Shown here: positions 1-64,000 of the stretch, one piece after another
Layout: the number at the start of each line of letters is the position of its first letter
How positions within the stretch are numbered: position 1 is the first letter of the stretch
Assembly (NCBI RefSeq): GCF_001194135.2
Contig: NC_068984.1
Coordinates: 22,190,183 to 22,254,182, forward strand
Length of the DNA stretch: 64,000 nucleotides
Source: Octopus bimaculoides
Lineage: Eukaryota
Direction: 5' to 3'
Notes under the pieces: generated by a model
The model's database searches: none
What the model saw: the letters and a program-made list of their open reading frames with translations, nothing else
What the model was told of the DNA's origin: nothing
Made by a program: the position numbers and the translations under genes

Positions 1-1625
1 CTACTAGTATCATCCTACGTAATTCAAAAACTGTTATTTTAAACTTCGAGACGCTAATGACATTTTGATATATTCGAGAGTTTTATAGTTATATTTTCTT
101 TTCTGATATCTGAAGAATATCATTCTCCATGTATTTATTTGTTAGTTATTATGCTGTTTATATTTTTTATTCTACATTCTACTAGTGTGGACTATTTTAT
201 TCTGATGCATGTATTTCTGTTACTGTTGTATCGTTGAATATTTACACAGTCTGCAGTCCAAACCAGATTGTAGAATAGATTTATTTTGGTTGAGCAATAT
301 GACATACTCACAATTTTCCTGATAAGCTTGCGTATCCAGGAACCGTTTATGGAAGGGACAGTACATTGGCTCACATTGTATTTACATATTTTATTCGGTA
401 ATCCTGATGTCTATCAGTTGGGACATTGTATTGCTTATTTAAATATTGTGGAACGAGTTCATATCTTGCGTGTTTTTGAATTTAACGTTTCGTTCATAGC
501 TACCGTATACCCTTTCGCAATGCTGCTGTCTGGCGCGCGCGTGCGTGCGTGCGTGTGTCTGTGTGTGTGTGTACATATGAGTATATATGGATAACCAATA
601 AAGATTAGAATAGTAACTGGTTACTCATCGTAGTGAAATAAATCAGACACACCGTCAGATAGATTGCCACACACACCCACACACATAATACATACACATA
701 TGCATGCACACACGTAAATAGGCTGACTTCTAAATAAGCAAATCTTATGACAGACACAACATGTGTGTGTGTGTGTGTGTGCGCGTGTGTGTGTGTGTGC
801 GTGCGTGCGTGTTGCAAAGAGACTGTAAATCACATATTACAAAAAGTGAAAGCAAAATAGAATCTATAAGGAAATATCAAAGCGTACTAAAACTATAAAA
901 GACCACAGGAAATATATCAAATCTTAAAGTATAGGTGTAATATAATTATGTTAAACAAACCCTAACCTTACAATACTTTATTGTATTACATACAAGTCTA
1001 ATTTAATTTTGCGTCTATCTAAATCTCTCTGAGTAGACATTTTGTTTTTCTTCTTTTCCCTATGATACCATAAATTTTTAAATCAAATTGCTTGCCGTAC
1101 TTATTTTGAGAATGGATCTCTTCCAGGATACCTAACACTTCAATTGCTACTGCACATATTTTTGTTGTTTGTGCACTTATTTATCGTTTTATTATTTTTA
1201 TTTTCTTAGCTGTTAATGTTGTTGTTGTTGGAAGTAACTAATAGCTTTACTAGCAGCAGCGAAATGCCTAAAGGGACGGCTGAAACATTCATTTTTAAAA
1301 TTCTAAATACGTTCAGTGAATTATGCTTCTCTTCGATTATGTTTTTCATTATATTTTCTTTTCTTTCATTTGTCTATTGTGCTGCTGCTGTTGTTTTTAT
1401 TACTAATATTATGGTTGTCATTATTGATTTTGTTGTTGTTATCTTGCTGCTACGCTTTGAGATTATATTTTTTCTTTCAAATTTAATTTTATTCATCTGC
1501 AGACATATACTCATCGAAATATGCGCGTGCATAAACACTCATCTATCTTTCATTCCCCCTTTCTTCTACTTCTCAGCATTGAGTATGTGTATACATACTT
1601 ATACATGCATATATATATATATATA

Positions 1626-1679
<54 letters not shown>

Positions 1680-1680
1680 A

Positions 1681-1898
1681 TTTTTTACTTGTTTCAGTCA
1701 TTAGACTGCAGGGGCACCGCCTTGAATCTTTAGTCGATAGAATGGCCCCCAGTGGTTATTTTTTAAGCCTGGTACTTATTATATCGGTCCATTCTGCCGA
1801 ACCGTTAAATTACGGGGACGTAAACACACCAACACCGGTTGTCAAAAGGTGATGGAGGACAAACAAAGACACACACATATATACATGTGTGTGTGTAT

Positions 1899-1929
<31 letters not shown>

Positions 1930-1934
1930 CATAA

Positions 1935-1974
<40 letters not shown>

Positions 1975-2130
1975 GACGGGTTTTTTTCAGTTTCCGTCTA
2001 CCAAATCCACTCACAAAGCTTTGGTCAGCCCAAGGTTATAGTTAAAGACACTTGCCCAAGATGCCACACAGTGGGACTGAACCTGGAACCATGTGGTTGG
2101 GAAGCTAGCTTCTTACCACACAATCACTCC
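1681..2130 (-). mobile_element. SINE family A (tRNA-derived head, CORE-like centre, internal (TA)n/(GT)n), near full length
   Basis: Reverse complement matches the intact copy at 43844-44248: head GGAGTGATTGTGTGGTAAG...GGTTCAGTCCCACTGTGTGGCATCTTGGGCAAGTG and tail ...TGACTGAAACAAGTAAAA. Resembles the octopus OR-type CORE-SINE (recalled, not searched). Confidence 0.85.
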
Positions 2131-2500
2131 TAACCATACTCTATGAAGGTGCATGGTCGGGTGATCATAACAGCGCGGTTTCGAACCGTAGACCGGGCGG
2201 CAAGGCGTTAAAATTCTCATTGTTCCACTGAGCACAAACTTAGTAGCAGCTTAGAGCTGGTATATAAGTCATCTCCTCACCATATCCGCGACGTTCCATT
2301 GAATTAATGGTAACATTTTTGAGGAGTCTATATAGATACCAAAATTATTTAGCAAATGCATGGTAGATGCCACAAGGTCATGCCTGCTTCTAAAAGAAGC
2401 TATAATATTTTGTCTTATTTTCTACTGGTTATATAGTGCGTTTATTTTTCTTCATACGTGAACATTCTGTATAATTTAAAATGTAATATATACCTAACAT

Positions 2501-2716
2501 AAGGCGGTGAGCTGGCAGAGTCGTTAGCACACTCGGCGAAATGCTTAGCAGTATTTCGTCTGCCGTTACGTTCTGAGTTCAAATTCCACCGAGGTCGACT
2601 TTGCCTTGCATCCTTTCGCGGTCGATAAATTAAGTACGAATGAAATTCTGGGGTCGATGATATCGACTAGTCCCCTCCCCCAAAACTCAGGCTTTGTGCC
2701 TATAATAGAAAGGATT
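2501..2716 (+). mobile_element. SINE family B, first unit of a head-to-tail dimer
   Basis: Head AAGGCGGTGAGCTGGCAGAGTCGTTAGCAC, B-box-like GAGTTCAAATTCC, central GGTCGACTTTGCCTTGCATCCTTTCGCGGTCGATAAATTAAGTAC; homologous to 15973, 42813 and other copies. Confidence 0.85.
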
Positions 2717-2931
2717 AAGGAGGCGAACTAGCGAAATCATTAGCACGCTGGGCGAAATTCTTAGGGTATTTCGTCTGTCTTTACGTTCTGAGTTCAAATT
2801 CCGCTGAGGTCGTCTTTGCCTTTCATCTCTTCAGGGTCGATAAATTAAGTACCAGTTGCGTACTGGTGTCGATCTAATCGACTGGCATCCTCTCCAAAAG
2901 TTTTGGGCCTATTGCATAGAGTAGAAATGAA
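2717..2931 (+). mobile_element. SINE family B, second unit of the dimer
   Basis: Same motifs repeated immediately downstream. A 16-bp duplication AATATATACCTAACAT (2485-2500 and 2932-2947) flanks the pair. Confidence 0.85.
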
Positions 2932-3120
2932 AATATATACCTAACATGTCAAAAACAGAATCCTTATATTTATATTTGAGCCAAACGGTATCGGTACCAT
3001 TGATTAAAGTATAAAGAATGTTTGTGATCCGATCTCTTAGTCTTCTCTTCAGTCTCTCTGTGTTTCCGTGTGTGCTAGCGCGCATGTCTAAGTTTGTGTG
3101 TGTGTGTGTATGTGCGTAGT

Positions 3121-3393
3121 GAAGGTGCCTGGCTCAGTGGTTCGGGCATCGTGCTAACAATCGTGTCATGTGTTCTTGAGCATGACACTTTATTTCACGT
3201 TGCTCCAGTTCACCCAACTGTAGAAACGAGTTTCAATGCACTAGTGCCGAGCAGAATAGGCGTTTGCCTTTCTCTTGGACAACATCGGTGGCGTGGAGAG
3301 GAGCAATTGGTATGCATAGGCAACTGTCAGACTTGTGCCTCGGAGAGAAATTTGCGAGGTGCAATCCCATAGTCATTCGTGACCGAAATAGGT

Positions 3394-3398
<5 letters not shown>
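3121..3398 (+). mobile_element. SINE family C (tRNA-derived), B-box region deleted
   Basis: A-box TGGCTCAGTGG, then TGTGTTCTTGAGCATGACACTTTATTTCACGTTGCTCCAGTTCAC; ends in a (TA)n run. Confidence 0.65.
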
Positions 3399-3454
<56 letters not shown>

Positions 3455-6400
3455 TCCATATCCTCGCAACGCACGTAGATTTAGACAGACAGACAGACAG
3501 ACAGACAGATAGGGAAAAGGAAGAATGCTACACACTTCAGCGAAGAGATAAAACGTGCGTATGGGTGTATACATACATACATAAAAGCATACACACACAC
3601 ATATAAATATATGTACATATACATGTCTGTGCGTGAACAGTATACATTTTATAAATGTATTTGAATGCTTTTCTACATATGTGCGTAACTCTCGGGGCAA
3701 GCCAACAGATATCTTAGAAGTATTACCTCTAAACTACTAAATTACTTCAGTTATACCGGCATGGACATAAATTTTGGAAACAATTGATATATAATAAACA
3801 TGTTAGAAAATACAAATTTAAAAAATACCGTTATTAATCCCTGTGAATACAGTTGTTAAATAATGCGCTCGTTGAATATAATCACTTTTATTGGGGTATC
3901 ATTCGATATTCTATGACAGCTTATCTTTATGGTATCCATAAGTATGGCTATACTGGTTGTCAAATATAATTTAGGTTACGGACCAGCGAATACGCTTGTT
4001 TGTTCCTGCAATTGTATCTTCCGATGAATTCCAAGAATCAACAAAAACTTATCAAAGTGGTGACACCTCTCGAAAGTTTTATGAACTCACACTCTGTCTC
4101 CATATTTTAGTATCTATATGTATTTTTCTATAAACATATATCTGTATACGTGTGATAAAATGAGAAAGAGTGTGAGAGGATAAAAGTATGTCATAATGTT
4201 TAAATGTAATTAATATATAGTAGCAACGTAAATACTATCAAATATATATGATATAAGATACGATACATTCTGCTTTCTTTTATTTCTATTTTCACGGTTA
4301 ATCATTTCGTAAAATACTTTCTTCGAACACATGACATGCCAAGCATTTCCTATCAAAAAATGTGTAATTTTGTCTATGAATAAGATATAAAGAAATAAGA
4401 GATATTTTCTTTTGACATGCCACACATACAGCAGGTCCGATGATATCTAATAAATACAAGCTTACCTTTTCTACTGCAAACGGTATCATTAATCTTATTT
4501 TCTAGTAGATTAACCATCATTATATGCTGTGTGTTTTACACTGAGATTCGTTTGATAGTTCTTTAAAGGGAGAAATGATATATTGCGTATTTCTTTTCCA
4601 CTACCATTTATTCCAGGCAAATGTGAATTACACTAATTCATTTTACTCATTCTAAGACCTGCAGAAACACTTATAAAGTTTGCAGACAACCTTTGTAAAA
4701 TATTTACACACAACCGTTACTTCCACATATCTGTGTGTACATTTGTGAATATATACACCAGAATATTATAGCTTATACGAAGATTTGTAAAATAGACTAA
4801 GTGTTTAGGAAAGCCATTAAGTTGCAACAATGGAGGAAAAAGGCTTGGAATGTTAACAGAAATAAAACATACGCAAGACTAGAACAATGAGTGGAGTCCG
4901 AGCTGACTGCAACAGCGTTCATACGAATAACTAAGTAGTTATATATCTCACACTAACTTTGGCGGCGGGGGACTTGGCATGTGAAGGCTGGTAGTCTTAA
5001 AGTCAGTCATCAGGGCCCACTTCATACCGCATTAATAGTTGGGTTCGGTTTAGTAGCAAAGATATTTTCTTGAATCCTTAAATTTCCGATTTTTTGTTCT
5101 GTCACTTTTGTTGTATCGGTGACCTCTTTGGCGTGACTGTCTGGGAGTCTTTTTGGGGGTTGACATATATATATAAATGATGCTATCGAATTAATACCCA
5201 GCACGTTTATTTCAAGTTATCTGATGTATAATGCTGGATTGTAAACATATATGGAGACTTTTAATAATGCAGTTGGTATATGTGCAAACCTGTGTGAAAT
5301 CGAATCGCCAACGGACATTGTGTTTCATTCTGACACTCAGGGAATCTCCATCTAATTGTTATATGTGAAAACGAACTGCTTTACTATTTTGGTTTATGCA
5401 GACGGTGCTAGCTTGTCTACTATATATAGTTTGAATGCGGATTTGGGTTTATTAAACCCAAAATATCAAAAGTTAAAAAAATAAACAATGCTCCTCTGTT
5501 TTAGATTTGCTCCTGTTTATGGTCCGTTACTTGCATACGTGCATTGTAGTAACATTCTAAAACAGTCTTTTATAAATATATGTTTCCTGGTTCATTTTCA
5601 CTGTGTGACACCTTGGGCAGATGTCTTCTACTATAGCCTCGGGCACAAAATAAAAGTGTTTTGTGTTGCGAAAATCATAAATCATTGAGTTAATAAAATC
5701 ATGCTAAAATTTAGTTTCCTTTTTTGCGTGATTCAGTGTAATAAATTCCATTCAAATGAATAATTGGTCGCTCTATATTCAGTTGTGTGTCACTAAGATC
5801 ATTAAGGTTTAAATTAATTATAATATCGAAAATTATTTTTTGGCCGAACACATGCGCACGTGTGTTTGTATGTATGGTGAATCTCCAATTAGAAATTGTA
5901 GAAGTGAACAAAGTTACCTTTGGGTTTCTTCCACTCAGATTCAATTTATTGAGTTTGTTTACATATGTGCATTAATTGTGCGTGCGTGCGTGCGTGCGTG
6001 CGGGCGGGCGGGCGCGTATGCGCGTATGCATTATTAAATATATGTATTTAAACATTTCTTTATACATGTATGTATATGTACCAGACATCTGTAAACTCCA
6101 AAGTATTCCTTGCAATACATACATTAGATCAAATTTCAGCTCGGAATAAGTGAATTTGAATCTAAGGAAATAGATTCTATATTTCAGTGAAGCCATTAAT
6201 GTTTGTCTGTTTATTACAGCTAAACATTCGGCAGATATAACGGCCATTGCTTGATAACTTTAAATTAAAGTTGTCGTTCTTGTGATGGAGGTGGAATACA
6301 TTAGAATTATATTCATGTGTATTGATTCGTCGATATATAAACCCTGTGAATTGATTGACCGCTCTTGAAATGTCTCATAAATAATTCATTATCGAAAGGC

Positions 6401-6630
6401 TGATATCACTTTACAGTTAATTCATGTCAGAATAGAGAAGGAATATTGTTATATTATAGCATCTCTATAATTACGTGTCAAATCAGTTCGGTTAAGCTAC
6501 TCCAGTAGGTAAGACGTATATGTTATATCATTTTAATTACAGTTTAGCTAGTTTACCTATAAGTGTGTGTCGGAATAGATCGCGATGATGAAAACACATC
6601 GAAGGGCCTGTGAAGTATTGCCTATATGGC

Positions 6631-7030
6631 GATGTATATATGTTTGCCTTTAGATCGTAAAATTGCGAATTAGCCACCCACATTTATATTTTTCACTTTT
6701 ACTGTTTTTGAAATCAGTGTATGATCTCAATGGAAATCTTATAAGCTGACAAGGTGAGATGGGTTTAACCCTGGACGCGGTGAGAGCCACTGATGAGCGT
6801 TAAGATGCATTAATCATCAGAATGCGAAATCATCGATGATCTGGCTGTATCTGCGACCATATGGAGCTTGTCTTTCTTGTCAGCTCATTAAAATAGTGCT
6901 TTTGCTGGCTACTGAGTTGTTTTGACACTTATTTCTAGCAATACTGGTGCTGATTAGTGCTCTTGTTCACTTTAGAGACGTATATATTTTTGCCTTTAGG
7001 TTGTAAAATTGCGAATTAGCCACCCATATT
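6631..7030 (+). mobile_element. Retrozyme-like / Penelope-associated unit: 346-bp period, 54-bp terminal redundancy, one hammerhead
   Basis: 6631-6684 and 6977-7030 match at 49 of 54 positions (offset 346), including an exact GTAAAATTGCGAATTAGCCACCCA. No ORF; contains the hammerhead below. Confidence 0.6.
6772..6859 (+). ncRNA. Type I hammerhead ribozyme, intact core
   Basis: Stem I AGCCA (6785-89) with UGGCU (6842-46); core CUGAUGA (6790-96); stem II GCGUU/AAUGC closing G6797-C6825, plus inner GAUG/CAUC; GAAA (6826-29); palindromic stem III AUCAUCGAUGAU (6829-40); cleavage triplet AUC ending at 6841; distal stem I CGCGG/CUGCG beyond a 4x4 internal loop. Confidence 0.88.
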
Positions 7031-7189
7031 ATTTATAAATGTATATGACAGAGAAATGGACAGACAGACAGACAGACAGACGGATAGATAGATAGATAGA
7101 TGTTATCATTTAGTGGGATTTAAGGAGAATCCCACTGTGCAGAGTCTCCGTGACTCAGACCGGAGAAACGGTATGAATACTTGCAACAA

Positions 7190-7335
7190 AGAGGACTCCA
7201 CTAAGGACACCTAAAGACAAGATGTTGGTGTTGAAAAAGCAATGATCGGTTGATGTTCACAAAGTAGAGGCTTTCGGATTTGACCAAAGAACACAAGGAA
7301 CCGAGTAAAATGGCATAAAGCATCTGGACCAACGA
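7190..7335 (+). mobile_element. Possible decayed RTE-clade LINE 3' end
   Basis: Frameshifted translation gives G(H)LKTRC...DLTKE..RNRVKWHKA, resembling the GRPxKTW...LTKEMxxDRxxWR C-terminus of RTE ORF2. Confidence 0.35.
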
Positions 7336-9074
7336 AAGTACAGTTTTGCCAGTCTATAGTTCCGGATTTGTGTGTGTGTGTGTGTGTGTGTATGTGTGTG
7401 TGTTCACTCTTTTGTGTAACCTTGTTTGGTAATTTCTTATACTGAACCATGATTGAATAGCTTATTATATTGTATGTTAAAGGAAATTAAGCGAACTCGG
7501 CGTCGGCTGACTTCAACTTTGTTAGTGCACATCTATACGAAACACGCGATAGATTCCTATTAAATTGATGGAGTATATTCAGGTTGCCATAGATAAAATG
7601 TCTATGTCTAATATCAGATACGTTAGATAGCTGCAGCACTCCTGTGATATAAAGGCTACCAAATTTCTTTGTATCTTTGCAAGTGTTATATCGCTTGATT
7701 CTCACCGGCAGCATTATTGTTAATTGTGTTTGGCGAATAGAAATGAACACCGCTGTTATCTGTGAGTTAAATACCACGGTTCACAGTTTAAAATGTCTCA
7801 TTTGAACACACAAAAACACATATGAGACAATTTGTCAATGATGTAGAAGTACTTAGTATATATTGTAGAGTGTATTGTCTACAATTAATGTTTTTCTCAT
7901 GACACCTTCCTATATGCACTCCTACTAGAGTCAAGCAAAAAATAATAAATCTTAATATTTGAAATAGTCCTGTTATTGAAGCATCACGTCTATGTATTTC
8001 GGTTTGTGGTGTTAAAGCTTTAAAGGAAGCGGCCTTCGATAAATATGAATCGGATTTTTCAAATTATATTCATAAAACTAGATTTAATAAAATGAAATTT
8101 TGAAGTTTCTTTAATTTTATTGACTTTCTGTTATTTATTCAAGAAAATAGTTCCATAATGAGTGTGATACCTCTCATACAGTTTAATGCGATGCAAGCAG
8201 TGACGAAGACATTCTCATTCTGTTTGTCTGATTTGGTTTTATATTACTCAAAGCTGGGAACAATTTCTCACATGATTACGTTGAGTAGAATATAGTTAAA
8301 GATAGCTTCGTAAGAATTTTAAAAGCACTGACATTTTCGGGAATATGATTCCACACACTCAGATGTTCACAGTGTGGATGTTCATTCACGTTTACACTAT
8401 ATCAATATTCAATTTTTTCTCAATTTTGCTTCCATTTCTAGATATCGTCTGTTCAAGTATCCAACCACATATATTTTCAGATCTGCACATTGGTCAGCAT
8501 ATTTTATTAAAAAAATGTATTGATATTGCTTAATTATAGGCGTTAAAGCTTGTACGAGTCGTTTTACACATTATTCATGATTCTTACATTTATTTTTATT
8601 TTTTTCAGAAAGTTTCTCCATCTTTGGAAAATACGTGGAACCTTTACTCTCTATATCACGTTCAAATATGCCGAATTTACTCAGACGATTTGGTTAAAAT
8701 AAATGTAACGTCAATAGATTTCCCTAATCAGATGCAATAGAAATCCGTAAAAAGCGCTTACTGAGCAAAAGCAAAATCTTTTAATCGACCACAAACTCAT
8801 GGTCCATGGTTTTATTATTTAAAAATAATAGATTTTCACTTAATCATACGTGACCACGAATTAACAGTAAACAACTTTTCATTAGTAAACTACACCGGAC
8901 AAATTCAAAGCATGCGCAGAATTGACAAGTCATAAGAAAAGCGAAGCGTGTTTGTTGTTCCCGCTCCAATATATATTGTTTTAATACAAGTCTATGAAAA
9001 GATTTTGCCTCAGACAATTTAAGAGCAGTGTACCTTCTAACGATGTATATACATTTAGTATGATTATATATGTA

Positions 9075-9163
9075 CTCTTTTATTCTTTCCCTTGTTTCAG
9101 TCATTTGACTGTGGCCATGCTGGACCATCATCTTCAGTCGAATAAATCGACCCCAGGACTTAT
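9075..9163 (-). mobile_element. SINE family A, 3' tail fragment
   Basis: CTTGTTTCAGTCATTTGACTGTGGCCATGCTGGA...TCGACCCCAGGACTTAT is the reverse complement of the family A tail. Confidence 0.8.
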
Positions 9164-9375
9164 GTATATATTGATCGTTAGATAGAGAAAGAGAGAGTGT
9201 ACGTGTTGGGGAGGGGTTAGACAGATATGTTACTGTATGTATCTTGTCAGGGTGAGTTTTCCTATAAGAAACTCTCACACTGGGATCTTCTAAAACATAT
9301 AGTAAACGTTANNNNNNNNNNTTTTATAAATTGATTTTAATTGAGTTTTTTACCTGTAATTTTGGATTTTGTCCC

Positions 9376-9416
<41 letters not shown>

Positions 9417-11019
9417 CCATGGGCTTCCACAGAGAATTTTTATATTATATTCTTAAGATTGTGGTCATTTCAGGGTTACGGCAGGATAAAATTTCGCATG
9501 GTGCTGCGCAATGGTGTCGAACCACAAGCTATGGCAGACAGCCAACCGATTTTGTTTCTTTTTTTCACGGCAACATTATAACATAACATTTGTACTTTTG
9601 TAGTCGCTAATTTCACTTTACCCTTTCTATCTCATTATTCTACGATCAGCGTGCAGAACATTTTTGCATCTTGTTTATCTGAAAAACTCTTAACCGTGGA
9701 ATCTAACACTTAAGAATGTAATAAGTTTTTCGGTAATAACTCAGAATCATTCTTGCGGTTAAGTCTTTTTATCGTGTTTTTCCCCAAGATTCTAATAACT
9801 ATGTCATAAAATTATAAATGTTTGTAATCTATTAAGTTACATTACACTTATCTTTTTTATTTACATTTCAAAATTTTAATAGAGATAAGGAAAATATGAA
9901 CAGTTGATATATTAGAAGAGATAAAAATAAAGTATAAATTTTGAAAAGCATACGTGAAGTTTTGATTAAGTCTTAAGAGGTTTTACTATTAAATGCACAA
10001 CTGTTTGATGTTTTATTTTTTAGTTTTATCGTCACTAATGAGCTTGTAAAAATGAAATTTACTTTCCATCATCATACAAACAGCAGATGTTTTATATATG
10101 TGTGTATATATATGTATAATCATTAATTTTACATGAATATTTTTCAGTGAAAATTGATCGTCAATAATAGGTGACCTTCTCTCGTTCATCCTCTTTCTTA
10201 TGACAAGAATGATATGGGAGTATCTGTACTGCTTAGGGCAGAACAAATATAATAAAGAAAACTCTTTCAAAGAGCACAGTTTCTTCTGTTTATATACCAA
10301 TATATATATATATATATATAAGCAAAATAAGAAAATGTTAAAATAATTTTATCGTGAAGAACATTTTAGTTCCTGTTTCAGTATTTGCGACTTTTTCAAC
10401 TTAGAGTAAAGCATGAAAAAAATTAAAATTGTGGAAAACTTAAATGAAATATTTAAAAAAAATATTTCCATAGTTATCAAATGCAAGGGACATTTTCCTT
10501 TTGTCTGTTTCTGTCTGTCTGTTACTGTCTATCTCTCTTTTACTCATGTGAGGTCTTATTAGCAGGTAGTGGTAGTCCTAATATTTGATATGAGTTCTTG
10601 GTTTTGATTATTCAAGCAGCTGTAGTAGCTGAGAAAGGAGGCAGCGAAGAAGGAGGAAAATAAGAGAAAGAATAATAAAAATGCGTGAGTGGTATGACAG
10701 TAGTAGGGTGTTGGTGGAATCCTCTTAGATGGTCAAGTGACCTAAAAGTGACATGTTGTGGTTGTAATAGTAGTGATTAAAATTGTTCTGAATAAATTCA
10801 GGGGTAGTGATTGTTCTGAATATATCATTTTTTAATACTTGTGTGGGTATTATTCTAAGACCATTGTAATAATGTCATTCGTGGCGGACGCATTCGAAAG
10901 GGGTTTATATTTTGTGATAAAATATGACTACTAATGCTCTGACTTCAGGCTGCATCGTCCCTCAATTTACAGAGGGAAACATTCTGAAGCTGGATTGTTT
11001 GTTATATATATATATATTT

Positions 11020-11180
11020 GTATGTGTCTGTGTTTGTCCCTCACCATCGCTTAACAATCGATGTTGGTGTGTTTACGTCCCCGTTACTTAGCGGTTCAGC
11101 CAAATAGACCGATAGAATAAGTACTAAGGTTGAACTCCAGCATGGCCGCAGTTAAATGACTAAAACAAGTAAAAAAACAA
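11020..11180 (+). mobile_element. SINE family A, 3' half
   Basis: GTGTTTGTCCC...TTAGCGGTTCAGC...GACCGATAGAATAAGTAC...CTCCAGCATGGCCGCAGTTAAATGACTAAAACAAGTAAAA. Confidence 0.8.
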
Positions 11181-11754
11181 AAAAAATATATGTATATAGT
11201 TCTGTAAGGTTTATATTATGTGTAGAAATTGAGTACATATACTTAATATTCGCTATAAATCTCTTGTACTTATAAAGAGTTACTTGCCAAAATCTGAGGC
11301 ATCGTTCGAAACAATTTGACATTCAAATTTCCGGTGTTTACTGTTGATAATGAAATAAAATAGTGAATTCATAGTAAGAATTATTGAATATTCCAGTGGT
11401 ATATGAGAGAATATTGAAACGCACATAGGAGGCATATTTGCAAACAGTAGGCGTTTGAGATATGGAGAGCATTAATACAACGTATTGCAATTTATCCATC
11501 AGTACATGATTAAAATGTTAAAAAAAAAAGATCAACAGTTCTTCCACTGAGATCAAATACTGAATTACTGAATACTTCAGTACAATTATTTTTCTATTTA
11601 CCGATATTAAAAGGAAGTAAAAAAACAGATGAATTGATTTCACACACACATACGCACACACAAAGATACGCATATATGACTACGTGTACGAGTATATGGA
11701 CACGTGTTATGTTTCTGTATATGCGAGTATTTCTTTATGCATGTAAATTTGTGA

Positions 11755-11832
11755 AAAGTGCTGCGCTGTGGAGCCGAAGCGGAGCCTACATGATTGCGGG
11801 GAAGAGTTTTTAACCACACAGCCATGCTTGTA
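11755..11832 (-). mobile_element. SINE family A-related head fragment
   Basis: Reverse complement TACAAGCATGGCTGTGTGGTTAAAAACT...CCACAGCGCAGCACTTT; shares diagnostic bases with 12801-12930. Confidence 0.6.
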
Positions 11833-11844
11833 TCTGTACATCAG

Positions 11845-11995
11845 CAGGTGTGGCAAGAAGCTTGCTTCCCAATCATATGGTTCGAGTACAGTCCTACTGC
11901 GTGGCACCTTGGGCGAGTGTCTTCTAGTATAGCCTGGGGCCGACGAAGCCGTGTGAGTGGATTTGGTAGAAAGAAACTGAAAGAAGCCCGTCGCG

Positions 11996-12046
<51 letters not shown>

Positions 12047-12259
12047 ACGTGTCTTTGTGCCTGTGTTTGTCCCCCCCCCATCGCTTAACAACCGATGTTG
12101 GTGTGTATGCGTCCCTGGAAACTAGCGGTTCGGCAATAGAGACGGATAAAATAAGTACTAAGCTTACAAAGAATAAGTCTTGGGGTCGATTTCTTCGACT
12201 AAAGACGGTGCTCCAGCATGGCTGCACTCAAATGACTGAAACGTATAAACGAGTAAAAG
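11845..12259 (+). mobile_element. SINE family A, near full length
   Basis: Head, CORE-like GCACCTTGGGCGAGTGTCTTC, internal (TA)n and tail GGTGCTCCAGCATGGCTGCACTCAAATGACTGAAAC. Confidence 0.85.
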
Positions 12260-12800
12260 CGTATATAAACAAGTACATCAATAGTGGCAAAACCATTTCC
12301 CCAGTTTCCCAAATAATATTTGAAGAATAAATCATTCTATGATTAATGAGTGTCGCATGCATGAATATATTTGTTAGGGTCTTTTTTGAAATCAAATCAG
12401 TCCGGAAAAAAAAGTTTAAGATAATTACAAACACAAGCAGATACTTTCTCTATCTCACCCCACCTCACAAACATGTGAATACACAATATGAACGCACACG
12501 TATGTGTGTATATGTTTAGCGGGAGAGAAGAGGATGATTATTAGCTTAAAGAAAACGAACTTCCGCCCCACATGTGAGGAGATACTTACTTGTCTTTGTA
12601 TTATTGGTCATTCGGCGTGTGCCGTGCACGTTTTGAACAATACTAAACCACAAAATTGATCCACAGATTCTTAGAAGATATGAGTACTGTCAGTCTTCAT
12701 TAAATTAAGGTTTCAAGACTGAAAATATCCCTAATCCGCCCTATATANNNNNNNNNNTGTGTGTGTGTGCGTGTGTGTGTGTTATAACGGACATATATTT

Positions 12801-12930
12801 CCCGCTCACGAGGGATTGGTCGGCCCAAAGCTACAGCAGGAGATACTCGTCCAAAGTGCTGCGCTGTGGGACCGAACCGGAGACTACATTATTGCAGGGT
12901 GAAGTTTTTAACCATACAGCCATGCTTGTA
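12801..12930 (-). mobile_element. SINE family A-related 5' half
   Basis: Reverse complement of the head and CORE-like region; same subfamily as 11755-11832. Confidence 0.65.
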
Positions 12931-13669
12931 GCAGTATACTATAGTATTTAAACAAAACAGTGTTTAGGCCTCATAATTTATATATCTTATAAAGAACATT
13001 CACACCTGAAGAATTATATTTATTACAATATACATAAAAGTAATTTAATTAAAGACTCACGTATTCTTCTGAAACTGTACAATCAATTAAATCTCTTCCT
13101 TCGTTCATTTAATATCAAATATTGTGTCTAACAATATTTTCGGCAATACACTTTAGGTGCGATACATTTTCATTTATATTTAAGCGTAATTCAAAAGGTA
13201 AAAATATTGGAATTCTCTGATCTGCAATAATGGTTTGTAATTATAATTCCAAGTCTTTAGAATAGCTCTTGACTGAATAATTTCGCTAGATGTATTGATC
13301 GAAATGAAGAGTAATTAAAATACAAAATTACAAAATAGATTAAGAGCCTTTAATTTATGTTAATTATTTATTCATTTAGCCTCTTTCTAGAAATTAAAAG
13401 ATCACCAGCAAAATACATAATCCGGCAAAGAGGCTGTTTCTAAATAGTTCGATCTACTAGAAATAGCAGCCAAGCTTTCTTGAAATCACATCTTATTGCA
13501 TTAAAGCTAGAAGTTCACATTGAACAATGTATTGATAGAGGAAACGCCTTGATTATAGGTTTGCATAACCAGTGCTCACTTAGGATGAAACTACCACAAT
13601 ATCCAAGTACAAACCTAGCAACTCTAGTAGGAAGTGGATTAATGAATTACGCCAATTTCGGTTCTTTAT

Positions 13670-13740
13670 TGGCACTTCATTTTATTGACGTCGAAAGAAT
13701 GAATGGAAAGATGGCATCGGTGAAATTTGAACTCAGCACA
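13670..13740 (-). mobile_element. SINE family B, central fragment
   Basis: CACTTCATTTTATTGACGTCGAAAGAATGAATGGAAAGATGGCATCGGTGAAATTTGAACTCAG is a degraded reverse complement of the family B centre. Confidence 0.55.
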
Positions 13741-14154
13741 AAAGCAGTCAGAACAAATGAAGCTGACATTTTGTCCATCGTTCTAACATTTCTGTCGATT
13801 CACCATCAACAAGATAACAACAATATTACAATAAGATCAAATCAACATGTCCCTTGAAATATCGAGCTGTCTGTTCATAATTACCGATAGGAGTTCGATC
13901 TCAGGCTAATGTGTACTATTTTTCCAGGACAGAAAATAATAGAAATATGTATTTTCCATAATTCTCATTGCAAAATTCCTTTTTGTAAAAATTGTAGAAA
14001 TGTCTATTAATATTTGTGGACTTAGTTGTGTGATACATCTAATTTCAATGGATTTGTTATGAAGTAACATTCTGCTACTACCGTTGAGAAATAATTTAAA
14101 AGTGAATATAATTTGTTTTGTGTATTATTCAACGGATAAAATGACTTTTACTCG

Positions 14155-14159
<5 letters not shown>

Positions 14160-14235
<76 letters not shown>
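14160..14235. repeat. (GT)n microsatellite
   Basis: Pure GT dinucleotide run. Confidence 0.97.
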
Positions 14236-14238
<3 letters not shown>

Positions 14239-15828
14239 CTATATATATTTATATATATATGGAGGGAGAGAGATGCAGATACTGAGGTAGACAGATAAAC
14301 AACTACATGTATACATATACGTTCGTAGCCATTGGATGAAGAACACCTGAACGCTTTTCTAAAACGTTTTAATGTACGCAACATACGATACATAATTTAT
14401 ATCTATTAACAATAGACGTGGTAATACAAATACCCGTGCTTGCATGCAACTAGACGTATTTACCATATTTTCTGTTCACCCTGTATCGGTGCAATAAAAT
14501 GTTGGTTAGAAAATGGCGAATAAACTTTCCCAGAACACTGTCTTGAAAACAACATTGTCTCTTTAAGGACCATAGTCCTTTTCTTTTCTTATTTCTCTTT
14601 AAAATAAGATGCGTCAAATAATTATATGCAGGAATATTCTGAGAAAGCACGGAAAGAAAAAAGAGAAGAAATATAAAACGAAACATGACAAAAATCACAA
14701 AGCGGGGTGGTTGGTTGATAAAGATAAACAGCAGGTGATGACAATGATGAGCACAGGTTGCGATAAAAATAGGAAGAAATGCGATACCTCAGCACCCAAT
14801 GCTTTCTGGTTGCTTTGCTGTTTACGCATTTTTCACGCTCACGTGTCTATTGATATGATTTCCATCTCGCTTACCTTTATTCACATCCCCTCCTTCTCAC
14901 TATTCTCTCTCACAGGTGTACATTCTAAGTTTTTGTGAAATATATATGACGTGAAGATCTTTAACAAAATTCTGATACTCTGGTATAATTGTCATTGTGT
15001 TCCTTGTTTTGCGTTGCTAGCTGATAAACAAAGAATATGACATGTATGTACCGACACACACACACACACACATATATATATAATGTACATACATATGTAT
15101 ACCACACGCACACATGCATATTTATATAAACACGAAAAGAAGGCATTGAATATGCAGCGCTGGTTTTAACAATAGAAAATATTTATTTGCATAAAACTTG
15201 TAATAGTATTACACAGGGCTGTGCGGGTGGCATATGCGAGGCATTTTCAAGACTATGAACATAAATTGCAATTCATGGTAGCAAGAAGTTAAATGTTAAC
15301 TGTAAACGTGTGTTTAATAAAGAATTCCTATGGAACAAAATATTTATGTTGTCTTAAAATGCAAACAACAGCAGTCATCATTAGCCTGATGATAAGGCTT
15401 GAATTGTTCGAGTAACTTCCACATAATTTAATAGTTTCTGCCATTTTGAGTTAAAGATCAGATGAACGTCGATAAACTTGGGTCAAATAACCTTTCAACC
15501 TGTATAAAGTTAAACTGCGTAAACTGAATATTAACTTCAAAAGGGTTCGTAGTCAACTTGATACAACACGAGTAATAAACAATCCATTTCGAAAGGCATA
15601 TCATTTCATGAACCATTTACAAAGCGAAACGAATCGCTTAAATAGAAAGAATTGTTTGTAGATAGCTTGTGTAAAACATTTTATAGTTATATTTTGTTAT
15701 TACTATAGCAAAATAGTATTTAAAAATGAAAGTTATAACATGATACTTATTAAACATCATGTAATAAATATATTAACATACACACACACACATAATACAA
15801 ACATATATATATATATATATATATATAA

Positions 15829-15959
<131 letters not shown>

Positions 15960-15972
15960 GAGCAGTAGACAT

Positions 15973-16163
15973 AAGGCGGTGAGCTGGCAGGATCGTTAGT
16001 AAGCCGGGCAAAGTGCTTAACGGCATTACGTTCGTCATTGCGTTCTGAGCTCAGATTCTGCCGAGGGCGATTTTTGCCTTTCATCCTTTCGGGGCTACAT
16101 AAAATAAATGTCAGCTGAATACCCCGAAATGGCTCACTTTGTACCAAAATGTGAAACCATTAT
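15973..16163 (+). mobile_element. SINE family B
   Basis: AAGGCGGTGAGCTGGCAGGATCGTTAG...TTTGCCTTTCATCCTTTCGGGG...GTACCAAAATGTGAAACCATTAT. Confidence 0.8.
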
Positions 16164-16696
16164 ATAGTTGCACACAGTTTTTCTACACCATAAATGCCCC
16201 AGTGATTGGATGTATCTTGTGAGATTTATGAGGGTCTAACTTAATATGCATGTATTTGTTTATGTCTTACTGTCTGTGTTTGTCCCCACTACCAATTAAA
16301 AACCAATACCAGTGTGTTTATGTCCCCATAAGTTAGCGGTTCGCCACAAAATATCGATAGAATAAGTAACATGTTTCGAAAATATAACCACCATGGCTGC
16401 TGTTTAATAATAAACTCTTATTAACTTCAATATCTCCATTTTCTTATTCTTCATATGTATTTATATATATATAGATAAATATCATAAATATATAGGGATT
16501 GACAGTAACCTGCTTCTCCAACATACTGAGAATTCAGAAATAGCAGTCAAAGAACTACTGATTTCAAAACTACAAATTATTACTCCAGATTGATAGCGAT
16601 ATTTTTGATACACACAGAACAAAAAACATTATTACTAATTGATGATTCCCTGCCCTGCATATCTATATAGATAAATAGATATGTTTGTGTAAGTGC

Positions 16697-17090
16697 AGGC
16701 ATCGTTGTGTAGTAAGAAGCCCGCTTCCCAACCACATGGTCCCTAGTTGACTCCCACTGGGTGGCACCTTCGGCACGTGTCTATAGCTTCGGGCCGACAA
16801 AAGCCTTGAGTGGATTTGGTAGAGGGAAACTGGAAGAAGCCCGTCACATATTATCTATATCTCTACGTGTCTGTGTGTCCTTGTGTCTGTTCCCCCACCA
16901 TCATGGCTTGACAACAGGTTTTGTTGTGTTTACGTCCCCGTGAAATGGCATTTCGGTAAGAGAGATCGATAGAATAAATAAAAAATAGGTCCTGGTGTCG
17001 ATTTGTTGGACTAAAATCCTTCAATGAAGTGCTCCAGCATGGTTATAGTCAACTGACTAAAACAAGTAAAAGAAAAAAATAGATAAAAGA
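16697..17090 (+). mobile_element. SINE family A, diverged full length
   Basis: All family A modules in order, ending GTGCTCCAGCATGG...TGACTAAAACAAGTAAAAGA. Confidence 0.8.
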
Positions 17091-18449
17091 ATGTGTGTGT
17101 GTGTGTGTGTGTGTATTCTTTTTTCGGGTATACAAACTCACACATATAAGCGCACAAATAAATATACAATATTAAATATGTATATCTGAATATCTGTGTG
17201 TTGTGTGTGTGTGTGTGCGTAAAACAAAAGCGGATGAATATCTGAACGTCTATTACATTGCATACACACACATTTTCAGGGTTTGTTCCTAGATGCTTGC
17301 ATAATATGTATGCTGAGTCACAAAGGATGTTTGTTTGCGTGTTTATTTATCTGTGCATGTATGAGAATATACGGGCTTGTATAACTGCGGGTGTTTGCGT
17401 GTGCTTTGTGTTGCGTATGAACGACTGTTTGAAATCTGATATCTCGGCGTTTATGGTTTAACCTTCGCAATTTATTTTTGTCGAGAACGAAACAGAATTA
17501 CATCTTGAGTTTGATCAGCTGTAAACGCGCCTTCTAGTGAGACTCGTATGAGATACATTCATGACAATTACCAGGCTAAATGAAGCGCTCTACACAATTA
17601 TGATGCGTAAGCCCGAAATTTTCTCTGCTTTTAAAATATGCTGGGAATCGCTTTCTCAAGGAGAAATCGACATCCGAAATGTCATTGATACAATGTTATT
17701 ATTTTAAACATGGACAATTGTCGACCTCAGGACTTGAATATAAAATTCTTTAGCTTACAGAATGATCATGGAAACAGAGAAAATCAGACATATACATCTG
17801 CATACACGCACCCACAGAAGCATACGTTTCCGCTTACATAAATCTCTCTTCTTATATGTTCATTCATATACATACATAGATATATATATACTTATACATA
17901 CAAAAGCGTGCGCACACACATACACTTCTGTGAAGTTGAATTGAAATTGATTACTTCCATTTATAGTGCTCTACCTATAGAAAATACAAGTGGAAAGCTT
18001 AATTTCTTTTATATTTTGGTTCGTTTAAAATATTGCACTACGATGGTTTCCACCACTAGCCGTCATCAAATGCAGTTATTGATGTATAACTAGAGAGACA
18101 GTCAGATAGATAGATAAGTAGAAACATTGAGATATATAGGCCGACTACAGAGACGTTGATAAATAAGTATTTAAACAACACATTTGCAAACCAATTTAAT
18201 TGATGAAAACATACTTGTTAATTGTTTTATTGAAGATAAAAATAAGATCGCAATTATCCAATCTTACACGTATGAAAATCCAGTTTATCGTGTCAATATC
18301 TATTTGTTTCTTAAAACATACGCTCTACACATGTATTAACATATATATATATATATAAATATATATATATGTACTTACTTGTCAATGGATGCGCGGCGTT
18401 CAATCACATAATAATATAAATAAAAAATATGCATATATGCATACATATA

Positions 18450-18529
<80 letters not shown>

Positions 18530-18539
18530 CATACGTATA

Positions 18540-18667
18540 GGACGTCACAAAATGTAAACAACATGAATACGAAGACAAACTTGGGTATGCGAAACAAATG
18601 GATAACAAGACAAATAACAAAGAACGACCCTTCATCAGTTGTCAGCTATCCATCTACTCCACATTTC
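18540..18667 (-). repeat. Microsatellite-embedded dispersed repeat with hammerhead-like half cores
   Basis: Reverse complement GAAATGTG...GACAACTGATGAAGGG...GACGTCCTA parallels 30535-30660 (GAAACGTC...GACAGCTGATGAAGGG...ACGTCCTGTA). Confidence 0.5.
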
Positions 18668-18694
18668 AATATATATATATATTTATATATTTGG

Positions 18695-18880
18695 GTCTTT
18701 GCCCCCCATTATCGCTTGACAACCAACGTTGATGTGTTTTTATCTCCCCGTAAGCTAGCGGTTCGGCAAAGTAGACCGATAGAATAAGTACTAGGCTTAC
18801 AAAGAATAAGTCCAGGGGTCGATTTCTTCGATTAAAGGTGGCCGCAGTCAAATGGCTGAAACAATTAAAAGCAAAAGTAA
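18695..18880 (+). mobile_element. SINE family A, 3' half
   Basis: GCGGTTCGGCAAA...GACCGATAGAATAAGTACTAGGCTTACAAAGAATAAGTCC...GGCCGCAGTCAAATGGCTGAAAC. Confidence 0.85.
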
Positions 18881-18924
18881 ATATACTCATGTTTTGAACT
18901 ATTTTTCCTGTTTTCGTCAACAAA

Positions 18925-18960
<36 letters not shown>

Positions 18961-19354
18961 CGCGAGCGCTTTAATATTTCGCTTCAGCATTGTGGGACTT
19001 CAATATTTCGTTTACTCATTGTAGAAATCAATGTACGTATATTTCAGAACAAAGTATTACATGAGTATAGGGCGGTAATAAGACAAATAGATGACTAAGC
19101 TCAACTGAGAGTCCACTGCGTCAGATAGCAGAAACAACTGTAAGCTAATGAAGTTCATAACATACCTACTGTTTTTCCTGTGTCATCTCTTTTTCTTAAA
19201 CACACACACAGATACACACATACATATGTATACCCTGGTGTCTGACAAGATAAATTCGTTCTAAGCGTCCGCGAAACTTTTAGTCATATGAAGCTGAGCC
19301 AAGCTATTATTAAATGTATACATGCGTGTGTATGTTTTTGCGCGCGCGTATTTG

Positions 19355-19391
<37 letters not shown>

Positions 19392-19884
19392 ACACGCAGC
19401 TGTTCATGAAATTTAATCCTGGTTTTTAATGCTAGTATTATTTAGGTGTGTCTAATAGTGTTGACGGTAATAATGGAAGGTAACGAAAGACAGAGCTAAG
19501 GTTTTGAAAGGATCTACTTAACGATGCGTCAATAAAATGGAAGACGTTCATACGTAACCACCATCCGAGTTGTTACTTCAGAGATTATGTATAAATATTT
19601 GCAAATAATATTTAAATGCGCCGAAAGATCAAATTCACGTTGGTCGTATCCAATTATAATTGACCTTTGATATTGTATCCCTGTCACTCAGTTAATCTGC
19701 CAAAACCACACTGTTATACTACAATAGCTGCACAATATTGTTAATATCTGACATTAAGACTTTGCAGTCCTATCTGATAGTGTACGAACTATTTTAGGAT
19801 GTTTAGTTTGCTAACTCTGACTTCTGAATTTCAACAACCACTCAGCTTGGATTAAGCTTTACAGCCTTTTCAATAACATGTGTA

Positions 19885-20251
19885 TATGTGGTTAGTAGCT
19901 TGCTTACCAGCCACATGGTTTCGGATTCAGTCCCACTGCGTGGCTTGTTGGGCAAGTGTCTTCTACTATAGCCTCGGGCAGACAAAAGCCCGTCGTATAT
20001 TTGTATATATATATATGTGTGTGTGCGTGTGTATATGTTTGTGCGTCTGTGTTTGGCTCCACCCAACATCGCTTGACAACGGTGTTGGTGCGTTTACGTC
20101 CTCGTAATTTAGCGGTTCGGCAAAAAAATGACCGATAGAATAAGTGCGAGGCTTACAAAGAATAAGTCCTGCGGTCAATTTGCTCAACTAAAGGTGGTGC
20201 TCCAACATGGTCACAGTCAAATGACTGAAACAAGTAACACAGTAAAGAGAG
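19885..20251 (+). mobile_element. SINE family A with an internal deletion
   Basis: Head and tail intact; the segment between two AAGCC motifs is missing relative to 43844-44248. Confidence 0.85.
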
Positions 20252-20269
20252 TATATACGCACATTTTCT

Positions 20270-20310
<41 letters not shown>

Positions 20311-20757
20311 NNNNNNNNNNNNNNNNNNNNNNNNNNNNNNNNNNNNNNNNNNNNNNNNNNNNNNNNNNNNNNNNNNNNNNNNNNNNNNNNNNNNNNNNNN
20401 NNNNNNNNNNNNNNNNNNNNNNNNNNNNNNNNNNNNNNNNNNNNNNNNNNNNNNNNNNNNNNNNNNNNNNNNNNNNNNNNNNNNNNNNNNNNNNNNNNNN
20501 NNNNNNNNNNNNNNNNNNNNNNNNNNNNNNNNNNNNNNNNNNNNNNNNNNNNNNNNNNNNNNNNNNNNNNNNNNNNNNNNNNNNNNNNNNNNNNNNNNNN
20601 NNNNNNNNNNNNNNNNNNNNNNNNNNNNNNNNNNNNNNNNNNNNNNNNNNNNNNNNNNNNNNNNNNNNNNNNNNNNNNNNNNNNNNNNNNNNNNNNNNNN
20701 NNNNNNNNNNNNNNNNNNNNNNNNNNNNNNNNNNNNNNNNNNNNNNNNNNNNNNNNN

Positions 20758-20800
<43 letters not shown>

Positions 20801-20924
20801 AAGGCTCATTTGTGCCTTAATCTCTCAGCTTTTTACTGTTGTATGCCAAGTAAAAGTTTTCCTGCAAAGCTTACATGACATGTTAGTGGGATGAACGAGT
20901 CAATAAGGAAACTAAGAACATGAT

Positions 20925-21125
20925 GCTTTGGCCTGCTAGAAACAGGATAAACTCCTCCATCAACCCACTCTCTCCTGTTTTAGAAACAAATTGTTTCTGA
21001 AAATGATGTACCCACAGCTATACCATAAATGCAAAAAAAAATTTAGAAAATGAAGCAGATAGGCATATCATGGCTGGAATGCCTTTCTCAATAATTTTCT
21101 CTGGCCAGGGCAGGTACAAGGCTAT
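20925..21125 (+). repeat. Dispersed repeat family D (unclassified); related copies near 39500-39700, 53985-54135, 56735-56930 and 58905-59075
   Basis: Shared motif TCATGGCTGGAATGCCTTT (21068-86) and its inverse CTATGATCAAAGGCATTCC (54001-19) / CTATGATTAGAGGTGTTCC (56741-59). Confidence 0.45.
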
Positions 21126-21837
21126 ACAAAATAATACAGCTCAAACAATCAATCATTTCTAAGACATTCGAGAGACATTAAAACTTTATATTGGAAGTAA
21201 ACATGGAATTCCAACGGCGTCTTTTATGCTCGTATCCGCAGGCCAATACCGTCGTGCTGCGTTATTCTATGAGACACGCATCTAAGCTGCTATATAGCAA
21301 CAAACCCAAAGCAAAGTAAAACAAAAATTAAAAAACTGCAAAGGTAAACAATAAATTACTAAGAATAAGATGAATTCATTTATTAAATACATGGTGAACA
21401 AATTTTGGACCTTATTGTCAAAAAGGTCGAAACGAAACAAAATGAACAACATATTGTCCTCTGAAGGAATGTAAGATCCAATGTCAATATCCTCATGATC
21501 ATTATCATCATAATCATCATCATCATCATTATTTTTATAAATGATAATAATTTATTAGTACTGTGGACAGACCAAATCGACTGGATAGAAGGTAGAAGAT
21601 CGGGTAAAACGTCCTGTATTTATATACATCCTTGCGTGCTTTGCGCTCAAAGCCTGCAGCATCAAGTTTGCTTTTCATTCTTTCGAGATCGATAAAATAA
21701 AGAAAAAGTGCTGGGGTTAATCTTTCTTATCTTCAACAAAATAAAATACCGTGATCACCCTAATCTACTATAACCCCTCTCGTTCCCCTTAACAAAGTAA
21801 TGAAATGATATCAATTATTGATATCATTCTTAAGATG

Positions 21838-21889
<52 letters not shown>

Positions 21890-22065
21890 TTAGCAGCAAT
21901 GAAAGTAGCAGAGAAGAGACAGTAGCAGAGAAGGTTAACGNNNNNNNNNNGCAGCAATGAAAGTAGCAGAGAAGAGACAGTAGCAGAGAAGGTTAACGTT
22001 CTTCAAGTAGAGGAATGACAGTGATAACAATTCCGATAATGCTTGTACTCATAATACTTCCTAAA

Positions 22066-22828
22066 TATAGGCACAAGGCCAGAACTCTAAAGAAACCTGA
22101 TTCTTTTGTACTCTGTTATCGACTAAAAGATGAATAAATGTCATTGCTAATTTGGTGAGAAAATATTACAACGCTTTTTTTCTCCAGCGCTCTAACGAAT
22201 CTGCCAATCCAGTTTCCATTATGTTTAGGCTAATAATTGTTTCTTATATAGGGAAAAGGTTTAGTATTTGACACATTATTTTTTCAACTATACGGGATTG
22301 AAAGGCAACGTTTACTGCAGTGGGATTTGAATCCAGAATGTAAAAAGCCGTAATTTAGTACCGCTGTGCATTTTACCCGACACTCTTATAATTCCACAAA
22401 CCCAAGACTTCTTATCATAACGATTGCTTTTAGTATGGGCACAAGGGTTGAAATTTGCGAGAGCGGTTCGTTAATTAAATCGAACCTGTACTTCACTGGT
22501 AATGTATTTCATCAAATCAGAATGAACGAAAAGCAAAGTTGACCTGAGTGGGTTTTCCGAACAAATATCACAAAGAATTTTTTCCATGCACTAAAAATTC
22601 AACCTATCCACCTTTTTCTTAGTGGTAATAATTGTCAACTATAGGCACAAGGCCTGAAACTTTTGGAGATATTACTAATCCAATTTTATCAACCTCAGGG
22701 CTCAACTGGTAATTACTTTATCGACACCGTAAGGATGAAAGGTAAAGACGACCACGGCGGGATTCGATCTCATAACGTAACGCTGATGTTGTCCGGCTTG
22801 CTAACCAGTCTGCTAGCTCGTTGCCTTT
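22066..22828 (-). mobile_element. Run of about four degenerate head-to-tail SINE family B copies
   Basis: The tail motif GGCACAAGG recurs at about 22070, 22438 and 22644, with family B head and centre remnants between them. Confidence 0.5.
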
Positions 22829-24099
22829 CTTGGTAGCAGCAAAGAAAACACTAACAAACGCAATACGAATACTAACACCAGCAACAGAGATAGTAGCGAC
22901 AACCAAAGCATTGGTAATAATGATTGTAGTATTGACAATAGTATTAGTAGTGTAGTGCAGTTGTAATAATAGTTGTAACAGCAATGGTATACTATCAGCA
23001 GAATCAAGTGCTGATACAAATTGTGCAACTGCAACAACAATTGCAATGTGGATCATGCAATGCTGGATATGAAGCAACCACAGTAGTAGCAACAGCAGCA
23101 GCTGCAGCTGCAGCAACGGCAGCAGCTTATCTCGTGCAATCAAAATGCGATATCGATAAATCTACTTTGAAAATAAGTTGATTTATCAGTAGAGAAAAAT
23201 TAGGTTAACGTTCTAGTCATTAGATTTGACAATCTGTTTCCACAGCAACGGCATCATCACTGAGTGATCGGGTGCTGCAACTTCTTGACAGCTCTTGGAG
23301 TGGAGCTTCATTGAGCTGAGTGCGAGTGATAAAGAGCTAGCATTACAAATAATAGAGGTGAGTGAAAAACTGATGGTGGCGTGTTCTTTAGATGAGAGTG
23401 AAAATTTGGGAAGAGAGACAAAGAGGGTAAGTGTGAAAGAAAGAGTGACATTCATTAAAAATGAAAGAGGAGCGAGAATGTAAGAGTGAGAGAGGTGGTA
23501 GTGATAGAGTTCAGATCTTGTTATTTATTCTTAGATTACCTCAGAGGAAACGCCTTCAAACAATGACCATCCTGCCTTTTTACGCATTTTCCCCACGGAT
23601 TATATTATCCACGATTGTGCTTAAGTTATGATTTTTAACAGATGGGTATAAATGAAAAGGATTATGGGTAGAAAGAAAAGTATAAAAGACGACGTTAATT
23701 GACGTTGATAACGATCTTGTTCTTGGTGCGGTTGCTCTTACTACTGATGATGACGACATCGCTAATGCTGCTGCTGATGATGATGATTGTGATGATAATG
23801 ATGAAAAAGAATGTAAATAGAAAAGAGATGACTGATAAGGAAATGAAAAAGCGAAAATCATATCAATATCAATATCATTATTTGTGACCGTGTGCCAATG
23901 ATAAAAATCAATATCATCATTGTTGGATTAGTAGAATCGGTAGAGCGTAGGAATAAAGTACCTTGTGGTATTTAGTTACCTCTTTTTGCATGCTGAGTCC
24001 AATTCCCGTCGGTACCGTCTTTGCTTTTTTTCTTTTTTCAATGGCTGATTTTAAAAATTACTATTGAAATACTGGGTGCAATTTTCTATTCATGGCCTT

Positions 24100-24960
24100 C
24101 CCCACATTGTGAAGTCTTGTGGCTAGGATAAAAGCCATTATAGGAAGGGTATTAAAGCCAATATAGCAGCAGCGAGAGTGATACTCATGTACAAAATACG
24201 TAGGTTGTGGTGTCAGAGTTAAGGTGATGATTATATAAGTGCAAAATGCGTTCGTAAAACCCGGATAGGAGAAAAGGGACATGGTAATAAAGTTACAAAC
24301 TGAACTTCCGTGAACCACGACGCATGCGTACTCGTCGATTCAGGACAGATGTGTGAAGCTTCCAGCAGCATTTTGAGAATAATGGTGGAAAGGGTAGACT
24401 TTAGTAACTACCTCGACGGCCTCGACTGAAAAGGCGAAGATTTGTATGAAAAACAGAAAAAAAAAAAAATCACATTTGATATTTGTGCGGAGAAGAGGGG
24501 AAATTGCTTGGTTTGGTTGGTCTGTGCTGAGAACTTTATGGATATATGCCAGACTTGTGCTCCACACTCTTGGCAAATGTCTATCGCGACTGGCAACAGA
24601 CTGGAAACATTCCCAGTCATGTTAGCTGGGGAGTATTTGCGATGCTAAGGGAAGAACGAAGAGGATAACAGAGACAATTTCTTGTCCATAAATCTGTGGA
24701 ATACCGAATTTCAGATCGGTCAAAGTAGGCAGAAAAAAATGGCGCTTGTTATAAGAATGTGGTAGGAAATGGACAGAACTGAATGACACCCGGCAATTCC
24801 GGCGAGACTAACCGAGTTGTACATTGTAGACAAAGTCATAATGCAAGCACTCGTGAAGGGTCCGAGCATTGCTCATTCCTTTTTTTCTGCCGAATAGCTG
24901 TTGTCACAAGCTATCGAACGATTCCATCGTAAAGATTGATCCACCACGCTCAGTTGATAA
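24100..24960 (-). mobile_element. Decayed CR1/Jockey-like LINE reverse transcriptase fragment
   Basis: Minus-strand translation with stops and frameshifts gives IYGQEIVSVIL..ASQILPS..CFQ..HLPRVWSTSLAYIHK..PT..QAIS(L)FSA.ISNV and YACVVVHGSS, resembling the RT motifs YGPDGVPPIVL..ASVLAP..LFQ..FPxxWK.A.I.P..K..NYRPISLLS.ISKV and RxQxVVVNGxxS. Confidence 0.55.
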
Positions 24961-26696
24961 AGCTAAGAAGGCAATATTCCGCTGTCCGATGGTTATAACG
25001 CAGGAGATTGTATGGCCAACATGATCATGTAACATTATTTAATATCAACGGCCTATATCGTAGCCTCCCCTGCTGTGGAATACAACTGATGGTCTTGCAA
25101 TTTCTGGCTGAACAATTTGCACCGATGATTTGCTTATAGTGAGAAAATATAAACTACAGGCTTCTGCATAGTTTTTGTTTGCAAAATTTGACCTACATGT
25201 TATTTGGTTAACCCTCAGTCATGGTAGATGGACAACTGTCTATGAGGTGTAGCGGATTTAATCCCTGAACTCCATAGCTGCAAAACGAACTTATTAAACA
25301 CACAACCATACTTGCGCCTTTTAAACACATCAACGCTGCTTTTCCCTACACTTATCGATTTTACAATCTACATTCTATCTCTATGTCTATTTGGTCTCCT
25401 CACTTCCTACATTTTCATCTCTTTGCCTACCTTCGACGTGCGTTGACTCAATGCCAGCTTTATTGACTACCCTCCATATATCTCAACCTATCTATATCGG
25501 CTTACCTGTCTACCAACACACTCTGTTTTCTACCATTCTCACCTCTCTCTTTCTTTCTCTCACTCTCTCTTTCTCAATTTTATTTTTTGTTTCATTCTAT
25601 AGCTATTTCTTTGGTCTACTTTCACAGATGTCTACATACATATATGCTTGTTTCTGTGTCAGTGTGCTTGCTTTTTGTTTGAATTCTGATTGCCATTGTC
25701 TCTTTCTTTCTTTCTCTCTCTCGCTCTCTCTCTCTGCCAATAACGTAAATAATTTTGCCTGTCTGAATGGCCATCGTAAACCACAATAAACTAACCTCAC
25801 ATCCTCTTCCACCGTCGCCACTCCCTAGTCACTTTCATATCCAAAAGTGCACCAGCATCTCGGTCATATTAATTTGCCATCTCCACACCCACACACAAGC
25901 ACTACAATCACCCCCACCAGCTTCACCACCACCACTACCATCACTACCACTATCACCGGTGTTACCACCACCACTATATTGCTGCTTGGCCAACTGAATG
26001 TCTCTCATGTTCGATATCTTTACAACATCACTTTTTCGTTTGTTTCTTTGTTTTTGCATTCACATCTGAGGCGTCTGACCGCTGTCTGACTGAAATGTAA
26101 CATTCAAAGACTTGATGTTTGGAAATAAAATTTCAAAAGAATTATTCTTCTGTCTACAAGCAAAGATTCTTTAAAGCAAGCATCTACCTATTGAATATGT
26201 CAAGTATTGAAGATGCATCATCTTCACCTGCTAGATATTCAGTTTCTTTCCTTAGGCAGTTCTTTTCTTATCTATGTTGCTATGGTTGAATGAATAAGAA
26301 GCGGTCATAGTGGTCACTATCCTGTAGTACTACATTAGACATTTCAGTATGATGTTTGTCAGTAATGTAGAGTGATGTATATCTAAGAAAATGTATCTCA
26401 TATGTTAGTCTGATAAAAGCAAAAAATTATTTCGTGAGTGTACAAAGTAACCCTAGAGAGAAACTTATATTAACCACGGTCAAAAAATTAATCTCCAGCA
26501 GTCTAATCCATTTGTTAACCGATGTGAGTAACGTAGGATATTGAACAGAAGTAGTCTGATAGTAACTTAAATAGTATAGTAAGTGATTACAAATGAGATT
26601 TGGAAGCTACTGCCGTTGCCATTCTGATGTGACTTAGTAAACTAAAAATGAAATCACATCTTACATCATTGCACTCAACACAGGAACTAATGTAAT

Positions 26697-26795
26697 AATT
26701 TCAAATTTTGGCACAAGGCCAGCAATTTCGGAGGAGGGCATAAGCCGATTACTTGGACCCTAGTGCTCAGCTCGATTCTTGCAGCTCACCGCCCT
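26697..26795 (-). mobile_element. SINE family B with a large internal deletion
   Basis: Tail TTTTGGCACAAGGCCAGCAATTT joined to head GATTCTTGCAGCTCACCGCCCT. Confidence 0.6.
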
Positions 26796-27860
26796 AGAGC
26801 AGCTTATATAATATTGGGAGAAAAGTATAACATCCTCCTTTTTTATATATTTTATTGTTCGTTAACGCTAAGTGGGACCTGAACGTGTAGATATGTGACA
26901 AAAAGTATTGCTGTTGTGAATATCATGCTTTTATTTCGATCAAGAGTATTCTAGATCTAATTGTGAAATAGCTTTCCATTTTTTTTTTGTTTTTTCATTT
27001 TTACAGCTGATAGATTGTAATTTGAGTGAGACTTTACTGTTCTTAAAGAGTTTTATATTAGCTTTATATATCATAGTATACATACTTCTGTATATATAGC
27101 ATATATACTTCTGCAAACATTACCATAGAACGATAAAACTAATTATACGATATTGCTATGTAGAGTAATAGCTCAGACCAGTTTTCACTAGATGGATCCA
27201 GATATACAGAGTTAATTTCATTTCCGGAAAACACAAAATAATATGTGTCAACTTCGAAATCAACGTGTTAAATGTTCGTTATGCTTTAAATTATGTACCG
27301 ACAGGTAACCTTACTTGATTTTACCAAACGTACCGTAGTTGATTTACCAGCAGTTGCGTTATGCCAGTTTTAATACAAAACTTAGTAGAAGGTGTTAATG
27401 ATATTTCCCGGCTACCGATAACTATAAACTGACGTCAGAGTCTAGTAGAAACGAGGAAAATGAAACAAAATATATTAATATATACAAATAGAATATTTAA
27501 CGAGAATTTATTAAAATAAGTTAATTTTTTATTTTTATTTTCTCACTTTCACACATTAAGCTGAGAAAGTAATTCCAAATACATAAATTATTATAAATAA
27601 ATGAAATCTATTTAAATTTGGAAAATATTTCATTTGCTTGTACCTTTAATAAAATATGTTTCCAATCTGTTACAGGTTGAAGAACGAAGTAAGACAGTTA
27701 TCAATATTTTTTTTTATGAATGTTGTTAATTTTAAGATATGTTCCTTATTAGGCGATCAAGATGCGATAATGACACGACCAAATATCTAAATTATCGCAT
27801 GAACGATATTTAATAATCTAATATCTGTCACTGTAGCTGTCGCTCAAATTTCAAATTTAT

Positions 27861-27971
27861 CAGGCGTATGGTTAAGATGTTTACTTCGCAACCATATGGT
27901 TTCGGTACAGTTCTACTAAGTGGTGCCTCTGTGAGAGAATTTGGTAGACGGAAATTGTGTGAAAACGTTCT
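27861..27971 (+). mobile_element. SINE family A, degenerate head
   Basis: CAGGCGTATGGTTAAG...CAACCATATGGTTTCGGTACAG...TTTGGTAGACGGAAA, followed by (TA)n. Confidence 0.55.
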
Positions 27972-28018
<47 letters not shown>

Positions 28019-28323
28019 ACATTTTTGAATACATCAACGATAACATCTTGAAAAGGAAAGAGTTTTATTTTTAATTTCATAGCTGTGTGTGTGTGTGTAA
28101 CATTAATATAAGTTGAATGTACAATAAAAACTTACGGTTTTATTTTCATTAAAATATAGCGACTATAGGGCAAAAACCACTCAACTCTATTTAGCGTCTC
28201 TGACAATCACTCTCTCCTCCTCCGTTTTTTTTTTATTTTAGTTTCCCTCCTCTACCAGCAAGAGAAACGTAAAACACGTTGCGTTTTATTATATGTAAGA
28301 TGTGTACGTGTGTATATATGGGT

Positions 28324-28512
28324 CTCCTCTACCGACTCAAAACCGATGTTGGCTTGCTTATGTCCATGTTATCTAGTGGATCGCCAAAAGAGACGATAGA
28401 ATAAATACAAGACTTCAAAAGCGTACAAGTGTTGATTTGATAGATTAATCCTAAAAGGTGATGTTCCAATCTGATCACAGATCAATGACCGAAACAAGTA
28501 AAAGAATAAGAG
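28324..28512 (+). mobile_element. SINE family A-like 3' half, diverged
   Basis: AACCGATGTTGG...GATAGAATAAATAC...AATGACCGAAACAAGTAAAAGAATAAGAG. Confidence 0.6.
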
Positions 28513-28818
28513 AGGAACATTTCTCGACATAGAGATATTTGCTGCTAAAGAAGAGGTAAAAGCCTGGAGGGGAAACTAAATAATTCGAAAATAAGAAGAA
28601 AATGAAGTAATAAAAGATAAAAACCAACGATCTTTGGAAAGAAAGAAATTTTCTCGTAGTAGGTTTCCTAAAAACTTTATAGGAATTATTTTAGATTAAG
28701 AAAAGAAGCCAAATATTAGAAAGATAAAAAGAAAGATTATAGATTCTGCGAGAGAAGAAATATTTCACACGCACACACACGCACGCGCGCACAGACGCAC
28801 GCGCACACACACGCACGC

Positions 28819-28851
<33 letters not shown>

Positions 28852-29301
28852 CACACACACCCACACACACACACACACTAATAACAGCTTCTCTAATGAA
28901 ACTTAAAGCCTAACCCTTATCAGCTCACAAATATTATGATTCGTAATGATGGAAAATGATTGGCTGCCTCCTTCAGTGTCAAACTTGTTTTGTTTCTGAT
29001 GAGGCTATTATAGAAATTCTCAACACTTCACGCTTTAGTACCAATTATATGTATTAGATCTTGTGAAGATTTTACTAAATGTTTAAGTTCGATTACCGTA
29101 TGGAACGGAAAAAAAAGATTCTGTCCTTTTGGGTGCGGACAGCACTGTCATAAGTCATGAGCACGCTGGGTAATTATCTTGGGATTTCGGGTGTCTAGGG
29201 ATCTATTTCTAATCAACATAGCTGTGACTTGCTGTCAATAAATACGTATACTATAGGACTCAGTGCACTGATATGCCCCTGAGCCTATAATACTGCAAAC
29301 A

Positions 29302-29351
29302 GGGCATTTGATGAAGGCCCTTCGGCGGAGATTTGGATCCAAATATTGTTC
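29302..29351 (+). ncRNA. Decayed type I hammerhead ribozyme remnant
   Basis: UUGAUGA-A-GGCC-CUUC-GGCG-GAG-AUUUGGAUCCAAAU-A-UUGUUC: hammerhead order with three apparent substitutions and a 14-nt palindromic stem III. Confidence 0.5.
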
Positions 29352-30132
29352 ATTAAATTTCCCCAAATTGCAGAATTCTGTATGATTATTCTTTAATAAT
29401 CGATTGTTTATACAATCAGAATGTCATTTGTTCAACCGGAATTAAATTTTAGCAGATATTCTAAAGATGTCATTGGCAGTAGAGTTGTAAGGAGAGAGAT
29501 TATAAAAATAAAAAAAAGGAAAGAGAAGACAAACAGAACGCATCAACAAAATTGATCTAATATTGATTTTAAAATGATGATATTGACGTTTTGAAATTAT
29601 AATCGTGAGGTGATTCTCTTAATTAATCGCACATATATTCAGATAATCTTTTCTACTTATTTTCGTTACTTAATTTTCTATTTTTATGGGTAGCGTTTCT
29701 CGAGATCCTATCTTTTATTGTCAAATATATTCTAATTCTCTTCGGTACATGTTAGATTTACAATTATCCAAATCTTTATGATTATATCTTTAAGTATTAA
29801 CTAAATGGCTGTTAATGAATGAAACTTATTTGCTTTCAGAGTTAAAAGATCAGCAATGAGAAAAGAAACGGAGCTGAGACGACGAGCAAGAGTAGGTAGG
29901 CGACAGATATATGCAAATAGCTGAAATGATCGCTGGAAAATACTACCATTGATAGACGCAGTGATGTACCACGTCTTTCTTACGTATTTCTTCATTGTAC
30001 AGCCAAGGCCGAATAATTAAAAGTTCACATCACAGGCATTTAGTTTCACGTTCAATTGCTCTAAGAAATGTAATGAATCACTAATATAATGAATTGTGAA
30101 ATTGGAAACATAAACGAGAATGGGACTCGTAA

Positions 30133-30219
<87 letters not shown>

Positions 30220-30534
30220 TTTGAGTGTGAGTGTGTGTGCCAGAGATGATTTGTTTGTATCCCCGTAACGTAGCGATTGGTCTTAAGAGAACGATAGAAT
30301 ATGTACTAGACTTCAAAATAAACGTTGGAGTAGATTTGATCGATTAAACTCTTCACACAGAAAGAATGGCTATGGTCCAATGACTGAAACAAGTGTGTGT
30401 GTGTGTGTGTGTGTGTATAAATATATATATACATACTTAGAGAGAGAGAGACGGTGATGGAGAGAAAGAGGGTAGAGAGGGAAAGAGAAAGATAAATAAA
30501 TACAAGCGTGTATATATATATATATATATATCTG

Positions 30535-30660
30535 GTCTTCGAAACGTCTAGATAGAATAGAGACAGCTGATGAAGGGATATTCCAAGGGGCTTTCCGTTT
30601 TCCTATGTGTTCGTTCCGTTGTCTGTAGTTTATTGTTCTAACGTCCTGTACCCTGATATG
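30535..30660 (+). repeat. Microsatellite-embedded dispersed repeat with hammerhead-like half cores
   Basis: CTTCGAAACGTC...GACAGCTGATGAAGGG...ACGTCCTGTAC; homologous to 18540-18667 (minus). Confidence 0.5.
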
Positions 30661-30986
30661 CATGTATATACACATGTAGATGTAAGTATGTACATATATG
30701 TGTGTATACATGTATATATATTCTTTGTATTATTATATATATAACAAAAGGGGGGCATTAATTAATTCATTAAGATGGGAAATAAGTAAGTAAATATTAT
30801 TTTATTTTAATCCCGAAACGCGTTTGTAGCTAATCTGAGACGTCTGGATTCGTCATTTTATTCTTTTTTTGCCTACGTAAAAAAGTGTGTTACTGTCTGG
30901 GAGATCTCTACGGTAGCAGAAAAGGCATTTTTAACTCCTATTTCTAAATTCAGTGCGTGGGGAAGCAATTAGCTGACCCCTGATTA

Positions 30987-31045
<59 letters not shown>

Positions 31046-31358
31046 GCATAAATATATATATATGTAAACTTACATATGTATATATATATATATGCTTATA
31101 TACATATATACTAAGATATATATGCATACATATATATATACATGCATGCACACACATACATATATATATACATGCATGCATGCATATATACATGCATACA
31201 TATATATACAAACAGACATACACAAATATATATTGATTCACGCGAACGTTTGGACCAATTTCAAAAAGAAACATAGTGAATGGGGAAGGTGTAACTTTCT
31301 CAGCCCACATATGGAAGATTACTTTGAAGATTTCACATATCGAATTATTGAAGCACAG

Positions 31359-31415
<57 letters not shown>

Positions 31416-31743
31416 TCTCTTTCTCATATGCATACATTCATAGAAAAAATTGCAAGTGAGATAAAACGAAAGCAAATGTGTGTGCACACCCGCAGATATT
31501 CTCTGACATACAAACTCTGGCGACCGCGCATACTTGGCTTAAGGAGAAATAAAACACAACGGGTGACGTATTGAATAAATGTTATATGCATGCCGCCATG
31601 ACTTTTATTTTATGTATGCACTAACAGACACGCACACATATCCCTCCCTCCATCTATCCATCTATAAATAGATACATACATACTTACAAACATGGACAAA
31701 AAGTGAGAGGGAGACATAGAGAATGTCATACACGCGCACACAT

Positions 31744-31777
<34 letters not shown>

Positions 31778-34300
31778 GAATTACGATTAAATCATTAATA
31801 GAGAGAAGTTTGTCCATTTTAGCCGATTATCTGAGATAACTAATGGTGGTGTTAATACTTATGTGTGCTATATGGGAAATATTCTATAAACAACGTTTCC
31901 ACATAAAACATGTAAATACATATTTTGCAAAAACATTTAACATTATATTAAAATAAGAAAACTATATAATCTGTAAATTAAGACAGGTGTCTTTTCCGCG
32001 ACACCAGGCAATGGGAGGCAGTCGAAGTGGTTTACACATGTGGCTAGCTGTAAGTACAAGTCATCGGAAAGATTCAAAAACATCGAAACGCATCTCGTGT
32101 TATCGCTCGCCGCTGCTGTTGCGACTTTTTTCTCCCTCCGATATTGTTTTTAACACAATATGTCAGTATGTCGCTAAGAATAGTATCTCAAGACGAATAT
32201 CACAGTAACCGACCTACCAACGGTGTATATACATTAAGGATAATGCATAGACGACTACTTCACTTACCAGTGTTACATGACTAATAAACTTCATACCAAC
32301 TTAGGTGGGATAAAGATATATGTGGTAACTTGACATTTTGAGCGAGTAGAGTTGGTGAGATGACTCAGGAGGGACTAAGTCAGCAACAGGTAGGTTATTA
32401 GCATTATCAATAAGCTTAAACTGTAGCATAGTTTAACGGCCTGACTCGAAGAGTTGGCCGAGTTTCATTTGTTCACCTTACCTTACAAAAGCTATTTCTG
32501 GATAACGAGTCCTCTTAATGGTTTCACGATGTCGATAAAACTGCTGAGCCTTTAGTTACGTAATTTAACCAATTCCTTAATTCCTCCGTTTTTGTGCTAC
32601 CTTATTTATCGCTTCATAGCGATTTTTCGATGTTTAGTTAATATGGAAACAAATCATGATTTTCTTCAATACGGATAGTATTACTGCAGAGGCGCTAATG
32701 AGAAGATCGCTTCGTCACTACTTCTTCATGGATATCTCTTGCAACTTTCTTGTCCCAACAGATGATCACATAGAATTTGCAATCAATATCATATTTCAAA
32801 AGAAATGCTGTAAGTTTCTCCTTAGCTTTGTATATATCCAGAACTAATGGCTTCTTTGCACAATGCTCCTTACAACTTTCCTAACTATTTCTTCCTTATT
32901 TGTAGCAATATTTGGTTCAAATATAGAAACTCGGACTTATTTTCGAATTAATGGTCTTGAAGCTGTAATGTAAAATAGCGACTGATGCAAATTTTCCTAA
33001 GAGCTGCAACGCCAAAAACGGGGCAGCACAATACAGTGCAAGATATCGACAGAGGTCCACATAGATAGTCACCCTCTTAAATCAGATTTGGTCTGGTTAA
33101 TTTGATATCTGGCTTAACGTGATATATTTTAGCAAGAGTGTTGTGCGTGTGTATTTGAGTATACATATATATATATTCTCTCTCTGTCTTTTACTATGTG
33201 TATTATATGAATATATAATGTGTGTGTATATGTGTGTGTGTGTGNNNNNNNNNNNNNNNNNNNNNNNNNNNNNNNNNNNNNNNNNNNNNNNNNNNNNNNN
33301 NNNNNNNNNNNNNNNNNNNNNNNNNNNNNNNNNNNNNNNNNNNNNNNNNNNNNNNNNNNNNNNNNNNNNNNNNNNNNNNNNNNNNNNNNNNNNNNNNNNN
33401 NNNNNNNNNNNNNNNNNNNNNNNNNNNNNNNNNNNNNNNNNNNNNNNNNNNNNNNNNNNNNNNNNNNNNNNNNNNNNNNNNNNNNNNNNNNNNNNNNNNN
33501 NNNNNNNNNNNNNNNNNNNNNNNNNNNNNNNNNNNNNNNNNGTGTGTGTGTGTGTGTGTGAGTGAGTGTGTATGTGTGTGTATGTGTGTGTGTGCGTGCG
33601 TGTGTGTTGGTATATGTATGCTTCTGTGGATGAATGTATGTAAGTAATTTGTCGCTTATTTGTAGGTATGTGTATGCTCCGCATTTGCCAACATATGTAA
33701 GTTTTCAGTTGTTTATATTTTTAACGTCGTGTTTTTCTCTTCCTTTTGCTATACAAAATGCAACTCCTGCTGGTACCAACACATGTCTCACAACCAGATG
33801 TTACTTTTCTTCACCTTATACTTTTTTTTTCGTAGTGGTATGCTGATGCTGTCTTAGGTATTTTCGCTTTTACTCACATATTTCAAGCTATACGTAGAAG
33901 AATTCAGACATACACACTTGCACACGTACCTGTATACATACATTCATGTATACTGTTTTACCCATGTTAATTTTTCTCATTCCTTTTCTACCAAAATTAC
34001 AACTATATATTTTTATATTAACGGAAATCACCTTCTATTATTGTTATTGATAATCTTACAAACTATCCTTATTAGTTTCTGTCGTTCGTCTTTTTGCAAA
34101 TTTCTACCGTGTCTATAGCAAGAGATTAAGAGATTAGCCATGTCATTAATGGACTATATTCTTTAAATCGGTAAATAAAAACATTATATATATATATATA
34201 TACATATATGCTTTTGTGTTTGTATACATATATATATATATATATGCTTCTATGTTTGTATACATATGTATACTTTGATGCTTATCTATCTATCTATCTA

Positions 34301-34336
<36 letters not shown>

Positions 34337-35214
34337 TGCGTGGGTGTATGAATGTACGTATGAAAATGTATATGAAAGCAAACAATAAGACATAAATGTG
34401 GAGAAGCTTCCAGTTCTGATATTTAGTAAAGAAGATAATGCTTATCTCTTCGTACATTTACGATTTTGCAAAAGAACATATGCACTTACAGCCAACAACA
34501 ACAACAAGGAAAACTAAAATGTTAGCAGATAGATAACAAGAAAAAGAAAAATCAGCTACATCACTATCAGTATCACTAATAATAATGAAAGAAAAACCTT
34601 GTTGTTAGTTTATACTTAGTCTTCTTCTTGCTACATTTCATATGTCTATGGAAGAGGAATTTAAGAATTAATGGTCTATCTTGAAAAATATATAAATAAG
34701 GCTTGTTGGCATCGGCTTAAAAAACATAAGCTTGGATTCTCAATATATTAAGAGGCTAAAAATTAGAACACAAGCGTTTGTTGGAACTCTTAGAATGCTT
34801 ATAATTTTTTGTGGCGATGGTAGTGGTGGGAGGTGAGCTTTTGTAGAAACTAAGTAAATAAGCAGTTCTCGCAGTTTCTTAATAATAGATCTACTACAAC
34901 TACTACCACTGGCGTACCTTGAACATATTGTTATCTCTTTTGACTAAGTAGGTATGTAAGATGAAAGTTAAATGATGATGAGGAGTGATTTTGAGCATTT
35001 TTTAAAGCTTGTCAGAACGGTTAAAGACAGGTTGCCACCCGCAGGAAGTTATTCAAGTATTTAAAAAATATTAAGAACAAGTGGGGTTCCTAAGTAATTC
35101 TTACAAAGGGAAATGTATGAACATCTTAGAATGGGGGTAGCTGTCGTTGTCGCTGTTGTTTATGTTTAAACGCTGGTAAGCTCTGATGGAATATTTAATG
35201 GAGTAAGAAGCCTA

Positions 35215-35425
35215 CATACCCTTAGTCCGAATTTTATTCCGGTTTCTGTGGCGTTTAAATTACTGAGTCTACAAAGCGCTTCAATGGAAGGTTAACAGAT
35301 GGCGATGGTGATCCTTTTTAAATCGAGATGACTGAAACACTGCGAAATGAAATGCATTTTTCAAAGACACAAACAACCACTTCTGTCCGAGAATCGAACT
35401 CCCTACTTAACGACTGTGTACCCAG
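35215..35425 (-). mobile_element. SINE family C-like, degenerate
   Basis: GAAATGAAATGCATTTTTCAAAGACAC...GAGAATCGAACTC resembles the reverse complement of a B-box and the TGTGTTCTTGAGCA..ACACTTTATTTCAC module of 3121-3398. Confidence 0.45.
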
Positions 35426-36242
35426 GCAGATTATATTTGAAGCTATATTGCTTTAAGCTTAGAGTTAATATAATATATCAACATAGAACTTTTCTCTTTT
35501 CTATTGCAGAAAACGACTGGGTGATTGAAACTGTAAAAAGCCTTATAGGAGTGGAAACAGAAGACTTATAAGAGTGGTAAAAGGAAAGAAATGTATAGGA
35601 GTGGCAGAGACAGTAGAGAACGTCATTGGAGTAGCAGAATAAAAATAGTGTATTATAGTCTTTATAGGATTTAGTTCCATCTTTCAAGATCAAAAATAAA
35701 ATAGAAACAAAAAAGGGGGGGGAGAAGGAAGAAATAAGAAAAAGTAAATATCAGTGAGAGAGATACAGGAAGAAATGTAAAAGGAAAAGGTAACAGAAAT
35801 TTAGGGAGTGTTAGCCAAGAAAAAAATAGCAAATGCTCGAGAGGGATTTAATATTATGTTGGGGAACAATTGTCAGTATAAATGGCATTTGGCGGAAAAA
35901 ATTGAAAGATCTCTAATGGAGCTTATATGAAATTCTTTATTAAGCTAGAAATGTTTGCATTCACGTTACTAGAGCAGACATGCTCAAGCTGTTGACCTTT
36001 TGACTCTGAATGGCACACGGTTTATGAAAACCAATATCTCATGCAGTCTGCTATTTGATAAAGCTCCCTATAACTGCACTAGAAGTTAGTTTTGTAAATT
36101 ATATTTTGTTGTCATAAACTTAGAAATGTCTTTATTCACCTGAGCCAGTTGTTGATGTAGGCTAGTATTCGTAGTTTGCTTTGTGTCTCAAAAGGATCAT
36201 TATGCAAATAATAAATACACGCACTATTTCGACTTCACTTCT

Positions 36243-36816
36243 TTATTATTATTATTATTATTGAGTGAGAGTGTAGTGCATGCCATCAAAGTAACACTGG
36301 GGTAAAATATATGAAGCCCAGTATAACCATCATGACAACTCGTCTGATAAGGGTACATCAGGCACATGCATTACAACCATATTTGCGTGATATGGTGATC
36401 TCATATCAAGATTAACAGCGCATGACCTCGCAGGTGGGGCTCAGTTAGAATTTTCTTCAGGTCGAGTAGCCCATCCCGCTGAAAATGTCCCTGAATAAGG
36501 GTTGTTTAAGGACGTTGAACGGAACACCAATGTTTCCAGAGATGAATTAACCAAACCCCAAAGATTTCCTCTCAACACATGGCTATGATGCTCCCACACT
36601 ACTTCTGCTGGCGATCAGAGATGCACATATCGTCAGCCACTAAGGGACATTCTCAAATTATTAAGGTCACACAACTGACAAGCAAATCTGTGGTAGTGAG
36701 CAGTATATTTGCTGTAACCCATCTTTTATACTAATACAAAACAATATACATAATAACACTTCCAATCAGTCAAGATGAAGAGCCATGAAAGCCACTGCCT
36801 GGTACTGCATCAGGGC
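36243..36816 (-). mobile_element. ~575-bp non-autonomous retroposon-like repeat with an (AAT)n tail
   Basis: GC-richer block starting GCCCTGATGCAGTACCAGGCAGTGGC on the minus strand and ending in (AAT)n; no ORF. Recalled as an abundant octopus dispersed repeat, not verified. Confidence 0.55.
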
Positions 36817-36841
36817 AATTATCATCCTTATCATCATCATT

Positions 36842-36967
36842 AAATCCACTCACAAGGCTTCGGTTGACCCTGGGCTATAGTAGACGACACCTTCCCAAGG
36901 TGCCACGCAGTGAGATTGAATCCGGAACCATGTGCTTGGTAATCAAGCTTCTTACTATATACCCACT
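36842..36967 (-). mobile_element. SINE family A, 5' half
   Basis: AAATCCACTCACAAGGCTT...CCCAAGGTGCCACGCAGTGAGATTGAATCCGGAACCATGTG. Confidence 0.8.
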
Positions 36968-37650
36968 ACTTCAAAGGTCAGTTAAAGCAAAATCCATAGA
37001 GGGCATTTTTGTTCCTGGATATTTTGTTTTGACTTTTTACGTCCAAATTTTGTATCCTGTCAAAACCCTGCCTACTTCTCATTCCACCGGAGTCGATAAG
37101 GATTGGGTCTAATTATTATTGTTTACACTTTTTTTCGAGATATATGGTTTGTTACTTCAGTGTTAGTTACAAAATATCTAAGATTGACTCAAATTTTCTT
37201 CATATTTTGTTGATCTATGACTTTCAGTCAGATGAAGAACAAAGCTATCCAACTAGGAGAACGACGAATGTTTACTCTAAACTAAAACAAATTGAGACCT
37301 TGCACTATATTATTATTATTATATATACCGATAAGAAAATAATAATGTCTTCGTGAGAAACAATGTTGCACACTTAAAAATCGAAATAAACGAACAAAAA
37401 TAAGAAAGAAAAGATTGATTATACAAACAGAGCAACCCTTCACGTTTAAAAAATTAAATAACATGACCATAATAATTATGCTATCATAACAAATTATGCT
37501 TTTTATGGTGAGGGTTTTGCATTTTAATTGAAAGATTCAAGAATTTCATTGAAATTTTATTGTATGTATGTATGTATGTGTGTGTGTGTGCAAAAATGTA
37601 TAAACATGCATAGTGTACACATATACAAATATATTTTTGCATATATATTC

Positions 37651-37690
<40 letters not shown>

Positions 37691-37714
37691 ATGAAATTTC
37701 AATGCAATTCTTGA

Positions 37715-37760
<46 letters not shown>

Positions 37761-39840
37761 CAAACAAGTACACCTTAATAAACATCATACAAAAAGTATT
37801 CACTTTAATGCACGCACACACGTATCTGTGTGTATGTGTATATACAAATATATACCGATATGTGTATGTATGTCTCTATATATGTATATATGTATGTAAG
37901 CGTGCGCGTATATGCAAATTCTCAAACATGCACATACTTTAGACGCAATGTAGCAGAAGAAACGCGGAACAGCTATGCATAGAGAAAGGGTAAGTGATGG
38001 AGACAGAGAGATTCATAATTTGTTCCAAGAGATGATTTCAACGAATATTAATAAATTGCAATATATTTATTATAAAAACTAAATATAATTCAAATGCCTA
38101 TAATAATGTACTTCAGTCTCCACTGATTCGAAATTTTCCCTGAAGGTAGCCATCGTTTAAATAATCTGGTCTATTTCTATCTATTGTCTTCCTCAACCAA
38201 TTTTAACCAGCGCGTTTTGCAATTCATTCTTCCTCTTCTTTTATTTGAAAGCGTATTTCGTTCGCTTCTCATCCAGAAAATCTCCGGTGAATTTTACAGT
38301 TTATATTCTCATCGTTCTCCTTGTTTAGGAGTACTGTGCACGCATATATACATGTATTTATGTATTTACACACAAGAATAGACATTACACACACGCACAC
38401 ACACATCACACACACATTCTTTCACATGCATGAAAGTTTCAGCGTATAAATTTTTGCGTAGGTGTGACTGTCTAATTCATTAACCCACCGATCTACACCA
38501 CCAGACAATCTCACGCAACTAAACCTACAACACTCAGATACATACAAACACACACATACATACATACACTCACACACACTTGCGGGCGTACGCACAAATA
38601 CATCTATACATCAATACACACACACACACACAGACACAAACTCTAATATTTGTGTATGTTACATATTTTTTGTTTGTTTCGAGGATATTAGAACGCCATT
38701 GATTATTTATAGAACAGGATATGGATATCTAAATAATCTTTATCTTCAATCTGTGTTTCCAATCAAATTTCTTGAGTTATCATGAATTGTTTGATGAATA
38801 ATTTCATTTATTACATACGAGACGATATTTCATTGGTATCTTTAGAAACAATATTATTATTTCGTTTTTGTAGCTGGTTTTCAAAATTCTTTATATGAAT
38901 TCATATTATTATTATTATTATTATTATTATAATTTATTAGTTGTCCTTTGGACCTGGCACATGGTCAGATTTTAGTGGAATGCCTTCTACATGGCTGATA
39001 TAAAGGATGCCTGCGTTTGGCCCAAGGCCACGCAATTTTAGATGAGGGTAGAGACGATTTAATATCACCCTGATGCATGAATATCGTTAAATATTATCCA
39101 TATAAGTTGGAATAAAAGCAACGCAAACTCAGGCTAGAGTTGAGCATTGAATACGGAGGGATGAAAATAAAACCAAAAGGCATTTGTTTTTTGTTTTGTT
39201 TTGGCGGGGAGTCAGCCATCCATCAAAACGTACGTCAATAATAATGATGTATTAAAGAAAAGCTAGGCCACACATTTGTGTGAGGGAGAAAGGCAATTTA
39301 ATCGATGTCAGTATTTGACATATTAGTTACTTCATTTACTTTGAAAACATGAAATTAATATCAACGAAATTTGAACTCTGAACATATTTACAAGGCTTTA
39401 TACTGATTCTATAAAATACTACCCCAAAATAATTGGCCCTTTCTAAAGAAAGGGCTAATTGGTTTCACATTAACTTTTTTCAAGGATAGTGTCGAGTCAA
39501 CGAGGAAGGCCCAAAATGGTCACTCTACAGCTTGAAATAACATCCCAATCTTCATAATATCTCAATCTATCGTCTTAAAGAAGATAAATCACAATTGATA
39601 ATGTTTATTCTCGGTGCGCTATGTATGAAGAGAAACCAGACGTACTCGTCGACACAGTTTAATTGATCATAGGACAGCTCATTCAGGGTTACCTTGGAGC
39701 CAACCAGCAGTGTTCAATTTAATAGATGATTGCTAGTTGCATATATCTTAATAATGTTTCAAAGTAGCAGACTGTATCTGGTACTTCAGTTTTCGGCAAT
39801 AATTTAAGTCCCGTCTAATTGACGTGACACGCACGCACGC

Positions 39841-39871
<31 letters not shown>

Positions 39872-39939
39872 GTGTGTATGTTTGCTTATATATCGATATA
39901 GATATGTATAAATACGCATGTGTGTAAAAAAAGGTGTGG

Positions 39940-39980
<41 letters not shown>

Positions 39981-41452
39981 CACATATTGATATATACATA
40001 TTTATATATACAGACATATATACATATGTATGTAGGTATGTATTCATACCTGTATTTGCGTTGTCATATATGTGCATGGATATAATTCGGTTTAATTAGA
40101 AAAGAATTGTTGATATACGTTGTAAATATATATTTCATATATTTCCTTAGAACTCTTGAATGTGTATAGCTAATGATTGTATAAGAAAAGTTTGTATTAC
40201 AATAATTACAAAACTGCTTCTGGTAAATTCCATCGCCAAGCAACGACTAGAGATAGAAATGACAAGAAACATGTCATGTAGTTATTGGCAACGAGAAATA
40301 TGGTTTTCTAAGCAACAACAGAGGCAAGAACAACAGTCACTTGGAACAATAGAGCAGGTGCGCAAATAATAACATGTGTAACAATAACAGTTTCATGCAC
40401 ACGCCTAAGTCTTCATACTTGTTGTGTTGAAGAAATAATAAAATCACGATGTTCCGTTTTAAATACTGATATGAATAAGATTTTTCAGTGGTGTCCAAAA
40501 TATTATATTAATTTGGAAGTCTCATATTGGAAGAAAATCAGATTTAAAGCAGAGGATTTTAGTCAGAGTAAAATCGAAGAGAGTTTCTAAGTCTCAATAA
40601 TTTCAGATGCAATGACGATTTCGATAAGTTTAACGTTTTGGACAGAGGTCATCCATCAAATATAATTTGTTATAGAAAAATTATCATTGAGTTTCTATAA
40701 AAGGCTATTTCTAGTCGGCATTATATTAGTTTCCCTTGTCAGTTTGATACACACACACACACACACACACACACGCGCGTGTCTATATGCTTGCTCTACC
40801 TGTCTTTGTTCCGATTTACTTAACTACTAGACAAAAAAAAAAAGAGGAAACGTAATTTCAATGCTTATTTTTAGAACTCATTACTCTTCTGATCAAATAT
40901 GTTCAATTCTTTACACGTGTACATTGCTTCTTTTCATTTATGGATAAGAGAATATATCATATTTGCGTGGGCTTAAAAGCTGATGATGATATCTCAATGA
41001 TACGACTTCAATGTTTTAACAAACTCAGATTTAATCATTACTGTACAGGTATACTTTACTGGTCGCACTGAAAGGTCGACATCGTCTTAATGAAACATTC
41101 CATAATACTAGATGTTATGAAATGAATGAACCTTATATCAATAAAAATATCAAAAGTTAAACGTAAAAATTTTACAATGCTTTATTACATTATTATTTAT
41201 CTTTTAAATATTTCCACTTTAGAAATACGTTTCAATCATATAAAATGATAATAATAATAATAATAATAAAAATATAGCTGAAATCGAACGTTATTTTTAT
41301 TCAAATAAATACTGGAATTAAGACAACTCATACTTTTAGAAAAAATACTGAAACATTTAATCCATTATTTTATCTTTCTTTAACTTGGGGGAAAAAGCTG
41401 ACATAATACATCATATAACATATTAGCTAGCGTCTAACAATACCCAATTTTC

Positions 41453-41618
41453 TCTCGTCTGTCTTTACGTTCTCAGCTCAAATTCCGTCGAGGTCGACTT
41501 TGCCATTCATCCTATAGGGGTCGATAAATTAAGTACAAGTTGCGTACTGGGGTCGATGTAATCAACTGGCTCCTCCCTACAAAATGTTGGGCTTTGTACC
41601 TATAGTAGAAAATATTAT
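41453..41618 (+). mobile_element. SINE family B, 5'-truncated
   Basis: TCGTCTGTCTTTACGTTCTCAGCTCAAATTCCGTCGAGGTCGACTTTGCC...GTCGATAAATTAAGTAC. Confidence 0.85.
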
Positions 41619-42812
41619 AATTGTTGTTGTTGTCCGGATGATGATGATGATGATGACATCTATGATAACTTTGCTACTACAACTACTACTATAGTATTAG
41701 TAGTGTATTGTAATAGCTGCAGTATGTAACATTATATGGTAATGTGGATAACTCGTAGTATTTCTTTATTAATTTATTTTTTGTAATCAACTTCGTCATA
41801 ATGTTCATTATTACAACAACTCCCACCTCCAGCTCACCCTACACTGCCTCAGTTATAGTAGCACCATCATTAACGACATCGCCGTGGTAGTAGCAGTAGT
41901 AGTCAATTAGAATAATAAGGTTGTAAATGATAGCTTTCCTTTTCTTCCTCTCCATCCGTATCTTCATCAACAAAAGTCCCACTAACGCTCTCACCAAAAA
42001 TTACCCATTATCACCAACATATCACTGAAATAATAATAATAATAATAATTATTATTATTATTATTATCATTACTATATTCATTCCAATAAAAAAAGACAG
42101 TATAAAAAATAACAAGTAGAATGTTGTTAAAGCCACAGTGCCGTGCACGAACCAAACCTTTAGGATATATTTTCTTGTTTTTGCTTTCAAACTTTCAATT
42201 ATTCCTTTAGTTCTATTATGTATTTTTGTATTCAATTATAATGTTTATTCATGCCTAAACTATCCATATTAACAGTTTTATGTAAGACGTGGAAAAAAAA
42301 TGCAACTATAATATAATTGTGAAATTGCTATAAATACATCTGGTTGTAAGAGTTATAAACAATGAAAAAATGCAAATATACGGCTAATATAAATTGAGCC
42401 GCCATATATATATGTGTGTGTTCGTGTGCGTGTGTGTGTCTGTGTGTGTGTCTGTGTGTGTGTGTGAATACTTGCTTGTATCAAACCTATGAGTGAGTGA
42501 GTGTATCATACTCTGAAAACACTTTAAAAGATGGTTACTTAACGTTTGAAGACATTCATGGCCTCATCTTCAGAATGAAGCAACGAATAGTGATGCATTG
42601 CTGAATACATTGCATAAGAAAGCATAAAGCAGAGAACGATTCTTATCAACATGAAGCCACAATCCTGCAAGCCACTGAGCGCACTTCAGGCAACTATTGT
42701 AATAAACAACGGAGAAATGATTAATTTTCTTTTCTTTACTTGATCCTACATTGACAAAGAAATCATAACAACACATTATAAAGAACACAAAACAAGTCCA
42801 GTTTGGGAAAAA

Positions 42813-43015
42813 TATTCTTTTCTGTTCTAGGCACAAGACACGAAATTTGGGAGAAGGGGCCAGCCGATTAGATCGACACCAATATGCAACTGGTACTTAA
42901 TTTATCGACACCAAAAGGATGAAAGGAAAAAGTCTACCTCGGAGGAATTAGAACTCAGAACGTAGAGAGAGACGAAATACCGCTAAGCATTTCGCCCGGC
43001 GTGCTGGCGTTACTG
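42813..43015 (-). mobile_element. SINE family B
   Basis: Reverse complement of the family B body up to TTTCGCCCGGCGTGCT. Confidence 0.85.
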
Positions 43016-43449
43016 CCATCTTACTGCCATAGTTTAAGAAAAATATTAAGTGACACCAGTACCATCTTGTACTGAATTCCACAAAACAATAATAGGTAAA
43101 GGATGGAAGATTATTGAGATACAAAGTATAAAGCGGAAGTCGACGCACTGATACAACGTACGAGAAATAAGCTATAAAATTCTGAAATATTTAAAACTAC
43201 TTTAAAAACCACAAATCATGAATTCATTTTCATGACTCTCTGTATAATTCATTGAGAATAAGAGGTCTTTCGTGGAGCTACTCAATCTAAACAAAGAACC
43301 ACTTAACACATATAGAAACTAGCTGACAAAAGAATAGCGAAAAGAAACGAGAAAAAGATATTAAACTGGAACACTGCCGTGTATTTAGTACAACATATCT
43401 GGAAGAAAAGTTCTCTCTCCCTGCCTGAGTGTGTGTGTGTATGTGTATG

Positions 43450-43571
<122 letters not shown>

Positions 43572-43843
43572 GGAGAGGGGGGAGAGAAAAATATGTATGT
43601 ATGATGAACATGGTAACGTAATAAATATATACATTGATGTAAATTGCCAGTACATAGATACGCTCTCTCACCCATACACACATACATATATACATACATA
43701 CGCACGCACAAACACGCACGCATTATAGCTTGATAAATGTCATTACGAAACTCTCAACGTTGAGTGACTTATGTAAAAGTTTGCCGATCATATATATATA
43801 TACATGTTACTCCCGTTTGTCCCGCAAAAGGCATATATATATA

Positions 43844-44248
43844 GGAGTGGCTGTGGGGTAAGTAGCTTGCTTACCAACCACATGGTCCCGGGTTCAGTCC
43901 CACTGCGTGGCATCTTGGGCAAGTGTCTTCTACTATAGCCTCGGGCCGACCAAAGCCTTGTGAGTGGATTTGGTAGACGGAAACTGAAAGAAGCCCGTCG
44001 TATATATGTATATATATATATATGTATGTATGTATGTATGTGTGTCTGTGTTTGTCCCCCCAACATCGCTTGACAACCGATGCTGGTGTGTTTATGTCCC
44101 CGTAACTTAGCGGTTCGGCAAAAGAGACCGATAGAATAAGTACTAGGCTTCTAAAGAGTAAGTCCTGGGGTCGATTTGCTCGACTAGAGGCGGTGCTCCA
44201 GCATGGCCGCAGTTAAAAGACTGAAACAAGTAAAAGAGTAAAAGAGTA
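43844..44248 (+). mobile_element. SINE family A, most intact copy
   Basis: A-box-like TGGCTGTGGGG, B-box-like GGTTCAGTCC, CORE-like CTTGGGCAAGTGTCTTC, internal (TA)n/(TG)n, and tail GCGGTGCTCCAGCATGGCCGCAG...GACTGAAACAAG(TAAAAGAG)2; sits in TA-rich flanks. Confidence 0.9.
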
Positions 44249-44651
44249 TATATATTATATGCACTTATTAATACGCACATAGATATTACATACAAAAAAC
44301 ATATATATGTATTTTTTAACGCTGAGATCAAGTTCCCAAAACTGTTATCAAATGAACTACAGTACAACATATTCTGCTATGATTAATTATAAAGACGAAC
44401 ATAGACTGAATGTGTGTGCGCATAAGTACCTCTTTGAGTGTGCATGTGTGTGTAAGTGCGTGTGAAGACTGTCAGAAGAGAAACAAAAATTACACTGGAT
44501 GTAAAACATCCATGAACACGCAAGCTATGCTATTTCTGATACAGTCCGTTTCTCTCACTCTCTCTTCTTTACGTCTCCTTTCCCCATCCATCTAACTCCC
44601 AGACTTACACAATACTACACTAACACAGTTATAATACAGATATACGCACAC

Positions 44652-44682
<31 letters not shown>

Positions 44683-45567
44683 NNNNNNNNNNNNNNNNNN
44701 NNNNNNNNNNNNNNNNNNNNNNNNNNNNNNNNNNNNNNNNNNNNNNNNNNNNNNNNNNNNNNNNNNNNNNNNNNNNNNNNNNNNNNNNNNNNNNNNNNNN
44801 NNNNNNNNNNNNNNNNNNNNNNNNNNNNNNNNNNNNNNNNNNNNNNNNNNNNNNNNNNNNNNNNNNNNNNNNNNNNNNNNNNNNNNNNNNNNNNNNNNNN
44901 NNNNNNNNNNNNNNNNNNNNNNNNNNNNNNNNNNNNNNNNNNNNNNNNNNNNNNNNNNNNNNNNNNNNNNNNNNNNNNNNNNNNNNNNNNNNNNNNNNNN
45001 NNNNNNNNNNNNNNNNNNNNNNNNNNNNNNNNNTGCACTCTACGTCATAAGCCTTATATCTTCGAATCATGCGCACGAATTAATACAGGCATATAACGTT
45101 CTGAAACGCCTGCAGGCTAGATACATAGGCATGCTCTTATGTTTCTGATTGAATATACGCATATCTCACTACATTTATATATATATATATATATATATTA
45201 TATAGCCATTTATTATTACATATAAGGACTCGGGCTGGTGCCTGGTAAACAAGGTCACCTATTCTCAGCCCTCCTCCTAAGTAGCAAATGATGATACATC
45301 TATTTCTGTTCATAGCTGCTATGTGTTAATAGTATGTTGGTATATAAATTTATAGCTCAGTGAACAGATGTAGACTGTAGGAGTCTGCCTTTACTTGGTT
45401 ACTGAATCTTTAAATGCACACACGATATGGTTACATGTTATATTTACAAATGGTTTGCTAGAAGGATAGATGCTTCGCTGGACATAATTTATCTAAATAC
45501 CTATATATATACAAATATATGTTTGTATGTGAACATACAGGTATTCATATATCTTATATACTCATAT

Positions 45568-45598
<31 letters not shown>

Positions 45599-45901
45599 CG
45601 TACCTTTATTCCTACAAACGCTAACACACACATACATACTTGTGGGTATATATATATCGGTGTGTATGTACATGTGTGTGTGTGTATGTGCGTCCATATA
45701 TACATTTATAACCGAGCATAAATATGTTTGTGACAGAGAATCAGTAAGATCATACAAAGAGAGTTGATTCGTCACGTGATGTGTGAGTCATTGAGGATAG
45801 CGCTGTTTCTCCTTCAGTGCCTTTTCCATTTGAAAGCTTATTAAATATGCCAAAATCCACTCACCTTGCTATTTACACATACATACATACGTGCACCTAT
45901 G

Positions 45902-45943
<42 letters not shown>

Positions 45944-47168
45944 CACTCAAATACACATTTTCATACATATATTAAATATGTGAATACATATGAATGCACA
46001 ATCGTCATCCATGCGTGCGTTTAGCAAATTAAATAAAATTTACAAATTAATAAGTGTCTACAGAAAGACAAGATGATGAATTAATTGTATCTTACAATAT
46101 TTATAGAAAGCTGTACACTATAAAACTTAAAACAATCGTAATGTTGTAGTTATTCCTGATATATCTTTTCCAATGTGTCGCAAAATTACATACAATGATG
46201 AATATGTATGATGTAAAGCAATTACAGTGAAGCTACCTTGTCGCAAGTAATTAAAATTCAACGATTTATTATCGTCTTTAATTGATGTTTCTTCATTTAA
46301 TTACAGTGCTAAAAGTATCTTTACAAATGACTCTTCACTGAAAATAGCGACATTACTAAATATTTGTAACTGCACATAGAAAACTATCCACAGTAAACTA
46401 TAACTGTAGTGTTTCGAATATATCTAAGCAATACAGAAGTTCTAAATATCTTCTAGCAACATATGTCTAGTTGAGTATGGCACTTACGTATCAAAAGTAC
46501 AACTGATTGGTTATGATATTTTATAGATGCCAGCGAGACACAAATTGAAAAATTTTCGCTTTAACAGTTTAATTTATTTATAACTAAACTAGCTTTTAAC
46601 TCCCTGCCAGCCCGACCAGACAAAACTCTTCTTTCTGTTTTTCTTTATCAGATATAGCATATCTTGGGCCACATTATTAAGTGTTTTCTTTCATTTTCAG
46701 GATACAGTATGCAATTTGATGAAGAGTTTGTTATTTCCGTAGAAGGGATAATCTTTAGGGTATAAGAATTGTAAGTGGTGTAGGGGTTACAATCACACAT
46801 TATGAAAGAATACTGGTGAAATGTCAAGGATTCAATAAATTGCAAGTATAACAGATCAGATATAATAATCTGAGTCAAGAAAAGAAACTATGCACATTAG
46901 TTGAAATCAATTGTCCAGTAATGCCAAATATTGTTACAGAAAATATTTATGTGAAACTGATGAGAAATTTGCAGCTAATCCATCGGGATTATAGCTTCAG
47001 ATTTCTAGGTTATAATTATTAGAGCACTAAGTTACGTGTTCTTGGGAAAATGGGTTTTACAAAGCCATTAAGAATAGGTCTAATGAAGAGATTACAACTA
47101 CGAGCAATCAAAAGTCACTGTCGCAATATGTAAAACATTCAAGAAATTTATCATTAAATAAGATGCCA

Positions 47169-47287
47169 TATCACGGCCATATCACGTTGAAAGCACCGGT
47201 TCTCGTCCGATCACCGAAGTTAAGCAACATCGAGCCTAGTTAGTACTTAGATGGGTGACCGCTTGGGAACCCTAGGTGCTGTAAGCA
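47169..47287 (+). rRNA. 5S rRNA-derived copy (retrocopy or SINE head; first 4 nt replaced)
   Basis: ACGGCCATATCACGTTGAAAGCACCGGTTCTCGTCCGATCACCGAAGTTAAGCAACATCGAGCCTAGTTAGTACTTAGATGGGTGACCGCTTGGGAACCCTAGGTGCTGTAAGCA: 119-nt span, recognisable internal A and C boxes, followed by TTCTTTTT. Single copy rather than an array. Confidence 0.93.
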
Positions 47288-47295
47288 TTCTTTTT

Positions 47296-47357
47296 CACGG
47301 TGGTGCACCAGCATGACCGCAGCCACTTGGCTGAAACACATAAATAAATAAATAAAT
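47296..47357 (+). mobile_element. LINE/SINE-type 3' tail fused to the 5S copy
   Basis: GGTGGTGCACCAGCATGACCGCAGCCACTTGGCTGAAACA(CA)(TAAA)4, homologous to the family A tail GGCGGTGCTCCAGCATGGCCGCAGTCAAATGACTGAAACAAG. Confidence 0.85.
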
Positions 47358-47401
47358 ATGCACTGATATTCTTCAAGTTATGAGTAGCTGTGCACATACA
47401 T

Positions 47402-47441
<40 letters not shown>

Positions 47442-50269
47442 GTTGATTTATACATATGTTAAGAAATTAGTGTAAATATTCTTTTCTATCAGATTTTTTC
47501 AAAGCGTGTATGATATCTAATATTATGTGAGAAGTTTAATTCGTAGAAATAACACCGGAATATGTCAATAATACTTACATTAATGTAGTGGATTATATTC
47601 ATATACTTTTCAATTTTCAAGTCTAATAATATAAAGTGTGTCTTTTAAGAAAAACCGAGTCGTGTGTATTAAACATACGATTCGATATTTTCTTTATGTT
47701 TAGCCGATGTACTCATAACTTAGTAATTTTTATCTCTTTTACTTAATGTTTTGAACTTCTGCTCTCTACATATTTATGTATACGCCTATCTCTTGTATAT
47801 TTGTTCTTCACCATAGCAGCTAAACATTACTACTCTATAGACGTCAGTTTGCAGTTGTGGTAGATAACATTTTGGAATCCCAGTTTATCTTTAAATCCGC
47901 CACAGTGGATGACAACGTACTCTTAACATTGGACTTATGCACATTTGGTTCCCTGCTATCTTTAAACATTAAAGCGATAAAATGTTTATGAGTTTTGGTG
48001 ACAAAGCTCCATCCCACCTCCCTCACGATATTCCCTCCTACACAAATCTCAAAGAAACCGAATAAATGACGGTATAACCCACATCCACAGCAGAGTCACC
48101 TGACGAACAAATAAAATTCTCTTCAGAGTAACCGTTAACCACTGCAACATTTGTGCTAGAATCACTATTAAATTAAAAACCAGATCATAGTATACACAAG
48201 TATATTCGTACAATGTTTATATACATGCTCTGCATACAGAATAAAAAGGGTTATGCCAGAGTATAATTCCTAAAGACTTGAAGATGGTGAGAATATTAAC
48301 ATGAAGTGTAGTTTTTTTGTAATCGTGACCGTTATATCGAATTACAGGACTTGCATACGCCGAAAAAGATCGAGGAGAGAAACACTTCGCGTACTGCAAA
48401 AAGGTTATGCATGGTATGTTTTCAATAAACTTGATAAAACCCAGTCACATCCGAAAGGTTACGTTTTTGCAAGCCAAGAGCAAAAACAACTACGAAATAT
48501 CCAGTAAACAAAAGACAGAACAAAGCATATAAGCTTCCAAGATGCAAGCGAAATTTGACATCAAGTAACACTTATGTGGAAAATATTAAGCATGATTAGC
48601 AGCTGTCCGAAAGCGTCATCCAGATATTGCCTCTTATTTTGATATGTCATTATTCCTGAAAGAATTTACAGTACAATCTGTAAGAGAAACTACACTGGGA
48701 TAAATATAACGCTCTTAATGTTCAATACATACGTACACTCAAACACAAAGTTTGTTGATTGGCCATTATCATCAAACCTTCGTTTAGGCGCAAACATAAC
48801 AGGACTGATATAAGTATTTGAAACTCAAAAGAAAACTCATGTAGTCATGGAGATGAGCTGTCCTACAGAAGTAAAAGCTTTTACAGTATCAGTGAGAAAT
48901 TCAATATTTTTGAACAATTGTTTGAAACTCTGAAGCTTCTCAACACTGATTATATCAATAATTTTTGTGTATTTATCTATAATAGTAATTTTTTAAGCGA
49001 CAAACACGAAAGGTTAGGATTTGCACGTAAAGAAAATGATTAACTAAAATGCATTTCACAAATACAATTGGGAAGTCGAGGGGAAAATTTATGGAACAAT
49101 TTTTTTTTCTTGAAATTCGGCATGTAATGGATATCACTTTCATTATCCAAATACTGGCGATTAAGATTTGTTTCTAAATTTGAAACTAGATTCTTCCATG
49201 TAGTAAGAATTCAAATAAGTAAAAAAAAAAAGTAAAAGAAGAAAATGAAGCATACATAAGTACATAGACACACACTGCTACTAGCTAACGTGGGCTTTAC
49301 AAATATAGTCTGTGAGCGGAACAGTAAAAATATGCAAGACTTTTCTGAAGCTCAACAAATAACAATTATCGTTGTTGTTATCCAAATTCCAAAGATGAAA
49401 AATTACATACATACATACATAGATTCCAATAAAATTTGTCACAGTTATCGCTACAGATTCTCTATAGAATTAATTCTGGCGTCTTAACAAAATCAGTGAT
49501 GGCTATAATTTCTATAGATCTATAAAGATAACCAGAACAAGTGCTGTAAAAGCACTGCTACCACAGTAGAACAGTGTTGACTTATAAAACCATTTAATAT
49601 ACTTTGTATATTATGGCTGCATAACGAAATACCGTGTCCTTACATGTCATTAATATTCTCATAATACTTTTCTCAAGTACAATATGTAACATTATTTTTG
49701 CTATCTATATTCATACATTGTAGCTTTGTACCTTTATTAGGAACCAAGAACTTTTTTACAGGAAGAATGAATTCAAATAATTAAAAATCAAATATAACAC
49801 ACACGTATATACATATCTTAGCAAAAGAAAAGCTCAGAGCACTAACAAATATTACCTAGCCATTTAATATAAATGTGATTAGATTCAGAATCATTTTATC
49901 GAGATTATAATGAATGCAGAATACAACAAGAAGAAATGAAGGTAGTACGATTAACCCTCCGGGAACATGAAATGCATTATATTAAGAAACAAATAGATGA
50001 AATTTCTTTATATACAGATAATGTCATTATACATTATTTTTATTTGTCTGTTAACTCTATTTACCATTTCAGTTTCCTGTTCGGTTTTCTTATTTGTCTA
50101 GATCAAATGCATAATAAAATGTGGTAAAGTTAACTCAGTCGTTAAGTATCTAAATCGTTGCCATCATGAATTCTGGTTTCGACTGACTACTAGGTACGAG
50201 GGAGCATTCGGTTTAATCTAACCTAGTGTCTTGCTGCTATATATACATACAAACATAATACATATATAG

Positions 50270-50508
50270 TTTTTCACTTCTTTAAATCAATGGACCATTG
50301 AACTGCAGCCATGCTGGGGTACCGTCTTGAAGAATTTAGTCGAAAAAGTTCGTTCGTCATCACGTTCTGAGTTTAATCTACTCGGAGGTCGACTTTACCT
50401 TTCATCCTTTCGGGGTCGATAAAATAAGTACCAGATGAGCACTGTGGTCGATGTAATCAACTTACTCACTCCCTGCGAAATACCAGGCCTTGTGCCAAAA
50501 TTTGAAAC
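50270..50508. mobile_element. Adjacent SINE fragments: family A tail (minus) and family B 3' part (plus)
   Basis: ACTGCAGCCATGCTGGGGTACCGTCTTGAAG is followed directly by CGTTCTGAG...GGTCGACTTTACCTTTCATCCTTTCGGGGTCGATAAAATAAGTACCAG. Confidence 0.75.
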
Positions 50509-51240
50509 TGTTTTCCTCCTTCTTCTTATTTGCAGCTTAAGGCAAGACACCACCATTTGCATTTCAGATCAGCTAACTTCCGGTAGTACATAGCAGGTTG
50601 CTGGAAAGGATATCTGCGATAAAATGATATCCTATCTAACGCAATATTTATCTTTAATCCGTGTTCACCTCATTAAATAGGAGCAGATTATTAATTTCAC
50701 TCGTTATAAGCAAAGAGTGCGACTTAAATATATATAAATATATTTCCCCCCTTCCCTCTCATATGTATAAAAGAGTGAATGGCGTTTAAGTTCGCAGTAG
50801 TTATTGCGTCTGTTTTTATGATATATATATATATATATATACATACAGAACGTCACTACTCGCTTTTATACTTGGTAAGCCTGACGTGTTAATTATTACT
50901 CATTAATATAGTCGGGTTCCAACATGGGCTGAACCAGCAAAATCTATCTACCCCACTTCACGGTCCATCACCATTGCTTCGAGGTCCTGGAAACATTCTA
51001 GGCCAGTGACTGCTATAAAGTTGTTCATGTGTGACGACGTTTGCCTCTTCTTACATCACCACGAAGTGGGCTGCCCAAGACTAATTTGGATGCTTCCAAT
51101 TGAGGGTGGCGCAGGCAGTGATCAGATAGTTATAGCCGTCTTTGCCTGACTTGTCACTGGATTCCCTTTAAGATATATATAAGTAGTATTTATCAGTACT
51201 TGAACATGGCTGTCCCTAGGAACTGAGGTTACTGCCATTC

Positions 51241-51417
51241 TAACCCTTGGAGGACGCCTCTGCTAGCTGGTTATTTTTGCAACCAGCGCCCGATACATAT
51301 TGCAAGTAGGGGACTGTCTCTAGGGGATGAATATTCACCACGGGGGAGGATCATAGAGAGCTCGAAACAGTACGGTCTGGTGGTCTCGAGGCTGAAGGAG
51401 GCGTCTTCCTGGGGTTA
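51241..51417 (+). ncRNA. Structured hairpin element enclosing a decayed type I hammerhead
   Basis: 51241-60 pairs with 51398-417 at 19 of 20 positions. Inner CACCA/UGGUG stem I, mutated core CGGGGGA, G-C closed stem II, then GAAA-C...G-GUC. Confidence 0.55.
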
Positions 51418-51502
51418 AAATATTAGTAATGTCATTTCCTACGGATCACCGATGTTGAAGCGGCGATAAACATTACATCTGATATTTTATAACTAGCTAA
51501 TT

Positions 51503-51544
<42 letters not shown>

Positions 51545-54500
51545 GTTTTAAAGTAGGTCTACGCACAACCTGGTGGACCGTTATTGGCTTTCCAAATTGA
51601 GTTGAGTAAATATATCTATTTTTTATATATATATATATATATATACATACATGCATACATACATACAGAGGTTACATATATATATCCATGCATACATACA
51701 GAGGTTACATATATATTTTCATGCACCCATTACATACGTTAATACATGCATCCATACAGAACATATATATTTATACAAAGTATTACGTGTTCAACAACGT
51801 CTTTACGCAATCGTTGGTTTATCTATTTCACTTTCTTTCTAATAATTTTTGGGACAAATAAATTATTTAATGGATGTTGGAGAATTGCGTCATTGAGCAG
51901 ATTCCATAAGTTGCAGGGATATTTTTTTCATATGCAATAACCTATACTATTCAAAAACAAACAAAATGAATACAACAGAGTGTAGAAGAGAACTGAATTC
52001 TCTCATTAAAAGCTAAGGCTAGGAAGCCTTACTAATTTTCTGTTTTCATTATAATTAGAAATTTGTTATAAGAACAGAATGAACTTGTTTTCTGGTAGCC
52101 GTTGATTTGAATGAGTGTTGAATTTATAAATATATATATATATACATATATTACACACACGCATATATATATATATATATATACGCACATATACATATGC
52201 TTGATAATTTAATGTTTGTATATTACACGCTGTTGCATGTATCGTAGAGCGAAATAATTACCAAACAATAGCAAACATCATTAATAGTTATATACTTTTT
52301 GGGATTCGCTTAGCTTCAATAATGAAAATCAATAAACGTGTCGTTTATATCATTGTTTCTAACAACGATTGATGTCATTTGATGGTTCGTATTGTCTTTG
52401 TAGTTGTTATTCTTGTTATTAATATCGTGATCCTCTTTTTTTTTCTCTATAATATGATAGTTTCTGTTGCTTCTGATAACGGTATTGTTGATTTTGCTAC
52501 TGTAGCATTGTTGTGGATATGGCAGGGATTTTTGTTGCTCAAATAATTATGGGCGTTAAGTTGATTATATATACGCTGTTATCTATATGACAGTGTTCTG
52601 TTGTTGAGTTTGTTTCTGTTAATGTCTTTGCTAAAATTCTAGCCGCATCTTTTCTATGGTGATAGCCATTGTTGTTTACTTGTTCATCAAGTTGCCAACA
52701 ATGGCGTAGCATTTACAATTATCAACAGGGACTTGATATTGCTTCAGTAATATGACCAGTGTTGTTACATATATGAAGGCTCACGAAGCCGGTGGAGTGT
52801 ACGGAATCATAATTTATTGGACAATGTACGTACAAGCAATTATAGTAATCCCACGCGTTATGGAAGTGGTGTGTTCCTGAAACCCTAACCGTAACACGAA
52901 ATTAACTTTCCCATTCATTTATATGCTATAACATGATAAATGTTCCGACACAGCCATTTGTGTTCATAATAATAACAATTTCTAAACTATACAATATGTA
53001 TATATAAAAACGGTTGAACAGAAATATGTTCAAGTATAAATTAGAATCGTAATATTGTCTCAAAGTACGTTCTCCTCACAATAGATGTTGAGATTGACTA
53101 AGGTGTTAAAGATTCTTGGAGAAATGCGAGTTACGGAGAGGATGAGGAAATCTAATTTCTATTTTATAGTTCAACGTCATCAACATCTGAGGGACGGATA
53201 ATTCATCCTCAATTATTTGATGTTAATGGATGCATCACCTCTTTGTACAACTCAGTGTAGGAACTGAGCTCATTGTAAACTCCTCTTGAAAATTTTATGT
53301 TACGTTCACGATGTGAGACATTATCAGTAAGAACTTGCAAATCTAACACTAACTATCAATCTCTATCAATATTCTTTACGGTCAGAGATGATGGAATTTT
53401 CGTATCCTCATGTTACATATCCCACAGCATCTTCTCGCTAAATAAATTGTCTTCAATTATCGGTAAATCCAACTGCAGCGCCGATGAACAACCATTCAAG
53501 ACCAAAGTCATGACATCAAACTTTTAAAATATAGTAAAAAATTATTTAATATGACACTTTCAATTTTAGATGGTTTGCTTTTCTTGTTTATATTATTGTT
53601 GCTGTTGTTTTTTTATCATTCATTAAGTGAGTTTGTGATAGCAGTGTCTCCACTGATCATTTTAGAGTTAATGAGATAATGATAGTAGTGAAGGTTGATA
53701 TTTATTATTTAATGCAGATAAAATCTAAAACAGAGTAGCTGTAAGTTTCTTGTTTACAACAGTACAATAGTCGTGCGAACTTATGTAGTATGTTGATGCA
53801 ATTATGTGTCAGAAACTGCTAAAAGTTAACCGTGTTTCCGTAAATTCAAAATTACTGACTGTATCCCAAGATTTTTCATAATCATATTTTACAATTTCCA
53901 TAAGCGAAAAATCCCGTAACCTGAGGTAGCCGTAATGCGAAGGACATCTGCGATTATGGTGGCCTTTGCTTATTCCCAAGTTAACCATGAGTGAGCAAAT
54001 CTATGATCAAAGGCATTCCTGTCGTAGTAACCTTGTATTTGTTTCAGTCAATTTTTAAAACGAAATACATTATCGAAAGTGTTAATTTTTAATATGGCAT
54101 GATGTCACTAGAGGGAGATTTGGCTACTATTGTTAACTGATTGTGCAACCGTGTTAACGCTCAATAAAACGAAGTAGTACAGCTGCCTTCATACTTGGCT
54201 CGAACCTCTACCACCCGGTATCGTTAAAATAATTTCTGTAAACATCCTGTGATTGCTTTATTCTTTTCTATATTTAACCTTCTGCCTTGTCAAAAGAAAT
54301 CAAGTTAATTAGCAAAGACATTGTTAATACATAATTTTCTTGTCGTCATCGTTACAGTGTCTATTATTTAATATTTCTGTCTCTCATGCAGTTATCCAAA
54401 CTGTCTTCATCTTTCCTTTGACGTTATCGATATTGTCTTAATTGTATTCTTTTTCGTCTGGTGGTGTTTTTATTTTAGTTATTGTCACGGTTGTTGTTTG

Positions 54501-57372
54501 GCCTCGGGTCAGCAGTGATTGATAACACAATCAGACATTCCAGAAGTGACTATACCGTTTTACCTCTGTTTCTCTACATAATGTGTACGTTTTTATTCTA
54601 AACTAATACAGTATGAATTGAAGGAATTTAGTTGCTATTTCTTCCCGGTCAAATAAACATAGTTGGTTGGTTTCCTATGGTGTTACTTCAACAAACGACT
54701 GATTAAAACGTTCTTCATTATCAATTTTGAACATATTTCATGTCTCTACCGTCACACACAGTAGGCGGTGCTCTGAGCAGGGCACTGATTTACAGTATGG
54801 AATCTCCATAGACACCAGTGGAACAGGATAGAAAGATGGCTGATCGAGTTGATAGTGGACCAAGACATTGAGAAGAAATAAAGTTTTAATGTTTCATTGT
54901 AGTTGATGCTCTCATTATTTATCACTGCTATTTTAGTTCTTAATGTTATGGTCGTTAATGCTATTATAATGTTTAGCCCAGTTCGACTGTTTAGATGTAA
55001 AATAAAAGGCATTGCAACAGTTAGCAAGCATCTTCTGTCTATATCAGGGTCAATAATGTCCTTTTGTAAGCCTATAGTGTGTGACTTGAAGGAAGTCCAG
55101 TTGTTGTTTCTTGTTGGTTATTGCCACAAATGCTGTTTATATTTGTCGTTATTTTAACAATGTCAAGAATATTAGTATTAGAATTTTTTGTTGTGGCCTT
55201 TGTTATTGTGTAGTGGATTGTAGCAAAATCAGAAGAACATCAGGAAAAGTGTGGTATTTTGCAGTGGTTTTGCGCGTTCGGTATCGCTTTTTATCCTTCC
55301 AGTGGAGATAAAGTAAGTGCCAGTCGTTTAATAGAATCGATTCAGTTGACTGTATCCTTAACTCAACAAAAGTTTCGTAATCTTGCGCCAATATTAAATA
55401 TCATTATAACTATTAAGAGGGTTGTGAGTTGGTAGAATCGATAAAGTCTCGAAGAAAATTTCTTGTTTGTTGTATCTGCTCCTATTTTTTACATTCTAGG
55501 TAGAAATCTCGCCAAACTGAGATGTCATCATTTCGGTGGCGATAAAATGGAGTACCGCTCCTGTACTGTGATTGATCGACTAAACTTTATTCGAAGTTGC
55601 TAGTCTTGTACTTAAATCAGAAACCGTTATTCACTGTTGTTAATGGTCATAGATTTCATATTTATATATTTCGTAAACCAAAAGCATATTTTTGTAGTAT
55701 CTAATTTTTTCTAATTAGGAACCCAGCTCAAAAAATCCTGCGAAAGTTGACGTTGATTCTCTCCCTTTCGGATCGATTAAAATAATTACCAGTCTTGTAC
55801 TAAAGTTAATTTATTCGACATCTTCCTTAATGCTGTAATATTAGAAGTCATTAAATTCGTTATAGTAATTTTTACCATTGTTGACATAGTTGCTGGTTCG
55901 TTGTGATAGCTATTGTTGATTTTCTAGCCTTAGAATACACAACTTTTCTGAGGTTAAATGAAAGTTTAATCAGAGATAGGAAGTAGTAGAAAGTAGAGTA
56001 AAAGATAAAAATAAATGCTGATGAGTGAAAGTGTCATGATAATAAAACTAACGTTATTGGAAGGGGAAATAATGTAGCAGTAGAAATTGGAGGTGGGAGA
56101 ATCTAACGTTCAGTGATAATAAAAGGGGGGGGGGTAATGGAAGAACTAATTTAATGGACTTGAGAGAGAAGGGGCTAGTAGAGAGAAAAGTATGTGAGAG
56201 GAAATGGGGAGAGGAGAAGTGTGTGATTTTGTGTGTACGTGTTTTTGTACATGTATGTAGATGACGAGTAATAAAATGGAAGACTGATAAATAAATGAGA
56301 GAAATGCAATAAAAAGAAAGGATGAAAGAAAGAGAAAGTGGGAACAGAAGAAAATAAAAAGAGTATGTGAGGAGATAAGATATTGGTAAAAAAATGCTGA
56401 TATTTTGAACCTCACAATTTCCGATGACCTTTCTTAATGACCTCACATCTACAACACAGCTCAAAATGCATCACAAGATTTAGACTTTTTTTTTTCATTG
56501 CCAGAAGTTTCCCAGATCCTAACAGATGTTGAATGTTTTACAGTGTAAGTGCGCGAACGACCCATTTTACAACAGCGCTGATACAAGGGCGCATTCGCTA
56601 CATATTTTAGGTCACCTCCAAAGAAAGGCATTGTTCTGTAGCTTTAATATTTAGTCTTCATATAGCAGTTAATGAATTCCAATATATTGTAAATATTAAC
56701 ACATCGATTTAAGTTTACTATGAAGAGAAATAAAGCAGACCTATGATTAGAGGTGTTCCGGCTGTGAACATCCTGTCTTTTTCCTTTGACTAAGGAATGT
56801 AATAAGATTATATTACGTAACGGGTCCTTTTCAAAGATATTTAGGTGAGAGTGATTTATGTTGTTCCTATCAGCTAGAGTGATCCAAAAGGAATTTAGCT
56901 GTTGGCTTGAAATTGTAAAAATAGCCCTTATAAGGATGATAGAGGGAAGAATCTGGTAGATTGCAGGACAAAATACATCATGATATTTAGTTACGTAGAT
57001 CTCTGGTATGATTTCAACTCTTTTTTGTCTTTCGTTACTTTCCAGTCAATAAAAACTGCTGGCACACTCCAATCAACTATATAGCTCCATTCACATCAAG
57101 ATGGATAGCCCTTTGCATTTTAAAAAATCAATTGGATCTATTTTAAAACGGGGGCGCCAGTTTTCATTTATGTTTTATGTAGTGTTTTTGGTACGGAAAG
57201 ACTTTCAAACTTCGTATACTTATCTATTTTGTGTTATAGAACAGAAAAATATTTTTGTATTCGAATTTATTTCATGTAAAAAATTGTCTTATTTCGATAA
57301 TTTCTACTAATCACTGATGTCTATTCAGTTGAAAACAGTTAGCGCTGTAACGGTGTATATCGTATTAATCCC

Positions 57373-58103
57373 NNNNNNNNNNNNNNNNNNNNNNNNNNNN
57401 NNNNNNNNNNNNNNNNNNNNNNNNNNNNNNNNNNNNNNNNNNNNNNNNNNNNNNNNNNNNNNNNNNNNNNNNNNNNNNNNNNNNNNNNNNNNNNNNNNNN
57501 NNNNNNNNNNNNNNNNNNNNNNNNNNNNNNNNNNNNNNNNNNNNNNNNNNNNNNNNNNNNNNNNNNNNNNNNNNNNNNNNNNNNNNNNNNNNNNNNNNNN
57601 NNNNNNNNNNNNNNNNNNNNNNNNNNNNNNNNNNNNNNNNNNNNNNNNNNNNNNNNNNNNNNNNNNNNNNNNNNNNNNNNNNNNNNNNNNNNNNNNNNNN
57701 NNNNNNNNNNNNNNNNNNNNNNNNNNNNNNNNNNNNNNNNNNNNNNNNNNNNNNNNNNNNNNNNNNNNNNNNNNNNNNNNNNNNNNNNNNNNNNNNNNNN
57801 NNNNNNNNNNNNNNNNNNNNNNNNNNNNNNNNNNNNNNNNNNNNNNNNNNNNNNNNNNNNNNNNNNNNNNNNNNNNNNNNNNNNNNNNNNNNNNNNNNNN
57901 NNNNNNNNNNNNNNNNNNNNNNNNNNNNNNNNNNNNNNNNNNNNNNNNNNNNNNNNNNNNNNNNNNNNNNNNNNNNNNNNNNNNNNNNNNNNNNNNNNNN
58001 NNNNNNNNNNNNNNNNNNNNNNNNNNNNNNNNNNNNNNNNNNNNNNNNNNNNNNNNNNNNNNNNNNNNNNNNNNNNNNNNNNNNNNNNNNNNNNNNNNNN
58101 NNN
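57373..58103. other. Assembly gap (others: 9311-9321, 12748-12757, 20311-20757, 21941-21950, 33245-33541, 44683-45033, 61354-61413)
   Basis: N runs, mostly flanked by microsatellites. Confidence 0.99.
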
Positions 58104-58170
<67 letters not shown>

Positions 58171-58711
58171 TAAATGACAGAATGGTTTTTGATCATAGAT
58201 ATAATAAATTAGGTTTGACCTAGAGCAACGCAACAACACAACATGAATATATTAATCTGACACCTCGCTAAACTTATTTACTTGTCATCAAACTGCTTCT
58301 GTGTACATTTGCAGCGTTTTCCCTAGATATTCGTGTTATTCTGTAATACAATATTGACACAGAGTTTCTTTATTTTTTTTATCAAGAAATTAGTCCAATT
58401 TGTCAAATAAACCATCTTCACTCGAATAATAAAAGGTAATTATCATGTTTTGTTTAGGTTCTGCAATCGTTTTTTCTCGCTTTATCATCATTTCATTCCT
58501 GCAGTAAAACTGTAAAAGAACTGTTTAACGTTAAGCTACAGAGATAAAAAAAATGTTCGTTCATGTCGAGGTGTATCAGATACATAAACAATTCTGTTCT
58601 CCTTTTGTGAACAGCAATAAATTTGACGTACATCTATCTAATTACAGTATAAAATAGACAATAAGGCTCTCAATAACGACTCATGTTCACACTGTAACAA
58701 CAATGCAACGA

Positions 58712-58744
<33 letters not shown>

Positions 58745-60889
58745 ATGATTATACACACAATTATCTTATGAACTTCATTAGCTTACAGCTGTTTCTGCTA
58801 TATGATTCAGTGGACTCATAGCTGAATACTTGAGTAAAACCTTGTAGCTACAATTTCTACAGAGCCACAAAAAATCGAACTAAACTAGCGAACCCCTATA
58901 TGAAACTTCGATTTGCTATAAACAGCAACCAAATTGTCCTCAAAACATACTCTAGTGTTTTAAAAGTGGACAGACATAATGGATAAAATAGTTACAGTTA
59001 TACTATATCTTAAGAAAATAGGACGGTATGGTCATTATTGGAAACCGTTTGATCCGTTCTATCAGGGTGGTTATACAACAATAGCAAATACATTTTAGTT
59101 GGCTCATGTTCATCGCCAATTTAAAAATATAATTAAATATAACCAAAAATGAAATTATAATTTTAATTCCATGCAAGGTGTGAATTTTTTTTCTTAATTT
59201 ATCGATATAGTCGAAATCAATATAACATTACCAGTGATCTATTATTTTTGCCTCTTCGACGACTTACTATAGAACTTAGAAAATTGGTTAAAAGATTTTA
59301 AAAATAACTAAATTATAGCAACTATTAAGTTCTCTATTATAAAGTTTGCAAATATTTTTAATTAATTGCAGTAATTTTTAGACACTAACAAGCATCCTGG
59401 GAAATTGCCACGAAGTTTTGATTCCTTCGAGAGAGCTTGGCCACAATTCTTTTCTGTGTTTACATTCTGTCAGTTAATGAACTTCTTATATGTCAACCTT
59501 TTAAAAAATACCTGATACAACTGCGAGTATGACTACGTCACATGTGTGATATTTAAATGATTTCTAATAAAGGCAAAAAAGCTCATCACTTGCTTGTGAG
59601 ATATTACTGCACCCAATACCCGACCAGATGACAACCAGCTATTTCCATGGTTTTCGTTGAGAATCTACAACCCTTGGTAGAGAACCACATCAGCCGTAAC
59701 AAAATGAACTAGATGATGTTACACTACTTATTAATTCCCTACATGATTGTTAAAATCTGCTAATTTCCTTGGAGAGAGTAGGAAATTGTGTAGGGATCTA
59801 TTTGGATGGTAACAATACAAAATAACTTCATCGTTGTTAGCAAAAGAAGAAACAAATACAAAGTAAAGCTTTAAGCGATAATATTCTTTGTGTGGAAGGG
59901 TTTTAGATATTCATGTTCATATATGATGAGCTCTGGAAATGATTTATTCTTCCCGATAGGCAATGGTATGGATAGCTTGCAACAACCTGGTCAATATTTG
60001 AACATACGCTTTAAACTGATATTTTAAAATCGAAATTTTTCGTCTGTTCTTAGGCCAGTTCTTTTGCATGGTTTAGAGATATTGTCAATTCCCATAAGGC
60101 TTCAAAAATAATTAGATGGTTGTTACAAACGACTTCTACGAAAGGTAAGAAATCTTACGTAGAAAACGCTTCCAAAATTGAAACAAATTAATAGGACAAA
60201 CAATAATAGCCGCTTATTTCTTCTATGAAATTCTCCTGTGGTTGACTTTATCTAATATCATTATAACAGCAGATAGATTATATTAAGATCAAATATATCA
60301 CCTGCGCTATTTCACTGCAATCGAGACATTTTGCTGATAAAATATAATTATAATAATTTTATTTTCACTCTCAAACACGATTTCTACAAGAAAAGTGAAA
60401 GTAATAGACAGATATGTTTAAATAAAACTATATTGCAGCTATCACTGTTTCATAGGCGTTCTATGATGTATTATGAAGAACAAATAGGCTTCAACAGCCT
60501 ACCAGATCATAAATTCTTTGCAGCAACAACCATGTAATAATAATTGATGATTTCCAATGATTGTAAACTCATGACTATTAATATGCATTTGGGGAGAAAT
60601 TTCTGTTATGCTTCCTTTAATTTAGTTTTTCAAAACATTATTTTGGCAGCACAATACTAAACATGATACATTAAAAAGAAGCGAAACTAATTTATTCAAC
60701 ATAGCGTTCAATAAGTAAAGTAGAATTGTATGAATGTATTATAACTTAGGTGCTGTTTGCATAGAAGTCGTCCAACATTTAGAACACATCTACGTCCATG
60801 TTTTTGAAAAAAGCTCCCTTTATTGAGTATTATGAATCAAACGGCGAAAAGCATTTTAAAACTATATTAAATAATAACTTGGTGTGCGC

Positions 60890-61810
60890 GCGCGCGTGTG
60901 TGTGTGTGCGTGTGCGTACACACACACACACACACACATATGTACATATATACACATATATATATATACACATATATACACATATATAAACATATATACA
61001 GACATATATACACATATATACACACATATATAAACACATATATACACACATATATACACACATATATACACACATATATAAACACATATATACACACATA
61101 TATACACACATATATACACACATATATACACACATATATACACACATATATACACACATATATACACACATATATAAACATATATATACACACATATATA
61201 AACATATATATACACACATATATAAACATATATATACACATATATAAACATATATATACACACATATACACACATATATACACACATATACACACACACA
61301 TATATATATATATATACACACACACATATACAAGCATATATTTATATATAAACNNNNNNNNNNNNNNNNNNNNNNNNNNNNNNNNNNNNNNNNNNNNNNN
61401 NNNNNNNNNNNNNATATATAAACATATATATACACACATATATAAACATATATATACACACATATATAAACATATATATACACCCATATATAAACATATA
61501 TACACACATATATAAACATATATATACACACATATATAAACATATATATACACACACATATATAAACATATATATACACATATATAAACATATATATACA
61601 CACATATATAAACATATATATACACATATATAAACATATATATACACATATATAAACATATATATACACACATATACACATATATACACACATATACACA
61701 CACACATATATATATATATACACACACACATATACAAGCATATATTTATATATAAACACATTCACACACATATTTATATATACATATATAAACACATTCA
61801 CACACACACA
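60890..61810. repeat. Compound (CA)/(TA) satellite with 12-bp and 24-bp higher-order units, spanning a gap
   Basis: Units TATATACACACA and TATATAAACATATATATACACACA; N-gap at 61354-61413. Confidence 0.95.
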
Positions 61811-61958
61811 CATATATATGTACGCATACATCTGCACACATTTAAATAAAAAGCTTATGTTTATTGAGACAAGCGGATGAAGAACGCAATTTAACTGTCT
61901 CCTAGTTAACACACCATCACTGATGTGTGGTTATATATATATATGAAGCTGGCAACAG

Positions 61959-62066
61959 TATGATTATATGTAAAAGAACATATGATTATATGTAAAAGAA
62001 CATATGATTATATGTAAAAGAACATGATTACATGTAAAAGAACATATGATTATATGTAAAAGAACA
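61959..62066. repeat. 22-bp minisatellite, five units
   Basis: TATGATTATATGTAAAAGAACA repeated directly five times; the fourth unit is a 20-bp variant. Confidence 0.95.
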
Positions 62067-62344
62067 TTACCAGACAGTGTTATGTTCGTGCCTTACTCGT
62101 ATGTCTCAACACATATATCTATTTGACCCAGATACGCCACTAATCAAATATAGAAATTACTTTTAAACTCGAGTAAATGTATTTAAGAAACAGACAGTGA
62201 AACTCGACTACAGTTAGACGAGATACATCTGGCCAGTGAAAATCCTTTAAACACCAGTGCCAAATCCGATAGGACATATTTCATTGAGAGTAATGTAAAT
62301 TCACAGTGAAGGTTACTTGATCAGTGCAGGTTTCATCAGTATTT

Positions 62345-62660
62345 AGATGACAACGTTCAGATTCCACCGAGCTCAGCGTTGCTTTCATCCTTCTGGGGTC
62401 GCAAAAATTATATAGCAGCCTATTTATTGGCGTCAGTAATATCGACCCTCACCCACTCCGCCAAATTACGAGATTACGAACCATCCAACGAGATGGCAGA
62501 CTCGTTAGAATGTCGGAAATGTTGCCTTGTAGTATTTCTTCCGATTATTTACCTTCTGAATCCAAATCCGGCTGTGGTTAGCTTTGCCTTTCGTTTTTCG
62601 GAGAGGACAAAATAAAGTACCAATCAAGTAATAGAGTGGAGACCATCGATTAATCAGCCC
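62345..62660 (+). mobile_element. Two degenerate tandem SINE family B copies
   Basis: GCTTTCATCCTTCTGGGGTCG, then head GAGATGGCAGACTCGTTAGAATG and GCTTTGCCTTTCG...AAATAAAGTACC. Confidence 0.5.
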
Positions 62661-64000
62661 TACATAATATTGCTGCTGTTGAGCCTGAGTCAATAGCGAT
62701 TATGATTCGTATTCATAGCTTGGGGAATTCGGTGGAAGTTTTTTGCCTGCAGCAAGAAATTCATATATCTGAGAGGACATGTACGCTGTTCATAAAAATG
62801 TTGAAGGTTATCAAAAATGTTCAGTGGAAAAACAGATTATAGTAGCGGAAGTTAAGCATGATTTTCATGTTTAATGAGGTCGTGCAGGATTCAAATTTAA
62901 CAAATGAATTATGACAATAGAAGCTTACAGTTGTGGAAATGATGGAATAAATTGTTGCTACCTCTCACTGTGGTGTTGTCAAATAGGTGTACAACCAACG
63001 GTTTGGGAAGTTAATCATATGAAACCGAATAAAATCTTTCTCGCAAATATAATTTTGTAAAATTAAGTACCCATCACTTCTCTACATGAATAATTTCATT
63101 TATAACTATTCAATATTCCTGCTGTTTAGTATTATGAAAGCTATTTTTAGGATAATGTCAGATTAGAAATGTGACGATAGTTAAGTTTGGGCATCTGCTT
63201 ATTTTTTTTTCCGGGGAGTCATTGATGTTCTACAAGTTGAACGTCAATTATACTCTTGATCTGAAACATTTAGGAGGATTTTTGTCGTTGCTTCGGAATG
63301 CAGTATGTCACACGACAACCGACAAAAATACTGAATGTTGTCAATACCACGATTTTTCTAATTTCCGAAGATGTTTATAGCAAGATTCAAATTAGATATT
63401 GTAGTCCTGTGGGGAAATGGTTTTTCAGTTTCTGTTGTGGTTACCTAACTAGTTAACATTTTGTTACACTTAGATCCGTTCTAGAAAAAAAATATAAAAA
63501 AACAATTTGCTTCCAAAATGTTTGTAATTATTATTTAGTCGGTAGTATCTTAACTTCTATTTTATCACAGAGTATTTCTCGAGAGAATTTTTGCAGCTTG
63601 TTTTCCAAAACGCGGCTTTGAGAAAACATGCTATTACCTAAAGAGGGTACTTTTCTGTTTTGCTTTAAGCATTCAAGTATTTCTAGTCGTGTTTGTTCAT
63701 TGTTTGAATGTCATTCAATCGTGATACAGTACGCATTTTTGTTATTTCTCCTAGAAGGGTTATATATTGCGATTTGGGTTATTTGCTTCGCTACGTAGAA
63801 TATCTATTCTTTAATTAAATTTGCTCTTTCAGTTATCTATTCTTTGTTGGTGTTTGGTTTTGTAACAATGCTTTGTATATATAATCACACAGTCTAATCA
63901 CAAACTGTTTAACTGAGTAATGTAAATGGTGATCGTAATGTTATGACTCATTATTTCCCTGTGTGCCTTGCTGATGGCGTTAATTAAATGTTGGTCTTAA

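What the first reader, a model, noticed from the sequence alone, without database searches (positions are those of the whole stretch)
6772..6859. Intact type I hammerhead ribozyme in otherwise featureless DNA
Seen: all conserved core nucleotides are present (CUGAUGA 6790-96, G6797-C6825, GAAA 6826-29, U6840-C6841). All three stems pair. Stem III is a perfect 12-nt palindrome that could fold as 4 bp plus a UCGA loop or pair between two copies. Stem I continues past a 4x4 internal loop (CGCGG/CUGCG, then UGG/CCA). Established: type I hammerheads, often with short or palindromic stem III, occur in newt satellite 2, Schistosoma Sm-alpha, Penelope-like elements and metazoan non-LTR retrozymes, and stem I bulge to loop II contacts speed up cleavage. 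Inference: this RNA should self-cleave after C6841.
Basis: partly seen in the sequence, partly recalled or inferred. Interest (0 to 1): 0.9.

Follow-up and report, generated by a model that had tools for sequence, protein, structure and literature searches.

The report
Lone hammerhead ribozyme in retroelement relic
The sequence carries every required piece of a self-cutting "hammerhead" RNA, and it sits in a roughly 350-base non-coding mobile-element copy of a kind already known from many animals, so it looks real but ordinary.

Summary
All conserved hammerhead nucleotides and all three helices are at the stated coordinates. It is the only such motif in the window, and a match this good is expected by chance in about 2 of 10,000 such windows.

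The DNA around it is not featureless.
- Helix I runs on for 36 base pairs (6744-6789 with 6842-6885). It folds much better on the + strand than on the - strand.
- The ribozyme lies inside a 346-bp unit (6631-6976). The unit's first 54 bp recur at 6977-7030, so the locus holds 1.16 units.
- Helix III is a full palindrome, as in four published, tested animal retrozyme hammerheads.

Best reading: a canonical type I hammerhead in a single "solo" copy of a non-LTR retrozyme-like retroelement. With one ribozyme it can cut a transcript once, after C6841, but cannot release a circle.

Weak points:
- Rfam gives no hit at its thresholds. The best match is Hammerhead_HH9 at 14.4 bits against a cut-off of 52.
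- A model I built from the four published ribozymes scores the candidate 12.8 bits, which is not significant.
- No paralogue could be found, because no animal genome collection was available.
- The lowest-energy fold ties up the catalytic box.
- Cleavage is untested.

Verdict: a new member of a known kind, of modest interest.

The parts
6631..6976 (+). One full 346-bp non-coding repeat unit that contains the ribozyme (GC 38%)
   Evidence: The direct repeat 6631-6684 / 6977-7030 has a spacing of 346. No open frame in the unit exceeds 49 aa. The circular monomer folds at -88 kcal/mol, z -2.0, with 62% of bases paired.
6977..7030 (+). Partial second unit (54 bp 'tail'), 91% identical to 6631-6684
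6744..6789 (+). 5' arm of helix I, both the proximal part and its long extension
   Evidence: It forms 36 pairs with 6842-6885, 28 Watson-Crick and 8 G-U. The 151-nt hairpin 6740-6890 folds at -58.4 kcal/mol, z -5.3, with 0 of 200 shuffles as good. The - strand reaches only -45.3.
6790..6796 (+). Catalytic box CUGAUGA (C3-A9)
6797..6825 (+). Helix II: 5 bp (G10.1-C11.1 first), a 2x2 internal loop AA/AG, then a 4-bp hairpin with a 7-nt loop. This is unusually long for a type I hammerhead.
   Evidence: Both covariance models treat the extra 17 nt as an insertion.
6814..6820 (+). UCAUCAG, a perfect complement of the CUGAUGA box and a possible competing or switching pairing
   Evidence: Read directly from the sequence. 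This pairing forms in the predicted dimer lowest-energy fold.
6826..6829 (+). GAAA (G12 A13 A14 A15.1)
6829..6840 (+). Helix III, the 12-nt perfect palindrome AUCAUCGAUGAU. It can fold as 4 bp plus a UCGA loop, or form a 12-bp duplex between two copies (-15.5 kcal/mol).
   Evidence: Helix III is also a palindrome in the coral, mussel and two axolotl retrozyme ribozymes (sequences).
6841..6842 (+). C17 and the predicted cleavage site, between C6841 and U6842
   Evidence: Position relative to the core. Cleavage itself is inferred, not shown.
6842..6885 (+). 3' arm of helix I

Best explanation
This is a genuine canonical type I hammerhead ribozyme on the + strand. It lies in a single, slightly longer-than-unit (1.16 x 346 bp) genomic copy of a non-coding, non-LTR retrozyme-like retroelement.

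**How it would work (inferred from the family).**
- The + strand is transcribed.
- Helix I, extended here into a 36-bp rod, together with helices II and III, assembles the CUGAUGA/GAAA core.
- The RNA cuts itself after C6841. This leaves a 2',3'-cyclic phosphate on the upstream piece and a 5'-OH on U6842.
- In tandem source loci, two such cuts release a 346-nt monomer.
- A host RtcB-type tRNA ligase circularises the monomer.
- A retrotransposon reverse transcriptase, probably of a Penelope-like element, copies the circle or multimer. This gives insertions slightly longer than one unit, like this one.

This locus has only one ribozyme. It can cut a read-through transcript once but cannot release a monomer, so it is a dead-end 'solo' copy.

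Helix III is weak and fully palindromic. Cleavage may therefore be better when two copies pair through it (a double hammerhead) than as a monomer.

**Shown here:** the motif, the pairings, the strand-specific structure and the repeat-unit architecture.
**Inferred:** transcription, cleavage, circularisation and mobilisation.
For: - All conserved nucleotides and all three helices are present.
- It is the only hammerhead in the window, with a chance rate of 2e-4 per window at 5/5/4-bp stems.
- Rfam's HH9 model aligns it in the correct register.
- Helix I extends to 36 bp with 8 G-U pairs. The + strand folds at -58.4 kcal/mol (z -5.3) and the - strand at -45.3. This points to RNA-level pairing on the ribozyme's own strand.
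- The unit is 346 bp with a 54-bp terminal repeat, 38% GC, and has no ORF, LTR or tRNA-like part. This fits published non-LTR retrozymes: 150-450 bp, GC below 50%, and mussel units of 350-390 bp (PMC7229834).
- Solo monomers are reported for the family (bioRxiv 10.64898/2026.07.22.740005).
- Partial tandems and 30-40 bp tails are typical of Penelope-like insertions (PMC8557442).
- Helix III is a palindrome, and the CA|CUGAUGAG and C|UGG flanks match the four experimentally active retrozyme hammerheads.
Against: - There is no Rfam hit at gathering score. The best is 14.4 bits against 52, seen only in a 76-nt search.
- My own covariance model scores it 12.8 bits, E 0.27, rank 2 in the window.
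- No second copy exists in the window.
- Nothing related turned up in three protein-space searches, an exact-ORF look-up, or metagenome, viral and prokaryote DNA scans. None of these collections suits animal repeats.
- No target-site duplication was found.
- The circular monomer is only modestly structured (z -2.0).
- The lowest-energy fold sequesters the core. The hammerhead-compatible fold makes up 0.4% of the modelled ensemble.
- At about 9% divergence between the two 54-bp copies, an intact ribozyme would survive neutral decay roughly one time in six. Intactness is therefore not evidence of selection.
Confidence: 0.7

Rival explanations
1. It is a chance hammerhead-like motif inside an unrelated hairpin-forming sequence, and it has no ribozyme function.
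For: - At 2e-4 per 64 kb, a genome of a few Gb would hold several chance matches.
- Both covariance-model tests are non-significant.
- The region is rich in GAUGA/UCAUC words, which make alternative pairings easy.
- No paralogue has been seen.
Against: Chance would also have to supply all of the following together:
- a 36-bp + strand-biased extension of helix I (z -5.3);
- a fully palindromic helix III (about 1 in 16);
- G10.1-C11.1 and the GAAAY/RUH context;
- placement inside a partly duplicated 346-bp unit. Only about four non-simple local direct repeats exist in the 64 kb.
Confidence: 0.12
2. It is a real hammerhead, but it belongs to a fragment or solo pseudo-LTR of an autonomous Penelope-like element rather than to a retrozyme.
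For: - Penelope-like elements carry type I hammerheads in their pseudo-LTRs, insert as partial tandems with short tails, and favour microsatellite targets.
- An (AGAC)n(AGAT)n run starts 30 bp downstream of the element.
- Retrozymes are argued to derive from such pseudo-LTRs.
Against: - Hammerheads of Penelope-like elements are minimal variants that lack helix III and the loop contacts. This one has a 4-bp helix III and long helices I and II.
- No Pfam domain (reverse transcriptase, GIY-YIG or any other) appears in the open frames tested within about 3 kb on either side.
Confidence: 0.1
3. It is a Schistosoma Sm-alpha-like SINE: a pol III-transcribed short interspersed element that happens to carry a hammerhead.
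For: The unit length (about 340 bp) and the hammerhead type are similar. Reviews treat non-LTR retrozymes as a kind of SINE.
Against: ARAGORN and Rfam detect no tRNA-like or 5S-like head. I saw no convincing A or B box by eye.
Confidence: 0.05
4. It is a C/D box snoRNA, because UGAUGA is also a C box.
For: There are weak Rfam matches to several C/D snoRNA families: 12.7-16.8 bits against cut-offs of 36-70, E 0.9-8.
Against: No CUGA D box lies next to the 3' arm of the terminal stem; the sequence there is GAUC|UGGCU. All scores are far below threshold, and the matches rest on the shared UGAUGA word.
Confidence: 0.02

Closest known systems
Metazoan non-LTR retrozymes (Cervera & de la Pena 2020, PMC7229834), especially the 350-390 bp units of the mussel Mytilus galloprovincialis
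   Same: - It has a canonical type I hammerhead with a palindromic helix III.
- The unit is AT-rich, non-coding and about 350 bp, with no LTR, PBS or PPT.
- The ribozyme sits at the end of a long paired arm.
- The CA|CUGAUGAG and C|UGG context is shared.
   Different: - Only 1.16 units and a single ribozyme are present, not a tandem array.
- There is no sequence similarity to the mussel unit outside the core.
- Helix II carries an extra internal loop and hairpin (29 nt in all).
- Helix III is 4 bp, making a 12-nt palindrome.
- Copy number and circular RNA are unknown.
Newt/axolotl satellite 2 hammerheads (Amex1/Amex2)
   Same: They are type I, have a palindromic helix III that allows double-hammerhead dimers, and sit in units of about 330-350 bp.
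   Different: The amphibian helix III is 1-2 bp and their helix II is short, with the canonical loop contacts. Here helix III is 4 bp and helix II is long.
[quoted passage not shown]
   Same: They share the type I topology, the retroelement setting and the partial-tandem or 'tail' insertion architecture.
   Different: Those motifs lack helix III and the loop contacts, and they lie next to an RT/GIY-YIG ORF. Neither is true here.
Rfam Hammerhead_HH9 (RF02275), the intronic type I hammerhead of amniotes
   Same: It is the only Rfam hammerhead model that aligns the candidate, and it does so in the correct register.
   Different: The score is 14.4 bits against a gathering score of 52. Only model positions 15-58 of 77 are matched, with a 17-nt insertion in helix II. 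The candidate is not a member.

Membership tests
Hammerhead ribozyme, type I | Conserved core: C3 U4 G5 A6 N7 G8 A9, G12 A13 A14, A15.1-U16.1, H17 (the CUGANGA / GAAAY / RUH rule) | tested here: met
   6790-6796 is CUGAUGA, 6826-6830 is GAAAU, and 6839-6841 is AUC.
Hammerhead ribozyme, type I | Three helices around the core, with helix I open-ended and helices II and III closed | tested here: met
   All pairs were listed and checked. The descriptor scan passes at 5/5/4 bp.
Hammerhead ribozyme, type I | Match to a curated covariance model at its gathering score | tested here: not met
   There is no hit at gathering score. The best is HH9 at 14.4 bits against 52. My own model from four published ribozymes gives 12.8 bits, E 0.27.
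Hammerhead ribozyme, type I | Tertiary contact between the helix I internal loop and loop 2 | tested here: inconclusive
   A 4x4 internal loop lies 5 bp from the core in helix I, and a 2x2 internal loop lies 5 bp from the core in helix II. Helix II has no closing loop at that point, and the contact nucleotides cannot be judged from one sequence.
Hammerhead ribozyme, type I | Site-specific self-cleavage 3' of H17 | not testable with these tools
   This needs in vitro transcription. The energy model predicts a competing fold, -29.8 against -26.3 kcal/mol.
Non-LTR retrozyme (metazoan) | Tandem array of 150-450 bp units with at least two consecutive units carrying complete hammerheads (the criterion for an 'active' retrozyme) | tested here: not met
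   The locus has 1.16 units and one hammerhead. It fits the 'monomer / solo retrozyme' category.
Non-LTR retrozyme (metazoan) | Non-coding unit with GC below 50% and no LTR, PBS or PPT | tested here: met
   GC is 38%. The longest open frame is 49 aa. The only terminal repeat is the 54-bp partial unit.
Non-LTR retrozyme (metazoan) | The monomer folds as a highly self-paired circular RNA | tested here: inconclusive
   The circular fold is -88 kcal/mol, z -2.0, with 62% of bases paired. The ribozyme arm alone gives z -5.3.
Non-LTR retrozyme (metazoan) | A multi-copy family in the genome, expressed as linear and circular RNA | not testable with these tools
   No animal genome or transcriptome collection was available. 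There is no second copy in the window, and indirect searches were empty.
Non-LTR retrozyme (metazoan) | Target-site duplications longer than 4 bp (when present) | tested here: not met
   The best flank-to-flank alignment is no better than shuffles; 107 of 500 shuffles score at least as high.
Penelope-like element pseudo-LTR hammerhead | A minimal hammerhead without helix III, next to an RT/GIY-YIG ORF | tested here: not met
   Helix III is 4 bp. No Pfam domain appears in the open frames tested within about 3 kb on either side.
C/D box snoRNA | A C box and a D box (CUGA) brought together by a terminal stem | tested here: not met
   UGAUGA is present, but no CUGA lies before the 3' stem arm. Rfam scores are 12.7-16.8 bits against cut-offs of 36-70.

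The most novel reading that the evidence does not exclude
This may be a hammerhead variant with a built-in conformational switch, from a lineage where retrozymes have not been described. The lineage is possibly a cephalopod, judged only from my memory of the window's SINE-like repeats.

The extra hairpin on helix II carries UCAUCAG, a perfect complement of the catalytic CUGAUGA box. The 5' arm of helix III offers a second partial complement. The RNA could therefore toggle between a cleaving fold, favoured in dimers through the 12-nt palindrome, and a locked fold that protects the ligated circle.
Probability: 0.12. Interest if true: 0.5.

Novelty: new member of a known kind. Interest (0 to 1): 0.3.

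Why it matters
If the ribozyme is active and the unit is multi-copy, it would add a retrozyme family from another animal lineage. Its hammerhead is missed by the curated Rfam models because of a long helix II. That shows covariance-model annotation can undercount such ribozymes where descriptor-based searches find them. The complementarity between the helix II extension and the catalytic box would also give a simple system for studying how circular-RNA retroelements switch their ribozyme off after processing. As a single degenerate-looking copy, its biological effect at this locus is probably nil.

Tried and rejected
- **Rfam.** The whole window at gathering score gave only a 5S rRNA. A search of 6650-6950 at E<=10 gave no hammerhead family. 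Only the 76-nt search gave a sub-threshold HH9 match.
- **Own covariance model.** I built it from the coral, mussel and two axolotl retrozyme hammerheads printed in the supplement of PMC7229834. It does not separate the candidate from background: 12.8 bits, rank 2. The top hit, 51335-51383, lacks the catalytic box.
- **Paralogues in the window.** blastn with word size 7 found none. TRF does not report the 346-bp period because there are too few copies.
- **Relatives elsewhere.**
  - An exact-ORF look-up found nothing.
  - Three protein-space searches found nothing. Two used frames across the element, and one used a SINE-like ORF to identify the organism.
  - The pattern scan of metagenome contigs gave one hit. 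It lies in apparently coding DNA and lacks the helices, so it is a chance match.
  - Scans of viral contigs and prokaryote genomes were empty.
- **Homology to the mussel retrozyme outside the core.** None.
- **Target-site duplication.** None.
- **Coding remnants of a Penelope-like element.** Stop-free segments within about 3 kb on either side gave no Pfam hit.
- **tRNA-like SINE head.** None.
- **C/D snoRNA reading.** Rejected because there is no D box.

Full report

Yes. Reading 6600-7020 and checking each pair by script confirms the following:
- CUGAUGA lies at 6790-6796.
- Helix II opens with G6797-C6825. It is GCGUU/AAUGC, then an AA/AG internal loop, then GAUG/CAUC closed by CAUUAAU.
- GAAA lies at 6826-6829.
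- AUCAUCGAUGAU at 6829-6840 is a 12-nt palindrome that can form 4 bp plus a UCGA loop.
- U6840 and C6841 follow.
- Helix I is AGCCA/UGGCU, followed by a 4x4 internal loop, CGCGG/CUGCG and UGG/CCA.

The motif also satisfies the CUGANGA / GAAAY / RUH filter that the retrozyme authors apply (supplement of PMC7229834).

**2. Is it more than chance?**

A descriptor scan of both strands finds this one hammerhead and no other, even at relaxed stem lengths. I replaced the catalytic boxes with 5,039 composition-matched scrambled decoys and rescanned the real sequence.
- Stems of 5/4/3 bp gave 10 decoy hits, or 2e-3 per window.
- Stems of 5/5/4 bp gave 1 decoy hit, or 2e-4 per window. The candidate passes this setting (a smaller run agrees).

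That is rare for one window. In a genome of a few Gb, though, several chance matches would be expected, so the motif alone is not decisive.

**3. Covariance models give weak support.**

- Rfam at gathering thresholds reports only a 5S rRNA gene.
- A permissive search of 6650-6950 lists no hammerhead family.
- Only a 76-nt search brings up Hammerhead_HH9, at 14.4 bits against a gathering score of 52 and E 0.22. The register is correct: helix I, CUGAUGA, helix II with a 17-nt insertion, GAAA, helix III, UC, helix I.
- I built a model from four experimentally active retrozyme hammerheads (coral, mussel and two axolotl; sequences, alignment, model). It scores the candidate 12.8 bits, E 0.27. A site without the catalytic box ranks above it.

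Both models treat the long helix II and helix III as insertions or local ends.

**4. The context is what makes the case.**

The DNA is not featureless.

*(a) Helix I is a long, strand-specific rod.*
Positions 6744-6789 pair with 6842-6885 in 36 pairs, 28 Watson-Crick and 8 G-U.
- The 151-nt hairpin 6740-6890 folds at -58.4 kcal/mol, z -5.3, with none of 200 dinucleotide shuffles as good.
- The complementary strand reaches only -45.3.
- G-U pairs become C-A mismatches on the other strand. An 8-to-1 excess of G-U over A-C juxtapositions (binomial 0.02) therefore points to pairing at the RNA level, on the ribozyme's own strand.

*(b) The ribozyme lies in a partly repeated unit.*
- The unit is 346 bp, at 6631-6976. 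Its first 54 bp recur at 6977-7030 with 91% identity, so the locus holds 1.16 units.
- Only about four non-simple local direct repeats of this kind occur in the whole window.
- The unit is 38% GC, has no open frame above 49 aa, and has no tRNA-like part.

*(c) It resembles the four published ribozymes.*
- All four have a fully palindromic helix III: ACAGUACUGU, ACGCGCGU, ACACGUGU and ACAUGU.
- All four share the CA|CUGA(U/G)GA and (C/A)|UG flanks seen here.

**5. What it most likely is.**

These features match metazoan non-LTR retrozymes. That family has type I hammerheads in AT-rich, non-coding repeats of 150-450 bp (350-390 bp in mussel), without LTR, PBS or PPT. The repeats are expressed as self-paired circular RNAs (PMC7229834; PMC7761336).

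A recent survey reports that 'monomer' or solo copies of such families are common and scattered. It counts only arrays with at least two ribozyme-bearing units as active (bioRxiv 10.64898/2026.07.22.740005).

Penelope-like elements are the proposed mobilisers. They insert as partial tandems, often with a 30-40 bp terminal 'tail' (PMC8557442). The 54-bp partial second unit fits that pattern. I therefore read the locus as a solo retrozyme-like copy.

The mechanism is inferred from the family, not shown here:
- The + strand is transcribed.
- The RNA cleaves after C6841.
- In tandem source loci, this releases a 346-nt monomer.
- RtcB-type ligation circularises it.
- Reverse transcription of the circle or multimer follows.

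With one ribozyme, this copy can only cut a transcript once.

**6. Reasons for caution about activity.**

- The lowest-energy fold of the 88-mer is not the hammerhead. UGAUGA pairs with UCAUCG, the 5' arm of helix III. That fold is -29.8 kcal/mol, against -26.3 for the best fold with the core left free. The hammerhead-compatible fold makes up 0.4% of the modelled ensemble.
- CUGAUGA is also perfectly complementary to UCAUCAG at 6814-6820, in the helix II extension. That pairing appears in the predicted dimer fold.
- Helix III alone is not stable as a hairpin (0.0 kcal/mol). As a 12-bp duplex between two copies it gives -15.5 kcal/mol. Dimeric action, as in the newt and axolotl ribozymes, is therefore plausible.
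- Energy models ignore the tertiary core, so none of this is a refutation.

**7. No sign of selection on this copy.**

The two 54-bp copies differ at 5 of 54 positions. If they were identical at insertion, about 40 constrained ribozyme positions would escape all substitutions roughly one time in six. An intact motif is therefore compatible with neutral survival.

**8. Rival readings.**

- *Chance motif (0.12).* It needs several independent coincidences; see sections 2 and 4.
- *Penelope-like pseudo-LTR fragment (0.10).* Those hammerheads are minimal and lack helix III. No reverse transcriptase, GIY-YIG or any other Pfam domain appears in the open frames tested within about 3 kb on either side.
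- *Sm-alpha-like pol III SINE (0.05).* No tRNA-like or 5S-like head was found.
- *C/D snoRNA (0.02).* The weak Rfam matches rest on the shared UGAUGA word, and there is no D box.

**9. What could not be done.**

No animal genome or transcriptome collection was available, so conservation in paralogues, the decisive test, remains open. The indirect routes were all empty or gave chance matches:
- an exact-ORF look-up;
- three protein-space searches;
- pattern scans of metagenome, viral and prokaryote contigs.

No target-site duplication was found. There is no similarity to the mussel unit outside the core.

The source organism is unidentified. The window is a 33% GC animal-like draft assembly with N gaps and many microsatellites. 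Its SINE-like repeats remind me of cephalopod SINEs, but that is from memory and was not tested.

**10. Verdict.**

This is most likely a real canonical type I hammerhead in a solo retrozyme-like retroelement copy. It is a new member of a known kind and of modest interest. Two details are unusual: a helix II long enough to defeat the curated models, and a built-in complement to the catalytic box.

Noticed in passing
window 47169-47287 (+): A solitary 5S rRNA gene scores 103 bits against RF00001. Several pairs in its terminal helix are non-standard, and an (AC)n run follows at 47405. It may be a dispersed pseudogene or a 5S-derived element rather than part of a 5S array.
   Followed up: no
window 8847-9308 (-), 11794-12327 (+), 18669-18983 (-), 19845-20250, 43791-44212 (-), 16313-16369 and 16925-16981: There are many copies of a SINE-like repeat. 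One frame reads ...KSWGRF(L/I)RLK..LQHG(H/C)(S/T)QMTET.... From memory it resembles abundant cephalopod SINEs. A protein-space search with one copy found nothing, so the organism remains unidentified.
   Followed up: partly
window 2551-2684 and 2766-2899: A 134-nt direct repeat, 80% identical, has a spacing of 215 bp. It may be two adjacent copies of another short interspersed repeat.
   Followed up: no
window 7060-7101: An (AGAC)n(AGAT)n microsatellite begins 30 bp downstream of the element's end. Penelope-like insertions are reported to favour microsatellite targets, but no link was shown here.
   Followed up: no
window 5730-6075: A 346-nt control window folded unusually well (-102 kcal/mol, z -4.1). 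It holds a GC-rich (GTGC)n/(GCGG)n tract at 5978-6030, so the cause is probably low-complexity self-complementarity.
   Followed up: no
window 60936-61848 and 61954-62067: There is a long AT/AC-rich satellite-like array with nested periods of 8-70 bp, followed by a separate 22-bp tandem repeat (AACATATGATTATATGTAAAAG, 5 copies).
   Followed up: no
window 51335-51383 (+): This is the top hit of my four-sequence hammerhead model (14 bits, E 0.12). It reads CGGGGGA where CUGAUGA should be, so it is a false positive and shows how little that model discriminates.
   Followed up: yes
L001 355-399 (metagenome contig Ga0208544_10079291): This is the only external match to the pattern CTGATGAG...GAAATCATCGATGATC. 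It lies in what looks like coding DNA, and helices I and II do not pair, so it is a chance match.
   Followed up: yes

What the first reader, a model, noticed from the sequence alone, without database searches (positions are those of the whole stretch)
47165..47357. 5S rRNA head fused to a retroposon tail: candidate 5S-derived SINE (SINE3-type) or 5S-LINE chimera
Seen: a single near-complete 5S sequence with recognisable internal Pol III boxes, then TTCTTTTT, then a ~45-nt segment homologous to the family A tail, ending in (TAAA)4 instead of family A's TAAAAGAG. The 5' end is rewritten, with GCCATATCAC duplicated (47165-74 and 47176-85) in place of the expected GCTT. Established: 5S-derived SINEs such as zebrafish SINE3 use the type 1 Pol III promoter and borrow a LINE 3' end for target-primed reverse transcription. 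Inference: this is either a member of a 5S-SINE family or a one-off template-switch chimera. Only an imperfect target duplication is visible (TAAATAAGATGC upstream, TAAATAAATATGC downstream).
Basis: partly seen in the sequence, partly recalled or inferred. Interest (0 to 1): 0.72.

Follow-up and report, generated by a model that had tools for sequence, protein, structure and literature searches.

The report
5S rRNA copy fused to SINE tail
A roughly 190-base insertion made of a near-pristine 5S ribosomal RNA copy, still carrying its own stop signal, joined to the short tail that a local jumping-gene family uses for copying; it is most likely a dead retrocopy, not a working gene or a proven new repeat family.

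Summary
Rfam finds one full-length 5S rRNA match (47169-47287, 103 bits), and nothing else 5S-like in the window even at E<=1. It is followed by TTCTTTTT, then a ~46-nt tail plus (TAAA)4. The tail is significantly homologous and collinear to the last ~60 nt of the window's "family A" SINE (nhmmer E=1e-4).

The 5' end lacks the helix-I strand (the first 5-7 nt). It starts with a perfect tandem 11-mer, GCCATATCACG x2. The rest of the 5S is structurally intact, so the copy is young.

The T5 run lies exactly where intact 5S genes have their Pol III terminator. Neither resident SINE consensus contains a T4+ run.

My reading is one retroposition event that inserted a 5S primary transcript fused to a LINE-recognition tail. 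The fusion most likely arose by reverse-transcriptase template switching, and the copy was dead on arrival. Membership of a real 5S-derived SINE family is not excluded. Automated octopus annotations list thousands of "SINE/5S" fragments.

The decisive test, a genome-wide count of the junction, could not be run because no cephalopod genome was reachable. The target-site duplication is only suggestive (p about 0.03-0.06). This is a known kind of element and of modest interest.

The parts
47155..47166 (+). Upstream copy of the putative target-site duplication (TAAATAAGATGC). Its last two bases, GC, overlap the first bases of the 5S-derived sequence as microhomology.
   Evidence: Direct reading. 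Random-flank controls give p about 0.06 unanchored and 0.03 anchored, so this is suggestive only.
47165..47186 (+). Perfect tandem duplication of the 11-mer GCCATATCACG (47165-47175 and 47176-47186). It replaces the missing 5' strand of helix I.
   Evidence: Direct reading. The alignment with intact 5S genes shows the normal G(C/T)CT(A/G)CG start is absent. Rfam marks 3 non-canonical helix-I pairs.
47174..47287 (+). 5S rRNA-derived body (5S positions ~6-120) with the internal control region (box A, IE, box C) conserved.
   Evidence: Rfam RF00001 scores 103.3 bits at 47169-47287. Two intact eukaryotic 5S genes score 111 and 115 bits. Outside helix I only one pair is non-canonical. The box C region is identical to both intact genes.
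47288..47295 (+). TTCTTTTT, the 5S gene's own 3' trailer and Pol III terminator (T5 at 47291-47295), retained between head and tail.
   Evidence: Direct reading. In the two intact 5S genes the T-run sits at the same place. The consensus of SINE families A and B has no T4+ run in sense orientation.
47296..47340 (+). Retroposon tail homologous to the last ~50 nt of SINE family A. Two hairpins are predicted: 47298-47319, and 47320-47333 (CAGCC-ACTT-GGCTG).
   Evidence: nhmmer E=1e-4. Alignments. RNAfold gives -20.6 kcal/mol. 81% of pair cells are paired across 8 tails, against 24-42% when the partners are slid, and 3 pairs change on both sides. The shuffle control is not significant at 65/500.
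47341..47358 (+). Terminal short tandem repeat (TAAA)4 plus TA. It is the counterpart of family A's (G)TAAAAGA(G) units.
   Evidence: Direct reading and alignment.
47349..47361 (+). Downstream copy of the putative target-site duplication (TAAATAAATATGC). It overlaps the terminal repeat.
   Evidence: Direct reading and controls.

Best explanation
The element is a single retroposed insertion of about 192 bp (47165-47358). Its RNA template was a 5S rRNA primary transcript, still carrying its 3' trailer and U-run, joined to the last ~60 nt of a family-A-type SINE or LINE 3' end. That 3' end comprises two hairpins plus a short tandem repeat.

Proposed mechanism:
1. A LINE reverse transcriptase of the 'stringent' type, which recognises a specific 3' hairpin-plus-repeat tail, began target-primed reverse transcription on a tail-bearing RNA at an AT-rich site.
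2. After copying about 60 nt it switched template to the 3' end of a nascent 5S transcript.
3. It copied that transcript almost to its 5' end.
4. The cDNA was joined to the target with a short slip or duplication (the 11-mer) and GC microhomology.

The product is not a functional 5S gene, because helix I is broken. It is unlikely to be a productive SINE source, because Pol III would mostly stop at the T5 before reaching the tail.

Shown:
- the 5S identity and its near-intact structure;
- the missing 5' strand and the 11-mer duplication;
- the terminator in place;
- the tail homology and the shared end point.

Inferred:
- RNA-mediated insertion as one unit;
- template switching as the origin of the fusion;
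- uniqueness of the junction;
- the identity of the LINE.
For: (a) The boundaries of the 5S part coincide with the ends of the RNA, not with a DNA repeat unit. It starts 5-7 nt inside the 5' end and runs exactly through the terminator T-run, as in intact genes.

(b) The 3' part is a 5'-truncated retroposon 3' end. nhmmer gives E=1e-4 against positions 158-219 of a 232-nt family-A copy, and both end at the same point. 5'-truncated family-A copies occur elsewhere in the window, at 9064-9162 and 50257-50329. This shows that the machinery often stops or switches early.

(c) The T5 is retained between head and tail, whereas the two established SINE families avoid T4+ runs. This is expected if the acceptor was a terminated 5S transcript, and awkward for a Pol III-driven SINE.

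(d) The 5S body is essentially pristine. It scores 103 bits despite three broken helix-I pairs, against 111-115 bits for intact genes, and has one other non-canonical pair. The (TAAA)4 repeat is perfect. This indicates a recent copy of genuine 5S rRNA, not a diverged SINE head.

(e) The tail differs from the family-A consensus by changes that keep the hairpins. Examples are CAGTC/GACTG versus CAGCC/GGCTG, with a T.G intermediate in copy 18688. So it comes from a sister tail lineage and not from decay.

(f) A flanking repeat surrounds the whole unit (p about 0.03-0.06) and none surrounds the tail alone.

(g) There is no second 5S-like sequence in 64 kb, even at E<=1.

(h) Precedent. Chimeric retrogenes formed by a switch to small RNAs are cited in PMC4758252. 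The same origin is proposed for the 5S SINE HaSE3 (PMC3272025).
Against: - The genome-wide copy number of the junction is unknown. No cephalopod genome could be reached.
- Automated annotations of octopus genomes report 'SINE/5S' repeats. Marino et al. give 0.030-0.039% of repeat copies, which is about 2,400-3,000 copies by my arithmetic from their tables (PMC8967140). Bonar et al. 2026 list 4 '5S' families covering 9.8 Mb in O. vulgaris (PMC13282606). A multi-copy family may therefore exist. These labels may also include 5S rDNA units: 7 'recent insertions' total 42 kb.
- The tail starts only 2 nt before the first hairpin. That looks like a minimal recognition module, as expected for a successful SINE.
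- The target-site duplication is statistically weak.
- T5 read-through efficiency in this animal is unknown.
- The partner LINE was not found.
Confidence: 0.5

Rival explanations
1. The element is a member of a genuine 5S-derived SINE family of this cephalopod-like genome. A master copy is transcribed by Pol III from the 5S internal promoter. That master may be a real 5S gene with a LINE-recognition tail just downstream of its terminator. A fraction of transcripts read through the T5, and the LINE that recognises the tail copies them to new sites. This copy would be a 5'-truncated, dead-on-arrival member.
For: - Head + tail + terminal short repeat + possible target-site duplication is the SINE3 / HaSE3 architecture.
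- The tail contains just the two-hairpin module and the repeat.
- Published octopus repeat annotations list SINE/5S classes with thousands of fragments, or 4 families.
- A master that is itself a functional 5S gene would explain the pristine head and the retained terminator.
Against: - There is one copy in 64 kb and no degraded relatives.
- The T5 sits between promoter and tail, whereas the resident SINE consensus sequences lack T4+.
- The 5' end is truncated and duplicated.
- The 'SINE/5S' labels in the literature are automatic and may include rDNA.
- Reviews up to 2024 list no mollusc 5S SINE.
Confidence: 0.35
2. Two independent events occurred. A 5S pseudogene or orphon was already at this site, and a 5'-truncated family-A-like SINE or LINE 3' fragment later inserted right after its T-run.
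For: - 5'-truncated family-A fragments do occur in the window, at 9064-9162 and 50257-50329.
- AT/T-rich sites are typical LINE endonuclease targets (general knowledge, not tested here).
Against: - No direct repeat flanks the tail alone. The best match is 6 nt, not adjacent to the tail, and 29% of random flanks do as well.
- The weak duplication that does exist flanks the whole unit.
- The 5S part has RNA-defined ends, so it would itself need retroposition by a LINE that requires a specific tail.
- Both halves look equally young.
- Two events at exactly the same nucleotide is unparsimonious.
Confidence: 0.1
3. The element is a functional variant 5S rRNA gene, or an assembly artefact that joins unrelated reads.
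For: - The Rfam score is high and the internal control region and terminator are intact.
- The window is a gapped scaffold with 8 N-runs.
Against: - The 5' strand of helix I is missing, so the RNA cannot close its stem.
- It is a solitary copy, not part of an array.
- The nearest N-runs, at 44683-45033 and 57373-58103, are far from the element.
- The junctions fall at biologically meaningful points.
Confidence: 0.03

Closest known systems
Chimeric retrogenes or retropseudogenes made by LINE reverse-transcriptase template switching (U6-L1, 5S rRNA-L1 and related human chimeras; Buzdin et al. 2003, as cited in PMC4758252)
   Same: - The 5' part is a small Pol III RNA ending at its native U-run.
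- The 3' part is a 5'-truncated retroelement 3' end in the same orientation.
- The whole unit appears to be flanked by one target duplication.
- The product is a dead copy.
   Different: - The 3' part here is a structured, non-poly(A) tail ending in a 4-nt tandem repeat. That implies a 'stringent' LINE and not L1.
- The host appears to be a cephalopod mollusc.
- The 5S part lacks its first 5-7 nt and carries an 11-nt duplication.
- Uniqueness of the junction was not shown.
HaSE3 of Helicoverpa armigera (5S-derived SINE sharing body and tail with the tRNA-derived SINE HaSE1 and the LINE HaRTE1; PMC3272025)
   Same: - A 5S head with boxes A, IE and C is joined to a 3' region shared with a co-resident SINE.
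- The element ends in short repeats.
- The proposed origin is template switching from SINE RNA to 5S rRNA.
   Different: - HaSE3 is a demonstrated multi-copy family found in several species, with only the promoter region well conserved.
- Here there is one copy, the whole 5S including its terminator is retained, no 'body' is shared, and the partner LINE is unidentified.
SINE3 of zebrafish and other 5S-derived SINEs (OS-SINE1, AmnSINE1, MEG-RS/RL, Ped-1; listed in PMC10946416 Table 2)
   Same: A type-1 Pol III promoter is derived from 5S rRNA and combined with a LINE-type 3' end.
   Different: - Those families have hundreds to many thousands of copies and a non-5S body.
- None is reported from molluscs in the reviews read.
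Cassandra / Ajax TRIMs (5S sequence inside LTRs; PMC10886601)
   Same: A 5S-derived sequence sits inside a mobile element.
   Different: No terminal repeats, primer-binding site or polypurine tract are present here. Both flanks are unique in the window.

Membership tests
5S-derived SINE (SINE3 type) | The head is derived from 5S rRNA and has the internal type-1 Pol III promoter (box A, IE, box C) | tested here: met
   Rfam scores 103.3 bits over model positions 1-120. The box C region is identical to two intact 5S genes.
5S-derived SINE (SINE3 type) | The 3' tail is shared with a partner LINE, or with co-mobilised SINEs, and ends in A-rich or short tandem repeats | tested here: inconclusive
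   The tail is homologous to SINE family A (nhmmer E=1e-4) and ends in (TAAA)4. No LINE carrying this tail was available to compare.
5S-derived SINE (SINE3 type) | Many dispersed copies share the same head-tail junction | not testable with these tools
   There is one copy in 64 kb. The metagenome scan returned only 2 chance bacterial hits. The protein and contig collections hold essentially no DNA of this organism.
5S-derived SINE (SINE3 type) | The Pol III transcript can reach the tail, so no terminator lies between promoter and tail | tested here: not met
   A T5 lies at 47291-47295 between head and tail. The consensus of families A and B has no T4+ run. Read-through efficiency in vivo is unknown.
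5S-derived SINE (SINE3 type) | Target-site duplications flank the element | tested here: inconclusive
   A 12/13-nt imperfect repeat is present, with p about 0.06 or 0.03 against random flanks.
Template-switch chimeric retrocopy (U6-L1 / 5S-L1 type) | The 5' part is a small RNA that ends at its native 3' end | tested here: met
   The 5S runs through its trailer and T5 exactly as in intact genes.
Template-switch chimeric retrocopy (U6-L1 / 5S-L1 type) | The 3' part is a 5'-truncated retroelement in the same orientation, ending at the element's normal 3' end | tested here: met
   It matches positions 158-219 of a 232-nt family-A copy and shares the same end point.
Template-switch chimeric retrocopy (U6-L1 / 5S-L1 type) | One target-site duplication flanks the whole chimera and none flanks the 3' part alone | tested here: inconclusive
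   Support for a repeat around the whole unit is weak. The tail alone has no adjacent repeat.
Template-switch chimeric retrocopy (U6-L1 / 5S-L1 type) | The junction is unique, or the breakpoints differ between copies | not testable with these tools
   No genome of the source organism was reachable.
Functional 5S rRNA gene | Helix I is closed by complementary 5' and 3' ends | tested here: not met
   3 of the helix-I pairs are non-canonical, and the 5' strand is replaced by the 11-mer duplication.
Cassandra / Ajax TRIM | The 5S sequence lies inside long terminal repeats that flank a primer-binding site and polypurine tract | tested here: not met
   Both flanks are unique in the window apart from a CA microsatellite. 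There is only one 5S copy.

The most novel reading that the evidence does not exclude
This is a copy of a so far undescribed 5S-derived SINE family of octopods, which would be the first in Mollusca. Its source would be a genuine, highly transcribed 5S gene, or a near-perfect copy, whose transcripts occasionally read through the T5 terminator into a LINE-recognition hairpin tail. The family would then keep a pristine 5S head and a terminator inside the element. It would correspond to the unexplained 'SINE/5S' class that automated octopus annotations report.
Probability: 0.3. Interest if true: 0.5.

Novelty: new member of a known kind. Interest (0 to 1): 0.3.

Why it matters
If it is a one-off, it is a clean example outside mammals of a LINE reverse transcriptase switching templates onto a nascent Pol III transcript. 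The LINE would be of the tail-specific type. This is the step thought to give birth to new SINE families, caught immediately after it happened.

If it proves to be multi-copy, it would be the first characterised 5S-derived SINE in molluscs. It would also explain the 'SINE/5S' label in octopus repeat tables.

In either case it should be masked as a pseudogene when 5S genes are counted in this genome. It also marks which tail module (two hairpins plus a short repeat) the local LINE recognises.

Tried and rejected
(1) Counting junction copies.
- A metagenome scan for the pattern 5S 3' end + tail gave only two bacterial chance matches.
- An exact look-up of the 54-aa ORF across the junction was not on record.
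- A search with concatenated junction-spanning peptides found no candidates.
- None of this is a valid negative. A family-A peptide profile, from a SINE with more than 10 copies in this window, found only one 538-bp ENA contig. The collections therefore hold essentially no DNA of this organism.

(2) Paralogous empty site. Both flanks are unique in the window.

(3) Other 5S relics in the window. There are none at E<=1. All other sub-threshold Rfam hits are microsatellite artefacts.

(4) My first idea that a second SINE family ('B') shares the tail was wrong. Family B runs in the opposite orientation. The tail at 50257-50329(-) is a 5'-truncated family-A-like fragment abutting it.

(5) MFE folding of the 5S, with or without the inferred 5' strand, does not reproduce the canonical fold and was not used.

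(6) Covariation in the tail hairpins is suggestive but not significant.

(7) Searching papers for sequence strings of the SINEs and the 5S found nothing. Albertin 2015 and Walker & Doolittle 1983 are not held.

(8) No protein-coding ORF, reverse-transcriptase ORF or exon was recognisable by eye in the window. No profile search was run. The orthologous locus and the partner LINE therefore could not be fetched.

(9) The third protein-database search was left unused. Its chance of giving a decisive result was judged too low for its cost.

Full report
**What is there**

The window is AT-rich (33% G+C), microsatellite-rich scaffold DNA with eight N-runs. No recognisable protein-coding ORF was seen by eye; no profile search was run.

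Rfam finds exactly one RNA gene-like feature. It is a 5S rRNA match at 47169-47287 (+), scoring 103.3 bits with E=1.6e-21 over the full model. A permissive rerun at E<=1 adds no further 5S-like match. Every other hit there is a microsatellite artefact.

Reading the sequence and aligning it with two intact eukaryotic 5S genes gives the following.
- The two intact genes turned up as contaminant contigs in bacterial MAGs.
- 5S homology runs from 47174 (5S position 6) to 47287.
- It is followed by TTCTTTTT (47288-47295). The T5 sits exactly where the intact genes carry their Pol III terminator.
- The intact genes score 111 and 115 bits.
- The window copy loses three helix-I pairs and has only one other non-canonical pair. 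Apart from its 5' end it is essentially a pristine 5S rRNA sequence.

**The 5' end**

The 3' strand of helix I (GCTGTAAGC) requires a 5' strand reading GCTTACG. That strand is absent. Instead, 47165-47186 is a perfect tandem duplication of the 11-mer GCCATATCACG, whose second unit is the normal 5S positions 8-18.

The copy is therefore truncated by 5-7 nt at its 5' end, carries a short duplication, and cannot close helix I. It is not a functional 5S gene.

**The tail**

- nhmmer with one family-A copy as query hits 47298-47359 at E=1e-4, matching query positions 158-219.
- Alignments show the 5S element's tail is collinear with the family-A 3' end and stops at the same point.
- Identity to the family-A tail consensus is about 78-81%.
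- The terminal repeat differs: (TAAA)4 here against (G)TAAAAGA(G) units in family A.
- The tail folds into two hairpins at -20.6 kcal/mol.
- Several differences from family A keep the pairing. The clearest is CAGTC/GACTG in family A against CAGCC/GGCTG here, with a T.G intermediate in the copy at 18688.
- Across eight tails, 81% of pair cells are paired, against 24-42% when the partners are slid. The shuffle control is not significant at 65/500, so the structure is suggestive only.

The tail therefore comes from a sister lineage of the family-A tail, either another SINE subfamily or the partner LINE itself. It is not a decayed family-A copy. That fits the youth of the head.

A second abundant SINE ('family B') has a tRNA-like head. 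I first thought it shared this tail. It runs in the opposite orientation, and the tail next to it at 50257-50329(-) is a 5'-truncated family-A-like fragment.

**One event or two**

- The 5S part has RNA-defined ends: close to the 5' end, and exactly at the terminator.
- The 3' part is a 5'-truncated retroposon end.
- An imperfect 12/13-nt repeat flanks the whole unit: TAAATAAGATGC at 47155-47166 and TAAATAAATATGC at 47349-47361.
- Part of that repeat is confounded with the TAAA tail. Random flanks from this window do as well in 6.3% of trials unanchored and 3.2% anchored. I treat it as suggestive.
- Around the tail alone there is no adjacent repeat.
- Two independent insertions at the same nucleotide would also require a tail-less 5S RNA to have been retroposed by a tail-specific LINE. 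I give that reading about 0.1.

**Chimera or SINE family**

In favour of a one-off or low-copy template-switch chimera:
- The Pol III terminator is still between promoter and tail, while the consensus of families A and B has no T4+ run in sense orientation.
- The head looks like a fresh copy of real 5S rRNA, not a SINE head in which only the promoter boxes stay conserved. That is the pattern described for known 5S SINEs (PMC10886601).
- The 5' end is truncated and duplicated.
- There is no second copy or relic in 64 kb.
- A terminated 5S precursor ending in its U-run is the kind of acceptor seen in the known small-RNA/LINE chimeras (Buzdin et al. 2003, as cited in PMC4758252).

In favour of a family:
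- The architecture is that of HaSE3, a proven 5S SINE that shares its 3' region with a tRNA-derived SINE. HaSE3 is itself thought to have arisen by template switching (PMC3272025).
- The tail is just the two-hairpin module plus the repeat.
- Automated repeat annotations of octopus genomes list 'SINE/5S'. Marino et al. 2022 give 0.030% of 9.98 M repeat copies in O. bimaculoides and 0.039% of 6.2 M in O. vulgaris. That is about 3,000 and 2,400 fragments by my arithmetic (PMC8967140).
- Bonar et al. 2026 list four '5S' families covering 9.8 Mb in O. vulgaris (PMC13282606).
- These labels are unverified and may include 5S rDNA units. Seven 'recently active insertions' total 42 kb.
- Reviews up to 2024 list 5S SINEs only in fish, mammals and insects.

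**Which organism**

No tool names the organism. A SINE in an Octopus vulgaris transcript hits 14 places in the window, with nhmmer E down to 2.5e-18 at about 70% identity. The transcript is comp3391_c0_seq1, from a supplement of PMC9115989. The window is therefore from an octopod-like cephalopod, probably not O. vulgaris itself. This makes the octopus literature relevant, but only indirectly.

**What could not be done**

The decisive test is a genome-wide count of the junction together with the orthologous empty site. No eukaryotic genome collection is available in these tools. The metagenome, MAG, viral and protein collections hold essentially nothing from this organism.

**Verdict**

The element is a retroposed fusion of 5S rRNA and a LINE-recognition tail. 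My probabilities are:
- about 0.5 for a dead-on-arrival template-switch chimera;
- about 0.35 for a member of a real but uncharacterised 5S-SINE family;
- about 0.1 for two independent events;
- about 0.03 for a functional gene or an artefact.

In every reading it belongs to a known kind of element. Interest is modest unless the family reading is confirmed.

Noticed in passing
window 1674-1880(-), 9064-9162(-), 11018-11191, 12050-12269, 16262-16391, 16869-17082, 18688-18884, 20034-20257, 28302-28516, 30244-30395, 44031-44262: These are the copies of 'family A', a ~230-nt SINE. Almost every copy is immediately preceded by a (TA)n/(TG)n microsatellite that grades into the element's 5' end (TGTGTCTGTGTTTGTCC...). 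The microsatellite may be part of the element or may be generated at insertion.
   Followed up: partly
window 2535-2712(-), 2747-2926(-), 16025-16161(-), 22624-22839(+), 41455-41625(-), 42818-43020(+), 50356-50508(-), 55516-55634(-), 62488-62702(-) and others: These are copies of 'family B', a SINE with a tRNA-like head (GGCGGTGAGCTGGCAGAATCGTTAGCACG...GTTCAAATTCCGCC) that ends ...GGCCTTGTGCCTATAGTAGAAA. It shares a central block (GATAAAATAAGTAC...CTGGGGTCGAT..TCGACT) with family A. It matches a SINE in an Octopus vulgaris transcript at about 70% identity. ARAGORN and Rfam do not call its head a tRNA.
   Followed up: partly
window 50241-50345 (-): A 5'-truncated family-A-like tail is joined, at a TTTTT run, to an antisense family-B copy. 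It belongs to the variant with the AAATTCTTCAAG insert, as in the copy at 16869. This could be a nested insertion or another junction of the same kind as the 5S one.
   Followed up: partly
L004 925-1043 (JAMIIA010000042.1, Bacteroidales MAG); L005 1300-1418 (JBBQAH010000573.1, Burkholderiales MAG): Two short contigs filed under bacterial metagenome-assembled genomes carry intact eukaryotic (animal-type) 5S rRNA genes with T-run terminators. They are most likely host or eukaryote contamination of the bins.
   Followed up: no
L003 (ENA ERZ1023377, NODE_107229, 538 bp): A metagenome contig encodes an ORF that is a family-A SINE read on the antisense strand (77% identity to the window's copy). This suggests DNA of a related animal is present in that sample.
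   Followed up: no
window 60798-61770 and 30924-31300: Long compound microsatellite arrays have a 10-14-nt periodicity (TA/CA-rich) and are interrupted by an N-run at 61354-61413. They also cause dozens of sub-threshold 'mir-297 / mir-3149' Rfam matches across the window, which are artefacts.
   Followed up: yes
window 47405-47438: A (CA)17 microsatellite lies about 45 bp downstream of the element. It is unrelated to the insertion but accounts for all the other in-window BLAST hits to the region.
   Followed up: yes
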